In this document: positions 1 through 64,000 of the stretch, one piece after another
How the letters are laid out: each line of letters starts with the position of its first letter
Numbering within the stretch: the first letter of the stretch is position 1
IMG/VR virus record: IMGVR_UViG_3300043410_000715
Coordinates: 25,711 to 89,710 of that record
From: a virus
Taxonomy: Duplodnaviria > Heunggongvirae > Uroviricota > Caudoviricetes
Reading direction: 5' to 3' (one strand)
DNA length: 64,000 bases
The notes under the pieces: model-generated
Told to the model about the DNA's origin: nothing
Database searches by the model: none
The model's input: the letters and a program-made list of their open reading frames with translations, nothing else
Program-made: the position numbers and the translations under genes

Positions 1-373
1 ACATTTTGTCAGACTCTACAAAGTCGTAATCACTTTTTCCATGATGATATAACTGGTCATAATCATCTTTTAATATTTGTTCAAAAGACCAAATCATTTT
101 ATCTAAAATTTCGTCCCAACGTCCACATGCAACATCAAATGCTTCATTGCGTGTGTCTTTGTAAAAATCAAATGAATCCTGTGCCTCATAATCTTCTCCA
201 CCAACATTGGTTAATTCACTCGGCACACCGTGCTTAGTTTCTTTTAACTGTAATAGTGCTGGGTAAATTATTAGTGCAAGGGTGTGATCCAAACTCCAAG
301 TATCAAACCCGTCGATCTGAACGTCAATTTTTCTACGAGAATGTTTAGGAAATTTTCCTATTTTTGCTTTCAT
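1..373 (-). CDS. hypothetical protein, 5' portion only (gene continues beyond window start)
   Basis: Minus-strand ATG at 373-371 opens a frame with no stop through position 1 (124+ codons, MKAKIGKFPKHSRRK...). Not in the ORF track because it is truncated by the window edge. Confidence 0.45.
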   Translation of the reverse strand, partial: MKAKIGKFPKHSRRKIDVQIDGFDTWSLDHTLALIIYPALLQLKETKHGVPSELTNVGGEDYEAQDSFDFYKDTRNEAFDVACGRWDEILDKMIWSFEQILKDDYDQLYHHGKSDYDFVESDKM

Positions 374-750
374 TGAACTTTGTATTCTTCTGATTGCCCG
401 TCAGTAAAAGTAAACACGCGGTCACCGTCAATCACAACTGCACCGATGATGTTTTTATATTCTTTGGCTAACTTAGCAAGTTCTTGCATTGATGAACCTT
501 GACAAATGAAATCTCTAGTTTCTTTGTCATATAGATATAACATATCATTTACTTTTTCAATTTCAAGTCTGCGAACTTTAAGTATCTTTGTTTCTCTCTG
601 TTCTTGTAACTCTGCTAGGTCTTTGTCTAAATCCATACCCAAACTTTTTGCAATTTGTCGTATATTCTTCCTCACACGCCAAATAGCAACTGATTCACCT
701 AAGTGAAAACCCACTAATAGGGCAATACTGCAAATAATAATAATATCCAT
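370..750 (-). CDS. hypothetical protein with N-terminal transmembrane helix
   Basis: 126-aa ORF with hydrophobic N-terminus (IIIICSIALLVGFHLG) followed by a charged coiled-coil-like region. ATGA overlap with the downstream gene. Confidence 0.5.
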   Translation of the reverse strand: MDIIIICSIALLVGFHLGESVAIWRVRKNIRQIAKSLGMDLDKDLAELQEQRETKILKVRRLEIEKVNDMLYLYDKETRDFICQGSSMQELAKLAKEYKNIIGAVVIDGDRVFTFTDGQSEEYKVQ

Positions 751-754
751 AGAA

Positions 755-1060
755 TTATTTATCGATAGTTAAGTTAGACCATTGTTTGAGTTTTTCAAAC
801 TTCTTCATTTTGGCTTCAAACAAAGCCTGATCGTTGATACCAACTTTCAAGTCAACAAGCAATTCAATCATCGCTTGAACATCTCCAAGCTCTTGCGTAA
901 GGCGATGTAAGTTCGTTGTGTCGGTGTTTGGAACAAGCTGGTCAGGACCGAATCTAAAACACTTGGAAATAACTTGTGCGGCTTCAATAAGCTCCTCTTG
1001 TAATATGATGAGAGTTTCTCGGAGGTCTTCATTCATTGTTGTACTTTCTTTCTGCGTCAT
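755..1060 (-). CDS. hypothetical protein, possibly MazG-like all-alpha NTP pyrophosphatase
   Basis: 101 aa with an EExxE ... ExxD acidic helix pattern (LQEELIEAAQ ... ELLVD) reminiscent of small MazG/HisE-type proteins. Weak call. Confidence 0.35.
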   Translation of the reverse strand: MTQKESTTMNEDLRETLIILQEELIEAAQVISKCFRFGPDQLVPNTDTTNLHRLTQELGDVQAMIELLVDLKVGINDQALFEAKMKKFEKLKQWSNLTIDK

Positions 1061-1151
1061 TGTAACCTAGTCTGTAACCAATTATTAATGCAATATACAT
1101 GCCAATCACTACTGATAGTAGTGTCACAATTACTGGTAATTGTTCAGTCAT
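1029..1151 (-). CDS. small hydrophobic peptide (about 40 aa)
   Basis: Internal Met of the 1029-1238 ORF sits immediately after the stop of 1148-1627 (ATGA-type coupling). Single TM segment LPVIVTLLSVVIGMYIALIIGY. Confidence 0.25.
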   Translation of the reverse strand: MTEQLPVIVTLLSVVIGMYIALIIGYRLGYNDAERKYNNE

Positions 1152-1627
1152 GCGGCTTTCTTTTCTTGTTGTTTTTTTGTCTTGCCTGACAAGTATTCTT
1201 GCCATTGCATCCATGTGTTGCCCTTCAAGAAACCCCAATCACGTTGTTGTGGTCCCATGAAGAAAAGGGTAGTAGCACTCTTGCCTTCTTCAAGTTCAAG
1301 CCAGTGAAACTCATTAGCACTACGCTTGATGATAGAGCCTGGGCCACGCCATTCTTGAAATTCAGCAATCTTTTTTCCTTGTCTATTAAAAACAGGAGTA
1401 TGTTCCCAGTAACCACCCCTGAGAACGATTGTCAAATAAGGCCAAGGGTGATCGTGTAGAATAGGTTCGTCACTCTTTACAATCTTGTGAAGTGTCACGT
1501 TGAAGGGTGCTACTTTGCGATCCTTAAACAATAGATAGTAACGATGCAAATAATCTTCGCCTGTAGTGCGATCGGGTACAAGTTTATATCTACCTAGCTT
1601 GACCATGAGATTGTGAAAGAAACCCAT
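1148..1627 (-). CDS. hypothetical protein
   Basis: 159-aa ORF in the same orientation as neighbours. No recognisable motif. Confidence 0.5.
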   Translation of the reverse strand: MGFFHNLMVKLGRYKLVPDRTTGEDYLHRYYLLFKDRKVAPFNVTLHKIVKSDEPILHDHPWPYLTIVLRGGYWEHTPVFNRQGKKIAEFQEWRGPGSIIKRSANEFHWLELEEGKSATTLFFMGPQQRDWGFLKGNTWMQWQEYLSGKTKKQQEKKAA

Positions 1628-1690
1628 TCATTACTCCTAAAAAATTTTTGATAGAACTATTATAACACAAAATTTATTTGTACATGTAGG

Positions 1691-1715
1691 AAAAGGGCAA
1701 CTCATTGCCCTTTTT
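1691..1715 (-). terminator. intrinsic terminator-like hairpin (AAAAGGGCAA-ctca-TTGCCCTTTT)
   Basis: Perfect 10-bp stem of which 6 are G/C, with A/T-tract arms. The U-tract is present in either orientation. Located between gene 1733-1984 and gene 1148-1627. Confidence 0.55.
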
Positions 1716-1732
1716 GCTCATCTCTCCCGAGA

Positions 1733-1984
1733 TTAGACTTGTGCCAATGCACGGTAGCCTGCGGCTACAACTTTACGGCTTGGACGACCCAATTCGTACT
1801 TAACAGTGATGTTACCTTTTGCATCTTTATGCTCATTAGCATAAACTGCATGGCCACCGCGCAAGCGCAAGTCACTGACAGTGGCAGTTGGGTTAGCAAT
1901 GCCAAAACGTGAAGCAATTTGTTTAGCGGTTAGCTTCTCACCGCTCTTTAGTGCCTCAACTAGGCGTTCGCTCTTTGTCATCAT
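1733..1984 (-). CDS. small basic putative DNA-binding protein (helix-turn-helix-like)
   Basis: ORF 1733-2083 trimmed to Met34 (MMTKSERLVEALKSGEKLTAKQIASRFGI...), which has an AAGGA Shine-Dalgarno 9 nt upstream. The AKQIASRFGI segment resembles the recognition helix of a wHTH. Confidence 0.45.
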   Translation of the reverse strand: MMTKSERLVEALKSGEKLTAKQIASRFGIANPTATVSDLRLRGGHAVYANEHKDAKGNITVKYELGRPSRKVVAAGYRALAQV

Positions 1985-2083
1985 TTTTGATTTCCTTTTG
2001 GTTAATTCGTTGCTCTCACAACGTATATAGATTATACGATAGTATTTTCTACTATACAACACGTATTGGACACCTTGTTTCAC

Positions 2084-2935
2084 TTAGATGTCCAAATACT
2101 TTAACTGAAACAAATCAGCGTGAGGATCCCATCCTGCGTAACCACGAGGATTGCACACAATGCGAGTTTCACCGATCATGTAGTCAAACGGATCATGTGT
2201 ATGACCGTGTGTCCATAACACAATCTCAGGGTGATCCATAATGAATTCACTCAAGTCACTACTATAACCACCGTTCATCAGGTAATCACTCTTGTATTTT
2301 GGATGCGTAGATTCTTTACTAGGAGCATGGTGTCCTACGAAAACAATTTTACGATCCTTCATATCAGGAAGTATTGCGTTTAGATAACCGATAGTTTGCT
2401 GGTGACGATACATTGCATGAGCAGGACGCAACTTAGTGTATCCATGTTCATCATTTTTGATGATACGGAAATCATTCATCATGTCATTGATGGCATGTAG
2501 AGTAAGAGGGTCACCCTTATTCATATCAGTCCACAATGTAGCACCGATGAACGTTACATCATTGATGACCTTTACATCACGTTCTAAAAAGTAAACGTTA
2601 TTGAATTGGGCACAAGTGTCACGTAGGTCTTGCAGACTTGCCTTCCACTTACCGTGATAGAATTCGTGATTACCCGCAACGTAAACAACATGCGGGAATC
2701 GTTCACTGCAACGTTGTAGGAAGCCACGAAATCTCATAGCCGCTTGTTGACGGGCACCTAAATTGATATAAGGTGCGTACGGATTAGTAACAGTTGGTGG
2801 ATCATTTGGATGCTGGTGCAAGTCCTCAGCAATCATAATGTCTCCACTAAGGATCAATACCTCTGCACCTTCTGTATTGTGAAGGTCAAGGTCTTGAAAT
2901 TCTAAGTGTAGGTCTGAACAAACTGCGACTTTCAT
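2084..2935 (-). CDS. calcineurin-like metallophosphoesterase
   Basis: 283 aa with motifs DLHLE (DxH), GDIM (GDxxD), GNHE, GHHA and GHTHD, typical of Ser/Thr phosphatase and phosphodiesterase families. Confidence 0.8.
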   Translation of the reverse strand: MKVAVCSDLHLEFQDLDLHNTEGAEVLILSGDIMIAEDLHQHPNDPPTVTNPYAPYINLGARQQAAMRFRGFLQRCSERFPHVVYVAGNHEFYHGKWKASLQDLRDTCAQFNNVYFLERDVKVINDVTFIGATLWTDMNKGDPLTLHAINDMMNDFRIIKNDEHGYTKLRPAHAMYRHQQTIGYLNAILPDMKDRKIVFVGHHAPSKESTHPKYKSDYLMNGGYSSDLSEFIMDHPEIVLWTHGHTHDPFDYMIGETRIVCNPRGYAGWDPHADLFQLKYLDI

Positions 2936-2938
2936 AAA

Positions 2939-3169
2939 TTACTTTACGTCAAAATGATTTTTTACATGTTCTATTGTTTTGCTAATCGTACACTCTACAA
3001 CACCCAAATCGTGTGTAGTAAATGCACAATGAATTGGTGTGGTCTTGATAGTGTTGATTACTTCTGCTAACAATAGATCGGAATACTTTTGCAAAAGTTC
3101 TCCGCCCACTTCTGGATAATGACTACCGCCCGCTTGTAGTGCTATCTCCTTGAATATTTCTCTTTTCAT
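2939..3169 (-). CDS. hypothetical protein
   Basis: 76-aa ORF tightly packed against the upstream gene. Confidence 0.4.
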   Translation of the reverse strand: MKREIFKEIALQAGGSHYPEVGGELLQKYSDLLLAEVINTIKTTPIHCAFTTHDLGVVECTISKTIEHVKNHFDVK

Positions 3170-3341
3170 TGATTTTTTCCATTCTTAATTTTCTACAACC
3201 CTGTTTTACTTCAATAGGAAAGTCAGGGGAAATTTCTACTAATTCACAATTATACACTATTTCATCCTTACGGGGAAGTGTAACATAGGAAAAAGAATAC
3301 CCAATAGTCAAACCTAAAACTATAATTATGATTTGTCTCAT
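3123..3341 (-). CDS. hypothetical small membrane protein
   Basis: 72 aa with an N-terminal hydrophobic segment (IIIIVLGLTIGYSF). ATGA overlap with 3338-3700. Confidence 0.4.
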   Translation of the reverse strand: MRQIIIIVLGLTIGYSFSYVTLPRKDEIVYNCELVEISPDFPIEVKQGCRKLRMEKINEKRNIQGDSTTSGR

Positions 3342-3700
3342 ATCTTTACTTCATTAATGTGTTTACATGTGTGACGAAATGTAAAACCAGGACACGTACA
3401 TGTATACTTATTGCCTACTTTAGTTAGGTAATACTTCTTTCCATTTGAACCCTGAACCTCGATAGCGTTATTCGGTTCTTCTTTCTTACCGAAATAAACA
3501 CTATCGGGTTCGCCTTTAGTTTTCAATAATTCAAACTTCCGACCGCGCATGTCGATGCGGATAGGATTTTTAAACTTGAATAGCTCTTTAGTACCTTGCT
3601 TGATGTACCCAACCATGAAGGACTTTTCATCATTGAGGTAATAAATGTGATTAGGTGCAGTATCACTACCCCAATTAGTTACCTCTTGATAGTATTTCAT
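3338..3700 (-). CDS. hypothetical protein with C-terminal Cys/His zinc-finger-like motif
   Basis: 120 aa. C-terminal CTCPGFTFRHTCKH resembles a SWIM-type CxC...CxH finger. Confidence 0.5.
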   Translation of the reverse strand: MKYYQEVTNWGSDTAPNHIYYLNDEKSFMVGYIKQGTKELFKFKNPIRIDMRGRKFELLKTKGEPDSVYFGKKEEPNNAIEVQGSNGKKYYLTKVGNKYTCTCPGFTFRHTCKHINEVKI

Positions 3701-3858
3701 CGTTCTTCCTTAACCCAAAACCAGCTGTAAATTAGAATAGCAACAGTTTGATTCCAACCTGTTTCCAACGCTTTCTCATAATTCGGAATATCATGCCATG
3801 ATTCAACTAAGAAGCAAGCCAGTATCATCGTCAATGAACAGATTATAGCACCTTTCAT
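3697..3858 (-). CDS. small membrane protein (53 aa, two predicted TM segments)
   Basis: Not in ORF track (below 60 aa). Its ATG overlaps the stop of 3855-4379 as ATGA. Its TGA overlaps the ATG of 3338-3700 as ATGA. Sequence MKGAIICSLTMILACFLVESW...VAILIYSWFWV. Confidence 0.45.
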   Translation of the reverse strand: MKGAIICSLTMILACFLVESWHDIPNYEKALETGWNQTVAILIYSWFWVKEER

Positions 3859-4379
3859 GCTGACTCCAACATGCCAATGAAACGAGTAACGCTAGGTGCC
3901 TTATAGCCGGGCTCGTCTTCTTCACGAATAGCATCACTCAAAACTTTCCACTCAGTGTCCGCACCTTGTGATACATACCAGACACCGTCTTGCATCAAGT
4001 AAAAGTATTCGCACCAAGGATACTGTTCGTACATTTCTTTGTCAGATTGACACACTTGGAATTCATTACCTTCCTCGTCACGGTCACGCTTATAGAATGT
4101 ACACCAGCCTTTATCTTTAGCGGCATTGTATTCGTCTTGGACACGCTTTTGTTCCAGAGGATCTTTGCTGTCACATTCGTGCGGGCTGAAGGGGTGCTTT
4201 TCACCGAGTTCTTTACCAAGACTAGACAAGCCGCCCATCGCAACCAGATGATTTGCTTTGCTAGAATTATAGTGCTCCAACAGGATGCGACCGTTGTGGT
4301 CAAGATAGCCGTCCCAATGACAGTAGACAGTTTTTGCTTTGTTGCCATGCATCACGCCGATAACTGAACGAGTACCCAT
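3855..4379 (-). CDS. hypothetical protein
   Basis: 174-aa ORF immediately downstream of a consensus sigma70-type promoter (4414-4442). Confidence 0.6.
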   Translation of the reverse strand: MGTRSVIGVMHGNKAKTVYCHWDGYLDHNGRILLEHYNSSKANHLVAMGGLSSLGKELGEKHPFSPHECDSKDPLEQKRVQDEYNAAKDKGWCTFYKRDRDEEGNEFQVCQSDKEMYEQYPWCEYFYLMQDGVWYVSQGADTEWKVLSDAIREEDEPGYKAPSVTRFIGMLESA

Positions 4380-4413
4380 TTTTAACTCCTGTTGTTTGAC
4401 TGTTTAAGATTCT

Positions 4414-4442
4414 ATTATATACCCGAAACGATTTATTGTCAA
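4414..4442 (-). promoter_or_regulatory. sigma70-type promoter TTGACA-N17-TATAAT (member of repeated family)
   Basis: Minus strand reads TTGACAATAAATCGTTTCGGGTATATAAT. The -35 is at 4437-4442 and the -10 at 4414-4419, about 35 nt upstream of the ATG at 4379. Confidence 0.7.
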
Positions 4443-4657
4443 ATTTTGGCGTACTCGGGAACCACAGATTCACGTGCGGACAAGATTATGTCACGGACAC
4501 GTTCACGGTCTATACTATCACCGCAAAATTCTTCGCCTTCAGGCAAGCGGCATTTATAAAGTTGGGTAGCGAGACTGATTTGGGTTGCAGTAAACCCATA
4601 CTCAGGATAGATACCATTTGGACCATAAAATTCAAGCATGTATTGTGTGAAACTCAT
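4439..4657 (-). CDS. hypothetical protein
   Basis: 72-aa ORF preceded by a consensus promoter copy. Confidence 0.5.
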   Translation of the reverse strand: MSFTQYMLEFYGPNGIYPEYGFTATQISLATQLYKCRLPEGEEFCGDSIDRERVRDIILSARESVVPEYAKI

Positions 4658-4685
4658 ACGAACCCTTTCAACTGAATAAGACTAT

Positions 4686-4714
4686 ATTATATGCCCAAAA
4701 TGATTTATTGTCAA
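4686..4714 (-). promoter_or_regulatory. sigma70-type promoter TTGACA-N17-TATAAT (repeat family)
   Basis: Minus strand reads TTGACAATAAATCATTTTGGGCATATAAT, upstream of the ATG at 4657. Confidence 0.7.
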
Positions 4715-4914
4715 CCTTTTCTGAGGATATCAAACACCTCATTCAAATAGATGGATGCTTCGTCATGCTCCAAATAGAAGTCGGTAGTAGGATCGTAGTA
4801 CTTTCCTTCCTTAGGATCGTAATACAAAACTTTACCCGAGGGGTATGCGAACGGGCCCTCAAGACCTTTGCGGGGTTTGTAGTCATGTTTTGGAATGAAA
4901 CTAATGTAACTCAT
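4711..4914 (-). CDS. hypothetical protein
   Basis: ORF 4711-4986 trimmed to internal Met (MSYISFIPKH...) so that it no longer overlaps 4926-5186. Confidence 0.4.
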   Translation of the reverse strand: MSYISFIPKHDYKPRKGLEGPFAYPSGKVLYYDPKEGKYYDPTTDFYLEHDEASIYLNEVFDILRKG

Positions 4915-4925
4915 AAGTATTACCT

Positions 4926-5186
4926 TTAAGCAATGTTGAGTTGAACTTGAAGACCTTCCCAAGTACCTACGAGACCCATAGCACACTGGTCTGCGGCACC
5001 TTTGCCCGAACGGGTGAATTCGAGGGCGTCAAGAGCCTTTTGTATTGCGGCGTTACAGGTCATAAAGTCACCGACACCGCTACGAATCTGTTTAGCAGTT
5101 GCGTAGAATGAGACACCGCTAGTGATAACACCACCACCGATGATAACACGAAAATTTTGGGATTGCTTGAAACGCTTGATAGACAT
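4926..5186 (-). CDS. hypothetical protein
   Basis: 86-aa ORF directly downstream of the promoter copy at 5214-5242. Confidence 0.5.
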   Translation of the reverse strand: MSIKRFKQSQNFRVIIGGGVITSGVSFYATAKQIRSGVGDFMTCNAAIQKALDALEFTRSGKGAADQCAMGLVGTWEGLQVQLNIA

Positions 5187-5213
5187 ACAAACTCCTTTTG
5201 ACTCAATAGAAGA

Positions 5214-5242
5214 ATTATATGCCCAAAACGATTTATTGTCAA
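5214..5242 (-). promoter_or_regulatory. sigma70-type promoter TTGACA-N17-TATAAT (repeat family)
   Basis: Minus strand reads TTGACAATAAATCGTTTTGGGCATATAAT, a perfect consensus -35 and -10 with 17-nt spacer. Confidence 0.7.
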
Positions 5243-5475
5243 CCGTTTTTTAAGATATGGAACGTGAGTTCAGGTCCACCTACAAGACAGCATTGTGTTG
5301 TATACTTTAGCATACCTTCTTCACGCCAGCGCCCTGCACCAATGGGAATGACACGAACCTGCTTAGGTGTCACTTTAATAACTTTCCCAACATATAGGCT
5401 ATTGTGATGACAAAATGCAACATAGTCATCAATTTTGACCTCACGTCCTAGTAAATCATTGTGGTCTGCGTTCAT
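5239..5475 (-). CDS. hypothetical protein
   Basis: 78-aa ORF. Confidence 0.45.
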   Translation of the reverse strand: MNADHNDLLGREVKIDDYVAFCHHNSLYVGKVIKVTPKQVRVIPIGAGRWREEGMLKYTTQCCLVGGPELTFHILKNG

Positions 5476-5476
5476 A

Positions 5477-6148
5477 TTAATATGTGTGTGAATAAACTAA
5501 AAACGGGGTCAATCCCAGACCATTTAAACGAATCTCAAGTCTACGCTTTGCGATATAGATATATGTTTTGCCGTACTCAGCATCAATCATGGGTATTGAA
5601 ATGCTACGCTTACCTTCTACTGTCATTTGAGAAACAAATTCAGCATCAGACAACGTGCTTTGTTCAACCTTCAACAAACAGTAGTAAACTTTTTTCGTTG
5701 TTTTCTCTCTAATGATTGCTAGCAAGTGTAAATTGTTTGTCCCCTTAGTTTTTTCAATCATAGGGTCAACAAACATTTCCTTCAACGCAACGAATTGTTT
5801 GCTCTCAAACAGTTTGCTAAAGCCATCATTTTCTTCTTTATTGTTTTGTAAAAAGCTAGCCTCAGTAGATTGCTTATCAGTAATCTTCCCTATACTAAGA
5901 CCCTTAACATCAAGATCGGCAATCGGGGCTTTAACATCAATCACATTCTTTCCAGCACCCATCCACTCTGCATTAGTGATGCTATCAGTAACAGCATATT
6001 CCCAAGTTTCTTTAGCTACCTGTATATCTCTATTCTTTGACAGAAAAGGAGCATAATACGATTGCATTTCTACGGCAAAGTTTTTGTTGAAGTCTTTACC
6101 GAGAATAGAATCATGGTCAGTGATGGGCACTGGTGTGAATTTAAGCAT
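5477..6148 (-). CDS. hypothetical protein
   Basis: 223-aa ORF. Its start overlaps the clpP stop by 8 nt. Confidence 0.55.
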
Positions 6149-6734
6149 TGCGTTTTGTTACGATTTCATCAATCAATCCGTACTCTAACGCCTCTTGTGC
6201 TGACATGAACTTATCACGATCCATGTCACGTTCAAAGTCCTCGTATGTTTTGCCCTTTGAATTGTGGCTAACATAGATTTCAGTTAGTCGCTTTTTCAAG
6301 TAAGTGATTTCCTTGTAACTGATTTCAATATCACTTTGCATACCACGAGCACCACCCGATGGCTGATGAATCATGTGTCGTGCATTGGGGAGCATAAACC
6401 TTTTGCCTGGCGCTCCCGCTTGTGCGAGGAGAGAACCCATACTACATGCCTGACCCATAACAATCGTCTGTACATCGGGACTAATAAACTGAATACAATC
6501 GTAGATCGCCATGCCTGCGGTAACACTACCACCGGGCGAGTTAATGTACATAGAAATGTCTTTTGTCGCATCTTCACTTTCCAAGAACAATAGTTGGGCA
6601 ACAATTAAGTTTGCCATGTGGTCATGAACTTCACCCTCTAGGAGAATGACACGGTCTTTTAGAAGGCGACTATAAATGTCATAACTACGCTCGCCTTTAC
6701 TTGTTGATTCAACAACGATTGGAACTAAACTCAT
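6141..6734 (-). CDS. clpP: ATP-dependent Clp protease proteolytic subunit ClpP
   Basis: 197 aa with ClpP signature blocks ([30 protein letters not shown]), the Ser/His/Asp triad context and an AAGGAG Shine-Dalgarno. Confidence 0.9.
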
Positions 6735-6760
6735 AACTCTCCTTAATTAGTGATACCTAT

Positions 6761-6790
6761 AGTATAACAGAGAGTTTTTATAACTACAAT
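6761..6790 (-). promoter_or_regulatory. candidate promoter TTGTAG-N18-TATACT upstream of clpP
   Basis: Minus strand reads ...TTGTAGTTATAAAAACTCTCTGTTATACT..., about 25 nt upstream of the clpP Shine-Dalgarno. Weaker match than the repeat family. Confidence 0.3.
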
Positions 6791-6802
6791 AGATTTGGTT
6801 AA

Positions 6803-8329
6803 TTATTTACGTGTGCTACGCATGCCACGTTCAGTGGGTTTATTTTGTGGATTAGTGATTTGTTGTGCGGCTTTTTCTAATCCACGGCGAGTTGATCTGC
6901 CACTTGATTTTGTAGCTTCACCCTTCTCACCTTCATCTTCATCTTTCGGAACTCCCTTACCTTTATCAATTTTGAATGTAAAGTTTCCTTTGATACCTGT
7001 ACTGTAATATGTTTTACCTGCTGATAGGTAAACACCTTTGATTGAGTCACCTGGGTAAACTGTGTCGAATTCACCTAGTGTCCATGAATCTTTATTTTCT
7101 TTTGCCGAAGTGTAAACTTGTACCAACGCACCGTTGTTTAAAATTTCGGCAGCTGCCTTACTAAAGTTTGTATGCTTGTTCACTTCGTCTGCGGCTTTGT
7201 GTGCTACAGCGGCAATCAAGTGATAGAATAAATTAACACTATCTGGGTTATCTGTACCACGCTGGTTAGCAAGTTTTTGTAAGTTCTTGCTTAGACCCAT
7301 AGTAGCAATGTGTGTTAAATTAACTGGACCCACACCTTTTAATTCTTCAATTGATTTTGCATCTTTCTCATCAATGATGCCATAACGCAAACCTAATAAT
7401 AAAGGTGATCCTGCTTGACCTGCATCTTTGATTTGTTGCAACATATCAATAACGTCTTTGTATTTGCTTAACAGTTTCTTGCCCTCTTTTGTTAGTTTCA
7501 ATTCTTCAATTGTATCTAACAAATTTTTAGCACTAGCTGTTGCACCCTTGCCACCTTTGGTACTAATTTTAATAAATTGTCCGCTATCATTAGTCAATAT
7601 ACTATCGCTTAAACCTGCTGTTTTGCTTTCGTCAAAAGAAATTAATGTGTTCTCAAATGAACCACCCATAAATTTCTCAGCGGCTTCACCTGCGTTACCT
7701 GTGTATTGACCTTTTTGTAATGCGATTGGTTGTAAAATTTCACAGAAGTAATCACGGAAAGCAGTAAAGCTATATCCTTCTGGTGTCGGGAACGTTACTG
7801 GTAATGGACTACCTGTCGCTAATCTATGTGCTACAGCGTATAGAGGGTTATCAGTACCCAAGCTCATTGCTAATTGGTTCATAACATCAGCGATAGTTAA
7901 ATCAATTCTATCACCTAATAAATCTTGCGGGCTTAAACCTGATTGAATTTTTTCTGCGGCTTTGCCTGCGTACTTGAAATCACCTACTTTATTTGCAATG
8001 TAATTATCCTTTATGTTTGGATTAATTTCTTGCAAATAACGACCTATAACCATATTACCTTGTGCGCCGGTGAATGTTGCTATACCGAATCCACCTGCTC
8101 GTGCAGTTTTTTGATTCTGCCAATCAATGTCGCCTACTTGTTGTTCAACGTCTGCAATTGCTTGGTCTAATTGTTCAGGCGTATATTTGCCACCACCTTC
8201 GGGGAAAAATTGAATACTCTGGAATACAATTTCATCACCGTGTGAGTTACGGAATAAGTCACCTGGTTTACGTCCTGCTAAACCGGTACTTTCTGTTAAT
8301 AGTTCTAGGTTGTTTAAAATATCACGCAT
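6803..8329 (-). CDS. hypothetical large protein with Lys/Arg-rich C-terminal tail
   Basis: 508 aa. The C-terminal 60 residues are highly basic and disordered (GKGVPKDEDEGEKGEATKSSGRSTRRG...RGMRSTRK). Confidence 0.6.
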   Translation of the reverse strand: MRDILNNLELLTESTGLAGRKPGDLFRNSHGDEIVFQSIQFFPEGGGKYTPEQLDQAIADVEQQVGDIDWQNQKTARAGGFGIATFTGAQGNMVIGRYLQEINPNIKDNYIANKVGDFKYAGKAAEKIQSGLSPQDLLGDRIDLTIADVMNQLAMSLGTDNPLYAVAHRLATGSPLPVTFPTPEGYSFTAFRDYFCEILQPIALQKGQYTGNAGEAAEKFMGGSFENTLISFDESKTAGLSDSILTNDSGQFIKISTKGGKGATASAKNLLDTIEELKLTKEGKKLLSKYKDVIDMLQQIKDAGQAGSPLLLGLRYGIIDEKDAKSIEELKGVGPVNLTHIATMGLSKNLQKLANQRGTDNPDSVNLFYHLIAAVAHKAADEVNKHTNFSKAAAEILNNGALVQVYTSAKENKDSWTLGEFDTVYPGDSIKGVYLSAGKTYYSTGIKGNFTFKIDKGKGVPKDEDEGEKGEATKSSGRSTRRGLEKAAQQITNPQNKPTERGMRSTRK

Positions 8330-8348
8330 AATGTGTATTTATGCGATT

Positions 8349-8840
8349 TTATGTTTTAAACAAATCTTGTGTCTTGAACCATTTGCGTTTACTGTGTGCG
8401 CTTTTTAGTGGAATGCCATGCTTCTTTAATTTTTCTCGGAAAACAAAGAAACTGGGACCATGACTCATAATAGGCTCTTTGCCCTTACTACGTCTTTGAG
8501 CACCCTGTATATCCCACTGATACTGGTGGCACATTTCATGTGCTAATGTTGATATTAACCAATGATGCGAATACCACTTGTCCATCAATCGTATTTTGCA
8601 ATAACTTCTACGACCGGGTAATCTTTCCCATGATGCATAGCACATACCCCAGTATTTCCTACATCTAGGAACTACCTCGATTTCTGGCATTTCTAGTGCA
8701 TTTTTGAAAACAGCTTTGTTTATCAGTCGGTATAGGTATATGACCTCATAGATATCAGTTCGATATCCAAGGCGTTTTTGATAACTAATGCTAGGGGGTT
8801 CTTCCTGCATCAAATCTAAAAGCACGTTTTTTCTGAGCAT
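8349..8840 (-). CDS. SprT-like zinc metallopeptidase domain protein
   Basis: 163 aa. HExxH motif in a SprT-like context (ISTLAHEMCHQYQW). Confidence 0.55.
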   Translation of the reverse strand: MLRKNVLLDLMQEEPPSISYQKRLGYRTDIYEVIYLYRLINKAVFKNALEMPEIEVVPRCRKYWGMCYASWERLPGRRSYCKIRLMDKWYSHHWLISTLAHEMCHQYQWDIQGAQRRSKGKEPIMSHGPSFFVFREKLKKHGIPLKSAHSKRKWFKTQDLFKT

Positions 8841-8907
8841 AATATTTTATTTAAAGATTAAAGTGACGTAATGTATGAGTAGATAAATAAACTGTAAGGA
8901 GAATAAC

Positions 8908-9228
8908 ATGTTAAACTATCTAAAGAAGTTGTTTGGTTTCGGTACATCTGAAACTGCACCTGAAGCACCATATAAAGTAGAAACGCCGGTTCAAGCTGGT
9001 CCTGCTAAATGTGGGTGTGGTCGCAGTCAGACAGGAAACTGTGTAGGTCTACACAAGTTGACCCCAGAAGAATGGGCTGTACACGCAGATAATCCAAACG
9101 CTACTAAAGCACCTGCGGCCGCAATGACAGCTAAGCCAAAGAAAGCTAAAGCACCTGCTAAGCCAAAAGCAGAAAAGACAGCAAAACCAAAGGCGCCTAA
9201 AAAGCCAAAAATGACCGTCGCAAAGTAA
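8908..9228 (+). CDS. Lys/Ala/Pro-rich histone H1-like DNA-binding protein
   Basis: 106 aa. AGGAG Shine-Dalgarno 7 nt upstream. The C-terminal half is AKPKKAKAPAKPKAEKTAKPKAPKKPK repeats. A CGCG motif sits near the N-terminus. Confidence 0.6.
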   Translation: MLNYLKKLFGFGTSETAPEAPYKVETPVQAGPAKCGCGRSQTGNCVGLHKLTPEEWAVHADNPNATKAPAAAMTAKPKKAKAPAKPKAEKTAKPKAPKKPKMTVAK

Positions 9229-9920
9229 TGAAAATAGGGTTTGATGTAATCAGCGATTTGAATCTATCCCCTGAGGATAGTTTCAATTGGGAGGGTAAAG
9301 CTACTAGTCTATACTGCATAATTGCAGGAAACATTAGTGACGAATTAAGAACGATTAGACAAACCCTACTTCATTTGTCAAAATTTTATCAAGGGGTATT
9401 TTATATCTCTGGATCTCTGGAATATAATAATGTAATTGACATAGATAAAAGAACTAGTGAATTACAGAAGATATGTAGAGGAGTAAAGAATACAGCGTAT
9501 CTACACCATCACGTTGTAATCATAGATGGTATAGCAATTGCAGGGGCAAACGGCTGGTACGGAAATACAGTACCTACAGATTTTGATTCTGAACAAGCAA
9601 TTGAAAACGCAAGACATGAGGATTTATCTTACCTCAAATCAACACTAGAAAGATTACAGAAACACTTGGACGTAAAAAGCGTTATCCTAGTTTCTAATAG
9701 TGTTCCAGGTCCAGTTCTGTATTTCGGTGAAGAGCCTGAAACAACAGTAACTCAACTTTCCCTAGACATGGTGTTACCAGTTGATACTGAAAAGAAAGTA
9801 ACACATTGGGTTTACGGGACGTATAGAAAAATAGTTGATACACATATCAACGGTATCAACTATATCAATAACTCTTATTTTGGAAGAAAGCCTTATTGGG
9901 CGAAACGAATAGAAGTTTAA
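9228..9920 (+). CDS. hypothetical protein, degenerate metallophosphoesterase-like
   Basis: 230 aa. TAATG coupling to the upstream gene. N-terminus (MKIGFDVISDLNL...IIAGNISDE) parallels the 2084-2935 phosphoesterase (MKVAVCSDLHLEF...ILSGDIMIAED) but has lost the His of DxH. Confidence 0.5.
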   Translation: MKIGFDVISDLNLSPEDSFNWEGKATSLYCIIAGNISDELRTIRQTLLHLSKFYQGVFYISGSLEYNNVIDIDKRTSELQKICRGVKNTAYLHHHVVIIDGIAIAGANGWYGNTVPTDFDSEQAIENARHEDLSYLKSTLERLQKHLDVKSVILVSNSVPGPVLYFGEEPETTVTQLSLDMVLPVDTEKKVTHWVYGTYRKIVDTHINGINYINNSYFGRKPYWAKRIEV

Positions 9921-10228
9921 CCTTCTGCTTCGATTTTGACTTGTAACGGATATCCCTGGCTACGTGCATCTAACGTAACTTCAATTCCCTTTTGTTCGGC
10001 AATTTCGTATGGTAGTACTGCAACGACCGCAGAACCCTGCTCGTGAATATTTACAGTGATATTCGAGGCTGTGTCTTCGGTGTAGTTGAAATAATCGATT
10101 AAGCTACCCACTACAAATTCCATACTAGTCACATCGTCATTCATATAAATGATTTTGTACAACGGTGGTTCTTGTAACGCTAGATTGGGTTTAATTTTGA
10201 TTTTTGTTTCTGTTTGCGTTTTAGACAT
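9917..10228 (-). CDS. clpS: ClpS-like ATP-dependent Clp protease adaptor
   Basis: 103 aa. The core PPLYKIIYMNDDVTSMEFVV...HEQGSAVVAVLPYEIAEQK aligns with bacterial ClpS ([20 protein letters not shown]...VH..G.A..G.....AE.K). Confidence 0.65.
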   Translation of the reverse strand: MSKTQTETKIKIKPNLALQEPPLYKIIYMNDDVTSMEFVVGSLIDYFNYTEDTASNITVNIHEQGSAVVAVLPYEIAEQKGIEVTLDARSQGYPLQVKIEAEG

Positions 10229-10253
10229 TTTAATATCACTTATCTAATAGTTG

Positions 10254-10282
10254 AAAAAGTGAGTAGCCTAACGACTACTCAC
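10254..10282 (-). terminator. rho-independent terminator downstream of hsp20
   Basis: Minus strand reads GTGAGTAG-tcgttagg-CTACTCAC followed by TTTTTCAA. 8-bp stem, located between 10293 (hsp20 stop) and 10228 (clpS start). Confidence 0.55.
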
Positions 10283-10292
10283 AGCTATTATA

Positions 10293-10730
10293 TTATTTAG
10301 TGTAATTAATAGCAATTGCTTTTGGCTTCTTTTCTTCTGGAACAACACGTTCTAGTTGAATAGTTAGAATGCCGTCTTTTTGTGAAGCATTGATAACTTC
10401 AACGTGCTCTGCTAGCGTAAACTCACGCACGAAATCACGTGTGCTAATACCCTTGTGTAGGTATTCGGCTACCAAGTCTTCCTTCTTCTGACCCTTAACA
10501 GTCAATACTCGGTTGTCAAGATTGACCTCAACTTCACCTTCACTGAAGCCAGATACAGCAATCTCAATATCGAAGGAGTCTTCGGTATTTTTGACGATGT
10601 TGTATGGGGGATAGTTTAGTGATTGTTGACTGTTTAATCGCATCAAATCGTCAAACATGTTATCGAAACCGATACCAAATTTGTGAATTGACGGAATGTC
10701 GAGGGAACGAAGGGATAGTGTTTTTGTCAT
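10293..10730 (-). CDS. small heat shock protein (Hsp20 / alpha-crystallin family, IbpA-like)
   Basis: 145 aa. Alpha-crystallin domain (FDIEIAVSGFSEGEVEVNLDNRVLTVKGQK...GILTIQLERVVPEE). GGAGAAAA Shine-Dalgarno. Confidence 0.85.
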   Translation of the reverse strand: MTKTLSLRSLDIPSIHKFGIGFDNMFDDLMRLNSQQSLNYPPYNIVKNTEDSFDIEIAVSGFSEGEVEVNLDNRVLTVKGQKKEDLVAEYLHKGISTRDFVREFTLAEHVEVINASQKDGILTIQLERVVPEEKKPKAIAINYTK

Positions 10731-10837
10731 TTGTTTTCTCCTTTAATAAGCAAGTATGACATGTTTCAGACCCGACCATCGGCATCTGAATACGTATTTA
10801 TTTTATAAAAAATACGCAAAAAAATCTAATATTTAGG

Positions 10838-11059
10838 TCAATATAGTTTCTTGGGCAAGCTCTGGTCACGCAAGTATTTTTGCCATCTACGCTTGGCTTG
10901 TCCTTTAGCAAGTTTTCGCTTGACAGTGGGTTTGACGAATTCTTGACGGTCGCGGACTTCCTGAATCAATCCTTGTTCAGTAATCTTCTTTTTGAATTTG
11001 CGTAATGCTTTTTCAACATTCCCGTCTTGTACTATTACTCGTCTACCCTTTATACTCAT
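10838..11059 (-). CDS. rpsU: ribosomal protein bS21 homologue
   Basis: 73 aa basic protein. ...VEKALRKFKKK...EVRDRQEFVKPTVKRK aligns with bacterial S21 (ALRRFKR...EVRRREFYEKPTTERKR). Overlaps the clpX stop as ATGA. Confidence 0.8.
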   Translation of the reverse strand: MSIKGRRVIVQDGNVEKALRKFKKKITEQGLIQEVRDRQEFVKPTVKRKLAKGQAKRRWQKYLRDQSLPKKLY

Positions 11060-12258
11060 ATCAATGCTTTTGGTTCTAAAACTTGCTCCTGATTAATATT
11101 TATCTTTTTGATTTTACTTTCACGATATTTCTGCAAATTGAACATATGGGGCATTAGGACCCTCTCGATTTCAGTGTGTAGACCACGGGCACCCGTTTTC
11201 AGTTTCAAGCAATTGTCAACAATCTGGCCAAGTCCGTCATCAGCAAACTCCAACTCAATTTCATCAATGCTGAACAGGTACTTGTATTGCTCAATGTAGT
11301 TGTTTTTCACATTGGTCAGGACATGTTTTAACTCGTCTTTGGACAGTTCTTTAATACTTACAGTAGTCGTGAATCTACCGATAAATTCAGGAATCATTCC
11401 AAATTTAGTTAGGTCGTCGGGGCTTACTTGTGCTAACTCACCCTCTTTGCGCTTATCTCTGATATTTGCCCCAAAGCCAATACTAGTTCCATGTTGTCTA
11501 TTTGTGATGATTTCCTTCAATCCAACGAATGCGCCACCAGCAATGAACAGAATATTCTTTGTGTTGATTTCTAGCATTTCACCACCTGGGTGTTTGCGAC
11601 CACCGCTTGCAGGAATACGACAGACTGTGCCCTCAACTAACTTGAGTAATGCTTGCTGAACGCCCTCACCCGACACGTCACGGGTAACGCTAGTTGATTC
11701 GCCCTTACGTGCAATTTTGTCAATCTCGTCAACAAACACAATTCCACGTTCTGCTAATTTAGCATCACCACCTGCGGCATTGACTAGCATACTAATCATT
11801 GATTCAACGTCATCACCTACATAACCAGCTTCGGTTAAACTTGTTGCGTCTGCTACGACAAAGGGCACCTTGAGATACTTGGCAACTGTCTTAGCAAGTA
11901 ATGTTTTACCACTACCAGTGGGCCCCACAATAAGAACATTACCCTTAGCTATTTCTAAGTCTTTGGGCGGGTGTGTGATTCGCTTATAGTGGTTAGCGAT
12001 AGCAACGCTCAATACAGTTTTAGCACTATCTTGTCCGATAACATGCTGGTCTAAGTACGCCTTGATAGCGATAGGGTCATACTTGACTTCTTCTTTCTTT
12101 TGGTCAGGATCGGCAACGGTAGCGTCATCTTCGATTAATTGTGTGCATAAATCGATACAGTCGCTACAAATAGCAACGTCCTCACCTACTATAAGTTTTT
12201 TAACTTTATCTTTATGATTTCCGCAAAATGAGCAATGGTTTAGTGATTCAAGTGACAT
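11056..12258 (-). CDS. clpX: ATP-dependent Clp protease ATP-binding subunit ClpX
   Basis: 400 aa. N-terminal C4 zinc-binding domain (CSFCGN...CSDC), Walker A GPTGSGKT, Walker B VFVDEIDK, and a ClpX-specific IGFG-type pore-2 loop (IGFGANI). Confidence 0.9.
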   Translation of the reverse strand: MSLESLNHCSFCGNHKDKVKKLIVGEDVAICSDCIDLCTQLIEDDATVADPDQKKEEVKYDPIAIKAYLDQHVIGQDSAKTVLSVAIANHYKRITHPPKDLEIAKGNVLIVGPTGSGKTLLAKTVAKYLKVPFVVADATSLTEAGYVGDDVESMISMLVNAAGGDAKLAERGIVFVDEIDKIARKGESTSVTRDVSGEGVQQALLKLVEGTVCRIPASGGRKHPGGEMLEINTKNILFIAGGAFVGLKEIITNRQHGTSIGFGANIRDKRKEGELAQVSPDDLTKFGMIPEFIGRFTTTVSIKELSKDELKHVLTNVKNNYIEQYKYLFSIDEIELEFADDGLGQIVDNCLKLKTGARGLHTEIERVLMPHMFNLQKYRESKIKKININQEQVLEPKALI

Positions 12259-12296
12259 ATTATTAATTTATCGTTTTTATTTTTTGTCAGTTATTT

Positions 12297-13274
12297 TTAG
12301 CACTTGATGCGTGGAACAACTGACACCTCTATGTTTCTAGATTTCTCTAATACTTGATTATACTCTGAATTGATAACTAATTGCAATATCCCCTCTTCTT
12401 TTGTGTTACCGTAAATCAATAAATTTCTAGGCTCACCCATAACATAAAATGTTGATTGTATCGGCCAGCAACCCTTGTACATAACTCGGTTGTCACTGTC
12501 TCGCAATGTCATCATCAATCTAATTTCACGATTGTCTGTCATCATACTTTTCATGTAGTCAAGTAATGGCACATCGTTGAATTTAAAATGTTTGCGTTCC
12601 CCTAATACAAAATCTTTGGGGTCTTTTGCCATGACGATAACATTACTAGGTGCTGGTTGCAAATAGCCAAATTTATTGTCTTGGATTAAGTTAAGTGCCT
12701 CGTTAAATGCAACGATGTAATCATAGTTCCAAGTTAGTTTATATGGAACTTGTAACACAATATTGCGATAGGCATTAACGCTCACGCTATAGTTTTTCTG
12801 TTGAACTATATAGGCAGACTCAGGATATGTCTTGAGTACTGAATTTAGTAATTTATCGCCACGTTGTTTTTGATCCATGAACGTGCGATAGTTTGTGTTG
12901 GCTCGGTCACCTTCGATTTGATTAGTAACTTTACCTGAGACTAGACGGTTGTTGACCAATTTACTGTCTGCAACCAAAACATCAAGTGTTATTTTGACTT
13001 TTCCATTTGTTCGTTCTACCGAAACAACTTTGTAATCGTCAACATAGCCTGCACTATAAACATTAATGTCATCACGTTCTAACTTACGCAATGAACTCTC
13101 ACGTTCACTAAGAACTACAGAACCTACACGTATCTGTACAGCTTCACGGAAGGCATTTTGTTTTGCTTGTTCTTGTGTTGCACCTTCACCGGTTACACGA
13201 ATATAACTATCGGTTTGTGTGCTTGCACAAGAAGTCAAGATTAAACATGCCACTATTGCTAGTAGCCGTAGCAT
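12297..13274 (-). CDS. lipoprotein (function unknown)
   Basis: 325 aa. Lipobox signal peptide MLRLLAIVACLILTSC. Confidence 0.6.
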   Translation of the reverse strand: MLRLLAIVACLILTSCASTQTDSYIRVTGEGATQEQAKQNAFREAVQIRVGSVVLSERESSLRKLERDDINVYSAGYVDDYKVVSVERTNGKVKITLDVLVADSKLVNNRLVSGKVTNQIEGDRANTNYRTFMDQKQRGDKLLNSVLKTYPESAYIVQQKNYSVSVNAYRNIVLQVPYKLTWNYDYIVAFNEALNLIQDNKFGYLQPAPSNVIVMAKDPKDFVLGERKHFKFNDVPLLDYMKSMMTDNREIRLMMTLRDSDNRVMYKGCWPIQSTFYVMGEPRNLLIYGNTKEEGILQLVINSEYNQVLEKSRNIEVSVVPRIKC

Positions 13275-13276
13275 GT

Positions 13277-13903
13277 TTAATTACCGAAACGTTTACGTAA
13301 TTGACTAGCAGTGCGGTCGCTATCCAAGTCCCAGCGAATAGTCACTGAAACTTCTTGTGGACCTGTTACTTCCTGCTTAATGACTCTAAAGCCACGCAAG
13401 ATACCCACAGCGTTTGCGCGGATAGTTTCTGTTACTTGATGGGCAGTGTCATTACTATTTTCACGGATAGCGTAGTTAGTATCCTTTTTAGCTTCGTCAT
13501 CGCTCATAGAAACACTGTCGCCTTCATTAATTTTAGTCTTAATGCGGTCGTTAGCTTTCTCTACGTTCTTTGCAATGGTGTTTGTAACACGTGAACTAGT
13601 GATTTCTTCTTGTAAGAAGTGACGAATGTTAGCACGTGCCCGCAAATCTGCACGTGTGAATGCAGTTTGACGGTTATTGATAGTGTTACCATTTGTAGGA
13701 GCAGTACCTACTGATTCAATGGAAACAATATTGCAATTTGATTTGTCGATTGTATACCACGCACAATCAGATTCAATTTTAATTCCTTCTGCCACAAATG
13801 AGGTAGAAAGTTTCTGATTGCGAATAGGCTCGTTGTCGTTGGTTTTGACAGTGCCGCAACCAACAAGCATTACCGTAGCAATACATGCGATAAGGGATTT
13901 CAT
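13277..13903 (-). CDS. lipoprotein, LPP20/FlgP-like size and signal (function unknown)
   Basis: 208 aa. Lipobox MKSLIACIATVMLVGC. Stop and start are 2 nt apart from the previous lipoprotein gene. Confidence 0.55.
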   Translation of the reverse strand: MKSLIACIATVMLVGCGTVKTNDNEPIRNQKLSTSFVAEGIKIESDCAWYTIDKSNCNIVSIESVGTAPTNGNTINNRQTAFTRADLRARANIRHFLQEEITSSRVTNTIAKNVEKANDRIKTKINEGDSVSMSDDEAKKDTNYAIRENSNDTAHQVTETIRANAVGILRGFRVIKQEVTGPQEVSVTIRWDLDSDRTASQLRKRFGN

Positions 13904-13957
13904 TTATTTCTCCGTTGAGTTAATGTTTATAGAGTGTAAAGCAAAACGGAAAAAAGA

Positions 13958-15523
13958 TCAACGCTTTTGGGTAAGATGCTGTTCTATTTCCGAACGTTCC
14001 TTGTCGGATAATAGGTCTATGTCGTACTGCCCATTTTCTATCATTTCGATAAGATATTTGATATATTCCTCATCGTGTAAATATGTGTCCGAAACCTGTT
14101 TGTTCACTTCAATCCAGCGTTTGCTGTCAAACTTGTAAACACGGTTTGGTAATACGTCAACACGAACGAAAGTATCACCTTTTTGTGCAACAGCAGGAAA
14201 TGCTGTTCCAAAATTAGTGTTAACTGATCTGCTAGAATCCGCAGTTAATTTGAATAACTCAGGATGCATTCCTTGCAATACATCTTTAGCCATGTGCTTA
14301 CCATCATAGACTACATAGCCGCCTTCTAGTTCTTTAAATGGTTTTTCTTTTGTAACACCTTCAGTTTGTATTTCAGTTGGAGCAGTTAGATAATCACCGG
14401 GACGTTCAATATCATCGATACCTGCGGCAAGTATTTTTTTGCCATCATCAGCTACTACTTCTGGCTCTGGCTCTGGTTCTTCTACGGGGGTTTCAACTAC
14501 ATCATCAATTGGTGTGGGTTCTGGTTGATAAACCATTGGTGTTGTGTTTTTAAAATGTGTGAATGGTTTAGTCAAATACGGATGCTTATCTAATATAGAT
14601 TCTTCTTTTGCGCTTTCTTGTATTTGCTCTAATTGGTCAGTTGTTAGTGGACCATCATCTGGTTCATATTTAGGTTCATCTTCTAATATAGTTTGAACTT
14701 CTTTTTCATGTTGAACTTTTTCACGTAGTTTGTTTTCTTCTTCAACATCATCGTTATCGTCCCAATCCTTACTTTGGTTAGCCGCAAGAACTAACGCAAT
14801 CGCAAGTGGATCGAACACCACAACTAACAAGATAATAACCCAACGAACAGCGGCTTCAAGCATGTTTTGGTCAGCATTGTCTCCATATATAAGAGCCGCA
14901 ATATATTTGATAGGACCTACTTCTGCTTCTACTTTACGATTCTCAGCCGCAATAGGAGCACGTTCTTCGTTTAGTTTACTGATTTCTTTTTGTGCGTTTG
15001 CAATATCATTTTGTAATAGAGTACGTTCTTTTGCTTGTTGTCTACGAATAGCAACAGCACGTTCTGCACCTTTATCATTGTCAGTTCGACCCAACATCTG
15101 GTCAACTTGTGCATCCATTTGTGTTAATGCTTTACGTGCAGTCTCAATGTTATCTTTTTGTGTCTTAATCTTTTCGTCATACAATGCAAGTTTGGCTTGA
15201 CTATCACCCGAAACAATACCTTGATCCATGTGTGCTTTTGATAGGAAACCAAAGATACCCATGCTTGTCAATAACGCAAGCAATACAACAGCGGGTACCA
15301 AGTACATCTTTAGTACCCAGCCACAACGATGCCAGTATTTACGTAACCAAACTGTCGTGGTGATTTTGCCTACTTCGAGGATAGAACCCATGACGATAAT
15401 AGGGATAACAGCTCCTGCAAAGATAGCAGTTAAGCCTATGATACTATAATAGGCAGCTACTGTACTCAATGACAGTGCTACCAATAAGGTAAGATTGGAA
15501 AGATTTATAATTTTTTTAAGCAT
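13958..15523 (-). CDS. integral membrane protein with long coiled-coil and acidic linker
   Basis: 521 aa. Three N-terminal TM helices, then about 120 aa of coiled coil. A fourth TM follows (WVIILLVVVFDPLAIALVLAA). Next comes a DD/EE-rich linker, and then a roughly 220-aa C-terminal domain. Confidence 0.6.
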   Translation of the reverse strand: MLKKIINLSNLTLLVALSLSTVAAYYSIIGLTAIFAGAVIPIIVMGSILEVGKITTTVWLRKYWHRCGWVLKMYLVPAVVLLALLTSMGIFGFLSKAHMDQGIVSGDSQAKLALYDEKIKTQKDNIETARKALTQMDAQVDQMLGRTDNDKGAERAVAIRRQQAKERTLLQNDIANAQKEISKLNEERAPIAAENRKVEAEVGPIKYIAALIYGDNADQNMLEAAVRWVIILLVVVFDPLAIALVLAANQSKDWDDNDDVEEENKLREKVQHEKEVQTILEDEPKYEPDDGPLTTDQLEQIQESAKEESILDKHPYLTKPFTHFKNTTPMVYQPEPTPIDDVVETPVEEPEPEPEVVADDGKKILAAGIDDIERPGDYLTAPTEIQTEGVTKEKPFKELEGGYVVYDGKHMAKDVLQGMHPELFKLTADSSRSVNTNFGTAFPAVAQKGDTFVRVDVLPNRVYKFDSKRWIEVNKQVSDTYLHDEEYIKYLIEMIENGQYDIDLLSDKERSEIEQHLTQKR

Positions 15524-15535
15524 AACATATATTTA

Positions 15536-16189
15536 TTAGGGTAGTAGTCCCTTATTTCTCTGTACATCTCCACGCATTCGGGCCATAAAATCTTGCCAGA
15601 ATTTACTGCTGTAAAACTCATAGAATTCTTTTTTAGCCCTATTTCTCGTATCATACCATTTCTTGTGTAAGATTGCGGCTTCATCATAATGATTTTCAAA
15701 ATCAAAAAAATCAACTATTTGTGTATAAAATTGCTTGTCTAACACCTCATTAAAAAACACATCTGATTTAATCACTAATTTATTTTCATCAATGACAATG
15801 AGTTTTGAAACCTTGCGGTCAAAATCTTTGAGAAAATTATAGTATAGATCATAGCTTCTTTTAGAAGAAAAGCAAGAAGTTAGGCAACTATAGTGTTCAA
15901 ATGGGATATTCCAATCATCATATGACAAGAACACTGACTTATATTCGGGTTTATCGTCTTTAGGTTCGTGTAGTATTTTAATGAATGATTCAAACTTATC
16001 ATCAAATCTCCATGTAGCTTCATACGGCAACCAATTATAAAAGGAACGCTGATCTGAATAGATTTTATTCAATACAAAATCTATTTTTTTATCCATGGAT
16101 AAATCGCTATCGATTGACTTATCTAAGTACAACAACCAACGCAAATGATTACCACCAGCACCACCTGGAAAAATAATGGCTCTACTCAT
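15536..16189 (-). CDS. hypothetical protein, member of a paralogous family with Gly-rich N-terminal loop (possible sulfotransferase-like fold)
   Basis: 217 aa. N-terminus AIIFPGGAGGNHLRWLL resembles a beta-strand / P-loop / helix start. Paralogues are at 16379-17128, 18462-19235 and 60118-60741. Confidence 0.5.
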   Translation of the reverse strand: MSRAIIFPGGAGGNHLRWLLYLDKSIDSDLSMDKKIDFVLNKIYSDQRSFYNWLPYEATWRFDDKFESFIKILHEPKDDKPEYKSVFLSYDDWNIPFEHYSCLTSCFSSKRSYDLYYNFLKDFDRKVSKLIVIDENKLVIKSDVFFNEVLDKQFYTQIVDFFDFENHYDEAAILHKKWYDTRNRAKKEFYEFYSSKFWQDFMARMRGDVQRNKGLLP

Positions 16190-16391
16190 TCTCTATGATT
16201 CCAAATAAATGCCCGAACGAGTTTACAAACTCATCTATGCCCATTACCAATTTACGAGGTAAATTAGGACCCTGTGATATTAAATATGTAACGAGAAACT
16301 TACCTCGGTTTTCATCTGTGAGTTTTATCTGTATGATTTCAATTTTACTGCCATCATCAAATGTGTATGATTTGCCTACTAAGTCGTGCAT
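16182..16391 (-). CDS. hypothetical small protein
   Basis: 69-aa ORF bridging two paralogue genes with short overlaps at both ends. Confidence 0.35.
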   Translation of the reverse strand: MHDLVGKSYTFDDGSKIEIIQIKLTDENRGKFLVTYLISQGPNLPRKLVMGIDEFVNSFGHLFGIIENE

Positions 16392-17128
16392 GTTATATCC
16401 ATTAATTTTTTGGGTAGATTTTGATACTGCAAATAACGGTCATAACTAGCAACTACATTTGCTGTGATGGTTTTACCAGTAATCTCACTTAATATATTTA
16501 AGATTTTTTCTTTGTTGTTTGTTATATCTGAAAAATTTATTCTATGAATTCTGTTTTGATATTGTTCTGGGATTGAACTTACAAAACTATCCCAATAGTC
16601 TGCTGAAAATTTCTTATTGAACTTGTTAATTCCATTATCCGTTTCCCAATATAATTCAATAAACTTTTTTAGTTCTTGGGAATCTAATTCTTTTAAATTA
16701 GCAATTTCTCTACTTAAAATATTTTTATTTTTTAGATAAAAAGCCCAATAGTAATTTGCAATGATTGGCTCGTCTTTGTAAAAGTTTTTGTAGATGTTTA
16801 ACACATCCACTGTTAACTTTTCTTCTGGTTCATATACAATATATAGTGCTTCCCAATCAGGATATACATTTGTAAATTTTTCAAACCCGATCAAATCTAA
16901 TGGAACACCCGAGACTAATCCAAAATTGTTATCAAATTGTAACTTTAAATAATTGTTTGGATATTCTTCATTTGCAATTTCGGTGATATCTAAAAACACT
17001 CGACCAGCAGTACCATATATAGGATCAATTTCTAGAATAGCTGTTGCATCGTCATTGAGCAGTAATCCCAATAAATCTGATATGAATGATCCACGTGACC
17101 CTTCTTGGTAGTTAACAATATAAATCAT
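16379..17128 (-). CDS. hypothetical protein, paralogue family (Gly-rich N-terminal loop)
   Basis: 249 aa. N-terminus IYIVNYQEGSRGSFISDLLGLL parallels the PRSGSTLL-type 5'-phosphosulfate-binding loop of sulfotransferases. Similarity is weak. Confidence 0.5.
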   Translation of the reverse strand: MIYIVNYQEGSRGSFISDLLGLLLNDDATAILEIDPIYGTAGRVFLDITEIANEEYPNNYLKLQFDNNFGLVSGVPLDLIGFEKFTNVYPDWEALYIVYEPEEKLTVDVLNIYKNFYKDEPIIANYYWAFYLKNKNILSREIANLKELDSQELKKFIELYWETDNGINKFNKKFSADYWDSFVSSIPEQYQNRIHRINFSDITNNKEKILNILSEITGKTITANVVASYDRYLQYQNLPKKLMDITCTT

Positions 17129-17850
17129 CTACTAATCGGGTTGAAAAATACTTTAGTAAAGTAATACAACAAATCAATATTGTATTTTGATGCAGAACCA
17201 AAGTTGGGATTACTAGGATCAATGTGATGATTTAAGTGTAAGTTCTCACCTGCAAAAATTGCATAGTTAGTCCATAGTGGCATGTTTACAGGTCCATTAT
17301 CGTCATGTGCATAGTAATTAAAAAATGATGAAAATACTATATCAGACAAGTTAAACAATGCAAAACTTAATAACGCAACTTGATAATCAATGATAAACAA
17401 TATCCCTAGATTGACAAAGTATAACAACCAATAATATTTGTTAACAAACATAACATCTGGTTTGCGTATGATATCTTTGATGGGTACAGTAAGTGAAATT
17501 TCATTATATTGCGATGTTAGCAATCTCCACAGTCCGATAGAGCGTGGATGGGGGTCTTTGTCTGTGTCAGAATATTTGTGGTGTGAACGATGCATCACAA
17601 CATAATCAACTGGCTTTGCTGTTCCCACAAAGACCATGGACCACAATAATACAATACGACCAAATATGTTGGGTTCTAGTTGTTTATGAGATAACCATCG
17701 ATGGTATCCTAAACCCGATAATCTACCTATGAATAAAAAGAAAATGAAATATGAAATGGCTTTTGCTAGTGTACCGTCATACATCAGTAATCCGATAACA
17801 CTAGCAATTGCAAAAAAGTAAAATCTTAACGTATACTTATTAATCCTCAT
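17125..17850 (-). CDS. membrane fatty-acid desaturase / hydroxylase family protein (His-box di-iron enzyme)
   Basis: 241 aa. Multiple TM segments. Three histidine boxes: HRWLSH, HRSHHKY, HLNHH. Confidence 0.6.
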   Translation of the reverse strand: MRINKYTLRFYFFAIASVIGLLMYDGTLAKAISYFIFFLFIGRLSGLGYHRWLSHKQLEPNIFGRIVLLWSMVFVGTAKPVDYVVMHRSHHKYSDTDKDPHPRSIGLWRLLTSQYNEISLTVPIKDIIRKPDVMFVNKYYWLLYFVNLGILFIIDYQVALLSFALFNLSDIVFSSFFNYYAHDDNGPVNMPLWTNYAIFAGENLHLNHHIDPSNPNFGSASKYNIDLLYYFTKVFFNPISR

Positions 17851-18403
17851 CCTCGCCAGCCGCCTCTAACTCAGCATCAAACTCAGCCATCAATTTGTTA
17901 TATCGTGCTTTTTCTTCTTTGCCGTGTTCTGTCATTTCAACATCACTGTCACACATTGGACAAACTTCTTTGTCATGGTGAGATTCTTCGTCACTGCTGT
18001 AATAATCTTCAATCACTGTACCATCTTCTCGGTAATACTGTGTAAGTGTTTCATATTTACCGCCCTGCCAACGACACTTCGTACATTTATGTGTTGGTTC
18101 TGGTTCCTTTTCAGGTTCTACCCAACTATCTTCATCACCCAACTCATAAGTAACATCATAACCGCCCTTGCGGTCAGTCCAGCAATCATCATATTGAAAG
18201 TCCCACTCAAGGTCAACATCATTGTCGTATGCGTCATTGATGACTTCCTCAAAGTCTACTTCACCATCTTCGATTTGTTTAAGCATGGTTGCAATTTCAT
18301 CTTCATCCAAATCAGGATAAATCTCACTCAACAATGCTTCATCAAGTTCAATAGCGTATTGGCGATCATGTTGATGCCATTCATGTTTAACGATTGTAAC
18401 CAT
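17840..18403 (-). CDS. acidic protein with zinc-ribbon (CxxC...CxxC)
   Basis: 187 aa. About 35% Asp/Glu. Motifs CTKCRWQ ... CPMCD. Confidence 0.5.
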   Translation of the reverse strand: MVTIVKHEWHQHDRQYAIELDEALLSEIYPDLDEDEIATMLKQIEDGEVDFEEVINDAYDNDVDLEWDFQYDDCWTDRKGGYDVTYELGDEDSWVEPEKEPEPTHKCTKCRWQGGKYETLTQYYREDGTVIEDYYSSDEESHHDKEVCPMCDSDVEMTEHGKEEKARYNKLMAEFDAELEAAGEDED

Positions 18404-18461
18404 AGTTTAAGCCCTCTGTATATTTAATAAATTGTAACAGTATTAATTCTAATAGCAATGT

Positions 18462-19235
18462 TTATGGGTTTTCTTGTAAAAACCAAGGACAATACTTTTG
18501 AAAAATGTCGTATTTGATATTGTCATAATGTTCAAAAGATTTTTCAACTGTATCGTTATACTCAATTTTTAACCATTTAGCCATCTTTTCCAATGTACGG
18601 TATTTACCGTTTTCTTTAGAAAACAAATGCTTGTATTTTAAATTTAAAATACGTTCACTGTCTTGTAGCGCAGTGCCATAAAATTGTGCATTAATTTTAG
18701 CCCTTAAATACCTATTGGTTAATCCTGTTTTGAGCAGGTATGTGATTCGTTCAGAATCAGATAATAGTTGTTTATCAAAAACTATACCATGAACTGAAAA
18801 CACTCTACGATATGCATATAATAATTGTAGTTCCTCGCTCTCAAGTGGCTTATCATTTACGAATGAATCAATTCTTGGAAAAATGTTTTTTATAATTTGA
18901 TTCAGTAAAATTTCATTGATATCTTCATCATCTACGTTAATAACAATAACTTTGTTATTCTGAAAATAAATATTTTTATCCCAAACAGGAATGTCAGGAA
19001 AGTCATGTGTTATAAATATAGGTACACATTCATACACCATATCAGATTGAGGTTTAAATATCAGTGGATCATCTATTTTTCTAATATATGATTTTTCTTG
19101 GTGAACGTGTGCGGAACCGTACTCAGTGTATTCTATTGGATCATCAATTTTATTGACCATGCCATTTAATACGTTAGCAATCAATCTTCCCCTAGCACCC
19201 GCTGGAAACGATATAGTAAATCCGTTATGATTCAT
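18462..19235 (-). CDS. hypothetical protein, paralogue family (Gly-rich N-terminal loop)
   Basis: 257 aa. N-terminus FTISFPAGARGRLIANVL. Paralogous to 15536-16189 and 16379-17128. Confidence 0.5.
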   Translation of the reverse strand: MNHNGFTISFPAGARGRLIANVLNGMVNKIDDPIEYTEYGSAHVHQEKSYIRKIDDPLIFKPQSDMVYECVPIFITHDFPDIPVWDKNIYFQNNKVIVINVDDEDINEILLNQIIKNIFPRIDSFVNDKPLESEELQLLYAYRRVFSVHGIVFDKQLLSDSERITYLLKTGLTNRYLRAKINAQFYGTALQDSERILNLKYKHLFSKENGKYRTLEKMAKWLKIEYNDTVEKSFEHYDNIKYDIFQKYCPWFLQENP

Positions 19236-19340
19236 TTATCTCTTATTACGCAATATTTGTGTAGGAACCACAAAACATAACCAAAGCCAACTGCGATAAT
19301 TGCCGCACACATATAATTTATAATAGGATCATTTGTCATT
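19232..19340 (-). CDS. small membrane protein (35 aa)
   Basis: Below ORF-track cutoff. Sequence MTNDPIINYMCAAIIAVGFGYVLWFLHKYCVIRDK. AGGAG Shine-Dalgarno 5 nt upstream. Stop overlaps the ATG of 18462-19235. Confidence 0.4.
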
Positions 19341-19348
19341 TTAACTCC

Positions 19349-19807
19349 TTACCAGCACCACCAAAATACAACAGGTTCATCATGGTTAAAATGTTCCGCT
19401 ACAACTTTACGCATAGCATCAACCAAATCATCTGTCCAGTTAGGATCAGTGTGATTGTAATTGCGATAGATATGATTAGCCCATTCACGCAAATGTCCTT
19501 TATACCAATCCCATTCCGTGTCATCAGTCGGGTCATTGAACCACACTGTTTGATAACTATCGTTGTGTAACTTCTCACCCCACAATTCGATGTAAGCATG
19601 CCAATAGTTTCGATAGTCGTTTGATTCTAATACACCTACCCACTTGCCATCTAAGAATGAACCGCCGTGAAGTTGGTCAAGTGGTTCAATACCTTTAGCG
19701 ACAAGTAATTCATTCAAATTGGCACGGAGAACAGGCTCAACATCTTGTTGCCAATCAAATGCTTCAACTGTTTTAGTTTTCATTTTTAACTCCGAAATGT
19801 TCTTCAA
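19349..19807 (-). CDS. hypothetical Trp-rich protein
   Basis: 152-aa ORF. Confidence 0.55.
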   Translation of the reverse strand: MKNISELKMKTKTVEAFDWQQDVEPVLRANLNELLVAKGIEPLDQLHGGSFLDGKWVGVLESNDYRNYWHAYIELWGEKLHNDSYQTVWFNDPTDDTEWDWYKGHLREWANHIYRNYNHTDPNWTDDLVDAMRKVVAEHFNHDEPVVFWWCW

Positions 19808-20003
19808 TCAAACTTGCCGCATAATGATATGGTTCACCTTCACCGGAAAAATAAGTTCCATGTTGAGTCAAAACCCTAGCACATTCCCTAACAATCAATT
19901 CGGCGAACTTTTCATTATAGGTTTCGATCCACTTGTCTACACTAATACCGTGTGGCACACTTTTCTTTGCCTTGTCTGAAAGTTCTTGGATTCGTTCATT
20001 CAT
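19773..20003 (-). CDS. hypothetical protein
   Basis: 76-aa ORF. Confidence 0.45.
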   Translation of the reverse strand: MNERIQELSDKAKKSVPHGISVDKWIETYNEKFAELIVRECARVLTQHGTYFSGEGEPYHYAASLIEEHFGVKNEN

Positions 20004-20093
20004 TTTTTAAATCCAAATAAGTTTCTAAGGTAAATACTGATAATATCAAAATATTTAATATGGCATAACATGTCATAATCACATAGAATAGAA

Positions 20094-21443
20094 TCATTTA
20101 TCGTCCCTAAATCTTACAAAGCGAGGGAATCGCAAACTGTAAGTACCGTCTTGATTCTGTGTAATCACATCGCACAAGATTTCAGCAGTACGACCAATGA
20201 CATAACGGCTATCACGCCAATAAGTATCTCTGTCAGCATCAGAAAAACCACTACCAACATTGACACTAATCTCCTTTCCGTCATCCACACCAGCACAAAC
20301 AAGTGCTCCCAAGCGTCCCTCATTACGTCCAGTACCTTCTTCAACACCGATCACCTCCAAATCTACAGTGATAACAGGCTTCCACTTCATCCAGTCTGTC
20401 GAACGTTTGCACTGATATGGTGCTTCCATTTCTTTAATCATAATGCCTTCAAAGCCTGCTTTGACATTATCTTGTGCATAACGTTCAAGTTGGTCACGAC
20501 CTGCGGCAGTGTCTAAGTCAACCATGATATGTGGCAACAATTCAACGTTGGTTAGATTGTCAACGACTGGTCGCATAGCATCAAGCAATGCAATACGCTT
20601 ACGCAACTGAGCATTCCAATGACCACGACGGAAGTCATCAAGAGGAACAATGTCAAACACATTGAGAACAGAATCCTCAGCTTGAACAGCAGTTTTGCGG
20701 CGTGCTTGTCGCATCAACTCTTGGAAGCTGTTGCCGATCACTTCACCGTCAAGTACGAAACCGTTAACGAGACTGCGACCTTGATCCACACCGTTGCAAG
20801 CACGAACAATCTTCACATAACTTTTCTGGAGTTGTTCTTCAATGTGAGTAAAGTTATCAAACACTTTACCATTGCGACTGAAACAAATTACAGTCACTTC
20901 ACCGTCATCAGCAGGGATGACCATGAACAACGCACGAACACCATCCAACTTAGGCTCAAGTCGTTTAGTGCCCTTCATTTCGGGGCGCCCTTCACTGTTA
21001 GTTGCTAGTTGACAACCAAAGACTGGAATCTCATAGTCAGTCTTTTTACAGATTTTATTGATTGTAGTAGAACTAATACCGCATCGCATGTCACGGCGTA
21101 GTACAGGGGCTAAGAATGTGTTCCATTCTTCACTATCAAACAATTCCATTGTTGCTTGAATAGCATCACGTGCGGCGTGACCTGTCAACTTACGTTGTGA
21201 CAAGTCTAACATTAACTCATTGAATTGATCCCAAGGATTCTCTGCACCAGTGATTCCAATTGATTCAGGGATTTGCTTAACACCAAATGTCACGTAGGGA
21301 TTGTAGCAGGCTTTGAGAAAGCCCAAGAAAATCTTAGCATTGATAGAGCCAAGAACAGTTGCCTCAAGTGCTTGTTTGAGCACATCTTCTTTATGAAGGC
21401 GACTGTCACTTTCATTCAACTTACGAATCCACGATGCCGACAT
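20094..21443 (-). CDS. ATP-dependent DNA ligase
   Basis: 449 aa. Adenylation motif I KLDGVRA (EPKLDGVRALFMV) plus nucleotidyltransferase motifs of the T4 gp30 / T7 ligase family downstream. Confidence 0.85.
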   Translation of the reverse strand: MSASWIRKLNESDSRLHKEDVLKQALEATVLGSINAKIFLGFLKACYNPYVTFGVKQIPESIGITGAENPWDQFNELMLDLSQRKLTGHAARDAIQATMELFDSEEWNTFLAPVLRRDMRCGISSTTINKICKKTDYEIPVFGCQLATNSEGRPEMKGTKRLEPKLDGVRALFMVIPADDGEVTVICFSRNGKVFDNFTHIEEQLQKSYVKIVRACNGVDQGRSLVNGFVLDGEVIGNSFQELMRQARRKTAVQAEDSVLNVFDIVPLDDFRRGHWNAQLRKRIALLDAMRPVVDNLTNVELLPHIMVDLDTAAGRDQLERYAQDNVKAGFEGIMIKEMEAPYQCKRSTDWMKWKPVITVDLEVIGVEEGTGRNEGRLGALVCAGVDDGKEISVNVGSGFSDADRDTYWRDSRYVIGRTAEILCDVITQNQDGTYSLRFPRFVRFRDDK

Positions 21444-21468
21444 TTTTACTCCTGTTAATTTAGCCTAT

Positions 21469-21497
21469 AGTATATCACGTTGAAAATTATTTGTCAA
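21469..21497 (-). promoter_or_regulatory. sigma70-type promoter TTGACA-N17-TATACT upstream of ligase
   Basis: Minus strand reads TTGACAAATAATTTTCAACGTGATATACT. The -35 is at 21492-21497 and the -10 at 21469-21474. Confidence 0.6.
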
Positions 21498-21705
21498 CGT
21501 TTTCCTGTGGTTCATCTTTGTTGCGACTTTTGCATTCCTCGGACACTTCAGGCGGCACGTTGTCGTATGCATCTAGGATAGAACAACGATATTCGATGGT
21601 AACACTATCAGGGTCAAAATCTTCTTCATCACCTTGTAACCAAAAAACAATAATTCCCAAAGTGAGAATAGTAATAATAATATTTTTAAACATATTCATG
21701 TACAT
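21487..21705 (-). CDS. small membrane protein with acidic C-terminal tail
   Basis: 72 aa. One TM helix (IIITILTLGIIVFWL). Confidence 0.45.
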   Translation of the reverse strand: MYMNMFKNIIITILTLGIIVFWLQGDEEDFDPDSVTIEYRCSILDAYDNVPPEVSEECKSRNKDEPQENVDK

Positions 21706-22217
21706 AACTTCTTAAATGTTTTTACTTCATAACCCCAAACTTCTGCGGTCGTTGTGCTACGATGCAATTGAGGCTTTCCCCCGTGCTTACTAAAACGAAT
21801 ACGTAATGCAGTTTCACGGCGCTTTTGAGAAACGCCTATGTAAAATTCGGGCGGAATACGGAAGTAAAAAACTTCACTGGTCATGGGTTCAACTACGACT
21901 ACACGTAATACACCTTTTTTGTTTTTTGTACTAAACCCTGCCCCTCGATTAGGTTTAAGTTTAGTACCTTGATTAACGACAGTGACCTTTTTACTGTCAC
22001 TACCATCTTCAAAATCCATGCCAGTGATATCAACACGTTTAATTTTACCTACACGTGCAATAGCATTTTCTACAAGACTTTCCATAGCAAGGTCACCACG
22101 CCGTACAGCCTTAAGAAGAATAGGTAGTTCATGCTTAGTGTAGCCAGCGTGGCTATAGATATGATTCAATAGAATCTCATCTGCCTTGAATGAATCGACT
22201 GAGAATTTAGATGCCAT
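21696..22217 (-). CDS. hypothetical protein
   Basis: 173-aa ORF. Confidence 0.55.
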   Translation of the reverse strand: MASKFSVDSFKADEILLNHIYSHAGYTKHELPILLKAVRRGDLAMESLVENAIARVGKIKRVDITGMDFEDGSDSKKVTVVNQGTKLKPNRGAGFSTKNKKGVLRVVVVEPMTSEVFYFRIPPEFYIGVSQKRRETALRIRFSKHGGKPQLHRSTTTAEVWGYEVKTFKKLCT

Positions 22218-22218
22218 A

Positions 22219-22689
22219 TTACCAACTTGAGTTATAAAATACTTTGAGTCCTAAAAAGATTTCTGCCTTAGCATCAGCACAGAATTTCAAATCTTCTTCA
22301 AAATAAACATTATCAGCAGGCTTACCAAAGAAAAAACCTTCAGTGAAGGGCAAGTTACCTGAACGTACAGCACGTTCTAAGTTATCAATATCTTCCCAAG
22401 TCAATTCAAGTTCAACACCATTGAACACTTTGTCAGTGCGTGTGTTATCACGATCTAGCCAAAGTTGTTCCATCCAACCATGTAAACTAGGATGCTTACG
22501 CCAGTATGCGATTTCAATAGGCTTACTTACACCACCTGCAGGTATAATCCAATCACCTGTCTTTGAATCATACTGAAGACCATCTTGGTCATAAAATTCA
22601 TCACGTTGACCCGGACGACCAACATAAGCGTACATATCTAAACCCATTTTATCCTCCAATTGCTTTCGTTTGAACTTCACTTGCCGCAC
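22219..22689 (-). CDS. hypothetical protein
   Basis: 156-aa ORF. Confidence 0.55.
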   Translation of the reverse strand: MRQVKFKRKQLEDKMGLDMYAYVGRPGQRDEFYDQDGLQYDSKTGDWIIPAGGVSKPIEIAYWRKHPSLHGWMEQLWLDRDNTRTDKVFNGVELELTWEDIDNLERAVRSGNLPFTEGFFFGKPADNVYFEEDLKFCADAKAEIFLGLKVFYNSSW

Positions 22690-22831
22690 AATTTGATAAT
22701 GTCATCAGCAGGCATACTTGCTTTGATGGCTTCTGTCTTACATGTACCTTTTGCGTTCTCGGACACTATGACAGGTGAGAACATACCTACAACAAGAACC
22801 ATGAGAAAAATCATTGCCCACTTATCCATTA
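22679..22831 (-). CDS. small membrane/secreted protein (50 aa)
   Basis: Below cutoff. Sequence MDKWAMIFLMVLVVGMFSPVIVSENAKGTCK.... AGGAG Shine-Dalgarno 7 nt upstream. Overlaps the downstream gene start. Confidence 0.4.
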
Positions 22832-22958
22832 CTTTGCTCCTTCAACTGCAATAGCTTTTGTTTTCTCTACGCCGTTGTCAAGCATTTTAGCAATACCTGA
22901 GAAGCCTACAGTAGACACAACGATACCAAAGATTGTACCAAGAATAAAATTACGCATT
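22831..22958 (-). CDS. small membrane protein (41 aa)
   Basis: Below cutoff. Sequence MRNFILGTIFGIVVSTVGFSGIAKML.... AAGGAGAT Shine-Dalgarno 6 nt upstream. Its stop overlaps the next ATG as TAATG. Confidence 0.4.
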
Positions 22959-23052
22959 TTCGATCTCCTTTACAGTAAAGCCTTGTTCAGCCAAAATGTC
23001 TGCCTCGTATCGGTCAGAGCAATTGAACAAGAATAAATCACCATCATAGATT

Positions 23053-23823
23053 TCAAACATTTTCAATTACCTTTACACGATTAAGTTGAGTTGCATTATC
23101 TCGGTGAGATTTAACCTTCCCCTCAATTGTAACATACTCTCCGATTTTTAACTCACCTTTGTGAGCAAAAAACAACACCTGATCTTCTTTAGTCAAACCA
23201 GTGTAGTACCAAGTGTTCCATTTCTCTGACCAAATGCGTTTAACAAGTTCGATGGTTTCATTAACCGTGTCACCTTCTGCACCGATTAGTCCACCTTGTG
23301 CCCATTTGATTTTACGTTCAACATTATCACGTTCGGTCATCTTTGCGTATGTTGCAGGTAAACTTGCAATCGTGCCGATGCCTAGATTGTTGGTAATCGT
23401 TTCATTACCCGCAATTTCCATTGTATTACGCAAGAAGGGACTGAGAGTTTGACCTTCAAGTAGTTTAAAAGTAATGCCCTTGAAGTATAAGCGCATCTTG
23501 CGACCTTCTTCAAGGTCAGCTTCAAGTAGTGGAACATTGTCTTGCAACAGTTGTTCCATCAATTGCCTATTAGTGCTTTGATTAGTGCCTGGTGCAATTG
23601 CTTTTACATAACCTTTGTTGGCACGAAACGCAACAACAGCCGCACCCCACACTCGGTCGGCATCATAGCTGAAAGCTGGTTTCTTGGGTGCGGCTCTACG
23701 ATACGCACTTTTGTTACGATAGAGGTAAGTCTTTTTATTAGTTTCCTCGTCATAGTCATCGGCGTGACCAAGACGGCGAACTTCTTCGCTAGTCATGTTT
23801 GATACGTCAATAAAACCAGGCAT
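23053..23823 (-). CDS. hypothetical protein
   Basis: 256-aa ORF. Confidence 0.55.
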   Translation of the reverse strand: MPGFIDVSNMTSEEVRRLGHADDYDEETNKKTYLYRNKSAYRRAAPKKPAFSYDADRVWGAAVVAFRANKGYVKAIAPGTNQSTNRQLMEQLLQDNVPLLEADLEEGRKMRLYFKGITFKLLEGQTLSPFLRNTMEIAGNETITNNLGIGTIASLPATYAKMTERDNVERKIKWAQGGLIGAEGDTVNETIELVKRIWSEKWNTWYYTGLTKEDQVLFFAHKGELKIGEYVTIEGKVKSHRDNATQLNRVKVIENV

Positions 23824-23832
23824 CTTATTTCC

Positions 23833-24048
23833 TTACAGATAGTGTTCGTAAGCCATTTCGTTGACTACATCCGGATTGTCTTCGGTGAGTTGTTCGAGTT
23901 CTTCATCGGACAATTCTTCTAGCGTATCTTTAAAGACAGCATGAGAAAAATATGCATCACAAAAATCTGGGTAATCACGGCTATCAACACCGTCAATCTC
24001 AACATCAACAACAACACGACCTTTTAACAACATATAATTCCTTTTCAT
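23833..24048 (-). CDS. hypothetical acidic protein
   Basis: 71-aa ORF downstream of the promoter copy at 24060-24088. Confidence 0.5.
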   Translation of the reverse strand: MKRNYMLLKGRVVVDVEIDGVDSRDYPDFCDAYFSHAVFKDTLEELSDEELEQLTEDNPDVVNEMAYEHYL

Positions 24049-24059
24049 TCAATACAAGT

Positions 24060-24088
24060 ATTATACGCCCAAAATGATTATTTGTCAA
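24060..24088 (-). promoter_or_regulatory. sigma70-type promoter TTGACA-N17-TATAAT (repeat family)
   Basis: Minus strand reads TTGACAAATAATCATTTTGGGCGTATAAT. Confidence 0.65.
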
Positions 24089-24089
24089 A

Positions 24090-24416
24090 TTATTTTACAC
24101 GATAAATGATAGCATCTTGCTTGGTTTGAACTTTTTCAATACCTTCCAAATGCCAATCTTGCTCAAGCAAACGCAAATTCTTACGGTCACGTATCATTGG
24201 CTTGTGAACTTTCACACGAATCCATTTTTGACAGTTATCAATAGTAACGGCTTCGCAAGCATAGACCATTTCAAGGGCTAGCTTGACACGTTCGGCTTTT
24301 AGTTTTTGACTATCAGTAAAACGACTTGCATTGACTGCGCTTTTCATACTTGCATCACGTGCGGCAAAGAATGCAAAACGACCAGCTGATTTGTGTTCTG
24401 TTTCAGTTACAACCAT
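24090..24416 (-). CDS. hypothetical protein
   Basis: 108-aa ORF. Confidence 0.5.
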   Translation of the reverse strand: MVVTETEHKSAGRFAFFAARDASMKSAVNASRFTDSQKLKAERVKLALEMVYACEAVTIDNCQKWIRVKVHKPMIRDRKNLRLLEQDWHLEGIEKVQTKQDAIIYRVK

Positions 24417-24427
24417 GTGATGCTCCT

Positions 24428-25054
24428 TTAATCAATCAATAAGTCAATTGTATAGCCAAAGTGATTTATTGTCAAGTTTCGGGAATTATTATTTTGTAGT
24501 ACTAAAGTATTCATCCAGGGAGCCATGATTTCCTTCTTGTTTTTCAACGCTGACAGGAAGAAGGAACGTACATCATCGGGTATTTCTTTGTTGAGAATTT
24601 GACTAATCTGTGACAAAACTTTCTCAGGGTCTGTTACGATATCTTCAAGTTTGATTTCATGTCTAGGGCAATTATCATTGTTGATTCGTTTTTCTAATTC
24701 AACAAACAACCCGTTCAATGGTTCTTTTGCACCAATATGTTTATGACTGACTAAAACATGTCTAGCCCAACGTTCGGGCGTGATATCTTCTTTACATGAT
24801 ATGTCACCTTCACCGACCCAATGTCTTTTCCAATCAGTGAAGTTAGAGGGTGTTAATTTACGAACGTGTGAAAGAAAATGTGAGGTCATCGTCCAAGCAA
24901 AACCTCCATGACCATATGAAACAATGATTGCAGTTTGATGGTCAGATAATGGTTTGCTCACGTTGTATGTAGCTGAAACTCCTAGCTTGTGAAATGTTTC
25001 AACTAGAAAAGGATCGACGGCACCACTGATACCTATTATTGAGTACTGTTCCAT
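24428..25054 (-). CDS. hypothetical protein
   Basis: 208-aa ORF. Confidence 0.5.
   Translation of the reverse strand: MEQYSIIGISGAVDPFLVETFHKLGVSATYNVSKPLSDHQTAIIVSYGHGGFAWTMTSHFLSHVRKLTPSNFTDWKRHWVGEGDISCKEDITPERWARHVLVSHKHIGAKEPLNGLFVELEKRINNDNCPRHEIKLEDIVTDPEKVLSQISQILNKEIPDDVRSFFLSALKNKKEIMAPWMNTLVLQNNNSRNLTINHFGYTIDLLID
24437..24465 (-). promoter_or_regulatory. sigma70-type promoter TTGACA-N17-TACAAT (repeat family)
   Basis: Minus strand reads TTGACAATAAATCACTTTGGCTATACAAT. Confidence 0.6.
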
Positions 25055-25057
25055 GCA

Positions 25058-26323
25058 TTATTTAGCGAACCAATATTTAACAATATTCTCAGCAGGCTTT
25101 CCTCTAATGCTTTGTGATAGATTAGGAAATCCCTCTGATCCAGCAGTCAATGTATCAGTATGCCAATATCCTGTACTGAAATTAACTCCATACGTTTTGA
25201 AATATGTTTGTTCTTTGATAGCTTGAAATGCACCTTCAACTGCTAATGCTTGAATACTAAAATCAGTTACGTAAGTATTCTGAATACAATTATTAACACA
25301 AAAGCCATCTTCAACCCAACCTTGACTTAATGCTTTATCTCGGCTTTGAATGTTAAAGTCCCAAATGACAGGGATATTAGCAGGAAGCATATTTGAGTAC
25401 AAACTAAAATCTAAATACTTCCCGATAATCGCATCACGGTATCTATCTTTCAATAGACTAACTGAGATATTACTATCGTCAACAAAACTCCAATTACTAG
25501 GACTCAATGGAATTACAATAGCATCAACTTTTTCAATGATGCGTCTGTCATAGAATCGAGGAGTACCCATGAATAGTTTTCCGTTGAATACTGTGCGAAT
25601 GTCATCAATGATACTGATAAACTCTAATGTAGCTGATTCAGTATATGTGGTGACGATAGGATAATGAAACGCACTCCATTGAATATACAAATTGTCAACA
25701 CTATTCGTATTACTGAATCTAGCCATGTCCATAATGATATTATGCCAGCCACGTAATACTCTGAGCATTTCAGCCTCGGTCGGGTTCGTTGTATTGATTT
25801 GATTACCGAGACTGTCATTCGGCCACAACTGCCATACTAATGTTACTTTAATATTTCTACTGTGAGCCTCTTGAATAAACCAAATCAATTCATTCTTGGG
25901 AATTTGCCAACTAGCTTCATTGCTAGTCCAAACAGCGTCATTGAAATTAGTTACCGGACCATATTGGTAAATCTCTACAGTATCGACATTATCAATTTGA
26001 AGTTTGTCTAGTGTTTTCTTGTAAAGTAAACGTGAATGTTCTGCTACTGTATTACATCCGTTATTATCACCAGGGTAATAATCTTTCACACCTATGCTAC
26101 GCATCACGTTATTAGCAAAACGTTGGGTGGGTGTGGGAATTAAATTTGACCCATTGTAGTCATTGGGATAAGTCGTTGAATATGTTTTAAGTGTGCAACT
26201 TACAACTGATGTTGCAACTGCACCTGAAGTGCCACCACCGCCTCCACCGCATGCTGAAAGTAATAGAGTAGCAATTAAAAATAATGTACGCATAGGAAAA
26301 CCCATAGTGTGTCTGTATTGCAT
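25058..26323 (-). CDS. secreted lipoprotein (function unknown)
   Basis: 421-aa ORF. The true start is probably Met7 or Met11 (MRTLFLIATLLLSACGGGGGG, lipobox LSAC), because a -10 element overlaps the first listed codons. Confidence 0.55.
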   Translation of the reverse strand: MQYRHTMGFPMRTLFLIATLLLSACGGGGGGTSGAVATSVVSCTLKTYSTTYPNDYNGSNLIPTPTQRFANNVMRSIGVKDYYPGDNNGCNTVAEHSRLLYKKTLDKLQIDNVDTVEIYQYGPVTNFNDAVWTSNEASWQIPKNELIWFIQEAHSRNIKVTLVWQLWPNDSLGNQINTTNPTEAEMLRVLRGWHNIIMDMARFSNTNSVDNLYIQWSAFHYPIVTTYTESATLEFISIIDDIRTVFNGKLFMGTPRFYDRRIIEKVDAIVIPLSPSNWSFVDDSNISVSLLKDRYRDAIIGKYLDFSLYSNMLPANIPVIWDFNIQSRDKALSQGWVEDGFCVNNCIQNTYVTDFSIQALAVEGAFQAIKEQTYFKTYGVNFSTGYWHTDTLTAGSEGFPNLSQSIRGKPAENIVKYWFAK

Positions 26324-26351
26324 TATGACACACTATGGGGTTTATTGTCAA
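26322..26351 (-). promoter_or_regulatory. sigma70-type promoter TTGACA-N18-CATAAT (repeat family)
   Basis: Minus strand reads TTGACAATAAACCCCATAGTGTGTCATAAT. Confidence 0.5.
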
Positions 26352-26364
26352 ATAATAAAAAGTA

Positions 26365-26634
26365 TTACTTTTTACTTTGTCCTTGGTTTACAAATGTATA
26401 CATTTTTTCAGCAGTTTCTAGGATCTTATCTAGACCAGGAAACTCTGGCATTGCAACTGTATTAACAATTTGACCTGTCTTTTCGTCACGTGTAGCAGTC
26501 ATTTCCCAACCTTGATACTTCATAGAGTATTCTGATTGAACCATGTCTTTAGCCATTGCTAGAATGTCTGTGCGGATTTCATATCCGTTTTTGTTGAATT
26601 TTACTTCTGGTAGTTTTGGTGTTAAGTCTGACAT
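26365..26634 (-). CDS. hypothetical protein
   Basis: 89-aa ORF. Confidence 0.5.
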   Translation of the reverse strand: MSDLTPKLPEVKFNKNGYEIRTDILAMAKDMVQSEYSMKYQGWEMTATRDEKTGQIVNTVAMPEFPGLDKILETAEKMYTFVNQGQSKK

Positions 26635-26651
26635 TTTTTTCTCCTGTGTGT

Positions 26652-26680
26652 AATTATGTCTGTTTTACGATTTTTAATCA
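26652..26680 (-). promoter_or_regulatory. sigma70-type promoter TTGATT-N17-CATAAT (diverged repeat family member)
   Basis: Minus strand reads TTGATTAAAAATCGTAAAACAGACATAAT. It shares the AAATCGT spacer core with the consensus family. Confidence 0.45.
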
Positions 26681-27256
26681 ATCGAAATGGTGAGAAGGAT
26701 TGATCCACAAACTTGCGAGTTTACCTCGTAGTCTATTAATCTCACTTACTATCTCAGCCTGCTCTTTGAACAACTGTGTGTTCACTTCTACAAAGTTAGG
26801 CTCTGGAACTTCAATAGCTGCCGTTCTTTCACCATCACCTTTGTCTCTAGTTTTCAACTCATGCTTTTGAGCAAGGTGTTGAATAACTCTGTTGTTCTCA
26901 ATACAGTGCATGTAAACTTCTGGTATTGAATGAAACTTAGACCATACAAGCATTTCTTTCATCAACATGTTTGCAACGCCTTGACGTTGATATTCAACAT
27001 CAACTGACACTGCAAGTTCCCATGAACCATCTTGATTCTTTGCCATGTGACCCCAGCCAACACGACTATCATCATTTCTAGCAAACCACAATTCGTGGTC
27101 TTTAGGATGATAACACATCTGTAAGATAAATTGGTCTATGTTATAGTCACTTGCGTGATAACCAAAGCGAGAATAACGATCCTCTTCACTAAGGTTCTTC
27201 AAGTGTCTAGCATAGTCACTAATCTTATAGATGTTGCCGTGCTGAACAGTAATCAT
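26678..27256 (-). CDS. GNAT family N-acetyltransferase
   Basis: 192 aa. Acetyl-CoA binding motif A (QRQGVANMLMKEM, Q/RxxGxG/A pattern). Confidence 0.6.
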   Translation of the reverse strand: MITVQHGNIYKISDYARHLKNLSEEDRYSRFGYHASDYNIDQFILQMCYHPKDHELWFARNDDSRVGWGHMAKNQDGSWELAVSVDVEYQRQGVANMLMKEMLVWSKFHSIPEVYMHCIENNRVIQHLAQKHELKTRDKGDGERTAAIEVPEPNFVEVNTQLFKEQAEIVSEINRLRGKLASLWINPSHHFD

Positions 27257-27514
27257 TTAAATTTCACCTCTAGAAACTTTGAGGTTGTATTCAGCAGTCA
27301 AACGGTCAACATCACCTGAATGTTGTGGATTGTTATCTGCGATATATTGCTCAAGGCTAGAACCATAAGAACTAGCCTTAGCAGACTTTGCCACATACAC
27401 CCCGGCTACTGCTAAGACTAGCATTAGTAGGATGATGAACATATTACTTAGCCTTCTTACTTGTTGGCTTAGCGCAAGCGGCTGTAGGGAAGTATGATTG
27501 CAATGTCTCAGCAA
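27257..27514 (-). CDS. small membrane protein
   Basis: 85 aa. One TM helix (FIILLMLVLAVAGVYVA). Confidence 0.45.
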   Translation of the reverse strand: MLRHCNHTSLQPLALSQQVRRLSNMFIILLMLVLAVAGVYVAKSAKASSYGSSLEQYIADNNPQHSGDVDRLTAEYNLKVSRGEI

Positions 27515-27728
27515 ACTTTACATAAGGTGTGCGGTCTGTGAAAACTTCAGTTACTTTAGTGAAAGCAACAGAGCCAGCAGTGATAGCGTCTTTTGTGTAT
27601 TGAGTTTGTGCGTCAACGAAACTGTTCAAAGCACTTTTGATTTGCTCTTGTGGAACGAAAGTGGAAACGAATTGCTTTTTAGCAGATTGAACGCCGTCTA
27701 CGGCTTGGAATGCGAATGAATTAAACAT
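27444..27728 (-). CDS. hypothetical protein
   Basis: 94-aa ORF. Its C-terminus overlaps 27257-27514 by 71 nt, so one of the two starts may be wrong. Confidence 0.4.
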   Translation of the reverse strand: MFNSFAFQAVDGVQSAKKQFVSTFVPQEQIKSALNSFVDAQTQYTKDAITAGSVAFTKVTEVFTDRTPYVKFAETLQSYFPTAACAKPTSKKAK

Positions 27729-28020
27729 AATTTTCTCCTGTGTTAATGTGTGTTTAAAAATCAGTTTTTACAGAACTGTAACTGACATAGTATTTAGTGC
27801 CTATGTAACTCTATTATAATATATTTCTTTATATTTTTTTAGAGCTTTGACTCTAGCCAAAAATAGTCGAAATTTAATCTCATCTGAGAGTTCCATATCG
27901 TCTATCTCATCTTCCAATTCATTGAATCGGTGTTCTCTGCGATAGAACGTTATTAGATCCTCGTCATCAATAGTGCTGTTTGGGTCAGCACCACTGATGA
28001 TTAGAGATTTTCTAAGAGGA

Positions 28021-28278
28021 TTACTTCTTAGGAGTTTCGGCTTGGGGACTTTTGGTAGCGTCTGCTTTAGTGGCAGACTTGTCCTCTTTCTTCTTAGCCA
28101 ATTTCATTTCTGTCTTTGGTGCTTCTGCTTTAGCGGGTGCTGGTGCAGTTGCTGGTGCGGCCGCAGGGGCAGTAACAGCAGGTTTGGCTTCTACTTTCTT
28201 TTCTTCCTTTTTAGCAGGTTCTGCGGCGAACGCTGATACTGCAACTAAAGAAGCGATTAGAGTAACGATTGATTTCAT
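28021..28278 (-). CDS. secreted Ala/Pro/Lys-rich low-complexity protein
   Basis: 85 aa. Signal peptide MKSIVTLIASLVAVSAFA. The remainder is EKKVEAKPAVTAPAAAPATAPAPAKAEAPK... repeats. Confidence 0.5.
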   Translation of the reverse strand: MKSIVTLIASLVAVSAFAAEPAKKEEKKVEAKPAVTAPAAAPATAPAPAKAEAPKTEMKLAKKKEDKSATKADATKSPQAETPKK

Positions 28279-28362
28279 GGTAATTTCCTTTTAAAAATAC
28301 TACAATTATCTGTAGTATATATTTAACGCTACAGGTATCGTTAGCGTTGACATAAATACTAG

Positions 28363-28845
28363 ATGTTATACATTTCTTATCAAGGTATTTTCGATGGTAC
28401 AAACTATGAAGATGCGAACACACCAAACCAAATCGGCAAAGCGTTCAATTCGGGTTATTCCTGCATGGTTGACGTATGGCGTGTAGATAATAAAGTGTAC
28501 TTAGGTTCTTATGAACCAACCATAGAGGTTACCGAACACTACATTCAAGGTAATAGATTTTGGTTAAACGCTAGAAACACTGACATGCAAGAATGGTTAT
28601 CTACACAACCTGCAAAATTATATCCACATTACTTTTGGTTCACTACACCAAATGAACCTACTACAGTTAGTAGTGGTCAGTTATGGACACCAGGTACGGT
28701 AGCAATTAACGAATCAAGTATTGTAGTATTACCAGAAATTGAAGACCGTGGAATGCTAAGTACAGTTCATTTACGATGCTATGGTGTTTGTAGTACATAC
28801 TTGAATTTCATCAAACGTATGCGTAATGAAGGTGCCTGGTATTAA
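28363..28845 (+). CDS. hypothetical protein
   Basis: 160-aa plus-strand ORF, divergent from 28021-28278. Confidence 0.5.
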   Translation: MLYISYQGIFDGTNYEDANTPNQIGKAFNSGYSCMVDVWRVDNKVYLGSYEPTIEVTEHYIQGNRFWLNARNTDMQEWLSTQPAKLYPHYFWFTTPNEPTTVSSGQLWTPGTVAINESSIVVLPEIEDRGMLSTVHLRCYGVCSTYLNFIKRMRNEGAWY

Positions 28846-29252
28846 TTCCTAGATTTTACTGATTCTAAGTAACTGTGAATGTCTCCGTAAATTTGCATTA
28901 GCATTGCAATTTTACTATCGTAAAGTCTAATGTATGCTTTACTCTTTTTTAGTTCGTCTTTGTTCACACCTATATAATATGGACATTTTATTTTCTTACT
29001 ACAGTCCATAATAAACTTGTGCCAGTTTGATTGAGTTACTGTGATTGGTAAATCAAAGTATTCTATCTCTGCTTGACGAAAACACAAGTCGCCCAATGGA
29101 CTTAACCTAAGCCCTTCGCTTGACTTAGTGAACCACCACTCGTTTATTATTCTTTCAATAGGCTCGTTTGTAGGCACTAGCTGTGCTAATACTGCCTCGG
29201 TAATAGTCTGTTTGACTGATTTTTTACTCATCTGGGTACACGACTGTACCAT
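28842..29252 (-). CDS. hypothetical protein
   Basis: 136-aa ORF. Confidence 0.5.
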   Translation of the reverse strand: MVQSCTQMSKKSVKQTITEAVLAQLVPTNEPIERIINEWWFTKSSEGLRLSPLGDLCFRQAEIEYFDLPITVTQSNWHKFIMDCSKKIKCPYYIGVNKDELKKSKAYIRLYDSKIAMLMQIYGDIHSYLESVKSRN

Positions 29253-29517
29253 TATTCATAAACACAACAGTGAACTTGTCTGTTTTAAACTGTCTGTTTA
29301 ATTTTCTACAGAGGTTTCTAGCATGACCTGGATTACTGAAACTTGTTTTCTTATACTTAGGTGTTGCTTCACTATCTAAGTAATGTTGGCTTTTTAGATT
29401 GATTGGTTGACCGTCATAGAACACTGCCCAAATACCTGACGCTTCAACAATTTGGTCACATTTGTATGTTTGCTTATCTACTATTTCTAGTAATACTTTT
29501 GGTTGTGTTCTACTCAT
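29224..29517 (-). CDS. hypothetical protein
   Basis: 97-aa ORF. Confidence 0.5.
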   Translation of the reverse strand: MSRTQPKVLLEIVDKQTYKCDQIVEASGIWAVFYDGQPINLKSQHYLDSEATPKYKKTSFSNPGHARNLCRKLNRQFKTDKFTVVFMNNGTVVYPDE

Positions 29518-29711
29518 TTAAACGTTCCCCCTGATACTGATATTTGTATTACCTCCTCAGGGGCATCTTTCATTGATTCTAACTGGTCTGCTAACAACTT
29601 AGCCAGTTCATCACGTAAGCCACGGGCATCAGACATAGGTATCACAACATCCTTACCTTGTCTAGTCTCAATATAGCTAACTTTATCGATGAACTTCTTT
29701 ATTTGAATCAT
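29514..29711 (-). CDS. hypothetical protein
   Basis: 65-aa ORF with ATGA overlaps at both ends. Confidence 0.45.
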   Translation of the reverse strand: MIQIKKFIDKVSYIETRQGKDVVIPMSDARGLRDELAKLLADQLESMKDAPEEVIQISVSGGTFK

Positions 29712-30169
29712 TACTTATTTATGCTATTTTTTGCTTCATTTTCGGTTTTAAAAGGCCCCTCGTATGGATAACGCTGGATAAAAATGTATTTTGGGCAAAA
29801 AACTACAGAAGGTTCAGTACCTTGTTGTAAAGAATACCAACCTGCCGCATGATAACATTTTGATTTGGGTGTTTTAGTGAATAAATGTATTTTGCGTTTA
29901 ATATCCAACACTGAGTTATAAACTTTCTTAGTTGTTGGAAATTCACTGAAAGGCGTGGCAGGAGTTACCTTTTCTTTCTTAGCTGTTTGAAATTCAATAT
30001 GAACTTGCTTTTGGATAGCGGATGTGTTCTTGTAATGAGACTTATTGCCGTTCAGTTTTACTTCAAAACCTGATCCATCAGCAATAACATTACCTACTTT
30101 TTCTTTTCCGTTTGTTACTATCCAAAACTGGTTTTTTACTACTGGTTTTGCTATTAGTGTGTTTGTCAT
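29711..30169 (-). CDS. hypothetical protein
   Basis: 152-aa ORF. Confidence 0.5.
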   Translation of the reverse strand: MTNTLIAKPVVKNQFWIVTNGKEKVGNVIADGSGFEVKLNGNKSHYKNTSAIQKQVHIEFQTAKKEKVTPATPFSEFPTTKKVYNSVLDIKRKIHLFTKTPKSKCYHAAGWYSLQQGTEPSVVFCPKYIFIQRYPYEGPFKTENEAKNSINK

Positions 30170-30425
30170 CTATTTCCTCTTTGTCGTATGACGTTAGTTT
30201 TTTAACGTCTTTGTGCTTTACAATTATAACTGTACGCACTTCATTTTCATACATGATTGGTAAATCCAAATGTATGCTGAGTCTAGGACCCTCCAATTCA
30301 CTTACAAGTGTGTCGTTGCCAACACTACCTATAAATGGAATTTTATTCCAATGACCAAATACTCTTTCACCGAATTCATATTTAGCATGGTATCTATTTT
30401 GGGCAAAATATTCTGTAAGTGTCAT
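30090..30425 (-). CDS. hypothetical protein with Lys/Arg-rich C-terminus
   Basis: 111-aa ORF. Confidence 0.45.
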   Translation of the reverse strand: MTLTEYFAQNRYHAKYEFGERVFGHWNKIPFIGSVGNDTLVSELEGPRLSIHLDLPIMYENEVRTVIIVKHKDVKKLTSYDKEEIDDKHTNSKTSSKKPVLDSNKRKRKSR

Positions 30426-30426
30426 G

Positions 30427-30732
30427 TTACATCCAGTTGTGGCAGGTATACTTGTTAAGGTATCTCATACTTGCATTGTCCGTACCAAAATGACGTTTGT
30501 AAAACATCTTATAGGCATTTGCCCATTGTTTTCTTATTGGGGCAGGAGCATGGCATGCAAGATAATGCAATCTAGTAAAACGTTTAGAAAGTTGTTGCTG
30601 GTGAGTAGACCAAATTGCCGGATACCATTCTACCCGTGTTTGCCAATTGTAGTTTTCTGAGCGCCCGGTCTTAAGGCGTTGCTTCATAACATACGTTTTT
30701 GACAAATCTTGTGGTCTAAATTTATTCAACAT
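30427..30732 (-). CDS. hypothetical protein
   Basis: 101-aa ORF. Confidence 0.5.
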   Translation of the reverse strand: MLNKFRPQDLSKTYVMKQRLKTGRSENYNWQTRVEWYPAIWSTHQQQLSKRFTRLHYLACHAPAPIRKQWANAYKMFYKRHFGTDNASMRYLNKYTCHNWM

Positions 30733-31009
30733 TTAATTTCTCTAGTTCAGATTTTAAGCGGTTGCGAAAAGAATCTTCTCCGTCATCTCCTGATACAAGC
30801 CAGTCAATGCGTTGAGCATAGATATGTGCTTGTCTTAAGATAAGTAAACCTTGCTTGAATTCTTTTATTGTTTCTGGAGAAAAATGACAGCCCTTAATAT
30901 CACCGTAACGGTCTTTTTCATCATTGTCATTATCAATGATTAACTGTTCAACTTCGTCAGCAATGTAACCTATTTCCCATTGCTTGTATTGAAAATGTCC
31001 ACCACTCAT
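30722..31009 (-). CDS. hypothetical protein
   Basis: 95-aa ORF. Confidence 0.5.
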   Translation of the reverse strand: MSGGHFQYKQWEIGYIADEVEQLIIDNDNDEKDRYGDIKGCHFSPETIKEFKQGLLILRQAHIYAQRIDWLVSGDDGEDSFRNRLKSELEKLNVE

Positions 31010-31380
31010 ACAACCATCCGTGCGATTAATAGATATGTTAAGTAATGTGCAAGTTGGTCAAGACCTAAATGATTCCAAAAAGCAGGGGTCTTAATATCAC
31101 GATTACCGTAATTCATTTTGATCCAATCAACATGATAATGAATAGTGAAATCTAAGAATCCTAGAGCCATTGCGTATGCAAAGTAGTTATAAGCAGAACC
31201 ACCAGTGATTGCGAGAATACACATAACAGTAGCAATACCATGTTTTGCTGAATGTCCGATTCCGATAGGATCACCATAAATGCCTTTGCTTGCTACTTCT
31301 TCGTTGGTTTGATCCACAAAGTCAATATACCAATGTTTAATAAAAAGCAGTGCTAGCAAAAACAAGATTGAATCAATCAT
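31006..31380 (-). CDS. integral membrane protein with His-rich motifs
   Basis: 124 aa. Three to four TM helices. HxxxH-type clusters (HSAKHG, HYHVDW). Confidence 0.5.
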   Translation of the reverse strand: MIDSILFLLALLFIKHWYIDFVDQTNEEVASKGIYGDPIGIGHSAKHGIATVMCILAITGGSAYNYFAYAMALGFLDFTIHYHVDWIKMNYGNRDIKTPAFWNHLGLDQLAHYLTYLLIARMVV

Positions 31381-31555
31381 TACTTTCTCCGAAAATATAC
31401 GCTTTCATTTTGCGTTCTGTTGTTTCTTCGTCCTTCATGGCGCAATCAAAACAAATTTCTTCGTTGTTTGGGCCATACGGACGACATTCTTCAATCACCC
31501 CACACATTTCACAACGTTGCGGGGATTCCTCTTGAATAATGCCTAGTCCGCTCAT
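31373..31555 (-). CDS. zinc-ribbon protein
   Basis: 60 aa. Motifs CEMC ... CFDC. Confidence 0.45.
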   Translation of the reverse strand: MSGLGIIQEESPQRCEMCGVIEECRPYGPNNEEICFDCAMKDEETTERKMKAYIFGESND

Positions 31556-31556
31556 T

Positions 31557-32408
31557 TTACTTACCTACGTTGAGCATCATACCTTGACTACCATTGACCA
31601 CTGTGTTGGGCATTTTGCCGTCCCACTTTTCGATCCATTGTAGTTGCACGTATTGTTGACCACCTTGACTTTGAATAGCACTTGCTTGAATTGCAATAGC
31701 TTTGGCTTCACCTTCAGCTTGTGCGATACGACTTGCGGCTTCAACTTTAATACGTTCCAAGTCTTGTTCAGCCTTTTGTTTTTGCTGTGTTGCAATAACT
31801 TTTTGCTCAATAGCTTCTTGGTAACTCTTACTAAAGCCAAAGTTAACTAGACTTACGTTATCAATTTGAATGTCAAACTGTGCAACCTTCACACGAACAT
31901 GTTCAAGGATTTTCTGTGATACTTCATCACGTTTTGTAATCAATTCCTCACTTGTATAGTGACCAGTGATAGACTTGAATGCTTCGTTCAAGCTAGGTGC
32001 AAGAACCTTGTCAACTACGTTAAGACCAAAGTCACGATAGATAACAGCTACCTTCTCTGGACTCAAGTGATAGTTGGTTGTGATATCAGTGTGAACTTGT
32101 TGCAAGTCTTTAGTACCTGCCGCCGCACCTTCATACGTTGCACGTTGAATTTGTACGTTCACGTTTTTAACACTTGAGATAGGGTTAACAAACTGCCAAC
32201 CACTTTCTAAAACAACTGGGTTAACAGTACCCATTGTTACTTGAACACCACGATGACCGGCTGGAACAACAGTGATTGATTCAAACGCAATTACAACAAT
32301 CATAAACAAAAGACCACCTGCAAAGCCAGGGCTCGCTTTTTGTAAAAACAATTTACTTGCTACTGTTGCGGCAATCAATACAAGAATGCTGATAAAAATT
32401 AAAAACAT
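31557..32408 (-). CDS. SPFH/band-7 (prohibitin/HflK/C-like) membrane protein
   Basis: 283 aa. N-terminal TM anchor, SPFH core and a C-terminal Ala/Gln/Glu-rich coiled coil (EQKVIATQQKQKAEQDLERIKVEAASRIAQAEGEAKA). Confidence 0.8.
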   Translation of the reverse strand: MFLIFISILVLIAATVASKLFLQKASPGFAGGLLFMIVVIAFESITVVPAGHRGVQVTMGTVNPVVLESGWQFVNPISSVKNVNVQIQRATYEGAAAGTKDLQQVHTDITTNYHLSPEKVAVIYRDFGLNVVDKVLAPSLNEAFKSITGHYTSEELITKRDEVSQKILEHVRVKVAQFDIQIDNVSLVNFGFSKSYQEAIEQKVIATQQKQKAEQDLERIKVEAASRIAQAEGEAKAIAIQASAIQSQGGQQYVQLQWIEKWDGKMPNTVVNGSQGMMLNVGK

Positions 32409-32434
32409 GAAAAATCCTTTTAAAGGTTGATAAT

Positions 32435-32463
32435 AAAGAAACTACAGTATACAACGGGGTGCG
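32435..32463 (-). promoter_or_regulatory. sigma70-type promoter TTGACA-N17-TATACT (repeat family)
   Basis: Minus strand reads TTGACAAATGCCGCACCCCGTTGTATACT, upstream of the SPFH gene. Confidence 0.6.
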
Positions 32464-32470
32464 GCATTTG

Positions 32471-32704
32471 TCAACCGCTTAGTTTTTCCCAAACGTAATC
32501 TTTTTCTTTGACACACGCTACTGTTTTAAGGTAACCATCAGTCATTGCTCTCTGAATAGCTAATTTAAGATTAGCAGGACACACATCTGAGATTTCAATG
32601 TATGCACGAGGTGACAACTTAGTACCGTCGGTTATGTAGAAGTCATAATCACCTTGACGAATCGCTCTAATCTTAGTGTCGTTTTCAACAAAGGTCATTA
32701 CCAA
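32471..32704 (-). CDS. hypothetical protein
   Basis: 77-aa ORF. Confidence 0.45.
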   Translation of the reverse strand: MVMTFVENDTKIRAIRQGDYDFYITDGTKLSPRAYIEISDVCPANLKLAIQRAMTDGYLKTVACVKEKDYVWEKLSG

Positions 32705-32904
32705 CTCTCCACATCAGTGATATCCACAGTTGTGGGCTTATTAAGCAATTCACATTTTACTTTGATGATAGGGCCGATACCACTTGAGTTATCTTGCTCA
32801 ATGGTAAATTCTTCCACTTCTTTAAAATGTAGAACAATATCAATTAAGTCTTGAACTTGTTTGCGATTAAGTGTGATTGATTTCATTTTTTTAATTCGTC
32901 CCAC
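32698..32904 (-). CDS. hypothetical protein
   Basis: 68-aa ORF. Confidence 0.45.
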   Translation of the reverse strand: MGRIKKMKSITLNRKQVQDLIDIVLHFKEVEEFTIEQDNSSGIGPIIKVKCELLNKPTTVDITDVESW

Positions 32905-33188
32905 ATTAACTTTTTAGCACGAGCATCTAACTCTTTTTTCTCAAGGTCAAGCATTTCCCATGCCATGACGTTCATCCATTTTGCTAATGCTTCTTTGCCT
33001 TTATCAGTTAAGTGGCTATAATCTCTACCAACAGCACTGTGATAGTACATTTCTCGGTCTTTGATAATCTCAAATAGCCCTGCGTAGATTTGTTTATGTA
33101 GTATGTGATTCATGTAATGCGCCTTCGTATGTGCAATTGAGCCACTTACTATAAGTTTGAGCATTTTCAGCAATTTTATTAAGGTCAT
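32883..33188 (-). CDS. hypothetical protein
   Basis: 101-aa ORF. Its start lies inside the RNase H ORF, so the true start may be further downstream. Confidence 0.4.
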   Translation of the reverse strand: MTLIKLLKMLKLIVSGSIAHTKAHYMNHILHKQIYAGLFEIIKDREMYYHSAVGRDYSHLTDKGKEALAKWMNVMAWEMLDLEKKELDARAKKLMWDELKK

Positions 33189-34110
33189 ATTTTCCGCAGA
33201 ATTTCATAAAGTGAATGCCTACTTGTGGTGTATTTTGTGTTCTAACAGAATCACGAATACGTTGGTCAACTTCAGCCTTAATGTCATCAGGCTGTGCAGT
33301 CAAATCAATTAACATTCTGTTGCGTTTGTAATCATCAAGAACCTTGTGTTGAACATTATTGTGGTCAACCCAAGTTTGCAACATGAAGTTATTCCAATTA
33401 AAACCTTGTTTGTTACGATCCTCAAATGCTTCTTTGATGCCAATTTTGTTTTTAGTACCAACCTCACGCACACCTGGATATGCACTGAATACGTTGTCGC
33501 CACCGTCGCCTCGAATAATCTTTTTAAACAAGAGATATTCAGGACTGTCTTCTAATAGTTTAGGATTCTTTTGTTTGTCTAATGCTGGTTTGCCGTTATC
33601 TTTGAAATATCCATTGAGCGTGATAAGTTCATTTGTGACTCCATTGTATTGGAACACCTTATCACTAACAAGCTGAACATAATCGGAATCAGTAGAAATA
33701 ATGTAATGCGTGTCATTTGGGTGTAAGTGAATAAAACGGGCAATCAAGTCATCTGCCTCAGCACGTTCGTGCCGAAGAACAGAAACGTTGGTTTTTTCTT
33801 TGAGAAAGGTAGTAAAAGCCTCGTATGTTTCCCAGAACATTTCATTTTCTTCTTTTTCAGCCTGGGTAACAGACATAGCATCAACGATACGATTTTTCTT
33901 GTAAGGTTCGTACACATCCTTACGCCATGAGCGACCCTCAAGACAGAATACAACGTGATCGATTCCATAGTTACGCACAGCCATGTTAACTGATGCGAAC
34001 GTTAGATGTAGTGCCATGCCAATCTTTTCCCAAGTATCACTGTTACGTGATGCAACGTGACGGGCACGAAAGAAAGTATTAGCAGTATCAATGAGAGCGT
34101 ATTTTTTCAT
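33094..34110 (-). CDS. rnh: RNase H / 5'-3' flap exonuclease (T4 rnh-like, FEN family)
   Basis: 338 aa. N-terminal segment ...VVFCLEGRSWRKDVYEPYKKNR... parallels T4 RNase H (...IVLCIDNAKSGYWRRDFAYYYKKNRG). Acidic metal-site clusters are typical of FEN enzymes. Confidence 0.75.
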   Translation of the reverse strand: MKKYALIDTANTFFRARHVASRNSDTWEKIGMALHLTFASVNMAVRNYGIDHVVFCLEGRSWRKDVYEPYKKNRIVDAMSVTQAEKEENEMFWETYEAFTTFLKEKTNVSVLRHERAEADDLIARFIHLHPNDTHYIISTDSDYVQLVSDKVFQYNGVTNELITLNGYFKDNGKPALDKQKNPKLLEDSPEYLLFKKIIRGDGGDNVFSAYPGVREVGTKNKIGIKEAFEDRNKQGFNWNNFMLQTWVDHNNVQHKVLDDYKRNRMLIDLTAQPDDIKAEVDQRIRDSVRTQNTPQVGIHFMKFCGKYDLNKIAENAQTYSKWLNCTYEGALHESHTT

Positions 34111-34116
34111 GCGTTA

Positions 34117-34145
34117 AGTATACTACTATTTTGATTTATTGTCAA
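34117..34145 (-). promoter_or_regulatory. sigma70-type promoter TTGACA-N17-TATACT (repeat family)
   Basis: Minus strand reads TTGACAATAAATCAAAATAGTAGTATACT. Confidence 0.65.
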
Positions 34146-34164
34146 ATGATTTTTGGGCAATAGA

Positions 34165-34575
34165 TTAGCTCACTTCCGTCCTACCATCGCCTATGTCTCT
34201 AGTCTGAACCACTCTCATTTCAGCACGATAACGGTTCTCTGGATCCGCTTGCTGTTGTTCATACATTTCAAGTGCAACATTGCGACATACCTGAGTCCAC
34301 CAGCGGTCTACTATCTCAGCATCCGTATCTTCCTTTTTCATCATGTAGCCTGCTTTAACCAATCGTGCTACAAAAATTTCATTGAAGTCAAGTTCAAACG
34401 CTCCTGAGTTAATATCACTAGGATCAATATCCATACTCACTACAGTGACGTATGGTTCACCTGCTTGTGTCGCTAACTCTTTAGGAGAAAGTTTCTTTTC
34501 TTTCTTGGGCGCTGGTGGGGTCTTCTGAGGATCAGGTAATGCCTTCTTTTTAAATAGTCTGTCAAATAATCCCAT
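34165..34575 (-). CDS. hypothetical protein with Lys/Pro-rich N-terminal segment
   Basis: ORF 34165-34644 trimmed to Met24 (MGLFDRLFKKKALPDPQKTPPAPKKEKK...) to limit overlap with uvdE. Confidence 0.45.
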   Translation of the reverse strand: MGLFDRLFKKKALPDPQKTPPAPKKEKKLSPKELATQAGEPYVTVVSMDIDPSDINSGAFELDFNEIFVARLVKAGYMMKKEDTDAEIVDRWWTQVCRNVALEMYEQQQADPENRYRAEMRVVQTRDIGDGRTEVS

Positions 34576-35596
34576 TTTGTTTTGCTCTTTCGTATACTTT
34601 ATAACTTGCAAGGTTCTTAGCCTTTGATTCGCACATGATATCAAAGTTATCTAAGAATGTCAAAGCCCAATCGTTAACACTGTCGTTCCAATAGTAATCA
34701 CTATGGGCACGTAGTTTTTGTTTGCTAAAACCTTCTAGAAGCAAAGACTCCATGACTGGGCTAGTGTTAGTGGCATGACCGACAAGTACATCTTCACGAC
34801 TAACACTATAATGGAGAGTAGGCCTAATACCGCGCCAACTATCCACCACACGCTGAACACTGTCATCAGATGATTGTATGTATGACCCTTCACGCACCCA
34901 AAAGTGATGTATGTCCAACACAGTAGGGACCAAGTCAGAAAGGCTAAGGCAATCATCGAGACCATATGTATATTCCTCGTTTTCTAGTGTCAATGAGTTT
35001 CGTGCTTCAGGCGATAAACGTCCAAATACATCTCTAATGCCTTGGGGGCCTTTACGACCTGAGATATGGACATTGATTTTAATATCCTGAAATTCTCTGC
35101 CGTATCCCATCCACTTAGCCATATCGACATGGTACTCAAACTCCTCAATACTCTTATTTACTACCTCAGGACGGTCGCTTGCAAGAACTACAAATTGGTC
35201 AGGGTGAAAGGACAAACGCACATTGTTTTGTCGTGCAGTCTCACCTAGCGGTGCAAACCAACGAGCTAGCATATCCTGTGTATTTTGACTTTGCCAGAAG
35301 TCAGTGTAATCTTCGTGTGTGTAAAAACTAAGCATATCACTAGTGATACGCAACATGCGTAGTTCGGTCGGTAGTGTTGCAACTTTTTTGATTAAGTTGT
35401 GTGTGTTGACAATGTTAGTTTTAGCAACATCGATAATTTTTTCTTCTACTACATTGTGATTGTTGCGCTTTGCCCATGCCATAGTAGTACCGCCAGTGTT
35501 GAGACCCTCAGTACTAGCGATTTCGCCCTTTTTGTTGATTTCGGCCCACTTGCAAGCGAAACCAATACGTTTGTGTGCAATGTCAAAAGAGTGCAT
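34562..35596 (-). CDS. uvdE: UV damage endonuclease (UvdE/UvsE family)
   Basis: Block-by-block match to Bacillus UvsE: RIGFACK ~ RFGFVSN, SFHPDQF ~ SFHPNQF, INVHISG ~ INIHIGG, LTLENEEYTYG ~ MTLENDDKTYT, DIHHFW ~ DFHHFY. Start set at Met14 (35596). Confidence 0.8.
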   Translation of the reverse strand: MHSFDIAHKRIGFACKWAEINKKGEIASTEGLNTGGTTMAWAKRNNHNVVEEKIIDVAKTNIVNTHNLIKKVATLPTELRMLRITSDMLSFYTHEDYTDFWQSQNTQDMLARWFAPLGETARQNNVRLSFHPDQFVVLASDRPEVVNKSIEEFEYHVDMAKWMGYGREFQDIKINVHISGRKGPQGIRDVFGRLSPEARNSLTLENEEYTYGLDDCLSLSDLVPTVLDIHHFWVREGSYIQSSDDSVQRVVDSWRGIRPTLHYSVSREDVLVGHATNTSPVMESLLLEGFSKQKLRAHSDYYWNDSVNDWALTFLDNFDIMCESKAKNLASYKVYERAKQNGII

Positions 35597-35625
35597 AAGA
35601 TAATGGAATGATAAATAATAGATAT

Positions 35626-35654
35626 AGTGTATCACAATTACGCAATAAAGTCAA
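35626..35654 (-). promoter_or_regulatory. sigma70-type promoter TTGACT-N17-TACACT upstream of uvdE
   Basis: Minus strand reads TTGACTTTATTGCGTAATTGTGATACACT, in the divergent intergenic region. Confidence 0.5.
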
Positions 35655-35673
35655 CTATTTACGGATTAACGAT

Positions 35674-37245
35674 ATGAAAATCAGACAATTAATGGAAGGC
35701 ACTGAGCCAAACATGCCAGGAGCCCCAAAAGGCATCCAAATTATGACACCTCAGCAATTCGTTGCTAAAGCTGGTGATATGCCCGGAGAAGAAAAGATAG
35801 ACGAATTTGCACCTCCTGGTGGCGATGACCGTGAACCTGACGAGGAAGAAGTATTACGCAAATTAGCCGCACAGTGGTGGAACGGTACCGAACAACAAAT
35901 GGATAAAGCCCAAAAAACATTAGAAGTAATGGGTTGGGAAATTGGCCCTGATGAGTCCGGTGATGATGATGCCGGAGTATATGTATATCGTATTGGGGAC
36001 GATGACGGTAGAGATACAATAGCATTTAGACATAGTGAATTAGATTTAGATGAAGGTCAACAACATCTATTAAGAATCCGCGAACTATCTGGCTTAGATG
36101 AAGCAACTAAACTACCAGCACAAAGTCGTGAATTTGGTGGTGATGAATTTCAAGACTACATGAAACGTATCGTTGGTACACCTGATCTTGACAAAGAAGG
36201 TAACGTTAAAGTAGATAAGAAGGGCATTGAAAAATATAAATCTGGTAAAACAAAATCAGACAGATATAAAATGCCTTATATCCATCGTTCAAGCGTAATT
36301 GAATACTTAGGACCAGATGGAAAGACATACAGTGAAGATAAAATCAAACAAGCATTAGCAGAACGTCCAAAGAAGTTACTAAAACAAAACGAAAAGATGA
36401 AGCACAGTAATGGAGAGTTTGAACAATTCTTCAACGTTGGCTTTGCGGCATTAACAGGTATTGCATTAGATGAAGATACAAACAAACTAATCATTGTTAA
36501 TACATGTCCTGGAGCTGGTTCATGTAAAGTTGATTGTTTCGCTATGAAGGGCGGTAAAGTTCAATTCAAAGCCGCTTGGTTAAGTGATGGTCGTATCTTA
36601 ACATATCTATTGAATGACCCAGACGGTTTCTTCAATCAATTAAGTAATGAGATTTCCGCGGAAGAAGCCGCAGGTAAAAAGGGTGATAAAAAGTTTCCTA
36701 ATGGTTGGCAAACAACAATTCGTTGGCATGACGCCGGTGACTTCTTTAGTCCAGAATATTTAGACTTAGCATTAAAGATGGCCGCAAAGCACCCTGATAC
36801 TAAGTTCTATGCGTACACAAAGATGGCCGGTGCCGCATTAGCTAAGAAGCCAGCCAACTTCATTATCAACTGGAGTGAAGGTGCCCACACTTCACAAGAG
36901 AAACAAGTTAAGGCACAAGATCCATCATTAGATACAACAAAGAACAGTCGCATCGTTCCAGATGAATTGTTCCAAGATTTATTAGTTAAGGACGCAAAGA
37001 AGAACTTGGTTAAGGGGCCAGAAGGCCAATGGCAAGTGCAACCTGACAAGTTACCTGAACTAAAACAACGTCTTGCTAAACAGTATGGATTGAGTGCTAA
37101 CTCTATATTGAGTTATGATGAGTACATGGCTAAACGTAAGTCAATACCTGCTGGTATGAAATACAACGTAATCGTAGCACCAGGTGAAGGTGATATCAGT
37201 GCTAACGATCCTAACATCATTGCGACACTATTATTGAAACACTAA
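35674..37245 (+). CDS. hypothetical large protein (acidic N-terminal region)
   Basis: ORF 35608-37245, 523 aa from Met at 35674. No recognisable catalytic motif. Confidence 0.55.
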   Translation: MKIRQLMEGTEPNMPGAPKGIQIMTPQQFVAKAGDMPGEEKIDEFAPPGGDDREPDEEEVLRKLAAQWWNGTEQQMDKAQKTLEVMGWEIGPDESGDDDAGVYVYRIGDDDGRDTIAFRHSELDLDEGQQHLLRIRELSGLDEATKLPAQSREFGGDEFQDYMKRIVGTPDLDKEGNVKVDKKGIEKYKSGKTKSDRYKMPYIHRSSVIEYLGPDGKTYSEDKIKQALAERPKKLLKQNEKMKHSNGEFEQFFNVGFAALTGIALDEDTNKLIIVNTCPGAGSCKVDCFAMKGGKVQFKAAWLSDGRILTYLLNDPDGFFNQLSNEISAEEAAGKKGDKKFPNGWQTTIRWHDAGDFFSPEYLDLALKMAAKHPDTKFYAYTKMAGAALAKKPANFIINWSEGAHTSQEKQVKAQDPSLDTTKNSRIVPDELFQDLLVKDAKKNLVKGPEGQWQVQPDKLPELKQRLAKQYGLSANSILSYDEYMAKRKSIPAGMKYNVIVAPGEGDISANDPNIIATLLLKH

Positions 37246-37799
37246 TGCGTGATATTATTCAGTTACTTGAGGATAAAAGTAAACCTCAAGATATAGAAAT
37301 CATTGCTCTGAACTTTGAGCCAAAAGAAGTAAGTCCGGTTATGTCTAAAGACACACTTGATTTGCACTATGGCAAGTTAGCGCATGGTTATGCTGAACGA
37401 TATAACAAAAAAGAAGGCGACAGAGAATTTAATTATGCAGGAGCATTCTTACATAATACATTGTTCCCTCAATTCCGCGAGTTAAGAAACAACAACAAAC
37501 CAAACGGTCCTATCGAAGGATTTATTAAAAGACATTTTGGTTCATGGGAAGATTTCAAAGACAAATTTGAAGAAGAAGCAATGAAAATTGAAGGTAGTGG
37601 TTGGGTCTACTTAGCATACGACGGTTCAATCAAGACCATTAAAAACCATGAAGTTCGCAACGACATACTACTTTTAGTTGATTGGTGGGAACATGCTTGG
37701 ATACTTGATTATGGCTCAGACAAGAAAAAGTATCTGAAAGAACAGTGGAAGATTATTAACTGGAACGTTGTCAACACACGATGGGGTAAGAGTTTATAA
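37245..37799 (+). CDS. Fe/Mn superoxide dismutase-like protein
   Basis: 184 aa. C-terminal LLLVDWWEHAWILDYGSDKKKYLKEQWKIINWNVVNTRW matches the SOD signature DxWEHAYY...NWdeVakR. N-terminal His ligands (LHYGK..H, AFLHNTLF) are conserved. Confidence 0.7.
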   Translation: MRDIIQLLEDKSKPQDIEIIALNFEPKEVSPVMSKDTLDLHYGKLAHGYAERYNKKEGDREFNYAGAFLHNTLFPQFRELRNNNKPNGPIEGFIKRHFGSWEDFKDKFEEEAMKIEGSGWVYLAYDGSIKTIKNHEVRNDILLLVDWWEHAWILDYGSDKKKYLKEQWKIINWNVVNTRWGKSL

Positions 37800-37829
37800 A
37801 ATAGTAATTTATCCGCAATAAATAATTTT

Positions 37830-39125
37830 ATGAATAAATTATCAATTTCGGAAGATGACTGTAATTTAATAACCAATAGCGAATATTTCTGCCCAGCCCC
37901 GTTCTCAAATAAACACATAAACACAGATGGCACTGTTAGCCCATGTTGTGTAATAAATAGAACCCAACCTCTACTACATTATTCAGACCCGAATTCTTAT
38001 AATTCTAATCAGATAAAACAGATGAGGGAAAATATAATTAACATCAAACCATCTGTAGAGTGCAAAAGATGCTACGAAACAGAACGCACTGGAATTAGGT
38101 CTTACCGTCAAGGTATGGTAGAACAATTCAAAAAAGATTTTATAAAAAATACCAAAGATAATATCAACCTTGATTATTCTTTAGACAATCCAAAAATATT
38201 ATATTTGGATTTAATGATTGATAATACATGTAATCTCAGATGTAGATACTGTAGCAGTGTGTTTAGTTCTAGTTGGAGTAATGAGACAGCATCACTATTC
38301 AAAGAAATACCTGTTTTTAAAAAAATAATGCGTAGACCTATTCATATGAAAAGGTTAACTGGTTTAGAAAATATTGAATCAATCAAAAACGACTTACGAA
38401 CTGTTGAAAAAATATACTTTGCAGGTGGTGAACCGCTTGTAAATGACGTTCATTATCAAATTTTGGAATATTTAATTGACAACGGAAAAACTGATGTAGA
38501 AATAAACTATTCTACAAATTTTACAAATATCAAAAGAGTAATAAATTATTGGAGTAAATTTACAAATTTACGTGTGGGTGCTAGTTTAGATGCTAATTAC
38601 AAGCGAGGAGAATACATACGAAAAAATCTAGTATGGAATGATATTGTAAAAAACAGAGAACTTATGATTGAAAAACTACCTAATGTAAAATTTTCAATAA
38701 ATTCTACTATAAACATATTCAACGCATATAACATAGTTGATTTCCATCGTGAATGGATAGATAAAAAATTAATAGGACCTTATGATTTTTTCATATATTC
38801 TATTGTGTCTAACCCTGAACATTACGATATTAAAAATCTACCAAAACATCATAAAGATAATTTGTCTAAAATATACAAAGACCATATTGAATACTTACGT
38901 ACATTACCCAGTGCCAATACTAATTGGTATTTTCCTGAATTTAATAGTAATACACACCCGGACTTTACGATACAGTCATTTAATGGTATTTTAGGTAGAT
39001 TGAACCTTGATGCAGAAGATTTTACTAGTTACTGGGAAGTAGATAAATGGCTCGATGCGAATAGGAACGAGTCCTTCGTTGAAATTTTTCCTGAATATTC
39101 GGACTTTGAAACGTTTTTTAGATAA
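37830..39125 (+). CDS. radical SAM domain protein
   Basis: 431 aa. CxxxCxxC motif (DNTCNLRCRYC). An additional N-terminal Cys cluster (CPAPF...SPCC...CKRC) suggests an auxiliary Fe-S cluster. Confidence 0.65.
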   Translation: MNKLSISEDDCNLITNSEYFCPAPFSNKHINTDGTVSPCCVINRTQPLLHYSDPNSYNSNQIKQMRENIINIKPSVECKRCYETERTGIRSYRQGMVEQFKKDFIKNTKDNINLDYSLDNPKILYLDLMIDNTCNLRCRYCSSVFSSSWSNETASLFKEIPVFKKIMRRPIHMKRLTGLENIESIKNDLRTVEKIYFAGGEPLVNDVHYQILEYLIDNGKTDVEINYSTNFTNIKRVINYWSKFTNLRVGASLDANYKRGEYIRKNLVWNDIVKNRELMIEKLPNVKFSINSTINIFNAYNIVDFHREWIDKKLIGPYDFFIYSIVSNPEHYDIKNLPKHHKDNLSKIYKDHIEYLRTLPSANTNWYFPEFNSNTHPDFTIQSFNGILGRLNLDAEDFTSYWEVDKWLDANRNESFVEIFPEYSDFETFFR

Positions 39126-39132
39126 ATACTAG

Positions 39133-39825
39133 ATGAGAGCAAGTGAGTTTATCAAAGAAGAAGCTAGAATTATCGATGAGATGCCGCTACCTGCGGATTG
39201 GGATCCTGCATCAATGCGTCAGCAAGCTACTACGTTCAAAAGTCGTTTAGCCTATGCGTTAGAACGTGCTAAAAAATTAGGCACCGGATCAAGTCGTGTT
39301 GCTACTGTTATTGAGTATGAAGGTCGTCCTACTGTATTAAAGATTGCTAAGAATCAAAAAGGTCTAGCACAGAACAGTGTTGAGGCAGATATTCTTAGTG
39401 ATGGATATGCAAAACAGTTAGGTATACTAATACCAATCATTGACTATGATGAAGAAAATCGTGAACCTAGTTGGATTCACACTGAAATGGCCACTAAAGC
39501 TAGTGAGAAACAATTGTGTAACATAATGAAATGTTATGGTCTTGTTGATTTAGTTATGGCCGCACAAGCTCAATTAAATGAATATGGACAACGTTCACGT
39601 AGTGTACTGGACGACATTCTTGAAAAAAATCAGTTCTATGGTAACAGTGAAGATGACAATGAAATCTTCCTGCAATATGTTAACGACTTCGCTGACTTGA
39701 AGAATTCGTTTGATGTTGAATTGGGTGATTTTAACAGAGCCGCTAATTGGGGCATGTATCAAGGTAAACCAGTTGTAGTTGATGTGGGATTCAACAGCAA
39801 TGTTATGAATCAATATTATCGTTAA
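39133..39825 (+). CDS. hypothetical protein
   Basis: 230-aa ORF, last gene of the plus-strand island. Confidence 0.5.
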   Translation: MRASEFIKEEARIIDEMPLPADWDPASMRQQATTFKSRLAYALERAKKLGTGSSRVATVIEYEGRPTVLKIAKNQKGLAQNSVEADILSDGYAKQLGILIPIIDYDEENREPSWIHTEMATKASEKQLCNIMKCYGLVDLVMAAQAQLNEYGQRSRSVLDDILEKNQFYGNSEDDNEIFLQYVNDFADLKNSFDVELGDFNRAANWGMYQGKPVVVDVGFNSNVMNQYYR

Positions 39826-40646
39826 ACTTTTAACAACTCTTCCATCGTATACAAGTTACGCATATAAGGTGAAACATCTTCTAATACAGAAACAGCAAGA
39901 TCACCTTTTCTTCTAGGTCCATACTTTACATCAAAGTCACAATCGTTTACTTCCATAAATTTATTGACAATTTCACGAACAGTATATCCAACACCATGTC
40001 CCAATGATTCAACACTATTACTTGGTTTCTCTATTGCTTGCTTTAATGCATCACAAATCTCATTGACATGTACATAGTCACGAATACAAGTTCCATCAGG
40101 ACTTGCATCATAGTCCTTACCGAAAATAGTGAATTCTCCTGTTTCTCGGGCCTTCATTAAATTGTACATTAATCCATCGGGGTTAGTGGGAGCCACGACG
40201 GTGCTTCCAATAACATTATAAAATCTAAAGATTGTATATGGTGTCGGGCGATGGGTTGTACAATATTCTCCAACTACATCTTCTGCGGCTCTTTTGCTAA
40301 TACCGTATGCACTCTCACATCCAACTGCGGCACCTGTACTAGCAAAGATAAAGTTCTTTGTCTTGATTTTGTTAATCACATTCATTGTACCATTCAAGTT
40401 TGTGATGTAATACTGAATGGGTATTTGTTCGCTCTCACCCACATTAACTAATGCGGCTAAGTGAATAACGGCATCATATTCTTCTTCAATATTAAACAAT
40501 TTACGAATGTCAATCGTGTGATGCGTCTTGGGGAGTAGTTGCGGTGGATTAATGTCAAGCCCATGAACTTCATATTCATCTTGTAACATCTTAGTCAGAT
40601 GACTACCGATATATCCCGAGTTGCCTGTAATTAAAATCTTTTTCAT
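39822..40646 (-). CDS. NAD-dependent epimerase/dehydratase (short SDR-type sugar-nucleotide epimerase)
   Basis: 274 aa. N-terminal Rossmann motif ILITGNSGYIGSHL. Catalytic YxxxK (YGISKRA). Confidence 0.75.
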   Translation of the reverse strand: MKKILITGNSGYIGSHLTKMLQDEYEVHGLDINPPQLLPKTHHTIDIRKLFNIEEEYDAVIHLAALVNVGESEQIPIQYYITNLNGTMNVINKIKTKNFIFASTGAAVGCESAYGISKRAAEDVVGEYCTTHRPTPYTIFRFYNVIGSTVVAPTNPDGLMYNLMKARETGEFTIFGKDYDASPDGTCIRDYVHVNEICDALKQAIEKPSNSVESLGHGVGYTVREIVNKFMEVNDCDFDVKYGPRRKGDLAVSVLEDVSPYMRNLYTMEELLKV

Positions 40647-41998
40647 AGTCCCTCAAATAAGTTAGTTTCTTCTTCGTCTGGTACAAAGGTAGCATCTTTT
40701 GATAGATAAGTGTGATTGTCCGTATAAATGACGTTGAATTTATGTCTATTGGTTAACACACTTTCAAAATCTTCTCTCGCTAAATGTTTACGATTTAACT
40801 CTTTGATATAGTCAGCGTATTTCACTGTTTCGTATTCATTGATTTTAGCTTGATTAGATTTTGCTTTTCTACCTTCATACCCGTCAATAAAATCAATCCA
40901 AGACTGAACAGTATCAGTGTCAATAGACTTGACATATTCTAACGCTCCTGTTTTGTAATATTTTTCTGGATTAGATGTGTCGTGTAATCTTTTTAACGTG
41001 TCAGAAACTTCATCCATGTTAGTTCTATAATAGTAGATGTGTAGGAAATTCTCAGACCAATCTTGTGTGTCTAACACTACGCTAGGCATGTGTCCTAAAC
41101 ATTCATAGAATGCGAACGGAAAGTTTTCACGCAAGCTAGGCATAAAAAATACTGCACAACTTTTAATAAAGTCTACTTTCTCTTGTCCAGTAATCCCTGC
41201 TTTGATTTCGTAGTCAGTGATACCATTCTCTGCAAAAGCCTTCTCGAACTTCTTTTGTCCGTTACTGTTAGTCATAACTTTGCAGGGTAATCCTGATTCT
41301 TTCATCGCTTTGATATATGCTTCTGGGTTCTTACCTTCTTCCCATCGACCAATAAACAATACACCCCTGCGTTTCTTATAACTAGGCTCTAGTAACCCAC
41401 GCTCACTCAATGGCATCTGTAAAATACTTACATATTTTGAACCATGACTTTCTAATTCTATTTTGTTTTTCAGTGATTGAGTGCCGATAAAGATATCAGG
41501 AAATTCCATATGTTTGTTGTAGAAGTTGTGATAACTATCTAAGAACACATCACTACCTTGACCTGAACGGAAAATCATACTGTGTAAATGAGTATAGAAA
41601 ATCACAGGGATATCTTTATTCAAAGTCATCGCATAAGCCGCACTCATTGCTTCCTGCGTGTTGCACAAAATCATGTCATAGAGATTTTCTTCAAATGCTT
41701 CTAAGATGCTGTTACGGAAATTAATAATCTTTTCAAAGTTGATTGTATCACTAAACGCAAATGTAGCAGTGTGGTCACTATAACGTAGTGGTTCTAGTGG
41801 CCAAATAATGTTGGCACCAGCAGCCTCAATCACTTTATCAAACCCACCTGTAGGAGCCTTGTCTAAAAGAATATCTACTTTCCAACCAATCCGACCACAC
41901 ATTTCTGTAAAACTCTTACAGAAACTACCAATGCCACCATGCGGGATAAAATGTTGGTCACTAATTAAAAACGCAATTCTTTTCTTATATGTTTTCAT
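40643..41998 (-). CDS. glycosyltransferase (GT-B fold, GT4-like)
   Basis: 451 aa. Start overlaps the epimerase stop. Confidence 0.6.
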   Translation of the reverse strand: MKTYKKRIAFLISDQHFIPHGGIGSFCKSFTEMCGRIGWKVDILLDKAPTGGFDKVIEAAGANIIWPLEPLRYSDHTATFAFSDTINFEKIINFRNSILEAFEENLYDMILCNTQEAMSAAYAMTLNKDIPVIFYTHLHSMIFRSGQGSDVFLDSYHNFYNKHMEFPDIFIGTQSLKNKIELESHGSKYVSILQMPLSERGLLEPSYKKRRGVLFIGRWEEGKNPEAYIKAMKESGLPCKVMTNSNGQKKFEKAFAENGITDYEIKAGITGQEKVDFIKSCAVFFMPSLRENFPFAFYECLGHMPSVVLDTQDWSENFLHIYYYRTNMDEVSDTLKRLHDTSNPEKYYKTGALEYVKSIDTDTVQSWIDFIDGYEGRKAKSNQAKINEYETVKYADYIKELNRKHLAREDFESVLTNRHKFNVIYTDNHTYLSKDATFVPDEEETNLFEGL

Positions 41999-42234
41999 AC
42001 CTCACCTTTTAATCTCAAAATAATAAATTCTTCTTTGCACATCCATTTATACGAATCGATAATTTGCGTATCATATCTACGAGCCTTATAACCACGATAA
42101 GCAAACTGTAGCCACATAACCTGCATTGTTTCAATACAACGTTGTGGTAACCAACAGAACTTCAGTTCCCAAGCACGAGTTTTGCGTTCGTACTCATTAA
42201 GGTCGATTTCTTGATATTCTGGAACATCGATCAT
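41995..42234 (-). CDS. hypothetical protein
   Basis: 79-aa ORF. Confidence 0.45.
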   Translation of the reverse strand: MIDVPEYQEIDLNEYERKTRAWELKFCWLPQRCIETMQVMWLQFAYRGYKARRYDTQIIDSYKWMCKEEFIILRLKGEV

Positions 42235-42449
42235 TCAATTTTACCCCATTTAACTTTGAGCCATATGCGTTCGTGTATATAGTAATCTATACTTAGAAGT
42301 ATGTGAATCAGAACTGAACTCCCGATTGATTCTTCTAAGTTACCAGTAAGCCAATACATTATTGGTATTGTGAGTAACCACGCTGATAAGCGATAGGTAA
42401 TCATTCTAACTACTGTTCGTTTGTGTGTCTCTGCCATCATGTTCCCCAT
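42231..42449 (-). CDS. small membrane protein
   Basis: 72 aa with two TM helices. Confidence 0.45.
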   Translation of the reverse strand: MGNMMAETHKRTVVRMITYRLSAWLLTIPIMYWLTGNLEESIGSSVLIHILLSIDYYIHERIWLKVKWGKIE

Positions 42450-43279
42450 TCATTTTTAAATAATGGCACTTGCAATCTATCACTATAACGCCAGCCACGT
42501 TTCATTGCTGCCAATGCTACATTCTTTGCGTTCATTTCGTAAACACTTTCAACACCACCAACGGGCATCAAGTAGACTGGACCTTTGAATCCGCAGTTTT
42601 TGTATTCTTGTGTAGCTTTTTCAGCTTCCAATACATCTTCTTCTGAAGCCACCACGAACTTAAGGTATACAAAACCCACATCTTGGTATTGACGTATAAC
42701 ATTAGGCAAAATTGCTTCATTATACTTTTCTCCACTTACTGATAATTTAGGACTTACACTAAAAGTTAGTGCATTCTTTTCTCTATTTCTTTTCCAAAGT
42801 TGCAAGAATTCTTTAAATTCTTCACTCAAATGTTGTGTTCCGTTAGTCTCAAATGTTAACTCTTTGAGAGCCCTCATTTTTTCGTTCGAAAGTAATTCAG
42901 GATAGCTTCTTTGCCATCCAAGAAGTGGCTCACCCCCAGTAATAACCAAGTGTTCATCCATCCAACGACCATGAGGAAGTAAATCAATAATGCTATCGGC
43001 AATAGTATTAACATTGAGCATAGGACTAAGATGCTTGAAACGAGGGTCCCATGAAGCATATGAATCACAGCCCGTAGACACCAACGGTAAATTTTTATAC
43101 TCTGTAATACTATCTGCATCAATTGTAAACCTTTCATTACTAGTTTGACCTCTAGGCATACCGAAGCCTTCACATTTGAAGTTGCACCCAAATGTTCTCA
43201 AAAACACAGAAGGAACGCCCATATAACGTCCTTCACCTTGAATGCTATAAAATAATTCAGCTATTTTTAACTCTGCCAT
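42437..43279 (-). CDS. queE: 7-carboxy-7-deazaguanine synthase QueE (radical SAM)
   Basis: 280 aa. N-terminus FYSIQGEGRYMGVPSVFLRTFGCNFKC matches QueE (FQTLQGEGYFTGVPAIFIRLQGCPVGC). Confidence 0.85.
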   Translation of the reverse strand: MAELKIAELFYSIQGEGRYMGVPSVFLRTFGCNFKCEGFGMPRGQTSNERFTIDADSITEYKNLPLVSTGCDSYASWDPRFKHLSPMLNVNTIADSIIDLLPHGRWMDEHLVITGGEPLLGWQRSYPELLSNEKMRALKELTFETNGTQHLSEEFKEFLQLWKRNREKNALTFSVSPKLSVSGEKYNEAILPNVIRQYQDVGFVYLKFVVASEEDVLEAEKATQEYKNCGFKGPVYLMPVGGVESVYEMNAKNVALAAMKRGWRYSDRLQVPLFKNEWGT

Positions 43280-43298
43280 TTCTTTCTTTCATAATTCT

Positions 43299-43853
43299 TT
43301 ATGATAAATCAATAACCATTTCTTGTAAATAGAACTCGGAAAAATCTTCAATATATGGTACTATTGTTTTTACCAGTGTACTTACTTTCATTCTATCAGT
43401 TGGATTTTCGCCAGACGTATCTGCGGCTTTTGTATCAATCCATCCTGGAAAAACTGACATTATCAATGGTGTCTTTTTGGTGTTAGCATGTTGTCTAGCG
43501 AAAACCATTTGATTCATTTTTTCCGTATAATATTTTGATTCTTGTGTGCCCGGAACAATCAATGAAGGATCCTTTAACACCTTTTTACTATTCATGTTTA
43601 CTATTAACTTTTTAAAACCCAACCAAGATGCTGTTGCCTTCTTTAATAATTCAAGTTGTGATTCACCATAAACATTATTAATAAACACATCGCACGATTT
43701 TAACTGTTCAAGTATTAAATCTTGCGTGTGACTGTCAACTACATTATAGCCATTTAGCAAATCATAACCATGTATCACATGACCTGCATTTCTTAACTGA
43801 GTGGCAAATTCTAAACCAATACCACCCATATGCCCTGTAATTACTATATTCAT
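43299..43853 (-). CDS. short-chain dehydrogenase/reductase-like protein (truncated SDR)
   Basis: 184 aa. TGxxGGIG dinucleotide motif (ITGHMGGIG), YxxxK (YYTEK) and PGxIxT (PGWIDT). Confidence 0.6.
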   Translation of the reverse strand: MNIVITGHMGGIGLEFATQLRNAGHVIHGYDLLNGYNVVDSHTQDLILEQLKSCDVFINNVYGESQLELLKKATASWLGFKKLIVNMNSKKVLKDPSLIVPGTQESKYYTEKMNQMVFARQHANTKKTPLIMSVFPGWIDTKAADTSGENPTDRMKVSTLVKTIVPYIEDFSEFYLQEMVIDLS

Positions 43854-44002
43854 TTACCAATGCCTTATAACGCCTGCAACAATAAAAATATTTGTGACTA
43901 TATATGTTAGCACAATGCAGGTTCTAATCAAAGCGATACGGTCAGCTTCCTGATCCGTATCACCTGATTTTTCGCCAAGGGCTTTCGCCCATAAACGCCA
44001 AA
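43854..44002 (-). CDS. small membrane protein (49 aa)
   Basis: Below cutoff. MKNIWRLWAKALGEKSGDTDQEADRIALIRTCIVLTYIVTNIFIVAGVIRHW. Stop overlaps the ATG of the SDR gene as TAAATG. Confidence 0.3.
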
Positions 44003-44011
44003 TGTTCTTCA

Positions 44012-44632
44012 TTATCCTTGGTCAGTATCGTGTATACGCTTCTTTAAGAAGTTCAATAGAACACCATATGCTGGTAAGAACACAATAATACCTACTGCAA
44101 TCTTTAGGATAGTTTGACTCAATGCAATTTCACTCCAGTTAGCCGCCATGTATTCGTCTGCACTTTGATAGAATGCAACACTGAAGAATGTGTAACTATC
44201 AATAAAGTTTGCGGCAATCATTGATAATGCAGGAGCCGCCCACCATTGCTTAGTGAACTTCTCACGGACATATTGGAATACATATACATCAAGTAGTGTA
44301 CCTACTAAGTATGCTGTTGCACTAGCAAAACCAATACGCAATGCTACTGATTGAGGTGCTCCCTCTAACAATACAACTGCAATACTACCTAAGATAGCAA
44401 ATGGATATGCTGCCGCAATAGTTGCCCGTGCAATACCTTTACCTAGTAAACGGACTGTCAAGTCTGTTGCCAAAATAACTAATGGGAAGGTAAATGCCGC
44501 CCAAGTTAATTTAACACCTAAGATTTCAACTGGGATTGAAACCAATGCGTTTGAAATTATAATAACAATAACGTGCAATACTGCAAGCATTGCCATCATT
44601 TTCTTATCTACGTCTTTAAATAATGAAAACAT
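44012..44632 (-). CDS. yhhQ: queuosine-precursor (preQ0/preQ1) transporter, YhhQ/Vut (DUF165) family
   Basis: 206 aa, six TM helices. Size and topology match YhhQ. Sits within the que gene cluster. Confidence 0.7.
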   Translation of the reverse strand: MFSLFKDVDKKMMAMLAVLHVIVIIISNALVSIPVEILGVKLTWAAFTFPLVILATDLTVRLLGKGIARATIAAAYPFAILGSIAVVLLEGAPQSVALRIGFASATAYLVGTLLDVYVFQYVREKFTKQWWAAPALSMIAANFIDSYTFFSVAFYQSADEYMAANWSEIALSQTILKIAVGIIVFLPAYGVLLNFLKKRIHDTDQG

Positions 44633-44634
44633 TT

Positions 44635-45138
44635 TTACTCCTTAAATAAATCTTCATTCCACTCTCTATGACCTTCTCTGAAAGCCATATTGCTTTGAGT
44701 CTCCCGTACTTCTACACGGTAGCACCAAAGTCTTTTTGCTTCTCCCTCACCCCACATCTCAGGAATGTAAACACCATTGACATACTTGTATAGCATATCA
44801 CTTAGTGCTTCACAACCTAACGCAGGCAAGACGATGATTTTAGCCATCTTCTTTTCTTGTAATAGTTTGAATGTTTCCATTTCTGGATCATCTTGTGCTA
44901 CGATAAGTGTGTGGTCGAATTGATCTTCCAAGAACTTCTTCAATTCTTTTAGACCACCATAGTCGGCAGCCCAGTTACGGGCATCTAAATCGTTTGTACC
45001 GAAATAGAATTTCATACTGAAACTGTAACCATGAATTGTGTTGCAATGGCTGTCTGCACGCCATTGACGATAAGCACACGGAAACGCATCGTGGTATTCT
45101 TTTGTGCTTGTGTATTTGTATGTAATTGGATTATGCAT
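44635..45138 (-). CDS. queD: 6-carboxy-5,6,7,8-tetrahydropterin synthase QueD / PTPS-like
   Basis: Start moved to Met21 (AGGAGAAAAT Shine-Dalgarno). CNTIHGYSF matches the QueD zinc motif CGRLHGHSF. T-fold size. Confidence 0.75.
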   Translation of the reverse strand: MHNPITYKYTSTKEYHDAFPCAYRQWRADSHCNTIHGYSFSMKFYFGTNDLDARNWAADYGGLKELKKFLEDQFDHTLIVAQDDPEMETFKLLQEKKMAKIIVLPALGCEALSDMLYKYVNGVYIPEMWGEGEAKRLWCYRVEVRETQSNMAFREGHREWNEDLFKE

Positions 45139-45212
45139 ATTTTCTCCTATGTTAATTTTAGCATAGGACGCAGAATTTATATACCGGGGTGAGCCCATAA
45201 GACCGGTTTATG

Positions 45213-45674
45213 TTATTTACCATTTTCAGATTCAGCTACTCTTTTTCTCAAACTAGAACTTGAGAAACTATGGTCACGAGAGTTAAACACGTGTTCTATA
45301 CCTTTTTCGGTCCCTTCTTTTCTACCAGTAAAGTCCTGACTTTGATATTCGACACCGAGTATTCTAACGTCAACTGGAAGGATGAGGAGAAGGTCGATGA
45401 GGTCTTGTTCGGTTGAGTATACAACAACTTCATCAACAAAACGACACGATGCCAATTGTATTTGTCGCTCCACAATTGACTGTACAGGTTTATTCTTCGT
45501 ATCTGGTCTGTCGATAGTGGGGTCAGTTTGGAGTCCTGCAATAAGGTAGTCACAATGATTTTTAGCCTCAGCCAACATAGCAATGTGCCCTGCGTGAAGT
45601 AAGTCAAAAGTTGAGAATGTAATGCCAATCTTTTTGCCTGCTTCTTTAAGTTGTTTTATCTTGTTGAATATCAT
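45213..45674 (-). CDS. nucleotidyltransferase (cytidylyl/adenylyltransferase, TagD / RfaE domain II-like)
   Basis: 153 aa. HxGH motif (FDLLHAGH). Confidence 0.75.
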   Translation of the reverse strand: MIFNKIKQLKEAGKKIGITFSTFDLLHAGHIAMLAEAKNHCDYLIAGLQTDPTIDRPDTKNKPVQSIVERQIQLASCRFVDEVVVYSTEQDLIDLLLILPVDVRILGVEYQSQDFTGRKEGTEKGIEHVFNSRDHSFSSSSLRKRVAESENGK

Positions 45675-45969
45675 CTGGTAGTATTTCTTCTATTTCTGTT
45701 TCATCTTCAAAGTAATGAACATGATAAGTTTTACCTGCATGTTCATATACATCTGTCCATGATCTTTGATTGTTACTTGATTCAATTGGTTCTACTAAAG
45801 CAAATACAGTTAACATGTGGTCATGTTCTTGACCTGTGATTTTCCTACGATTAGGACCTAGAATATGTCGCATGAACTTTTTAAGTTCTACTGGATCATT
45901 TATGATTCTTTCAGCAGCCTCTTGTATTAGTTCAACGCTTGTTTTAGTCATAACTTTAAAGTCTTCCAC
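45646..45969 (-). CDS. hypothetical protein
   Basis: 107-aa ORF. Confidence 0.45.
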   Translation of the reverse strand: MEDFKVMTKTSVELIQEAAERIINDPVELKKFMRHILGPNRRKITGQEHDHMLTVFALVEPIESSNNQRSWTDVYEHAGKTYHVHYFEDETEIEEILPDDIQQDKTT

Positions 45970-46241
45970 ATTACACGCTGTTCATTCTCTTTTAAGAATT
46001 GTTCTTCATCAGCGAATGTAGGACTATCTTTCATAATCTGATCCAACATCCATTTGAGTTTATACAAATCTTTTTTGATTTCCCATTGAGTGAAACCGTC
46101 ATTGTATTTGCTACTCATTTCTACACCTGCCATATAGATTTGATGATGCACTTGATTGTAGTCCATTGGTTTACGAAATCCCATCTTTCTTCTCCTTGCA
46201 GTTACAGTTACGACCTTGATTGCAGTTACCTGTACAAGCAC
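45948..46241 (-). CDS. hypothetical protein
   Basis: 97-aa ORF. Confidence 0.45.
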   Translation of the reverse strand: MLVQVTAIKVVTVTARRRKMGFRKPMDYNQVHHQIYMAGVEMSSKYNDGFTQWEIKKDLYKLKWMLDQIMKDSPTFADEEQFLKENEQRVMWKTLKL

Positions 46242-46371
46242 TATCTGGTGTGTTCTTTATAGTATAAAACATGAACAAGCCCGCCACACAAAATAAAAAT
46301 ATGTAAACTGCTTGTTCAATAATCATTCCAAGTAATAAACTCATGTTTGAAAGAAATTCAATCATTTGCAT
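46171..46371 (-). CDS. small membrane protein with Cys-rich C-terminus
   Basis: 66 aa. One TM helix. CTGNCNQGRNCNCKEKK tail. Confidence 0.4.
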   Translation of the reverse strand: MQMIEFLSNMSLLLGMIIEQAVYIFLFCVAGLFMFYTIKNTPDSACTGNCNQGRNCNCKEKKDGIS

Positions 46372-47042
46372 CCTTTGTTAGCAATTTGTAAGAACTCACC
46401 ACGTGCAGATGGATCTGTTTTGAAACCGCCACCCAATCGGCATGTAACTGTGCTGGATCCCGTATCTTCAACACCTCTTGATTTAACACAATAGTGTTGT
46501 GCGTCAATGAGGACTGCAACATCTTCAGTTTCAAGAATGAACTGAAGTGTGTGGAAGATTTGCTCGGTAAGACGTTCTTGGATCTGAGGTCGTTTACTAA
46601 AATACTCGACAATTCGATTAATCTTCGATAAGCCAAGGACTTTCTGCTTAGGAACATAAGCAACTGTAGCCAAGCCATCAATAACGACAAAGTGATGTTC
46701 GCAGTTACTTTGGACTGAAACGTTTCGTTCAACGACCATTTCGTTGTAGTGCATTTTGTTATCAACTGTAGTACACTTTGGAAATGCTTCATAATCTAGA
46801 CCCCAGAAAATTTCATTAACATACATTTTAGCAACACGCTTAGGTGTTTCAGTTAAACTATCATCAGTTAAGTCTAATCCTAAGATACGCATGATTTCAG
46901 TGAAGTGACCTTCGATGCCTGCAATTTGATCCTTGCGGTCGATGTTGCGTTTGTTGATTGGTGTTTCTACACCCATTTTGACTAAGTGCTCATGCACTTG
47001 TTGACCCAACTCAGGGTCGGTTTTTGTTTTGTTATAACTCAT
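46362..47042 (-). CDS. folE: GTP cyclohydrolase I FolE
   Basis: Start moved to MSYNKTKT (AAGGAAGGA Shine-Dalgarno). Aligns along its full length to E. coli FolE, including the CEHH zinc motif and the SKINR block. Confidence 0.9.
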   Translation of the reverse strand: MSYNKTKTDPELGQQVHEHLVKMGVETPINKRNIDRKDQIAGIEGHFTEIMRILGLDLTDDSLTETPKRVAKMYVNEIFWGLDYEAFPKCTTVDNKMHYNEMVVERNVSVQSNCEHHFVVIDGLATVAYVPKQKVLGLSKINRIVEYFSKRPQIQERLTEQIFHTLQFILETEDVAVLIDAQHYCVKSRGVEDTGSSTVTCRLGGGFKTDPSARGEFLQIANKGCK

Positions 47043-47077
47043 AGAATCCTTCCTTACGCGGATATGAAAATTGAAAT

Positions 47078-47097
47078 GTGCTACCGTTGTGTAGCAC
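47078..47097 (-). terminator. hairpin GTGCTAC-n6-GTAGCAC upstream of folE (possible terminator or attenuator)
   Basis: 7-bp perfect inverted repeat followed on the minus strand by ATTTCAATTTTCA. Confidence 0.3.
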
Positions 47098-47109
47098 ATG
47101 TATTTATAC

Positions 47110-47352
47110 TCAGTTGTCGAGTTCTTTAGAATTCCACTCTTTGATTACGGCGATCATTTCTTCTTCCGTGTTGCAAAGAATTTTACAATTCTTCCAATCT
47201 GAATCTGAATCACGACCTCCGATTTCTACCATAAAACCGTTATCATACCGATTGACACTGATAGATTCATTTACTTTTGCGAGTTTGTTTAGTTTTGACA
47301 TTTTATTTTGCCTTTGCTTCAGCACGTTCGTTTTTAGTTGCTGTAATTTCAT
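47110..47352 (-). CDS. hypothetical protein
   Basis: 80-aa ORF. Confidence 0.45.
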   Translation of the reverse strand: MKLQQLKTNVLKQRQNKMSKLNKLAKVNESISVNRYDNGFMVEIGGRDSDSDWKNCKILCNTEEEMIAVIKEWNSKELDN

Positions 47353-47494
47353 TACGGCGAGCCTTAACTGCCTTCGCTAATTCTGCTAGTGCTTTACGGG
47401 CACGTGTGCCTGCGGCATTGTTGCCCTTTTCAAATTTTTCACTCTCTGCTAAATATGCTTCCAAGTGTGTGTTGATATCGTTATGTGCGCTCAT
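47303..47494 (-). CDS. small basic histone-like DNA-binding protein
   Basis: 63 aa. KGNNAAGTRARKALAELAKAVKARRNEITATKNERAEAKAK. Confidence 0.45.
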   Translation of the reverse strand: MSAHNDINTHLEAYLAESEKFEKGNNAAGTRARKALAELAKAVKARRNEITATKNERAEAKAK

Positions 47495-47718
47495 TTTTTC
47501 TCCTTTGATTTACGCTTTGGTTTTGGTTTTGCTTTCGCTTCTTCTGTTTCTACAGAGGCAATTGCTTCTCTTACTGCTTCCAATAATGCTTCATCGTCCC
47601 AAACAAGTTCAGTTGAACCATCTTCAAAAGTCTTTACGGTCAGGTGTTGACCTTGACTAATTACGGGCCAACCACCTGATGGTTCGTTAGCCAATACTTC
47701 TTTTTTCTTTCGTGCCAT
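47491..47718 (-). CDS. hypothetical protein with Lys-rich C-terminal tail
   Basis: 75 aa. Ends in EEAKAKPKPKRKSKEKK. Confidence 0.45.
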   Translation of the reverse strand: MARKKKEVLANEPSGGWPVISQGQHLTVKTFEDGSTELVWDDEALLEAVREAIASVETEEAKAKPKPKRKSKEKK

Positions 47719-48224
47719 TATTCTTCCTCCTTAGTGCCTTCTTGTGGTCTAGTGAAGGGCCATTTTGCTCTTTCTTCTACAATAGGTGCAAGTTCAGGTA
47801 AGACTTCTTCTTCTGGTTGACCAGTGTGAATAATTTGTTCTTCGTCACCGTCGATGCGTTCAATGATTAAGTCGCAATCAATAATCATTTCAGTATCATT
47901 GCTATACCAACCGTGTTCTTCCAAATCAAATACAGAATTTTCTTCTAGGAATTCTTCTAGCCACGCTTGTGTTTCTTCATCACAACCGTCGAAATCATAA
48001 TCGTCCCAGCATCCATCAAATGTTTCTACAAGTTCAGTTTCATAGTCACAGTTATAGATATCTACACCTGCTTCAATGTCTGGGGGATTGTCATCATCTG
48101 TGTATACAGTAAACTCACCACCGCGCCAACCTGTTTCATAGATGAATGATTGTCCATCTTTAGTCCATTCTTGGCGCTCAATAATTGATTTCTTCCACTG
48201 GGGTTTTACGCTCCACTCAGCCAT
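47718..48224 (-). CDS. hypothetical highly acidic protein
   Basis: 168-aa ORF. Confidence 0.5.
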   Translation of the reverse strand: MAEWSVKPQWKKSIIERQEWTKDGQSFIYETGWRGGEFTVYTDDDNPPDIEAGVDIYNCDYETELVETFDGCWDDYDFDGCDEETQAWLEEFLEENSVFDLEEHGWYSNDTEMIIDCDLIIERIDGDEEQIIHTGQPEEEVLPELAPIVEERAKWPFTRPQEGTKEEE

Positions 48225-49134
48225 TTGTTGTCTCCTCTAAATCTGGATCGATACTAATTCCCTGCCACTCTTTAATTTTCACTTCTTCATCATTCCATGT
48301 CTTGATCCACTTATCACCAGTCCACTTTGCTTGATATGTATAACTATTCTTACCAGCAGTCTTTACATTATATATACCTTCACGGACTGGTTTGATTTTT
48401 TTAGGGAACCAGTCAGTCAATGGATAAACAATGTCATCCATGTTTGAATACTTCTCGTATCCCTTACCATCGTGCTTGTTAGAGCCTGCAATGTAGAAAC
48501 CAAAGTCTGAACTCTTGCCACTAGTGTCACCACCGTAGTTGTCAATTTGTTCATCGTTATAGTACACACCGGTGATGATTTCGTTACAATCAATCTCTGA
48601 ATATTCGAGTGAAAGTTTAGTGATATCGAAAGGAGATTTTAGTTCTAAGTGACCTTCATAGAACGTACCTTTCTCACTGCTTACTCCTAAGAATACAACA
48701 GTGCCTGGATCTTTCATGTCAATCCATATCTCGTCACCACCACGCCATTCAGGGCTATCTTCACTGTAACCATCAATGTTATCAGTACTGGCTTCATAAA
48801 CTACATTGTCGTTTTCGTCTAAGATTTGCAACGTGCCTGCGCCTCTGTCAACACCCCAGTGATGACCCATATCATCACAGTCATGCCATTGACCTGGATA
48901 GAATGGTTGCATATCTTCAGGAATTTGATTGTCATTAGCATAGTCACTATCCCAGGCATAGTCACTTATGTCAAGACGGCGTCTTTTGAAATAGTCGTAT
49001 ATTTTGCGGTCTACTGTACCCATCACATATTCACCACCATATCCCCACAATTGAATCTTGTAAGTACACGGAGTGAACTTTAAAATCTCAATGAGTTTTT
49101 CATGCTCAGGGTTTTTAACTACTTCTGTTGACAT
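48217..49134 (-). CDS. hypothetical protein
   Basis: ORF 48217-49230 trimmed to Met33, which sits 1 nt after the stop of the upstream glycosyltransferase (TAA-T-ATG). Confidence 0.5.
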   Translation of the reverse strand: MSTEVVKNPEHEKLIEILKFTPCTYKIQLWGYGGEYVMGTVDRKIYDYFKRRRLDISDYAWDSDYANDNQIPEDMQPFYPGQWHDCDDMGHHWGVDRGAGTLQILDENDNVVYEASTDNIDGYSEDSPEWRGGDEIWIDMKDPGTVVFLGVSSEKGTFYEGHLELKSPFDITKLSLEYSEIDCNEIITGVYYNDEQIDNYGGDTSGKSSDFGFYIAGSNKHDGKGYEKYSNMDDIVYPLTDWFPKKIKPVREGIYNVKTAGKNSYTYQAKWTGDKWIKTWNDEEVKIKEWQGISIDPDLEETTNG

Positions 49135-49135
49135 A

Positions 49136-50323
49136 TTAGTATTTGCTTTCTCTAGAATGTTTACGATAATCGGTTGACATACGAAGGTATTGTTCACCCT
49201 TCCCCTCAATGATATCACAGATACGGTCAATAGTCAAGTCAGTCCAGTCACTGATTTTACCCATGTTATCACTGGGCTTCTTCAATAACTTTTCAAGTTT
49301 GTCCAAAGCATCATCAATAGACCATGGTACGTAAAGTCTGGTATAATCATTTGCAAAAGTTTCTGGGAAACTCCTATAAGCAGGATACAACACATTGCAA
49401 CCAAGAGCGTCCGCTTCGGAAACTGTGTTACTAACCCAATCTTGTAAAGCACAGTTAAAAACAACACGACTATCATTGACAATATTATAGTAATCATTTT
49501 TGTTTAAATCCTCATGTAAAGTTAAGGTTCCTGCAGCCTGCATATTTCGGGTGCGTTGCATATAACTATCGTTGTTACTTTTTAATTTTGCACCTGAACA
49601 AATTGCAAACTCTACACCACTTCCAGGATGACGTTTGTGCCAAGCATCAATTAAATCCATATAGAAGTCTGGTTGTTTTTCTTGATCCCATCGTGCTGAG
49701 AACACGACACGATGTTTGCGTTCATTGAATGGTTTGATTGTACCAACTCGTTCAATTACTTCTTGTTTACCAAATGCTAGACCACTGATATTGTAGATTG
49801 GAACTTCCCAACCTGCAATCTTCATGTTCATGACCATTTCTTCGTTAGACGCAAGGATAGCACCCCCACTTTGACTGACAGCCTCACACACCATCTGTTC
49901 ATATAGCCCCATCCACTTGGACATCCCCCATACATGCACAAAGTCATCAGGGTCGATTGACTGAGCCAAGCATCTAACAAAAATCTTTGGACGATGCGAC
50001 TGAGGGACCTGATTAAGAATATAAGGCAAACTCTCAAAGCCTGGTTGAAACATATCTTCAAAGTAGATAACATCTTCACTTGTAACAATTCCTTCTTTCA
50101 TCCACTTGACCAATGTCATTAATTGACTCATGCCAAAATAACTACGACCATGTGCATCTAATACTTGACCTGTTACGATTTGTTGGTCTGTAGATAATGT
50201 TTCACCGGGTACTACTACATAGTCAATACCTCTACGCTTAAAGACACGCTCATTCCACTCTGTGAGTTGTAGAGTGTATCTTGCTTTGTAGGGTTCTAGA
50301 CCCATGTAATATAGTGTTCTCAT
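49136..50323 (-). CDS. glycosyltransferase (GT-B fold)
   Basis: 395 aa with two Rossmann-like halves. Overlaps the upstream nucleotidyltransferase by ATGA. Confidence 0.6.
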   Translation of the reverse strand: MRTLYYMGLEPYKARYTLQLTEWNERVFKRRGIDYVVVPGETLSTDQQIVTGQVLDAHGRSYFGMSQLMTLVKWMKEGIVTSEDVIYFEDMFQPGFESLPYILNQVPQSHRPKIFVRCLAQSIDPDDFVHVWGMSKWMGLYEQMVCEAVSQSGGAILASNEEMVMNMKIAGWEVPIYNISGLAFGKQEVIERVGTIKPFNERKHRVVFSARWDQEKQPDFYMDLIDAWHKRHPGSGVEFAICSGAKLKSNNDSYMQRTRNMQAAGTLTLHEDLNKNDYYNIVNDSRVVFNCALQDWVSNTVSEADALGCNVLYPAYRSFPETFANDYTRLYVPWSIDDALDKLEKLLKKPSDNMGKISDWTDLTIDRICDIIEGKGEQYLRMSTDYRKHSRESKY

Positions 50324-51096
50324 TCTTTTCTCTCAATATCTTCTTCTACACATTCTTCACCGTATTGTATTTCTACAATACGACAAGGAATTTCATATGG
50401 GTTAATTAACTGATGCCAATCACCTTTAGGAATATGTTTACTATGATGTTCATTTAATAACGTTACTGGCAAAACATAACCATTTGGCATCATGCTATTG
50501 ACATGACACATACCATGTGTAACTAGCCAATATTCATTACGCTTAAAATGTTTTTGCATACTAAGACGTTGACCAGGTTCAATTGTTAGTTCTTTAACTT
50601 TGCATCCTGATACTTCGTGTAGTATACGATAATATCCCCATGGTCGCATTATTTTAGGTTGCTTCCATTCTTGCAATATCCAAGAACTGGAATTCATTTT
50701 GTTTTCACCACCGACGCCGAAAACAAAATTAACATCATCAAATACCATTTCTGGAATGTTGTTTTTATTTCTATCGCCACCGTTAGCAAAAATGATTTCA
50801 TCATTTGGATACATCATTTTTACATTACGAATAGCTTCGATGCTAGAACCATCGTCATCGTTATAGATAACACAATGATCTACCATTTTTAAATTCTCAA
50901 TGATTGACATACGTTCAGCAATAGGCATAAAAGGTTGGCCCTTTTTACGAGCCAACCATGCGTCACTGTTTACGCCAACAACTAACTTGTCGCCTAACTG
51001 TTTTGCGGCTTTGAAATATTCAATATGACCGCTATGTAGTGGATCAAATCCACCAGTGACTAAAACTATTTTCATGGACGTGCGTGTTCCACCCAT
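50320..51096 (-). CDS. sugar-phosphate nucleotidyltransferase (RfaE domain II-like) fused to C-terminal cupin
   Basis: 258 aa. N-terminal TGGFDPLHSGHIEYFKAAKQLGDKLVVGVNSDAWLARKKG matches the RfaE II motif [40 protein letters not shown]. C-terminal cupin motifs (QKHFKRNEYWLVTHG). Confidence 0.7.
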   Translation of the reverse strand: MGGTRTSMKIVLVTGGFDPLHSGHIEYFKAAKQLGDKLVVGVNSDAWLARKKGQPFMPIAERMSIIENLKMVDHCVIYNDDDGSSIEAIRNVKMMYPNDEIIFANGGDRNKNNIPEMVFDDVNFVFGVGGENKMNSSSWILQEWKQPKIMRPWGYYRILHEVSGCKVKELTIEPGQRLSMQKHFKRNEYWLVTHGMCHVNSMMPNGYVLPVTLLNEHHSKHIPKGDWHQLINPYEIPCRIVEIQYGEECVEEDIERKE

Positions 51097-51278
51097 TGAT
51101 TTTTTACTGGTCTGCTAGTAGCAAACTTAGTAAATTGACGATACACATAACTCCGCTGATTGTATAAATCTGCTTCGTCATACTTATAACCATACTCTTG
51201 GCAAAAATCTAAATATTTGTCTAAATCGTCAAAGATTTGATTGACTTTTGCGTTGGGTTTGATTTGCGGTTTTGCCAT
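51072..51278 (-). CDS. hypothetical protein
   Basis: 68-aa ORF. Confidence 0.45.
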   Translation of the reverse strand: MAKPQIKPNAKVNQIFDDLDKYLDFCQEYGYKYDEADLYNQRSYVYRQFTKFATSRPVKNQWVEHARP

Positions 51279-51289
51279 TTTATTTTCCT

Positions 51290-51745
51290 TTAAATAGCGA
51301 GTTGTTGATAAGGTTTAGTTCTATTGTAATAAATCGTAGCGCCGTTCTCACCATCTTCGGAGACAGTAATCTCAATGTCACGATCGGGATATCGTTGTGC
51401 GATTTGATTGTATAAATCATCGCTCAACATTTCACAACTTTTGTAATCCAACTCTAGTGTGCCTTGAGAATATAACTTCTCTAGCCAACGCTTGAATTGA
51501 ATAAACTCAATATCCCTGTCGTTGTGAAATACTTCAATCGCTACATTAAAATGAAAGATGTGACGATGTGGAGTTCCTAAAAAGCTAACATCATATTCAT
51601 CACCTGTTGCAAGTGCTGGATCTGTTGCTGCCGCTGGGTACTTATGAATACCCTCTTTTTGAAATGTTACAAAAATCATACGTTTAGCCTGATGACTAAT
51701 GCGTTGCATTTGTTCAAATAATGCTTGTTCTCTTTGAATGTCCAT
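51290..51745 (-). CDS. hypothetical protein
   Basis: 151-aa ORF. Confidence 0.5.
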   Translation of the reverse strand: MDIQREQALFEQMQRISHQAKRMIFVTFQKEGIHKYPAAATDPALATGDEYDVSFLGTPHRHIFHFNVAIEVFHNDRDIEFIQFKRWLEKLYSQGTLELDYKSCEMLSDDLYNQIAQRYPDRDIEITVSEDGENGATIYYNRTKPYQQLAI

Positions 51746-51987
51746 TAATAATTCCTATTAAGTGTTGCCCATGTTAACCACTGATGAAATGCATTATACA
51801 CTCTTTCAGCTTCTTTTTCATCTTGAGGTACCTTAATACCTCTTACATAAAATCCGTCTTTATCAATACGCAGTTGTTCACCGGTACCCATATGAAACGT
51901 AATATTACTTTCGGAATCTACTGATAAAGCTCTGTCAATCATATTCATTTCCAATAAGGTCCCCATGCCCAACCAATTAATGACCAA
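51745..51987 (-). CDS. hypothetical protein
   Basis: 80-aa ORF. Confidence 0.45.
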   Translation of the reverse strand: MVINWLGMGTLLEMNMIDRALSVDSESNITFHMGTGEQLRIDKDGFYVRGIKVPQDEKEAERVYNAFHQWLTWATLNRNY

Positions 51988-52511
51988 CGTGTGCCTGACA
52001 CAATCGGTGTAATTTCGTGTGGGAAAAAAGTAGGAAATGAAATTACACTACCCTTTTTCAATTTATGTTTTATTCCCAAAACGTTAAATTCTCCACCTTC
52101 GTATTCGTCATCGTTCGTTAATTGTACACTTAACGTAATCTTCCTGTCTATACTTCCGGTTAAACTGTAATAATTATCTGTATGTCTACCGAAATAATCA
52201 CCTGATGTATAACGTTTTAATTCATATGGCTCAACAAAATCAATATCAACTTCAAAATGATTTCTTATTTCTTGCCAAACATCTTGTAAATTCTTATGCG
52301 CTTCGTTTTCTAACGGTAGCAAACAGGTATGAAAACTTACATCAAATAACTGAGTATACTTGTTTATGCCTTGTTTAACATTATCAGTGCCGAATTTAAT
52401 GATATCATCACACAGTGATGCATCAATCACATTTTCTTTAACAAAGATGCGTTTTTCTATATCCCAACTTATGTCAGGTTTAGGACTGTTTGGTATATTA
52501 TCTGTCATCAA
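51945..52511 (-). CDS. 2OG-Fe(II) oxygenase (prolyl-4-hydroxylase-like)
   Basis: 188 aa. HxD...H facial triad (HTDNYY ... FPHEITP). RxS-type 2OG contact (RWS). Confidence 0.6.
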   Translation of the reverse strand: MMTDNIPNSPKPDISWDIEKRIFVKENVIDASLCDDIIKFGTDNVKQGINKYTQLFDVSFHTCLLPLENEAHKNLQDVWQEIRNHFEVDIDFVEPYELKRYTSGDYFGRHTDNYYSLTGSIDRKITLSVQLTNDDEYEGGEFNVLGIKHKLKKGSVISFPTFFPHEITPIVSGTRWSLIGWAWGPYWK

Positions 52512-52707
52512 AATCTACTGTTTGGCTATCTTCATACTGCGCCCTACGTAGCAAACGCAATTGGTCAAGGTACTTATCTCTTGCTTCTAGTAATTTAGAT
52601 AATTTCTTAGTATCAACATCATCTGCTTTTTCTAGATTTGCAATTTGAATTTCAACTAAACGATATGATTCTTCTAACGTTTTAATTCGATTTTCATACA
52701 TAATCAA
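52498..52707 (-). CDS. hypothetical coiled-coil protein
   Basis: 69-aa ORF. Confidence 0.45.
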   Translation of the reverse strand: MIMYENRIKTLEESYRLVEIQIANLEKADDVDTKKLSKLLEARDKYLDQLRLLRRAQYEDSQTVDFDDR

Positions 52708-54275
52708 TTCTCCAATACATTTGCCATTTCATCATCACTATCTTCAATGATTTCATCTATCTCTGGATCATTGTTTTCAACTTCAAACAATTTATCAAAC
52801 ATAGTCATAGCATTGATAGTTTTCTTACCGCTGAACCCTTGACTACCTGATTGCATTTGTGTCCAGAAGTTAGTATGTTTCTCAATAATTGCAATACTAT
52901 CTTGTTTTGTTTTTTGTGAGAAGATTTCGTCTACGAGTTGACCAAATGTTTCGCCTGTGAATTTATCACGAACCATCTTAGGAACAATTCCTTGTTCATA
53001 TCTACGATTAGCTTCTTGCACTGCATTCATATGCATCCACACATTGTGAGATTGAATCAATGTGTAGCTTAATGTATCCCAGCTTGTTTTAGTTTCTTTA
53101 CCATGTTGACCAATAAAGCCTTTACCACGATAACACAAGTCCTTCATAACCATCATATCAGTGACTGGACTATCAGTAAACATTGTGTGGATGTTATCAG
53201 CTAAACATGCATCACGGTATTTACGCATGTCACCTGCATATGTTGTTGTCACGCCATAGTTTTTGTTTTCTGCTGTCTTTTCCATACTATATGACCACTT
53301 TTTATCGTGCTCAATGCTAGTGTTAAAATAAGCAAGACCTTTAGCCGCACTAAAGAAAGGACTAGCACAGTCAAATGTAATTTGTAATTTGGGATTGTGA
53401 TATTTACGAATTGCTTTTTGAATATCAGTAAACAACACAGCATACTCTAAAATTGACACACCCAAACAGTGAATCAAGTCATGTTTACCTTCTTGTAACA
53501 AGCCGTCATAAATGATATCTACTAGTCTAGTTAGCATCAAGTGAACGTCAATCTTATTTTGACCACCGAATGCCCAGCCATTAAAATGAGTATCAGGATA
53601 GATGTTTGGATCACAATACTTCTTCATCTCTGCATACCAATCTTCTGATTGTGTATGACTGCGACCTTGTAACACATTTAAGAACTTGCATTTACCATTG
53701 CGATTATTGATAAAATATTCATTGTTGATATGTGTAGCTTTAACAGCATCTTCAATAAATTGAATGCCGTGTGCTGATTTACCTGTCTTAGGATCCTTGA
53801 TATGATAAGTTGTCAATGATTGCGAAGGGATATCTAAACACATACCATAGTCCATGTATGTATCCATCCATGTTAACACTTCCTTGCGCTTTTTCATAGC
53901 ACGAGGGCAGTTGGGGTCTTTCCAATCAGCGGGCCATTGACATTTTAAAATTTGAAATCCACCTGAGTCTCCCAACATGAAAGTACCTTCTTCACGTTCT
54001 CTAATGATAGATTCATTGGGATCGTCTTTGGTAACATCTAAGTTAGCGTGACCAGCAGAATACAAGCCCCACTTGTATGTGTACAATCCTTCTTTGCTGT
54101 TTAAGAAGTTAAGTTTCTCAACGTCACCATTGAAACTGGCGGGAATACGTTCTTTAGGAAAATATTCCTCACCTTTACGTTGTTTACCTAAGCCAGCAAT
54201 ATAAAAACTACTGACTGCTGGTAAGAATAATGCCCAATCTGGATTTTGTTTTGCTGATAAATTATCTTGATTCAT
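52704..54275 (-). CDS. dpdA: DpdA-like DNA/tRNA-guanine transglycosylase family protein (oversized)
   Basis: 523 aa. Contains the TGT catalytic signature DSGGFQ (FMLGDSGGFQILKC). Lies in the cluster with folE, queD, queE and yhhQ. About 150-200 aa longer than typical DpdA. Confidence 0.65.
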   Translation of the reverse strand: MNQDNLSAKQNPDWALFLPAVSSFYIAGLGKQRKGEEYFPKERIPASFNGDVEKLNFLNSKEGLYTYKWGLYSAGHANLDVTKDDPNESIIREREEGTFMLGDSGGFQILKCQWPADWKDPNCPRAMKKRKEVLTWMDTYMDYGMCLDIPSQSLTTYHIKDPKTGKSAHGIQFIEDAVKATHINNEYFINNRNGKCKFLNVLQGRSHTQSEDWYAEMKKYCDPNIYPDTHFNGWAFGGQNKIDVHLMLTRLVDIIYDGLLQEGKHDLIHCLGVSILEYAVLFTDIQKAIRKYHNPKLQITFDCASPFFSAAKGLAYFNTSIEHDKKWSYSMEKTAENKNYGVTTTYAGDMRKYRDACLADNIHTMFTDSPVTDMMVMKDLCYRGKGFIGQHGKETKTSWDTLSYTLIQSHNVWMHMNAVQEANRRYEQGIVPKMVRDKFTGETFGQLVDEIFSQKTKQDSIAIIEKHTNFWTQMQSGSQGFSGKKTINAMTMFDKLFEVENNDPEIDEIIEDSDDEMANVLEN

Positions 54276-54673
54276 TAAGGTACCATTGATGGTTTATATT
54301 GCTCACCTTCGTTACCAGAACTTTTCAACAGAGTTGTTACCATTTTGATTTGGTCTTCTTTCTGCTTAATTTGTTCTACTAAGTCTTTGATAGCAGGATT
54401 CTTTTCGGCAAGTTGCTCACGTTCTATTTCTTCATTACGTTTCTGGCGAGCCCAGTTTAATAGTGATTCAACTTCCGGAGATAGACCAATGCTCATTGAA
54501 CCCATGTTTAATTGAATCCAAGTAGTACCATCAAATACTTCAGTCCTTTGACTTGTAGTATTGTATCTCATATTACCTACACCCTGAGCACCACTGTACC
54601 CATTCACATAAGTACTACCTGGGGCACCAGATACAACGACTGAGCTAGAAGATGAAAAGATATTACCTATCAT
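54275..54673 (-). CDS. hypothetical protein
   Basis: 132-aa ORF. Confidence 0.5.
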   Translation of the reverse strand: MIGNIFSSSSSVVVSGAPGSTYVNGYSGAQGVGNMRYNTTSQRTEVFDGTTWIQLNMGSMSIGLSPEVESLLNWARQKRNEEIEREQLAEKNPAIKDLVEQIKQKEDQIKMVTTLLKSSGNEGEQYKPSMVP

Positions 54674-55401
54674 TTTGCCTGTGCAGGGAGTAAGTAACGA
54701 TATGTTGCAATACCGCTGTTAACTGTGATTTCTGTAGCGCCAGCATCGCTAATGCGAACAGTTTTATCACCGACTAAGTCCATAATACTAATAAACTGTT
54801 TAACAGGCCACATCCATGCTTTGTTTAATGTTCCAGTAACACCTGGTTGAAACACAAAATTACCACTGTGTGTGCTTGGATCTCCGAAATAAATCTTTAA
54901 GTCAGAACCATCAGTTTTTGTAGTGAAGTGCGCTTCTTCGCTGTTTGCACTTGCTTGTTTCTTTAGACGCTGAATACCTGCAACAGTTGGTTCAAACTCA
55001 ACGTTCCATGCGGCACCTTTAAATACAACAACCTTCACTTTTTCTTCAACGATGTTTTTGTTCATCAATCGATAGTCGTTAACGAAACTACCGTCTTTAG
55101 TTTCAAAGTGAATTGTAGTTGGTACGTCTTCATTATCACGTTTTGTTTTAACAACATTAACAATAGATGTATCGTCATAATCATCAAAGCTGATGATAGT
55201 CTTAAGTTTGCTCAAGTTGGGCATACCGAAGGTACCTTCAAAGTCAATGATGGGAGTACTAAATGTACCAGAAACGATTACAGATTTATCTTCTGCAATT
55301 GCGTTGATGGTTGTTTCAGTTTGTGTACCAGTAACCTTGATTAGTTCGATACAGCCTAGACCAAATGTATGGTCGATTAAATCTTTTAAATAGTCTTTCA
55401 T
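54670..55401 (-). CDS. putative sliding clamp (gp45-like)
   Basis: 243-aa ORF immediately downstream of the DNA polymerase gene. Call rests on T4-type synteny and protein size. No strong motif. Confidence 0.4.
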   Translation of the reverse strand: MKDYLKDLIDHTFGLGCIELIKVTGTQTETTINAIAEDKSVIVSGTFSTPIIDFEGTFGMPNLSKLKTIISFDDYDDTSIVNVVKTKRDNEDVPTTIHFETKDGSFVNDYRLMNKNIVEEKVKVVVFKGAAWNVEFEPTVAGIQRLKKQASANSEEAHFTTKTDGSDLKIYFGDPSTHSGNFVFQPGVTGTLNKAWMWPVKQFISIMDLVGDKTVRISDAGATEITVNSGIATYRYLLPAQAK

Positions 55402-55432
55402 GTTTGTCCTTTGTGTTAAGTATTTAGGAAAG

Positions 55433-55461
55433 TATAGTGTGTATTATGATGGAATATATTG
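55433..55461 (-). promoter_or_regulatory. sigma70-type promoter TTGACT-N17-CATAAT
   Basis: Minus strand reads TTGACTTTCGCAATATATTCCATCATAAT, upstream of the clamp gene. Confidence 0.5.
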
Positions 55462-55479
55462 CGAAAGTCAACAGTTCAT

Positions 55480-58194
55480 TTAACCGAATGAGAATAAATC
55501 ATCAAATGTTGACTTAACATCAATGTTGTTTTTGATTTCCCAATCAAGTACACCTAATAAGTTTTCAATTTTTTCATCTACTAATGTTTGTTCCATTGCT
55601 TCGTCATCGAATGGCAAATCAATGAACCATTGTGGTAGTCGTAATTCGTCAGTTGGATATGCGATACTAGTAAATCCTAACGCATTGTTCTTCAACTTAC
55701 ATACAACTACCTTCATACCGTCAACGATTTTTTGACTGTATTGATCTCCGTTTACTCTGCGTAAATAGTTGTAATTCAATGCCGCACGAACGTGCCCGGG
55801 CATGTTCTCACGACCTTTTTTACTATTGGCTTCTAAGTCACCATAGTATGTAAGTTTGTTAACTGACTTGGGTGAACCTTTAGTCCAACTGTCTTGTGCT
55901 GATAATACTCGCTTAAAGTCTTTAACGACCTCAATGACCTCGTCACGTCCTTTACCTTCTTGTATTACCATACCCAATACTTGCATTAAGAAATCTTGTA
56001 CTTGTTTTGGAGTATCAGCACGTTTCAAGTCAAGACCCATAGCCTTGATATCACCGGCTTTACCGTCTTTGTCTTTACGCTTACCTTCTTTGTCAAAGAT
56101 GTTAATTGCATAACGCTTCTTTGTGATGAAGATACTGCGATCACCGATCAATTCACGACCAGCTTTAATAATCTCACCATTCCTGCGAGGAGCATGAAAT
56201 GCTTTCTCCATGAATGCTGGGAAACTATTGTTTGCTTCATCAGCAATTGAATCATACAAGCCGATGCAAGTTTCTTTATCCCATGCCATTTCACCATTTT
56301 GTATTTGTGTTCTGAGAGCAGGATATGCAGAGAAATAACACGAGTCAGTGTCACCATATACAATTGCTTCACCTTCGTGTGTATACTCTCCGGTAACTAC
56401 ACTATTGATTTGGCTCATCATGTGTCTAACAATTTGACGACCTGACAATGTAACTGACTGACCAATACGCTTGTCATAGAAACGACAGTGTTCGTTCAAC
56501 AATGCACCATAAGCACTGTTCAATAAAATCTTACGAACCAATTGACGCTTATCGTAATATTCACGATCCTGATCGGTTGTCGCTTCCTTCACTTGTTTCT
56601 GAATAGATTTACGTTCAGTGTACCAACGTGAAAGCAGTCCAGGAATGACACCTTCTTTTTCATAAGTAAAGATTGTGCCGTTTGCTGACAGCATCCATGG
56701 GCGATGACTATCAAATACCATCTTCCATATTTCTGCCGCAGACATTTCTTCACTATGACCATCTTCATAGTCAACATAAAGCATAGTGCCACGCTCTTGG
56801 TTCATAATTGCTGTGTACTCTAAAGCACCAAACAAGTTTTCCCATAGAATCGCACCCCACACTTCATCACCTTCTTTAGCACGTTTCTTTGCGGCACCTA
56901 ATCGTTGTGCCTTTTCTTTCATGTACTTGTCGGTGAGTGTTTGTCTGACTTGGGCAACAATAGTTTCGCCCGCCATGTTGAGCGCCCGGATGACTGAGGG
57001 GTAGAGTGAGTTAATATCGACTGCCCCGACCCATTCGTGCATTCCTCTTTTCGGCGTAGCAACATAGGCACCTGCCGCTTGTTGTTCATCATCGTCATTT
57101 TCAACCTTTCTTTTCTTATCAGGAACTACTAAACCTCTTGCATGTGCTTCGTTGTAGATTGCCATTTCAATCATAGCAACAGAGCCCATAACTGTTGGCA
57201 AGAGAACTGTGTTCTCATGCGCCAATGCGTTTGCTAAATCTAAGAATTTAAGTTTGTTGTGAATTTTAACCAACAACATCGTATCTTGTCTGTTATACTC
57301 TAAGAACTTGAGCCAGTCCTTGTTGTATAGTTGATCCAACGTACCTTCGTATTGTGTCTTGTTCTCACCGACTTCCATTTCACCAATGAAGTCTAGTTTA
57401 TAACTATGGCGTGATTCATAGTTGTACTTTTTATACAACTGTAAATAGTCCATGTGAATGCGACCAACCAAATCGTATGTTTGTTCTTCTTTACCGAAAC
57501 GTTCATACATTCTTGGTTTAGGAAGTTGACCCATTAAACAAAATCTGCGTGTGTCATCTTTGCTCATTACTCGTGTAACACGATTGACCATGTATGGAAT
57601 ATCATAGCCTTCTGAGTTCCAACCCGTCAACACATCTGCATCTTCAATCAGCATAAAGAATGTATCAAACATATCTTTTTCAGTATCAAAGATTAAACAA
57701 TTTTCAAACTGACTTGCAATTTCTTGTGCTGTTTCTTTACTCATGTGCTTAGGTGGAATACACAATGTTACCAATGTGTCTTGCCAATCCAAATACAATG
57801 AGATAGCAGTTACTGGGTTGAATGGGTCGTTCGTAGGACTAAAGCCTTTATCAGGGTCAAAGTCTACCTCAATGTCAAAGAAGCATGTGTGTAACTTAGG
57901 TGGTTCAACACCTAAATAGTTATCACTTAAGCAACGAAATACTACGTTAATGTCACTCTCATAAAGAGGTTTACTATTGTAGATACGTCTTTCTTTTTCA
58001 AATTCACTACGCTTGCGTGTACTGAAACGAGAAACAGGTTCGCCGTAGATACTACGTTGCTTACCCTTTGAATCGGGATAATAAAAAACATAATTAGCAG
58101 GGTAATCTTTATATTGTCGTTTACCATTAGGATCACGTTCGACTACGTATACACGATCCTCGTCCCTGCTGTGAACAGCATCAACGTAACTCAT
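55480..58194 (-). CDS. family B DNA polymerase (T4 gp43-like) with 3'-5' exonuclease domain
   Basis: 904 aa. Exo motifs FDIE (Exo I) and YNRQD (Exo III). Pol motifs DINSLYPS (motif A), KILLNSAYG (motif B) and YGDTDS (motif C). Confidence 0.9.
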   Translation of the reverse strand: MSYVDAVHSRDEDRVYVVERDPNGKRQYKDYPANYVFYYPDSKGKQRSIYGEPVSRFSTRKRSEFEKERRIYNSKPLYESDINVVFRCLSDNYLGVEPPKLHTCFFDIEVDFDPDKGFSPTNDPFNPVTAISLYLDWQDTLVTLCIPPKHMSKETAQEIASQFENCLIFDTEKDMFDTFFMLIEDADVLTGWNSEGYDIPYMVNRVTRVMSKDDTRRFCLMGQLPKPRMYERFGKEEQTYDLVGRIHMDYLQLYKKYNYESRHSYKLDFIGEMEVGENKTQYEGTLDQLYNKDWLKFLEYNRQDTMLLVKIHNKLKFLDLANALAHENTVLLPTVMGSVAMIEMAIYNEAHARGLVVPDKKRKVENDDDEQQAAGAYVATPKRGMHEWVGAVDINSLYPSVIRALNMAGETIVAQVRQTLTDKYMKEKAQRLGAAKKRAKEGDEVWGAILWENLFGALEYTAIMNQERGTMLYVDYEDGHSEEMSAAEIWKMVFDSHRPWMLSANGTIFTYEKEGVIPGLLSRWYTERKSIQKQVKEATTDQDREYYDKRQLVRKILLNSAYGALLNEHCRFYDKRIGQSVTLSGRQIVRHMMSQINSVVTGEYTHEGEAIVYGDTDSCYFSAYPALRTQIQNGEMAWDKETCIGLYDSIADEANNSFPAFMEKAFHAPRRNGEIIKAGRELIGDRSIFITKKRYAINIFDKEGKRKDKDGKAGDIKAMGLDLKRADTPKQVQDFLMQVLGMVIQEGKGRDEVIEVVKDFKRVLSAQDSWTKGSPKSVNKLTYYGDLEANSKKGRENMPGHVRAALNYNYLRRVNGDQYSQKIVDGMKVVVCKLKNNALGFTSIAYPTDELRLPQWFIDLPFDDEAMEQTLVDEKIENLLGVLDWEIKNNIDVKSTFDDLFSFG

Positions 58195-58454
58195 TAAACA
58201 GTTTTACCAACGGTTTCTAAAATTGTGTTAAGTTCTTCGTTTTCTGCGTTTGTTTGTGTTAGGCTTGCTTTGTGTGCAACACGAATAGCCTTTTTGAGTA
58301 CAGAAGGTTTGACTTCTAGTTCTTCTGCGATTGCTTTAATTGTATCGTTTAGACCTTCATTCAACGTATCAATCTCATGTAATACGGTCATGCCTTCATT
58401 AACAAGTTGTGTTAATTTGATTTTCTGGTCACCACTAAACATTTTTGCTGTCAT
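58194..58454 (-). CDS. hypothetical protein
   Basis: 86-aa ORF. ATGA overlap with the polymerase start. Confidence 0.5.
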   Translation of the reverse strand: MTAKMFSGDQKIKLTQLVNEGMTVLHEIDTLNEGLNDTIKAIAEELEVKPSVLKKAIRVAHKASLTQTNAENEELNTILETVGKTV

Positions 58455-58476
58455 AAATATCTCCTAAAGAAGTAGT

Positions 58477-58506
58477 TAGTATATATGAGCAACGCAACAA
58501 AGTCAA
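58477..58506 (-). promoter_or_regulatory. sigma70-type promoter TTGACT-N18-TATACT
   Basis: Minus strand reads TTGACTTTGTTGCGTTGCTCATATATACT, upstream of 58194-58454 and the polymerase gene. Confidence 0.45.
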
Positions 58507-58530
58507 ACTTTTTACGTAAGTTATTTGACC

Positions 58531-59109
58531 TTATTGAAAGATTTCTGGGTGTTCTTTACCAAATATTTTCATGTACTTGCCTGCCATCATGTCGGCTTCG
58601 GCTTCAATGGGTGAGCCAGGATAGCTGTCACCATGTTGAATCATATTCAATTCACCTTGACGAACGTGTACTAGTTCGTGGAATACGGTACGCATGATAT
58701 CTACCATATTTCGGTTCTTTGCGTAAACCCAAACTTTGTTATCCCCATCAGTATGACGACCAGTGTGGTGTCCTTCTTGTGCTTCTTCTGTGTCGTAGCT
58801 GAATTCAATTTCGGGATTAGTTTTTAAATGTAGAATGCTTGATGACCATTTAATGAATTTCTGCATTAGTGGGTCATTGTTTAAATCTTTTTCACCTGCT
58901 TCATCTAATTTAGATTTAATCCATGAATCTGGATTTGTACCATACTTACGAACAAATATATCATGTAATGCTTTACCCGTGATGCGATGTTTTTTAGCAA
59001 TCTGTTGCATCAACTTATCAATGGTATTATAGTCGTGTTTAGTAAGCGAAGGTAATTTTTTCGCTAATTCACTGGCTGCAGATTCGGGTACAAAATTTTC
59101 AGATAGCAT
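58531..59109 (-). CDS. putative zinc metallopeptidase (HExxH)
   Basis: 192 aa. VFHELVHVRQ motif. Confidence 0.5.
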   Translation of the reverse strand: MLSENFVPESAASELAKKLPSLTKHDYNTIDKLMQQIAKKHRITGKALHDIFVRKYGTNPDSWIKSKLDEAGEKDLNNDPLMQKFIKWSSSILHLKTNPEIEFSYDTEEAQEGHHTGRHTDGDNKVWVYAKNRNMVDIMRTVFHELVHVRQGELNMIQHGDSYPGSPIEAEADMMAGKYMKIFGKEHPEIFQ

Positions 59110-59330
59110 TAGAATGTTTCCGTAAAAATTTCAACACCATCTTCCAGATAAGTGCGTGAGGTGATTTGTTCTTCTACGATCCAGCGTGAATACAATTCTA
59201 GTTTTTCAGGAGTCAATTCTTCAACCATATAAATGTCTAATTCTTCTTCAGATAATTTGGTCATGGCCCAATCATGCCATGATAAAAAATTCTCTGCGTT
59301 TGATGTATAGATGTGTTCTTTTGTTTCCAT
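59109..59330 (-). CDS. hypothetical protein
   Basis: 73-aa ORF. Confidence 0.45.
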   Translation of the reverse strand: METKEHIYTSNAENFLSWHDWAMTKLSEEELDIYMVEELTPEKLELYSRWIVEEQITSRTYLEDGVEIFTETF

Positions 59331-59434
59331 AAATAGTCTCCGATAGAGTATTTATCAGAAATGCTCACTTTGGCAACATGGGTAGCGAATCCTGTTACTC
59401 CGCCAGCAGCCGGCGACACGGCCCTAAGGTGTGT

Positions 59435-60121
59435 TCAGAACCAAGATTTCTCAGTCAACTCAAGCTCGTGACTGCCAAATCTTTTCAATCTATTTAAAAA
59501 CTCTGTAGTTTTAGGAGTAATTACACCCGTCATTTGAAACGTAACTCTAGGATTGTGTCCTGCGTTTGCAGTACTATGTGGTAGATTTTGCCAATCAAAT
59601 GTTGTCAAATCACCAGCATGCCACTGCTGATGTAGATAATTACCATAACTCCAGAAATGCCCTGGCTCCCAGTCAGTCAATGCTAATTGAATTCGCATAA
59701 CTGTGTACGGCGCCTCAGGTGCCCACTTTTCTAACTTATCTAAATGTAAGTTCCATACTTCGCCAGGCATCTGAACGTGGATACGATTCATACAATCTTG
59801 CAATCCAAACAAGTCACTAATCTTTTGTAATTTTTCAGGTATAGTCCAATTTAAATGAGTGATTGTATAATCTTTACCATAACCCGAACGTTCTAAGTCA
59901 TAATCTTCTGCGGCTAGTTCTTCTTCAGGTCTAACTTTGCCTACAGCACCTCTAGTACGCCACGTTGCTGGTTTTGCATTTTCAATGATTGCTTCTAGTT
60001 CAGGTTTAAAGTCTGCAATAATCTTACCTAACTTAATAACCTTGTCTTGTTCAGGATCATTTTTGAAACTATCAAAGTGATAGTTGCTACGAATTTTAGT
60101 AGAGTCCCAACTTGATTTCAT
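59435..60121 (-). CDS. hypothetical protein, possible cupin/2OG-oxygenase-like (HxD ... HxxR)
   Basis: 228 aa. NLHLDK and AGHNPRVTF spaced like an AspH-type facial triad. Weak. Confidence 0.45.
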   Translation of the reverse strand: MKSSWDSTKIRSNYHFDSFKNDPEQDKVIKLGKIIADFKPELEAIIENAKPATWRTRGAVGKVRPEEELAAEDYDLERSGYGKDYTITHLNWTIPEKLQKISDLFGLQDCMNRIHVQMPGEVWNLHLDKLEKWAPEAPYTVMRIQLALTDWEPGHFWSYGNYLHQQWHAGDLTTFDWQNLPHSTANAGHNPRVTFQMTGVITPKTTEFLNRLKRFGSHELELTEKSWF

Positions 60122-60741
60122 ATTACTTTTACCTCTATATCTTGTTCTGTGTAATTTTGATTATATTCGACTGGCGGACTACTGATCCCTAGATTCAATG
60201 CAAGTCTTTGGTTTGAATAAACAATGAAGCCATCATGTTTTTCCCATGCTGTTTCGATACCTGCATTTTGTCTAGCGATGATTTTAGCCATCATTTTCAA
60301 ATCAATATAGTACTTATCATAACTGGGATATGTAATGTTAAAATGACCGCACTTAACCCACCAGCCAAGGCATGAATCATCACTGCGATGAACTAATACT
60401 ATAGGACATTCAGGCCACAACTCTTTTAGATATTGAATGTTTTCATAATAACTAAAGATGTGGCTCTTAATGATACGAACACCCTCACCTGAGAATGGTT
60501 TATCAAAAAGTTCTTCTGCTTGTTTTTTAGTCAATGTAGACATTGATTCAGGCAAATCAAATTCCATGCCTGGATCAAAGTATGCACCTAAATGCATTAA
60601 CTGCATAGTACCACTAGCATCATGGTAGTATGTGCGCTCGTCACTATAATCACTACGGTCGATGCTAGGGCTGTAGTAAATGTTCTTTACTACACTTGAC
60701 CACTTACTACCCGGGGCACCTGCTACAAATATGTATTTCAT
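60118..60741 (-). CDS. P-loop-like protein, paralogue family (possible sulfotransferase fold)
   Basis: 207 aa. N-terminus IFVAGAPGSKWSSVVKNI. Confidence 0.5.
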   Translation of the reverse strand: MKYIFVAGAPGSKWSSVVKNIYYSPSIDRSDYSDERTYYHDASGTMQLMHLGAYFDPGMEFDLPESMSTLTKKQAEELFDKPFSGEGVRIIKSHIFSYYENIQYLKELWPECPIVLVHRSDDSCLGWWVKCGHFNITYPSYDKYYIDLKMMAKIIARQNAGIETAWEKHDGFIVYSNQRLALNLGISSPPVEYNQNYTEQDIEVKVI

Positions 60742-61313
60742 AAGTCCTCAATTAAGTCTAATATGTATTGTCGTGTATGTATGTTGACTTCACGTTCTGG
60801 ATGCCAACCGATACCCAACATTCTATTTGACTTATTTAACGCCAATTCTACGATACCATTTTTATCTTGCTGTAATATTTCAAATCCAGGAGCAACTGTA
60901 TCAAGTTGAATAGTATGATGACAAGTAACTTCAAACTGTGGTAACTCTACTTTAACATTGTCGTATGGATTATCCATTAACTTATGTGTGCCACCCATAA
61001 CATGATTAATGAAATGAGCACCACGACAGATACCCATAACAGGAGTATTAGTCAATAAACATTGTTGAATCAAGCTATGTTCATAGTGGTCACGCAATGG
61101 GTAATGATTGTCACGCCATGTTTTAATGCCGGGCATATCATTACCACCTGCTAATATGATTAAGTCAAACTCATCTGTTTGTGGCACAACACCATGACAG
61201 CATAACGGAACAATTTCATGTCCTGCTAGAAAGTCATACCATTCGTAATTAATAGCCGCATGCCACGTATCACGTAACTTGCGGGTCATTTCCATTGATA
61301 AACCTATTTTCAT
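60738..61313 (-). CDS. class I glutamine amidotransferase-like / gamma-glutamyl hydrolase family protein
   Basis: 191 aa. Nucleophile elbow GICRGAH. His (CHHT) and Glu (WHPE) follow downstream in the arrangement of peptidase C26 / PuuD-type enzymes. Confidence 0.65.
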   Translation of the reverse strand: MKIGLSMEMTRKLRDTWHAAINYEWYDFLAGHEIVPLCCHGVVPQTDEFDLIILAGGNDMPGIKTWRDNHYPLRDHYEHSLIQQCLLTNTPVMGICRGAHFINHVMGGTHKLMDNPYDNVKVELPQFEVTCHHTIQLDTVAPGFEILQQDKNGIVELALNKSNRMLGIGWHPEREVNIHTRQYILDLIEDL

Positions 61314-62269
61314 TCTGGTTTAATCTTTCGTGCAAATGGTTGCCATTGTTGACGCAATCGTGTCATACTAGCACGAATACCTTCAGGGCTATGTTCATCT
61401 GGGCTAATAAAAATAAAGTTCTTATCAAATTGTTCTTTAACTTCTTTACTGCGTATGGCAGGGACAAAGTTATTACGATACCAATCTTGTATTTCTTGTG
61501 GTGTACCTTTTGGTAGCATCAAGTTCCAGCAAGCATAAACATTTAAACCCGGAACATAATCTTTCATTAGTGGTGTCTTTTCGAATCCCGCAATAGGCAC
61601 TTCGCTTGCTAATCCTATTAGTTTTAGTTTACCTGCTTGTACCATTGGTGCACCCACAGCAATTGGAAACACCCCAAACTCCATATGCCCAGCTAACACA
61701 TCGGTCATCGCTTGTGCTGGACCTTTGTACAAGCTGGTTTCTACTGTGTCTTTAACGGGCTTTACACCTGCTACAAAGTATTCAACTGCTAGTTTGTGTG
61801 CCGCGCCACCTACAGCAAATGTAATTGGACGCTTGCCTGCACGAACCTCATCAATCAGTTTCTTTGGTGTATCAATGTCACTTTTAATTCTAGCGTAGAA
61901 TGCTAGTGGTGCTTTACCAATGTTAGCTACACCTTCCCAAGCCATAGCATCAAATTTAACACTATCAGCATACCAAATCTCTGCTGTTACAAACGTTGAT
62001 TGACAGCTTGGCATAGCAACATGATGACCATCTGCCGGCAGTGTGTTAAAATAATTCATGCCGATATTGCCGTCAGCTCCAGGTTTGTATTCCGGTGCCC
62101 ATTTAAATGATGGGTTTTTTTCTTCTACAATTTTTGCTACGATACGATAACTGATTTCGTTACCTGCTCCCGGTCCATTTGGAAATACAACTGTTACGGG
62201 TTTTGTTGGTTGCCATGCGAATGATGACAGAGTGAATAGTGTGAGTAGTGTGCCTAATATTTTTTTCAT
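61310..62269 (-). CDS. tctC: TctC/Bug-family periplasmic substrate-binding protein (tripartite tricarboxylate transporter component)
   Basis: 319 aa with signal peptide. Bug-family blocks (PNGPGAGNEI...VAKIVEE, GAAHKLAVEYF, GKLKLIG). Confidence 0.7.
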   Translation of the reverse strand: MKKILGTLLTLFTLSSFAWQPTKPVTVVFPNGPGAGNEISYRIVAKIVEEKNPSFKWAPEYKPGADGNIGMNYFNTLPADGHHVAMPSCQSTFVTAEIWYADSVKFDAMAWEGVANIGKAPLAFYARIKSDIDTPKKLIDEVRAGKRPITFAVGGAAHKLAVEYFVAGVKPVKDTVETSLYKGPAQAMTDVLAGHMEFGVFPIAVGAPMVQAGKLKLIGLASEVPIAGFEKTPLMKDYVPGLNVYACWNLMLPKGTPQEIQDWYRNNFVPAIRSKEVKEQFDKNFIFISPDEHSPEGIRASMTRLRQQWQPFARKIKPE

Positions 62270-62282
62270 TTGTTCCTCGTTT

Positions 62283-62306
62283 AAAAAGGGGAGTGATTAG
62301 CTCCCC
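62283..62306 (-). terminator. rho-independent terminator (GGGGAG-n7-CTCCCC followed by U-tract on the minus strand)
   Basis: Minus strand reads GGGGAGCTAATCACTCCCCTTTTT, between the ferritin-like gene stop and the tctC start. Confidence 0.5.
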
Positions 62307-62314
62307 AAATAATA

Positions 62315-63013
62315 TTACCAACCGTATGCTTCGGTTACTAATTTCTTACCTTCTGCGTTTGCAGAAGTGTTCTTGCATGAAATCTCATACAAATCTTTAC
62401 GCATGTTAGCAACTAGTGCCTCAATACGTGCCTGTGTCTCAGCATCGCCAACAAACTTCTCTAGTGAGCGAGCACCGATGTTAGCGTGGAAACCTTCATC
62501 TTTGGCAATCTTACGATATGCACTACTGATGAAACTATCTTCAATGCAATCAGCCATTTGATTCCAAACTGCTTCAGCACGACCTTCAGCAACTAACTGA
62601 TATGCGGCTAATGCGGCTGCATCTGTTTCTGCTTCGTACTTAGCTAATAGTGATGCACCCTTCGCTGTATTAGCTTTTGCTTCGTCAGCAATTGCTTTTT
62701 CAACGTCTAGTTTTTCACCACTGATGTGCTCAATAACTTCCTTAACTAAACGGAAGTGTACAGCTTCATCGTGTGCTTGTTGTGTCAACAACTGTAGTTC
62801 TACTGGGTCTGTGTCTGCTGGTAAATTTGCGATTGTTTGGCTGATTTCAACCATGTTCATACGCTCGTTAACCATACGACCAACGAAGTGGTCTACCAAT
62901 TCTTGTTGGCTTGGCTTGCTGTCAAAGTAGTCTTTAACGTTAAGTTGTGAAGCCTTGAATAGAGCTTGGTTGTCGTCAACAATCTTCTGAACGAATTGTT
63001 TTGATGTTAGCAT
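62315..63013 (-). CDS. ferritin-like / heme-oxygenase-like di-iron protein (function unknown)
   Basis: 232 aa, all-alpha. Paired E...H motifs (DEAVHF, DEGFHA) are spaced like di-iron carboxylate sites. Confidence 0.5.
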   Translation of the reverse strand: MLTSKQFVQKIVDDNQALFKASQLNVKDYFDSKPSQQELVDHFVGRMVNERMNMVEISQTIANLPADTDPVELQLLTQQAHDEAVHFRLVKEVIEHISGEKLDVEKAIADEAKANTAKGASLLAKYEAETDAAALAAYQLVAEGRAEAVWNQMADCIEDSFISSAYRKIAKDEGFHANIGARSLEKFVGDAETQARIEALVANMRKDLYEISCKNTSANAEGKKLVTEAYGW

Positions 63014-63113
63014 CGGGATCTCCTTTTATTTTAATGCTGTTAAGTAGAGATAAGTATATTTATAAAAATTTGTTATCCATACAAATTATTTATCAAAATA
63101 ATGAAATTTTTCT

Positions 63114-63833
63114 ATGAACACTAAAATTTTTAACCTACTAGTGAAAAATTTGCAACAGTCGTTTAATTTACCAAAGTATGCAAGTATTTCAATTGACGAA
63201 AACACCGTGGTAGATCAACTACCATGGACTCCTGCACGTTATCGCAAGTTCAAAGATGCTGTAGAAGCTGAATTGAGCTTACCATGTGATTATGTGGGAA
63301 CTATAAAAGAGATTACACACGATTTAAGTGAACGATACATTAATCGCTTTTTCGGGGAAATCTGGAAACCTAGGACTAATGATTATGATTACACTGGCTG
63401 GCAACTTGCTGAAGAAATTAATGCGCTTTCTCCGAGGTCCGTCCTCGATGTGGGATGCGGATACCATCCATTTAAGGGCAGAATACACAATTTGGTCGGC
63501 ATCGATCCTTATAACAACTGTGCTGACTACATGGTGGATATTCTTGATTACGTGGGAAGTCACGATGTTGTGGTGGCACTCGGATCTATCAACTTTAATT
63601 CACGTGATGAAATCGAATCTCGCTTCGCAAGGTGTGTAGAATTACTAGACAAAGGTGGAAAGTTCTATCTACGTGCTAATCCTGGAATCACACATAAAAC
63701 AGGACCATACGTTGATATCTTCCCGTGGTCGTTTGAAGTTGTAAAAGAGTTTGCTGACAAGTACAATCTAAAACTAGAAACGTTTAAGAAAGACGCTAAC
63801 GATAGATTATACTTTGTCTACACTAAACTTTAA
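63114..63833 (+). CDS. class I SAM-dependent methyltransferase
   Basis: 239 aa. Motif I VLDVGCGYHPF. Acidic residue after beta-2 (GIDPY). Rossmann-fold MTase topology. Confidence 0.65.
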   Translation: MNTKIFNLLVKNLQQSFNLPKYASISIDENTVVDQLPWTPARYRKFKDAVEAELSLPCDYVGTIKEITHDLSERYINRFFGEIWKPRTNDYDYTGWQLAEEINALSPRSVLDVGCGYHPFKGRIHNLVGIDPYNNCADYMVDILDYVGSHDVVVALGSINFNSRDEIESRFARCVELLDKGGKFYLRANPGITHKTGPYVDIFPWSFEVVKEFADKYNLKLETFKKDANDRLYFVYTKL

Positions 63834-64000
63834 TCTTGTGCGTTTGCACCGCACTTAGCACGTTTTGCTTTTGTGAGTGCGCCATAGTCAACGGGCCATT
63901 CTTGGCCCGGTCCTATTTCTTTTGCATTAGCAGGGTATGCAAACTTAACTCCTGCATATTCTTGTATCTGTTGAATAGGTGCTCTGAACTTTGTTAAGTC
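63830..64000 (-). CDS. hypothetical protein, 3' portion only (gene continues beyond window end)
   Basis: Open minus-strand frame from the window edge to a TAA at 63830-63832. It is convergent with the methyltransferase and shares its stop (TTAA). Confidence 0.4.
   Translation of the reverse strand, partial: DLTKFRAPIQQIQEYAGVKFAYPANAKEIGPGQEWPVDYGALTKAKRAKCGANAQD

Follow-up and report, generated by a model that had tools for sequence, protein, structure and literature searches.

Which base does a phage put into its DNA when it encodes the early enzymes of 7-deazaguanine synthesis and a candidate base-exchange enzyme, with no QueC in sight? A 64-kb stretch of phage DNA (64,000 nucleotides, hereafter the window) raises this question. 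The ORFs listed in a sequence-only reading of this DNA are all real, on the minus strand, and their coordinates stood. The 7-deazaguanine DNA-modification gene set recognised there was borne out by HMM profiles for FolE, QueD, QueE and a YhhQ-type transporter, and by the DpdA/TGT fold of a 523-aa protein. The list was nevertheless incomplete, because it missed a DpdL homologue and the glycosyltransferase genes that lie within the very interval it described (Table 1). The probable start of FolE is an internal ATG (47042). The window QueD carries the variant motif CxxxHGY and is 51% identical to the QueD of phage ACP17. QueE scores under every NCBIfam QueE cutoff and has an insert of roughly 34 aa between the second and third cluster cysteines; C32, C36 and C71 are invariant across six phage QueE proteins. 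Judging by family membership, these three enzymes would convert GTP into 7-carboxy-7-deazaguanine (CDG).

Table 1. Features of the 7-deazaguanine locus and its surroundings in the window.
Feature	Coordinates	Strand	Evidence or remark
NAD-dependent sugar-nucleotide epimerase/dehydratase	39822..40646	-	PF01370 111 bits; phrog_540
Second GT-B glycosyltransferase (GT451)	40643..41998	-	weak PF00534 match
QueE-like radical SAM enzyme (CDG synthase)	42437..43279	-	phrog_2076 179 bits
Short Rossmann/SDR-like protein, accessory	43299..43853	-	weak SDR/Rossmann matches only
YhhQ/COG1738 queuosine-precursor transporter, accessory	44012..44632	-	TIGR00697 114 bits (cutoff 51)
QueD-like 6-carboxytetrahydropterin synthase (PTPS)	44635..45198	-	PF01242 60 bits; phrog_2389
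Cytidylyl/adenylyltransferase-like (RfaE domain II or TagD-like)	45213..45674	-	PF01467; TIGR02199 83 bits
GTP cyclohydrolase I (FolE)	46362..47099	-	NF006824 327 bits (cutoff 202); PF01227 204 bits
GT4-like GT-B glycosyltransferase (GT395), DpdL-linked across phage lineages	49136..50323	-	
Nucleotidyltransferase-cupin fusion (mannose-6-phosphate-isomerase C-terminal type)	50320..51096	-	PF01467 + PF01050
DpdL homologue, QueD paralogue, proposed CDG decarboxylase	51290..51745	-	LxxxHRHxF motif, homology, phrog_17812
2OG-Fe(II) oxygenase between DpdA-like gene and DpdL, accessory	51945..52511	-	PF13640 52 bits
DpdA-like DNA-guanine transglycosylase candidate, 523 aa	52704..54275	-	TGT-fold TIM barrel
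Replication context: 243-aa clamp-like protein (54670-55401) and family-B DNA polymerase (55480-58194)	54670..58194	-	

The absence of QueC and QueF from the window, already noted from the sequence, was confirmed: Pfam scans of 60 ORFs found neither, and for QueC tblastn with two QueC proteins gave no match and the SGGxDS PP-loop motif was missing from all six frames. QueC was also not found in 80 related IMG/VR loci (1.12 Mb), including 19 long ones that span QueD to QueE. The window covers 64 kb of the genome, and this particular phage may carry a QueC outside it. This absence is expected since DpdL is present. Cui et al. (2023, NAR, PMC10516641) proposed DpdL as the CDG decarboxylase of Cellulophaga phage phiST. 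This phage encodes FolE, QueD, QueE, DpdL and DpdA3 without QueC, and in its DNA dG is absent, fully replaced by 2'-deoxy-7-deazaguanosine (dDG) at 302,000 per 10^6 nucleotides (PMC10516641). The window homologue has the motif FLGTPHRHIF, which fits the LxxxHRHxF signature found in 80 of 82 DpdL-family ORFs. It is 59% identical to ACP17 gp125 and 35% identical (3e-9) to phiST gp040 (CGPG_00067), and its relation to QueD is detectable with hhalign (85% probability, E 5.7e-6). In the window it is found two to three genes away from the DpdA-like gene, and 72/80 related loci have it. This combination, DpdL with FolE, QueD and QueE but no QueC, has been published as the hallmark of the phiST-type, dDG-giving pathway. 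The earlier view that no described pathway fits this locus left phiST and ACP17 out of account.

The 523-aa protein consists of a TGT-fold TIM barrel, a C-terminal helical region and a disordered acidic tail (residues 477-523). Fold comparison confirmed the TGT/DpdA fold and ranked DpdA first; the closest solved structure is this DNA transglycosylase, ahead of tRNA TGT. Residues D103, D148 and D302 are invariant and align to the catalytic aspartates of TGT; in DpdA, too, these three do not vary and are essential (PMC10164549). Sequence identity to bacterial DpdA (Salmonella Montevideo, PDB 7ui4) and to tRNA-guanine transglycosylases is only ~13%, and the window protein further differs from these in having neither a PF01702 match nor a CxCxxC...H zinc site and in its C-terminal region. 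Unlike for bacterial DpdA, no partner of the DpdB type was identified for it, and its presumed substrate is 7-deazaguanine (DG) instead of preQ0. It had been called oversized, which is true relative to bacterial DpdA (413 aa) but not within its own subfamily, whose members have 420-564 aa. The suggestion that the length reflects an extra tailoring domain is not supported, as the additional residues mostly form the helical region and the acidic tail. The enzyme is a member of a distinct DpdA-like subfamily that had not been annotated before and that also contains gp168 of phage PA5oct and a Phosso protein.

Comparison with known systems shows how these elements are combined elsewhere. As in the window, the phiST cluster lies beside DNA polymerase genes and its QueD has the CxxxHGY motif. 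However, its 259-aa DpdA3 shows no detectable kinship with the window enzyme (hhalign 55%; no tblastn match), so that DpdL, and not the transglycosylase, carries the analogy with phiST. The window also has glycosyltransferases, nucleotidyltransferases and YhhQ, all missing from phiST, whereas the MazG-like and ATPase genes of phiST are missing from the window. Closer in content are Acidovorax phage ACP17, Synechococcus phage BUCT-ZZ01 and Xanthomonas phage BUDD, with DpdL at 35-59% identity, a homologue of the glycosyltransferase GT395 adjoining DpdL, and QueE, QueD and FolE. Their transglycosylase is DpdA2-like (~34% identical to the DpdA2 of nt-1 and VH7D over the N-terminal 60%) and is related to the window protein at profile level only (hhalign with the ACP17 protein: 96% probability, E 2.9e-9). 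The window's own subfamily is represented in the Pseudomonas jumbo phage PA5oct (Wroclawvirus; gp168-gp162, all annotated as hypothetical), at 34% identity. Its genes follow the same order as in the window (PolB, clamp-like, DpdA-like, GT395-like, DpdL ... QueE), with an additional phosphoribosyltransferase and a short Rossmann protein; FolE, QueD and YhhQ were not seen within the 19-kb locus examined. The DNA of PA5oct resists several restriction enzymes with G in their sites (PMC12191111).

The DpdA-like gene lies in a replication module, beside the polymerase and clamp-like genes. The polymerase shares 42-48% identity with its counterparts in the jumbo phages Phosso, Atu_ph07 and RaK2, and the homologue of the clamp-like protein in Phosso carries the annotation sliding clamp. 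In 19/19 long loci the genes run in the order PolB, clamp-like, DpdA-like, DpdL, GT395, FolE, QueD, QueE. By analogy with phiST, the DpdL homologue would remove the carboxyl group of CDG to give DG. The 523-aa enzyme would replace guanine in phage DNA with this base, presumably by double displacement with two aspartates, as in TGT and DpdA. The outcome would be dDG-type DNA, resistant to restriction at G-containing sites. The gene content points to dDG or a derivative for this phage, rather than to dCDG or preQ0 salvage.

A derivative is suggested by the sugar-related genes. Homologues of GT395 adjoin or neighbour DpdL in eight lineages (this clade, seven others) with two DpdA types, a near relative (L001) also carries the gene, and every homologue detectable by tblastn in our phage collection sits in a DpdL phage. 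The second glycosyltransferase, GT451, follows QueE in clade loci and is 40% identical (3e-112) to a BUCT-ZZ01 glycosyltransferase located between FolE and DpdA, so that both window glycosyltransferases have orthologues in that compact cluster. Sugar-nucleotide genes are interspersed with que genes in 19/19 long loci: the cytidylyl/adenylyltransferase-like gene keeps its position between FolE and QueD in all 19, the nucleotidyltransferase-cupin gene lies between DpdL and GT395 in 39/80 loci, and the epimerase follows GT451 in 4 of the 9 loci reaching it. Hence it is conceivable, if rather doubtful, that the 7-deazaguanine is decorated with a sugar, GT395 acting on the base in DNA or before insertion and GT451, the nucleotidyltransferases and the epimerase supplying or adding the sugar. 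In E. coli, dpdL plus dpdA of phiST or ACP17 did not suffice for Cui et al. to reconstitute dDG, which counts against the dDG reading; for the ACP17 failure they suggested that enzymes were missing (PMC10516641). Yet C7 of 7-deazaguanine offers neither a hydroxyl nor an amine as sugar acceptor, and GT4 enzymes are as a rule O-glycosyltransferases. Moreover, phiST produces dDG although it has no glycosyltransferase, the literature searched held no glycosylated deazaguanine, and the acceptor cannot be deduced from linkage by itself.

The sequence-only reading had instead predicted dCDG in the DNA, the pathway ending at CDG, or salvage of preQ0 through YhhQ; host QueC acting on phage CDG would likewise give dPreQ0. 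We regard such products as improbable. The lack of QueC and the YhhQ-family transporter in the window fit them, as does the low-efficiency insertion of CDG by a DpdA2 in an E. coli queC mutant (PMC10516641 Table 2), but the DpdL homologue, conserved in 72/80 clade loci, speaks against them, and the only reported dCDG is a trace amount in an archaeal virus without these genes (PMC10516641). YhhQ is limited to the window and loci L001 and L002; it occurs in 0/80 related loci and is therefore not the core supply route. The SDR-like gene is missing from the L001 synteny and from 80/80 clade loci. Both are optional accessory genes without the core role once considered for them. The oxygenase gene occurs in 11/80 loci.

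There is little to recommend a route preceding replication, in which the base becomes a nucleotide and then a dNTP that the phage polymerase incorporates, while the TGT-like protein acts on nucleotides instead of DNA. Small phosphoribosyltransferase genes in the PA5oct and BUCT-ZZ01 clusters, a GMP-reductase-family gene adjoining GT395 in L001, MazG-like and kinase-like genes in phiST-type clusters, and the full replacement of G in phiST, typical of pool-level routes, would agree with it. However, no phosphoribosyltransferase was found among window ORFs of at least 60 aa, the nearest solved structure is a DNA transglycosylase, and the published view is modification after replication (PMC10516641). 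That the genes serve tRNA modification (queuosine or archaeosine-type) is hardly credible: the TGT fold is common to tRNA enzymes and many relatives have a TilS-like tRNA-modification gene near the locus, but the 523-aa protein best matches a DNA enzyme, lacks the TGT-type zinc cluster and is encoded in a replication module, our search found no tRNA genes in the window, PA5oct DNA is restriction-resistant (PMC12191111), and dDG was found in the DNA of DpdL phages (PMC10516641).

We thus consider it likely that the window encodes a QueC-independent, DpdL-type 7-deazaguanine DNA-modification set of a large environmental phage. A QueC-independent gene set for 7-deazaguanine in DNA is already known; here it comes with a very divergent base-exchange enzyme. 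What seems new relative to the known system, judging from gene neighbourhoods, is the tight linkage of sugar-transfer genes to this set. Since DpdL has a conserved partner in a GT4-like glycosyltransferase, the base may undergo further modification, and the end product of the glycosyltransferase-bearing class could differ from dDG.

The deazaguanine genes of the window make up a real, well-conserved system, a variant of the known DpdL-type pathway. They lie in a single minus-strand gene array (39.8-58.2 kb) of a phage-like window, together with a family-B DNA polymerase that is 42-48% identical to those of the jumbo phages Phosso, Atu_ph07, and RaK2. We retrieved 80 related loci from IMG/VR (1.12 Mb) with a single-protein query, which sampled the close clade only. 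All 19 loci that reach queE have the same order: polymerase, clamp-like protein, DpdA-like protein, DpdL, (nucleotidyltransferase-cupin), the GT4-like glycosyltransferase GT395, FolE, nucleotidyltransferase, QueD, and QueE. A second glycosyltransferase, GT451, follows QueE in nine of these long loci, and an epimerase follows GT451 in four of the nine. The megablast search of the region against phage genomes gave a single match, to 240 bp of folE. For both the DpdA-like protein and GT395, metagenomes yielded thousands of homologues (~80-90% identity), some on contigs as long as 345-480 kb; this indicates a clade of very abundant and strongly conserved environmental phages with no cultured member at the DNA level. 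With clustering at 90% identity, the clade accounts for over 7,000 protein clusters, and it has 468 matching stretches in IMG/VR.

Some positions vary among the loci. A 202-aa TilS-like PP-loop gene (PF01171) is found in 47 of the 80 loci, just upstream of the 86-88-aa gene preceding the polymerase; in the window, this position is a gap of just 76 bp (58455-58530). In the near relative L001, a GMP-reductase/IMPDH-family gene (L001:14485-15516; PF00478, 248 bits) directly follows GT395. The same position in the window (48217-49230) is occupied by an unrelated 337-aa ORF with a counterpart in one of the 80 loci. The minus-strand array is broken by a plus-strand block at 35608-39825, and the window also has matches to ClpP protease (E 1e-80) and to Band-7, HSP20, GNAT, SprT, and fatty-acid-desaturase families. 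The gene for a TctC-family receptor, also present in L001, is unexpected in a phage and may point to the host.

Features of the window and their coordinates
Feature	Coordinates	Strand	Remarks
ClpX-like AAA+ unfoldase	11056-12258		C4 zinc finger
ATP-dependent DNA ligase	20094-21443		
UvdE UV endonuclease	34562-35635		
GP88-family protein	within 35608-39825	+	
230-aa ORF	within 35608-39825	+	no assigned function
Fe/Mn superoxide dismutase	37245-37799	+	
Second radical SAM protein	37830-39125	+	weak SPASM match; counterpart in 0 of 80 related loci
GT451, second glycosyltransferase	40643-41998	-	
QueE-like radical SAM enzyme	42437-43279	-	
YhhQ/COG1738-family transporter	44012-44632	-	preQ0-preQ1 substrate putative
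GT395, GT4-like glycosyltransferase	49136-50323	-	
DpdL homologue	51290-51745	-	151 aa; FLGTPHRHIF, fits LxxxHRHxF
DpdA-like protein	52704-54275	-	523 aa
Family-B DNA polymerase	55480-58194	-	
Gene preceding the polymerase	58194-58454		
Class-I glutamine amidotransferase/peptidase C26 protein	60738-61313		adjoins TctC-family gene
TctC-family periplasmic solute receptor	61310-62269		N-terminal hydrophobic stretch resembling a signal peptide (putative)

The precursor enzymes were identified with profile searches. FolE matches NF006824 at 327 bits, and the QueD-type PTPS matches PF01242 above the cutoff as well as phrog_2389. The QueD motif is a variant, CxxxHGY for the canonical CxxxHGH, which is the same in the QueD of ACP17 and of the Cellulophaga phage phiST. 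The QueE-like enzyme matches phrog_2076 at 179 bits and every NCBIfam QueE equivalog, each below its cutoff. Its three cluster cysteines (C32, C36, and C71) are kept in all of the six phage QueEs compared; it has an insert of ~34 residues between the second and the third, in common with PA5oct, BUCT-ZZ01, and Moby, which the compact motif of ACP17 and phiST lacks.

One component, overlooked in the sequence-only reading, is a homologue of DpdL, a QueD paralogue proposed to decarboxylate 7-carboxy-7-deazaguanine (CDG) to 7-deazaguanine (DG) and recognised by the signature LxxxHRHxF (Cui et al. 2023, PMC10516641). Taking this signature, in place of the QueD motif CxxxHGH, as the mark of the family, we found it in 80 of the 82 DpdL family ORFs collected. 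Identity of the window protein is 59% with the DpdL of ACP17 and 35% (3e-9) with CGPG_00067 of phiST, and the family aligns with QueD at 85% probability (hhalign, E 5.7e-6). It co-occurs with FolE, QueD, QueE, and the DpdA-like gene in the window and in the 19 long loci, and no QueC was found in the window or in the 80 related loci. The reference system of phiST encodes FolE, QueD, QueE, DpdL, and DpdA3, has no QueC, and has its dG wholly replaced by 2'-deoxy-7-deazaguanosine (dDG) (PMC10516641). Since this DpdL route runs without QueC, a pathway already described would lead one to expect no QueC in the window. The sequence-only reading, which had predicted either dCDG in the virion DNA or salvage of host preQ0, is superseded, and the base predicted from our analysis is DG. 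From pathway knowledge, FolE, QueD, and QueE would convert GTP into CDG, which DpdL, as a putative decarboxylase, would convert into DG. The DpdA-like enzyme would then, by analogy with DpdA and TGT, exchange the base in DNA after replication, presumably resulting in resistance to restriction.

The absence of QueC and QueF from the window, noted from the sequence at the outset, held in every search. There was no Pfam match to either among the 60 ORFs, no tblastn match in the window to the QueC of E. coli or Moby, and no SGGxDS motif in any of its frames. QueC was also missing from all 80 related loci, and the QueC-like protein of Moby, used as a probe, had matches confined to Moby's own phage group. 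We rejected one candidate QueC, the PP-loop gene L001:5172-5780: it resembles TilS (PF01171), lacks a C-terminal Cys cluster, and does not occur in the window.

Salvage of host preQ0 through YhhQ had been proposed as the alternative to dCDG. The protein in question, a transporter of the YhhQ/COG1738 family, matches TIGR00697 (114 bits, cutoff 51) and, below the cutoff, the E. coli-type equivalog NF008406 (197 bits, cutoff 252). Its gene is common to the window and to the relative L001/L002, and is found in none of the 80 related loci. The SDR-like ORF, with weak Rossmann matches, is equally missing from all 80. Both genes are accessory, and the salvage hypothesis therefore loses its basis. The SDR-like gene could not be established as an orthologue of PA5oct gp164, the match being a 59-residue Rossmann stretch only.

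The 523-aa protein belongs to a divergent group of putative insertases. It has no match in Pfam (including the TGT model PF01702), NCBIfam, or PHROGs, and no PDB sequence match with phmmer, even when the family profile was used. Its relation to TGT, suggested from the sequence, is thus found with no curated DpdA/TGT model and emerges from fold comparison and profile-profile alignment, the only informative methods where sequence searches were empty. The protein has the TGT-type (beta/alpha)8 barrel, with DpdA as the top hit and scores of 16.4 for QTRT2, 15.6 for TGT, 14.0 for Cap10, and 13.9 for ArcTGT, vs at most 11.4 for unrelated TIM barrels; Foldseek agrees. Nine residues (S73, D103, S104, G106, D148, P150, H269, G272, and D302) are invariant in the alignment of 55 family sequences (A1). 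Among them, D103, D148, and D302 pair with D89, D143, and D264 of E. coli TGT (profile alignment, 89% probability, E 2e-6), of which D264 is the nucleophile. The protein thus has the three invariant active-site Asp of the superfamily (general acid/base, base recognition, and nucleophile), and the equivalent residues of DpdA are invariant and essential (PMC10164549). The family alignment shows no conserved Cys cluster of the kind seen in the CxCxxC...H zinc subdomain of tRNA TGT: only C381 (73%), H269, and H410 are conserved, each singly. The protein had also been regarded as oversized; its length is typical because family members span 420-564 aa.

Its homologues number more than 7,000 in metagenomes, most of them ~80% identical, and 813 at E ≤0.001 among 50%-identity representatives. 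Among cultured phages, homologues occur in PA5oct (gp168) and its relatives at 34% identity and in Phosso at 27%, and Vibrio phage 2.275.O has a partial match covering 34% of the query at 30% identity; every one of these proteins is annotated as hypothetical. A relation to DpdA3 of phiST (gp042; CGPG_00065), whose subfamily also occurs in Campylobacter phages, is not convincing: hhalign gave 55% probability over 82 columns, and reciprocal tblastn searches did not overlap. The family profile aligns with ACP17 gp123, which resembles the DpdA2 subfamily (reference: the Vibrio phage nt-1/VH7D type), at 96% probability (E 2.9e-9, 176 columns). The family HMM detects the DpdA2-like proteins of ACP17 and Moby at 1e-8, vs 1e-121 to 1e-178 for true members. 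These comparisons suggest a relation to DpdA2-like proteins at the profile level only, and we treat the family as a DpdA-like subfamily of its own.

The other distinctive trait of the locus is its association with glycosyltransferases. A homologue of GT395 adjoins DpdL in ACP17, PA5oct, BUCT-ZZ01 (63% identity), and Phosso, is separated from it only by DpdA in BUDD, and lies within 10 kb of it in BCSR5. This linkage is independent of the type of DpdA carried, and all GT395 homologues detectable by tblastn in the phage collection are in DpdL phages. GT451 is 40% identical to a BUCT-ZZ01 glycosyltransferase encoded between FolE and DpdA. No GT395 homologue was found near DpdL in phiST, RHph_I1_18, Bakedbeans, Ahp1, or D479. 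We grouped the present clade, PA5oct, ACP17, BUCT-ZZ01, Phosso, BUDD, and BCSR5 in a DpdL-plus-GT395 class. DNA of PA5oct resists restriction enzymes with G in their sites (PMC12191111). Reconstitution of dDG with dpdL and dpdA of ACP17 did not succeed in the hands of Cui et al., who suggested missing enzymes (PMC10516641). A speculative reading, which we regard as rather unlikely, is that DG serves in this class as an intermediate platform to which GT395 adds a sugar, giving an undescribed glycosylated DNA purine, with the DpdA-like protein as insertase. No account of a glycosylated deazaguanine was found in the literature searched. In this clade, such a glycosylation would also involve GT451 and dedicated sugar-nucleotide enzymes; the chemistry could be C-glycosylation at the electron-rich C7 or, possibly, DpdL could yield a different product with an acceptor group.

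Other DpdL neighbourhoods differ in content. PA5oct gp163 (L005:12946-13380) and its BUCT-ZZ01 homologue (L007:4093-4554; 2e-8) are small phosphoribosyltransferases in deazaguanine clusters, which may indicate that some DpdL phages have a step at the level of nucleotides; a search of the window for such a gene gave none. RHph_I1_18, Bakedbeans, Ahp1, and D479 (L011, L014, L015, and L017) form a second neighbourhood class, lacking GT395 and a recognisable DpdA. They have in common a protein of ~290-420 aa, annotated DUF3310 in one of them, and three of the four have a dNMP-kinase-like gene, as three have a dUTPase-like one.

7-deazaguanine DNA modifications protect phages against restriction and some CRISPR nucleases, and are themselves targets of modification-dependent host defences. 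The present locus extends the QueC-independent DpdL route beyond a few cultured phages to a very abundant environmental clade, and its points of note are the divergent insertase subfamily and the linkage with glycosyltransferases. No standard annotation library detects the clade's transglycosylase, and surveys based on Pfam TGT or DpdA1-4 models will therefore undercount such phages. The linkage between DpdL and glycosyltransferases may account for the failure to reconstitute dDG from dpdL and dpdA alone, and may indicate an undescribed sugar-bearing purine modification.
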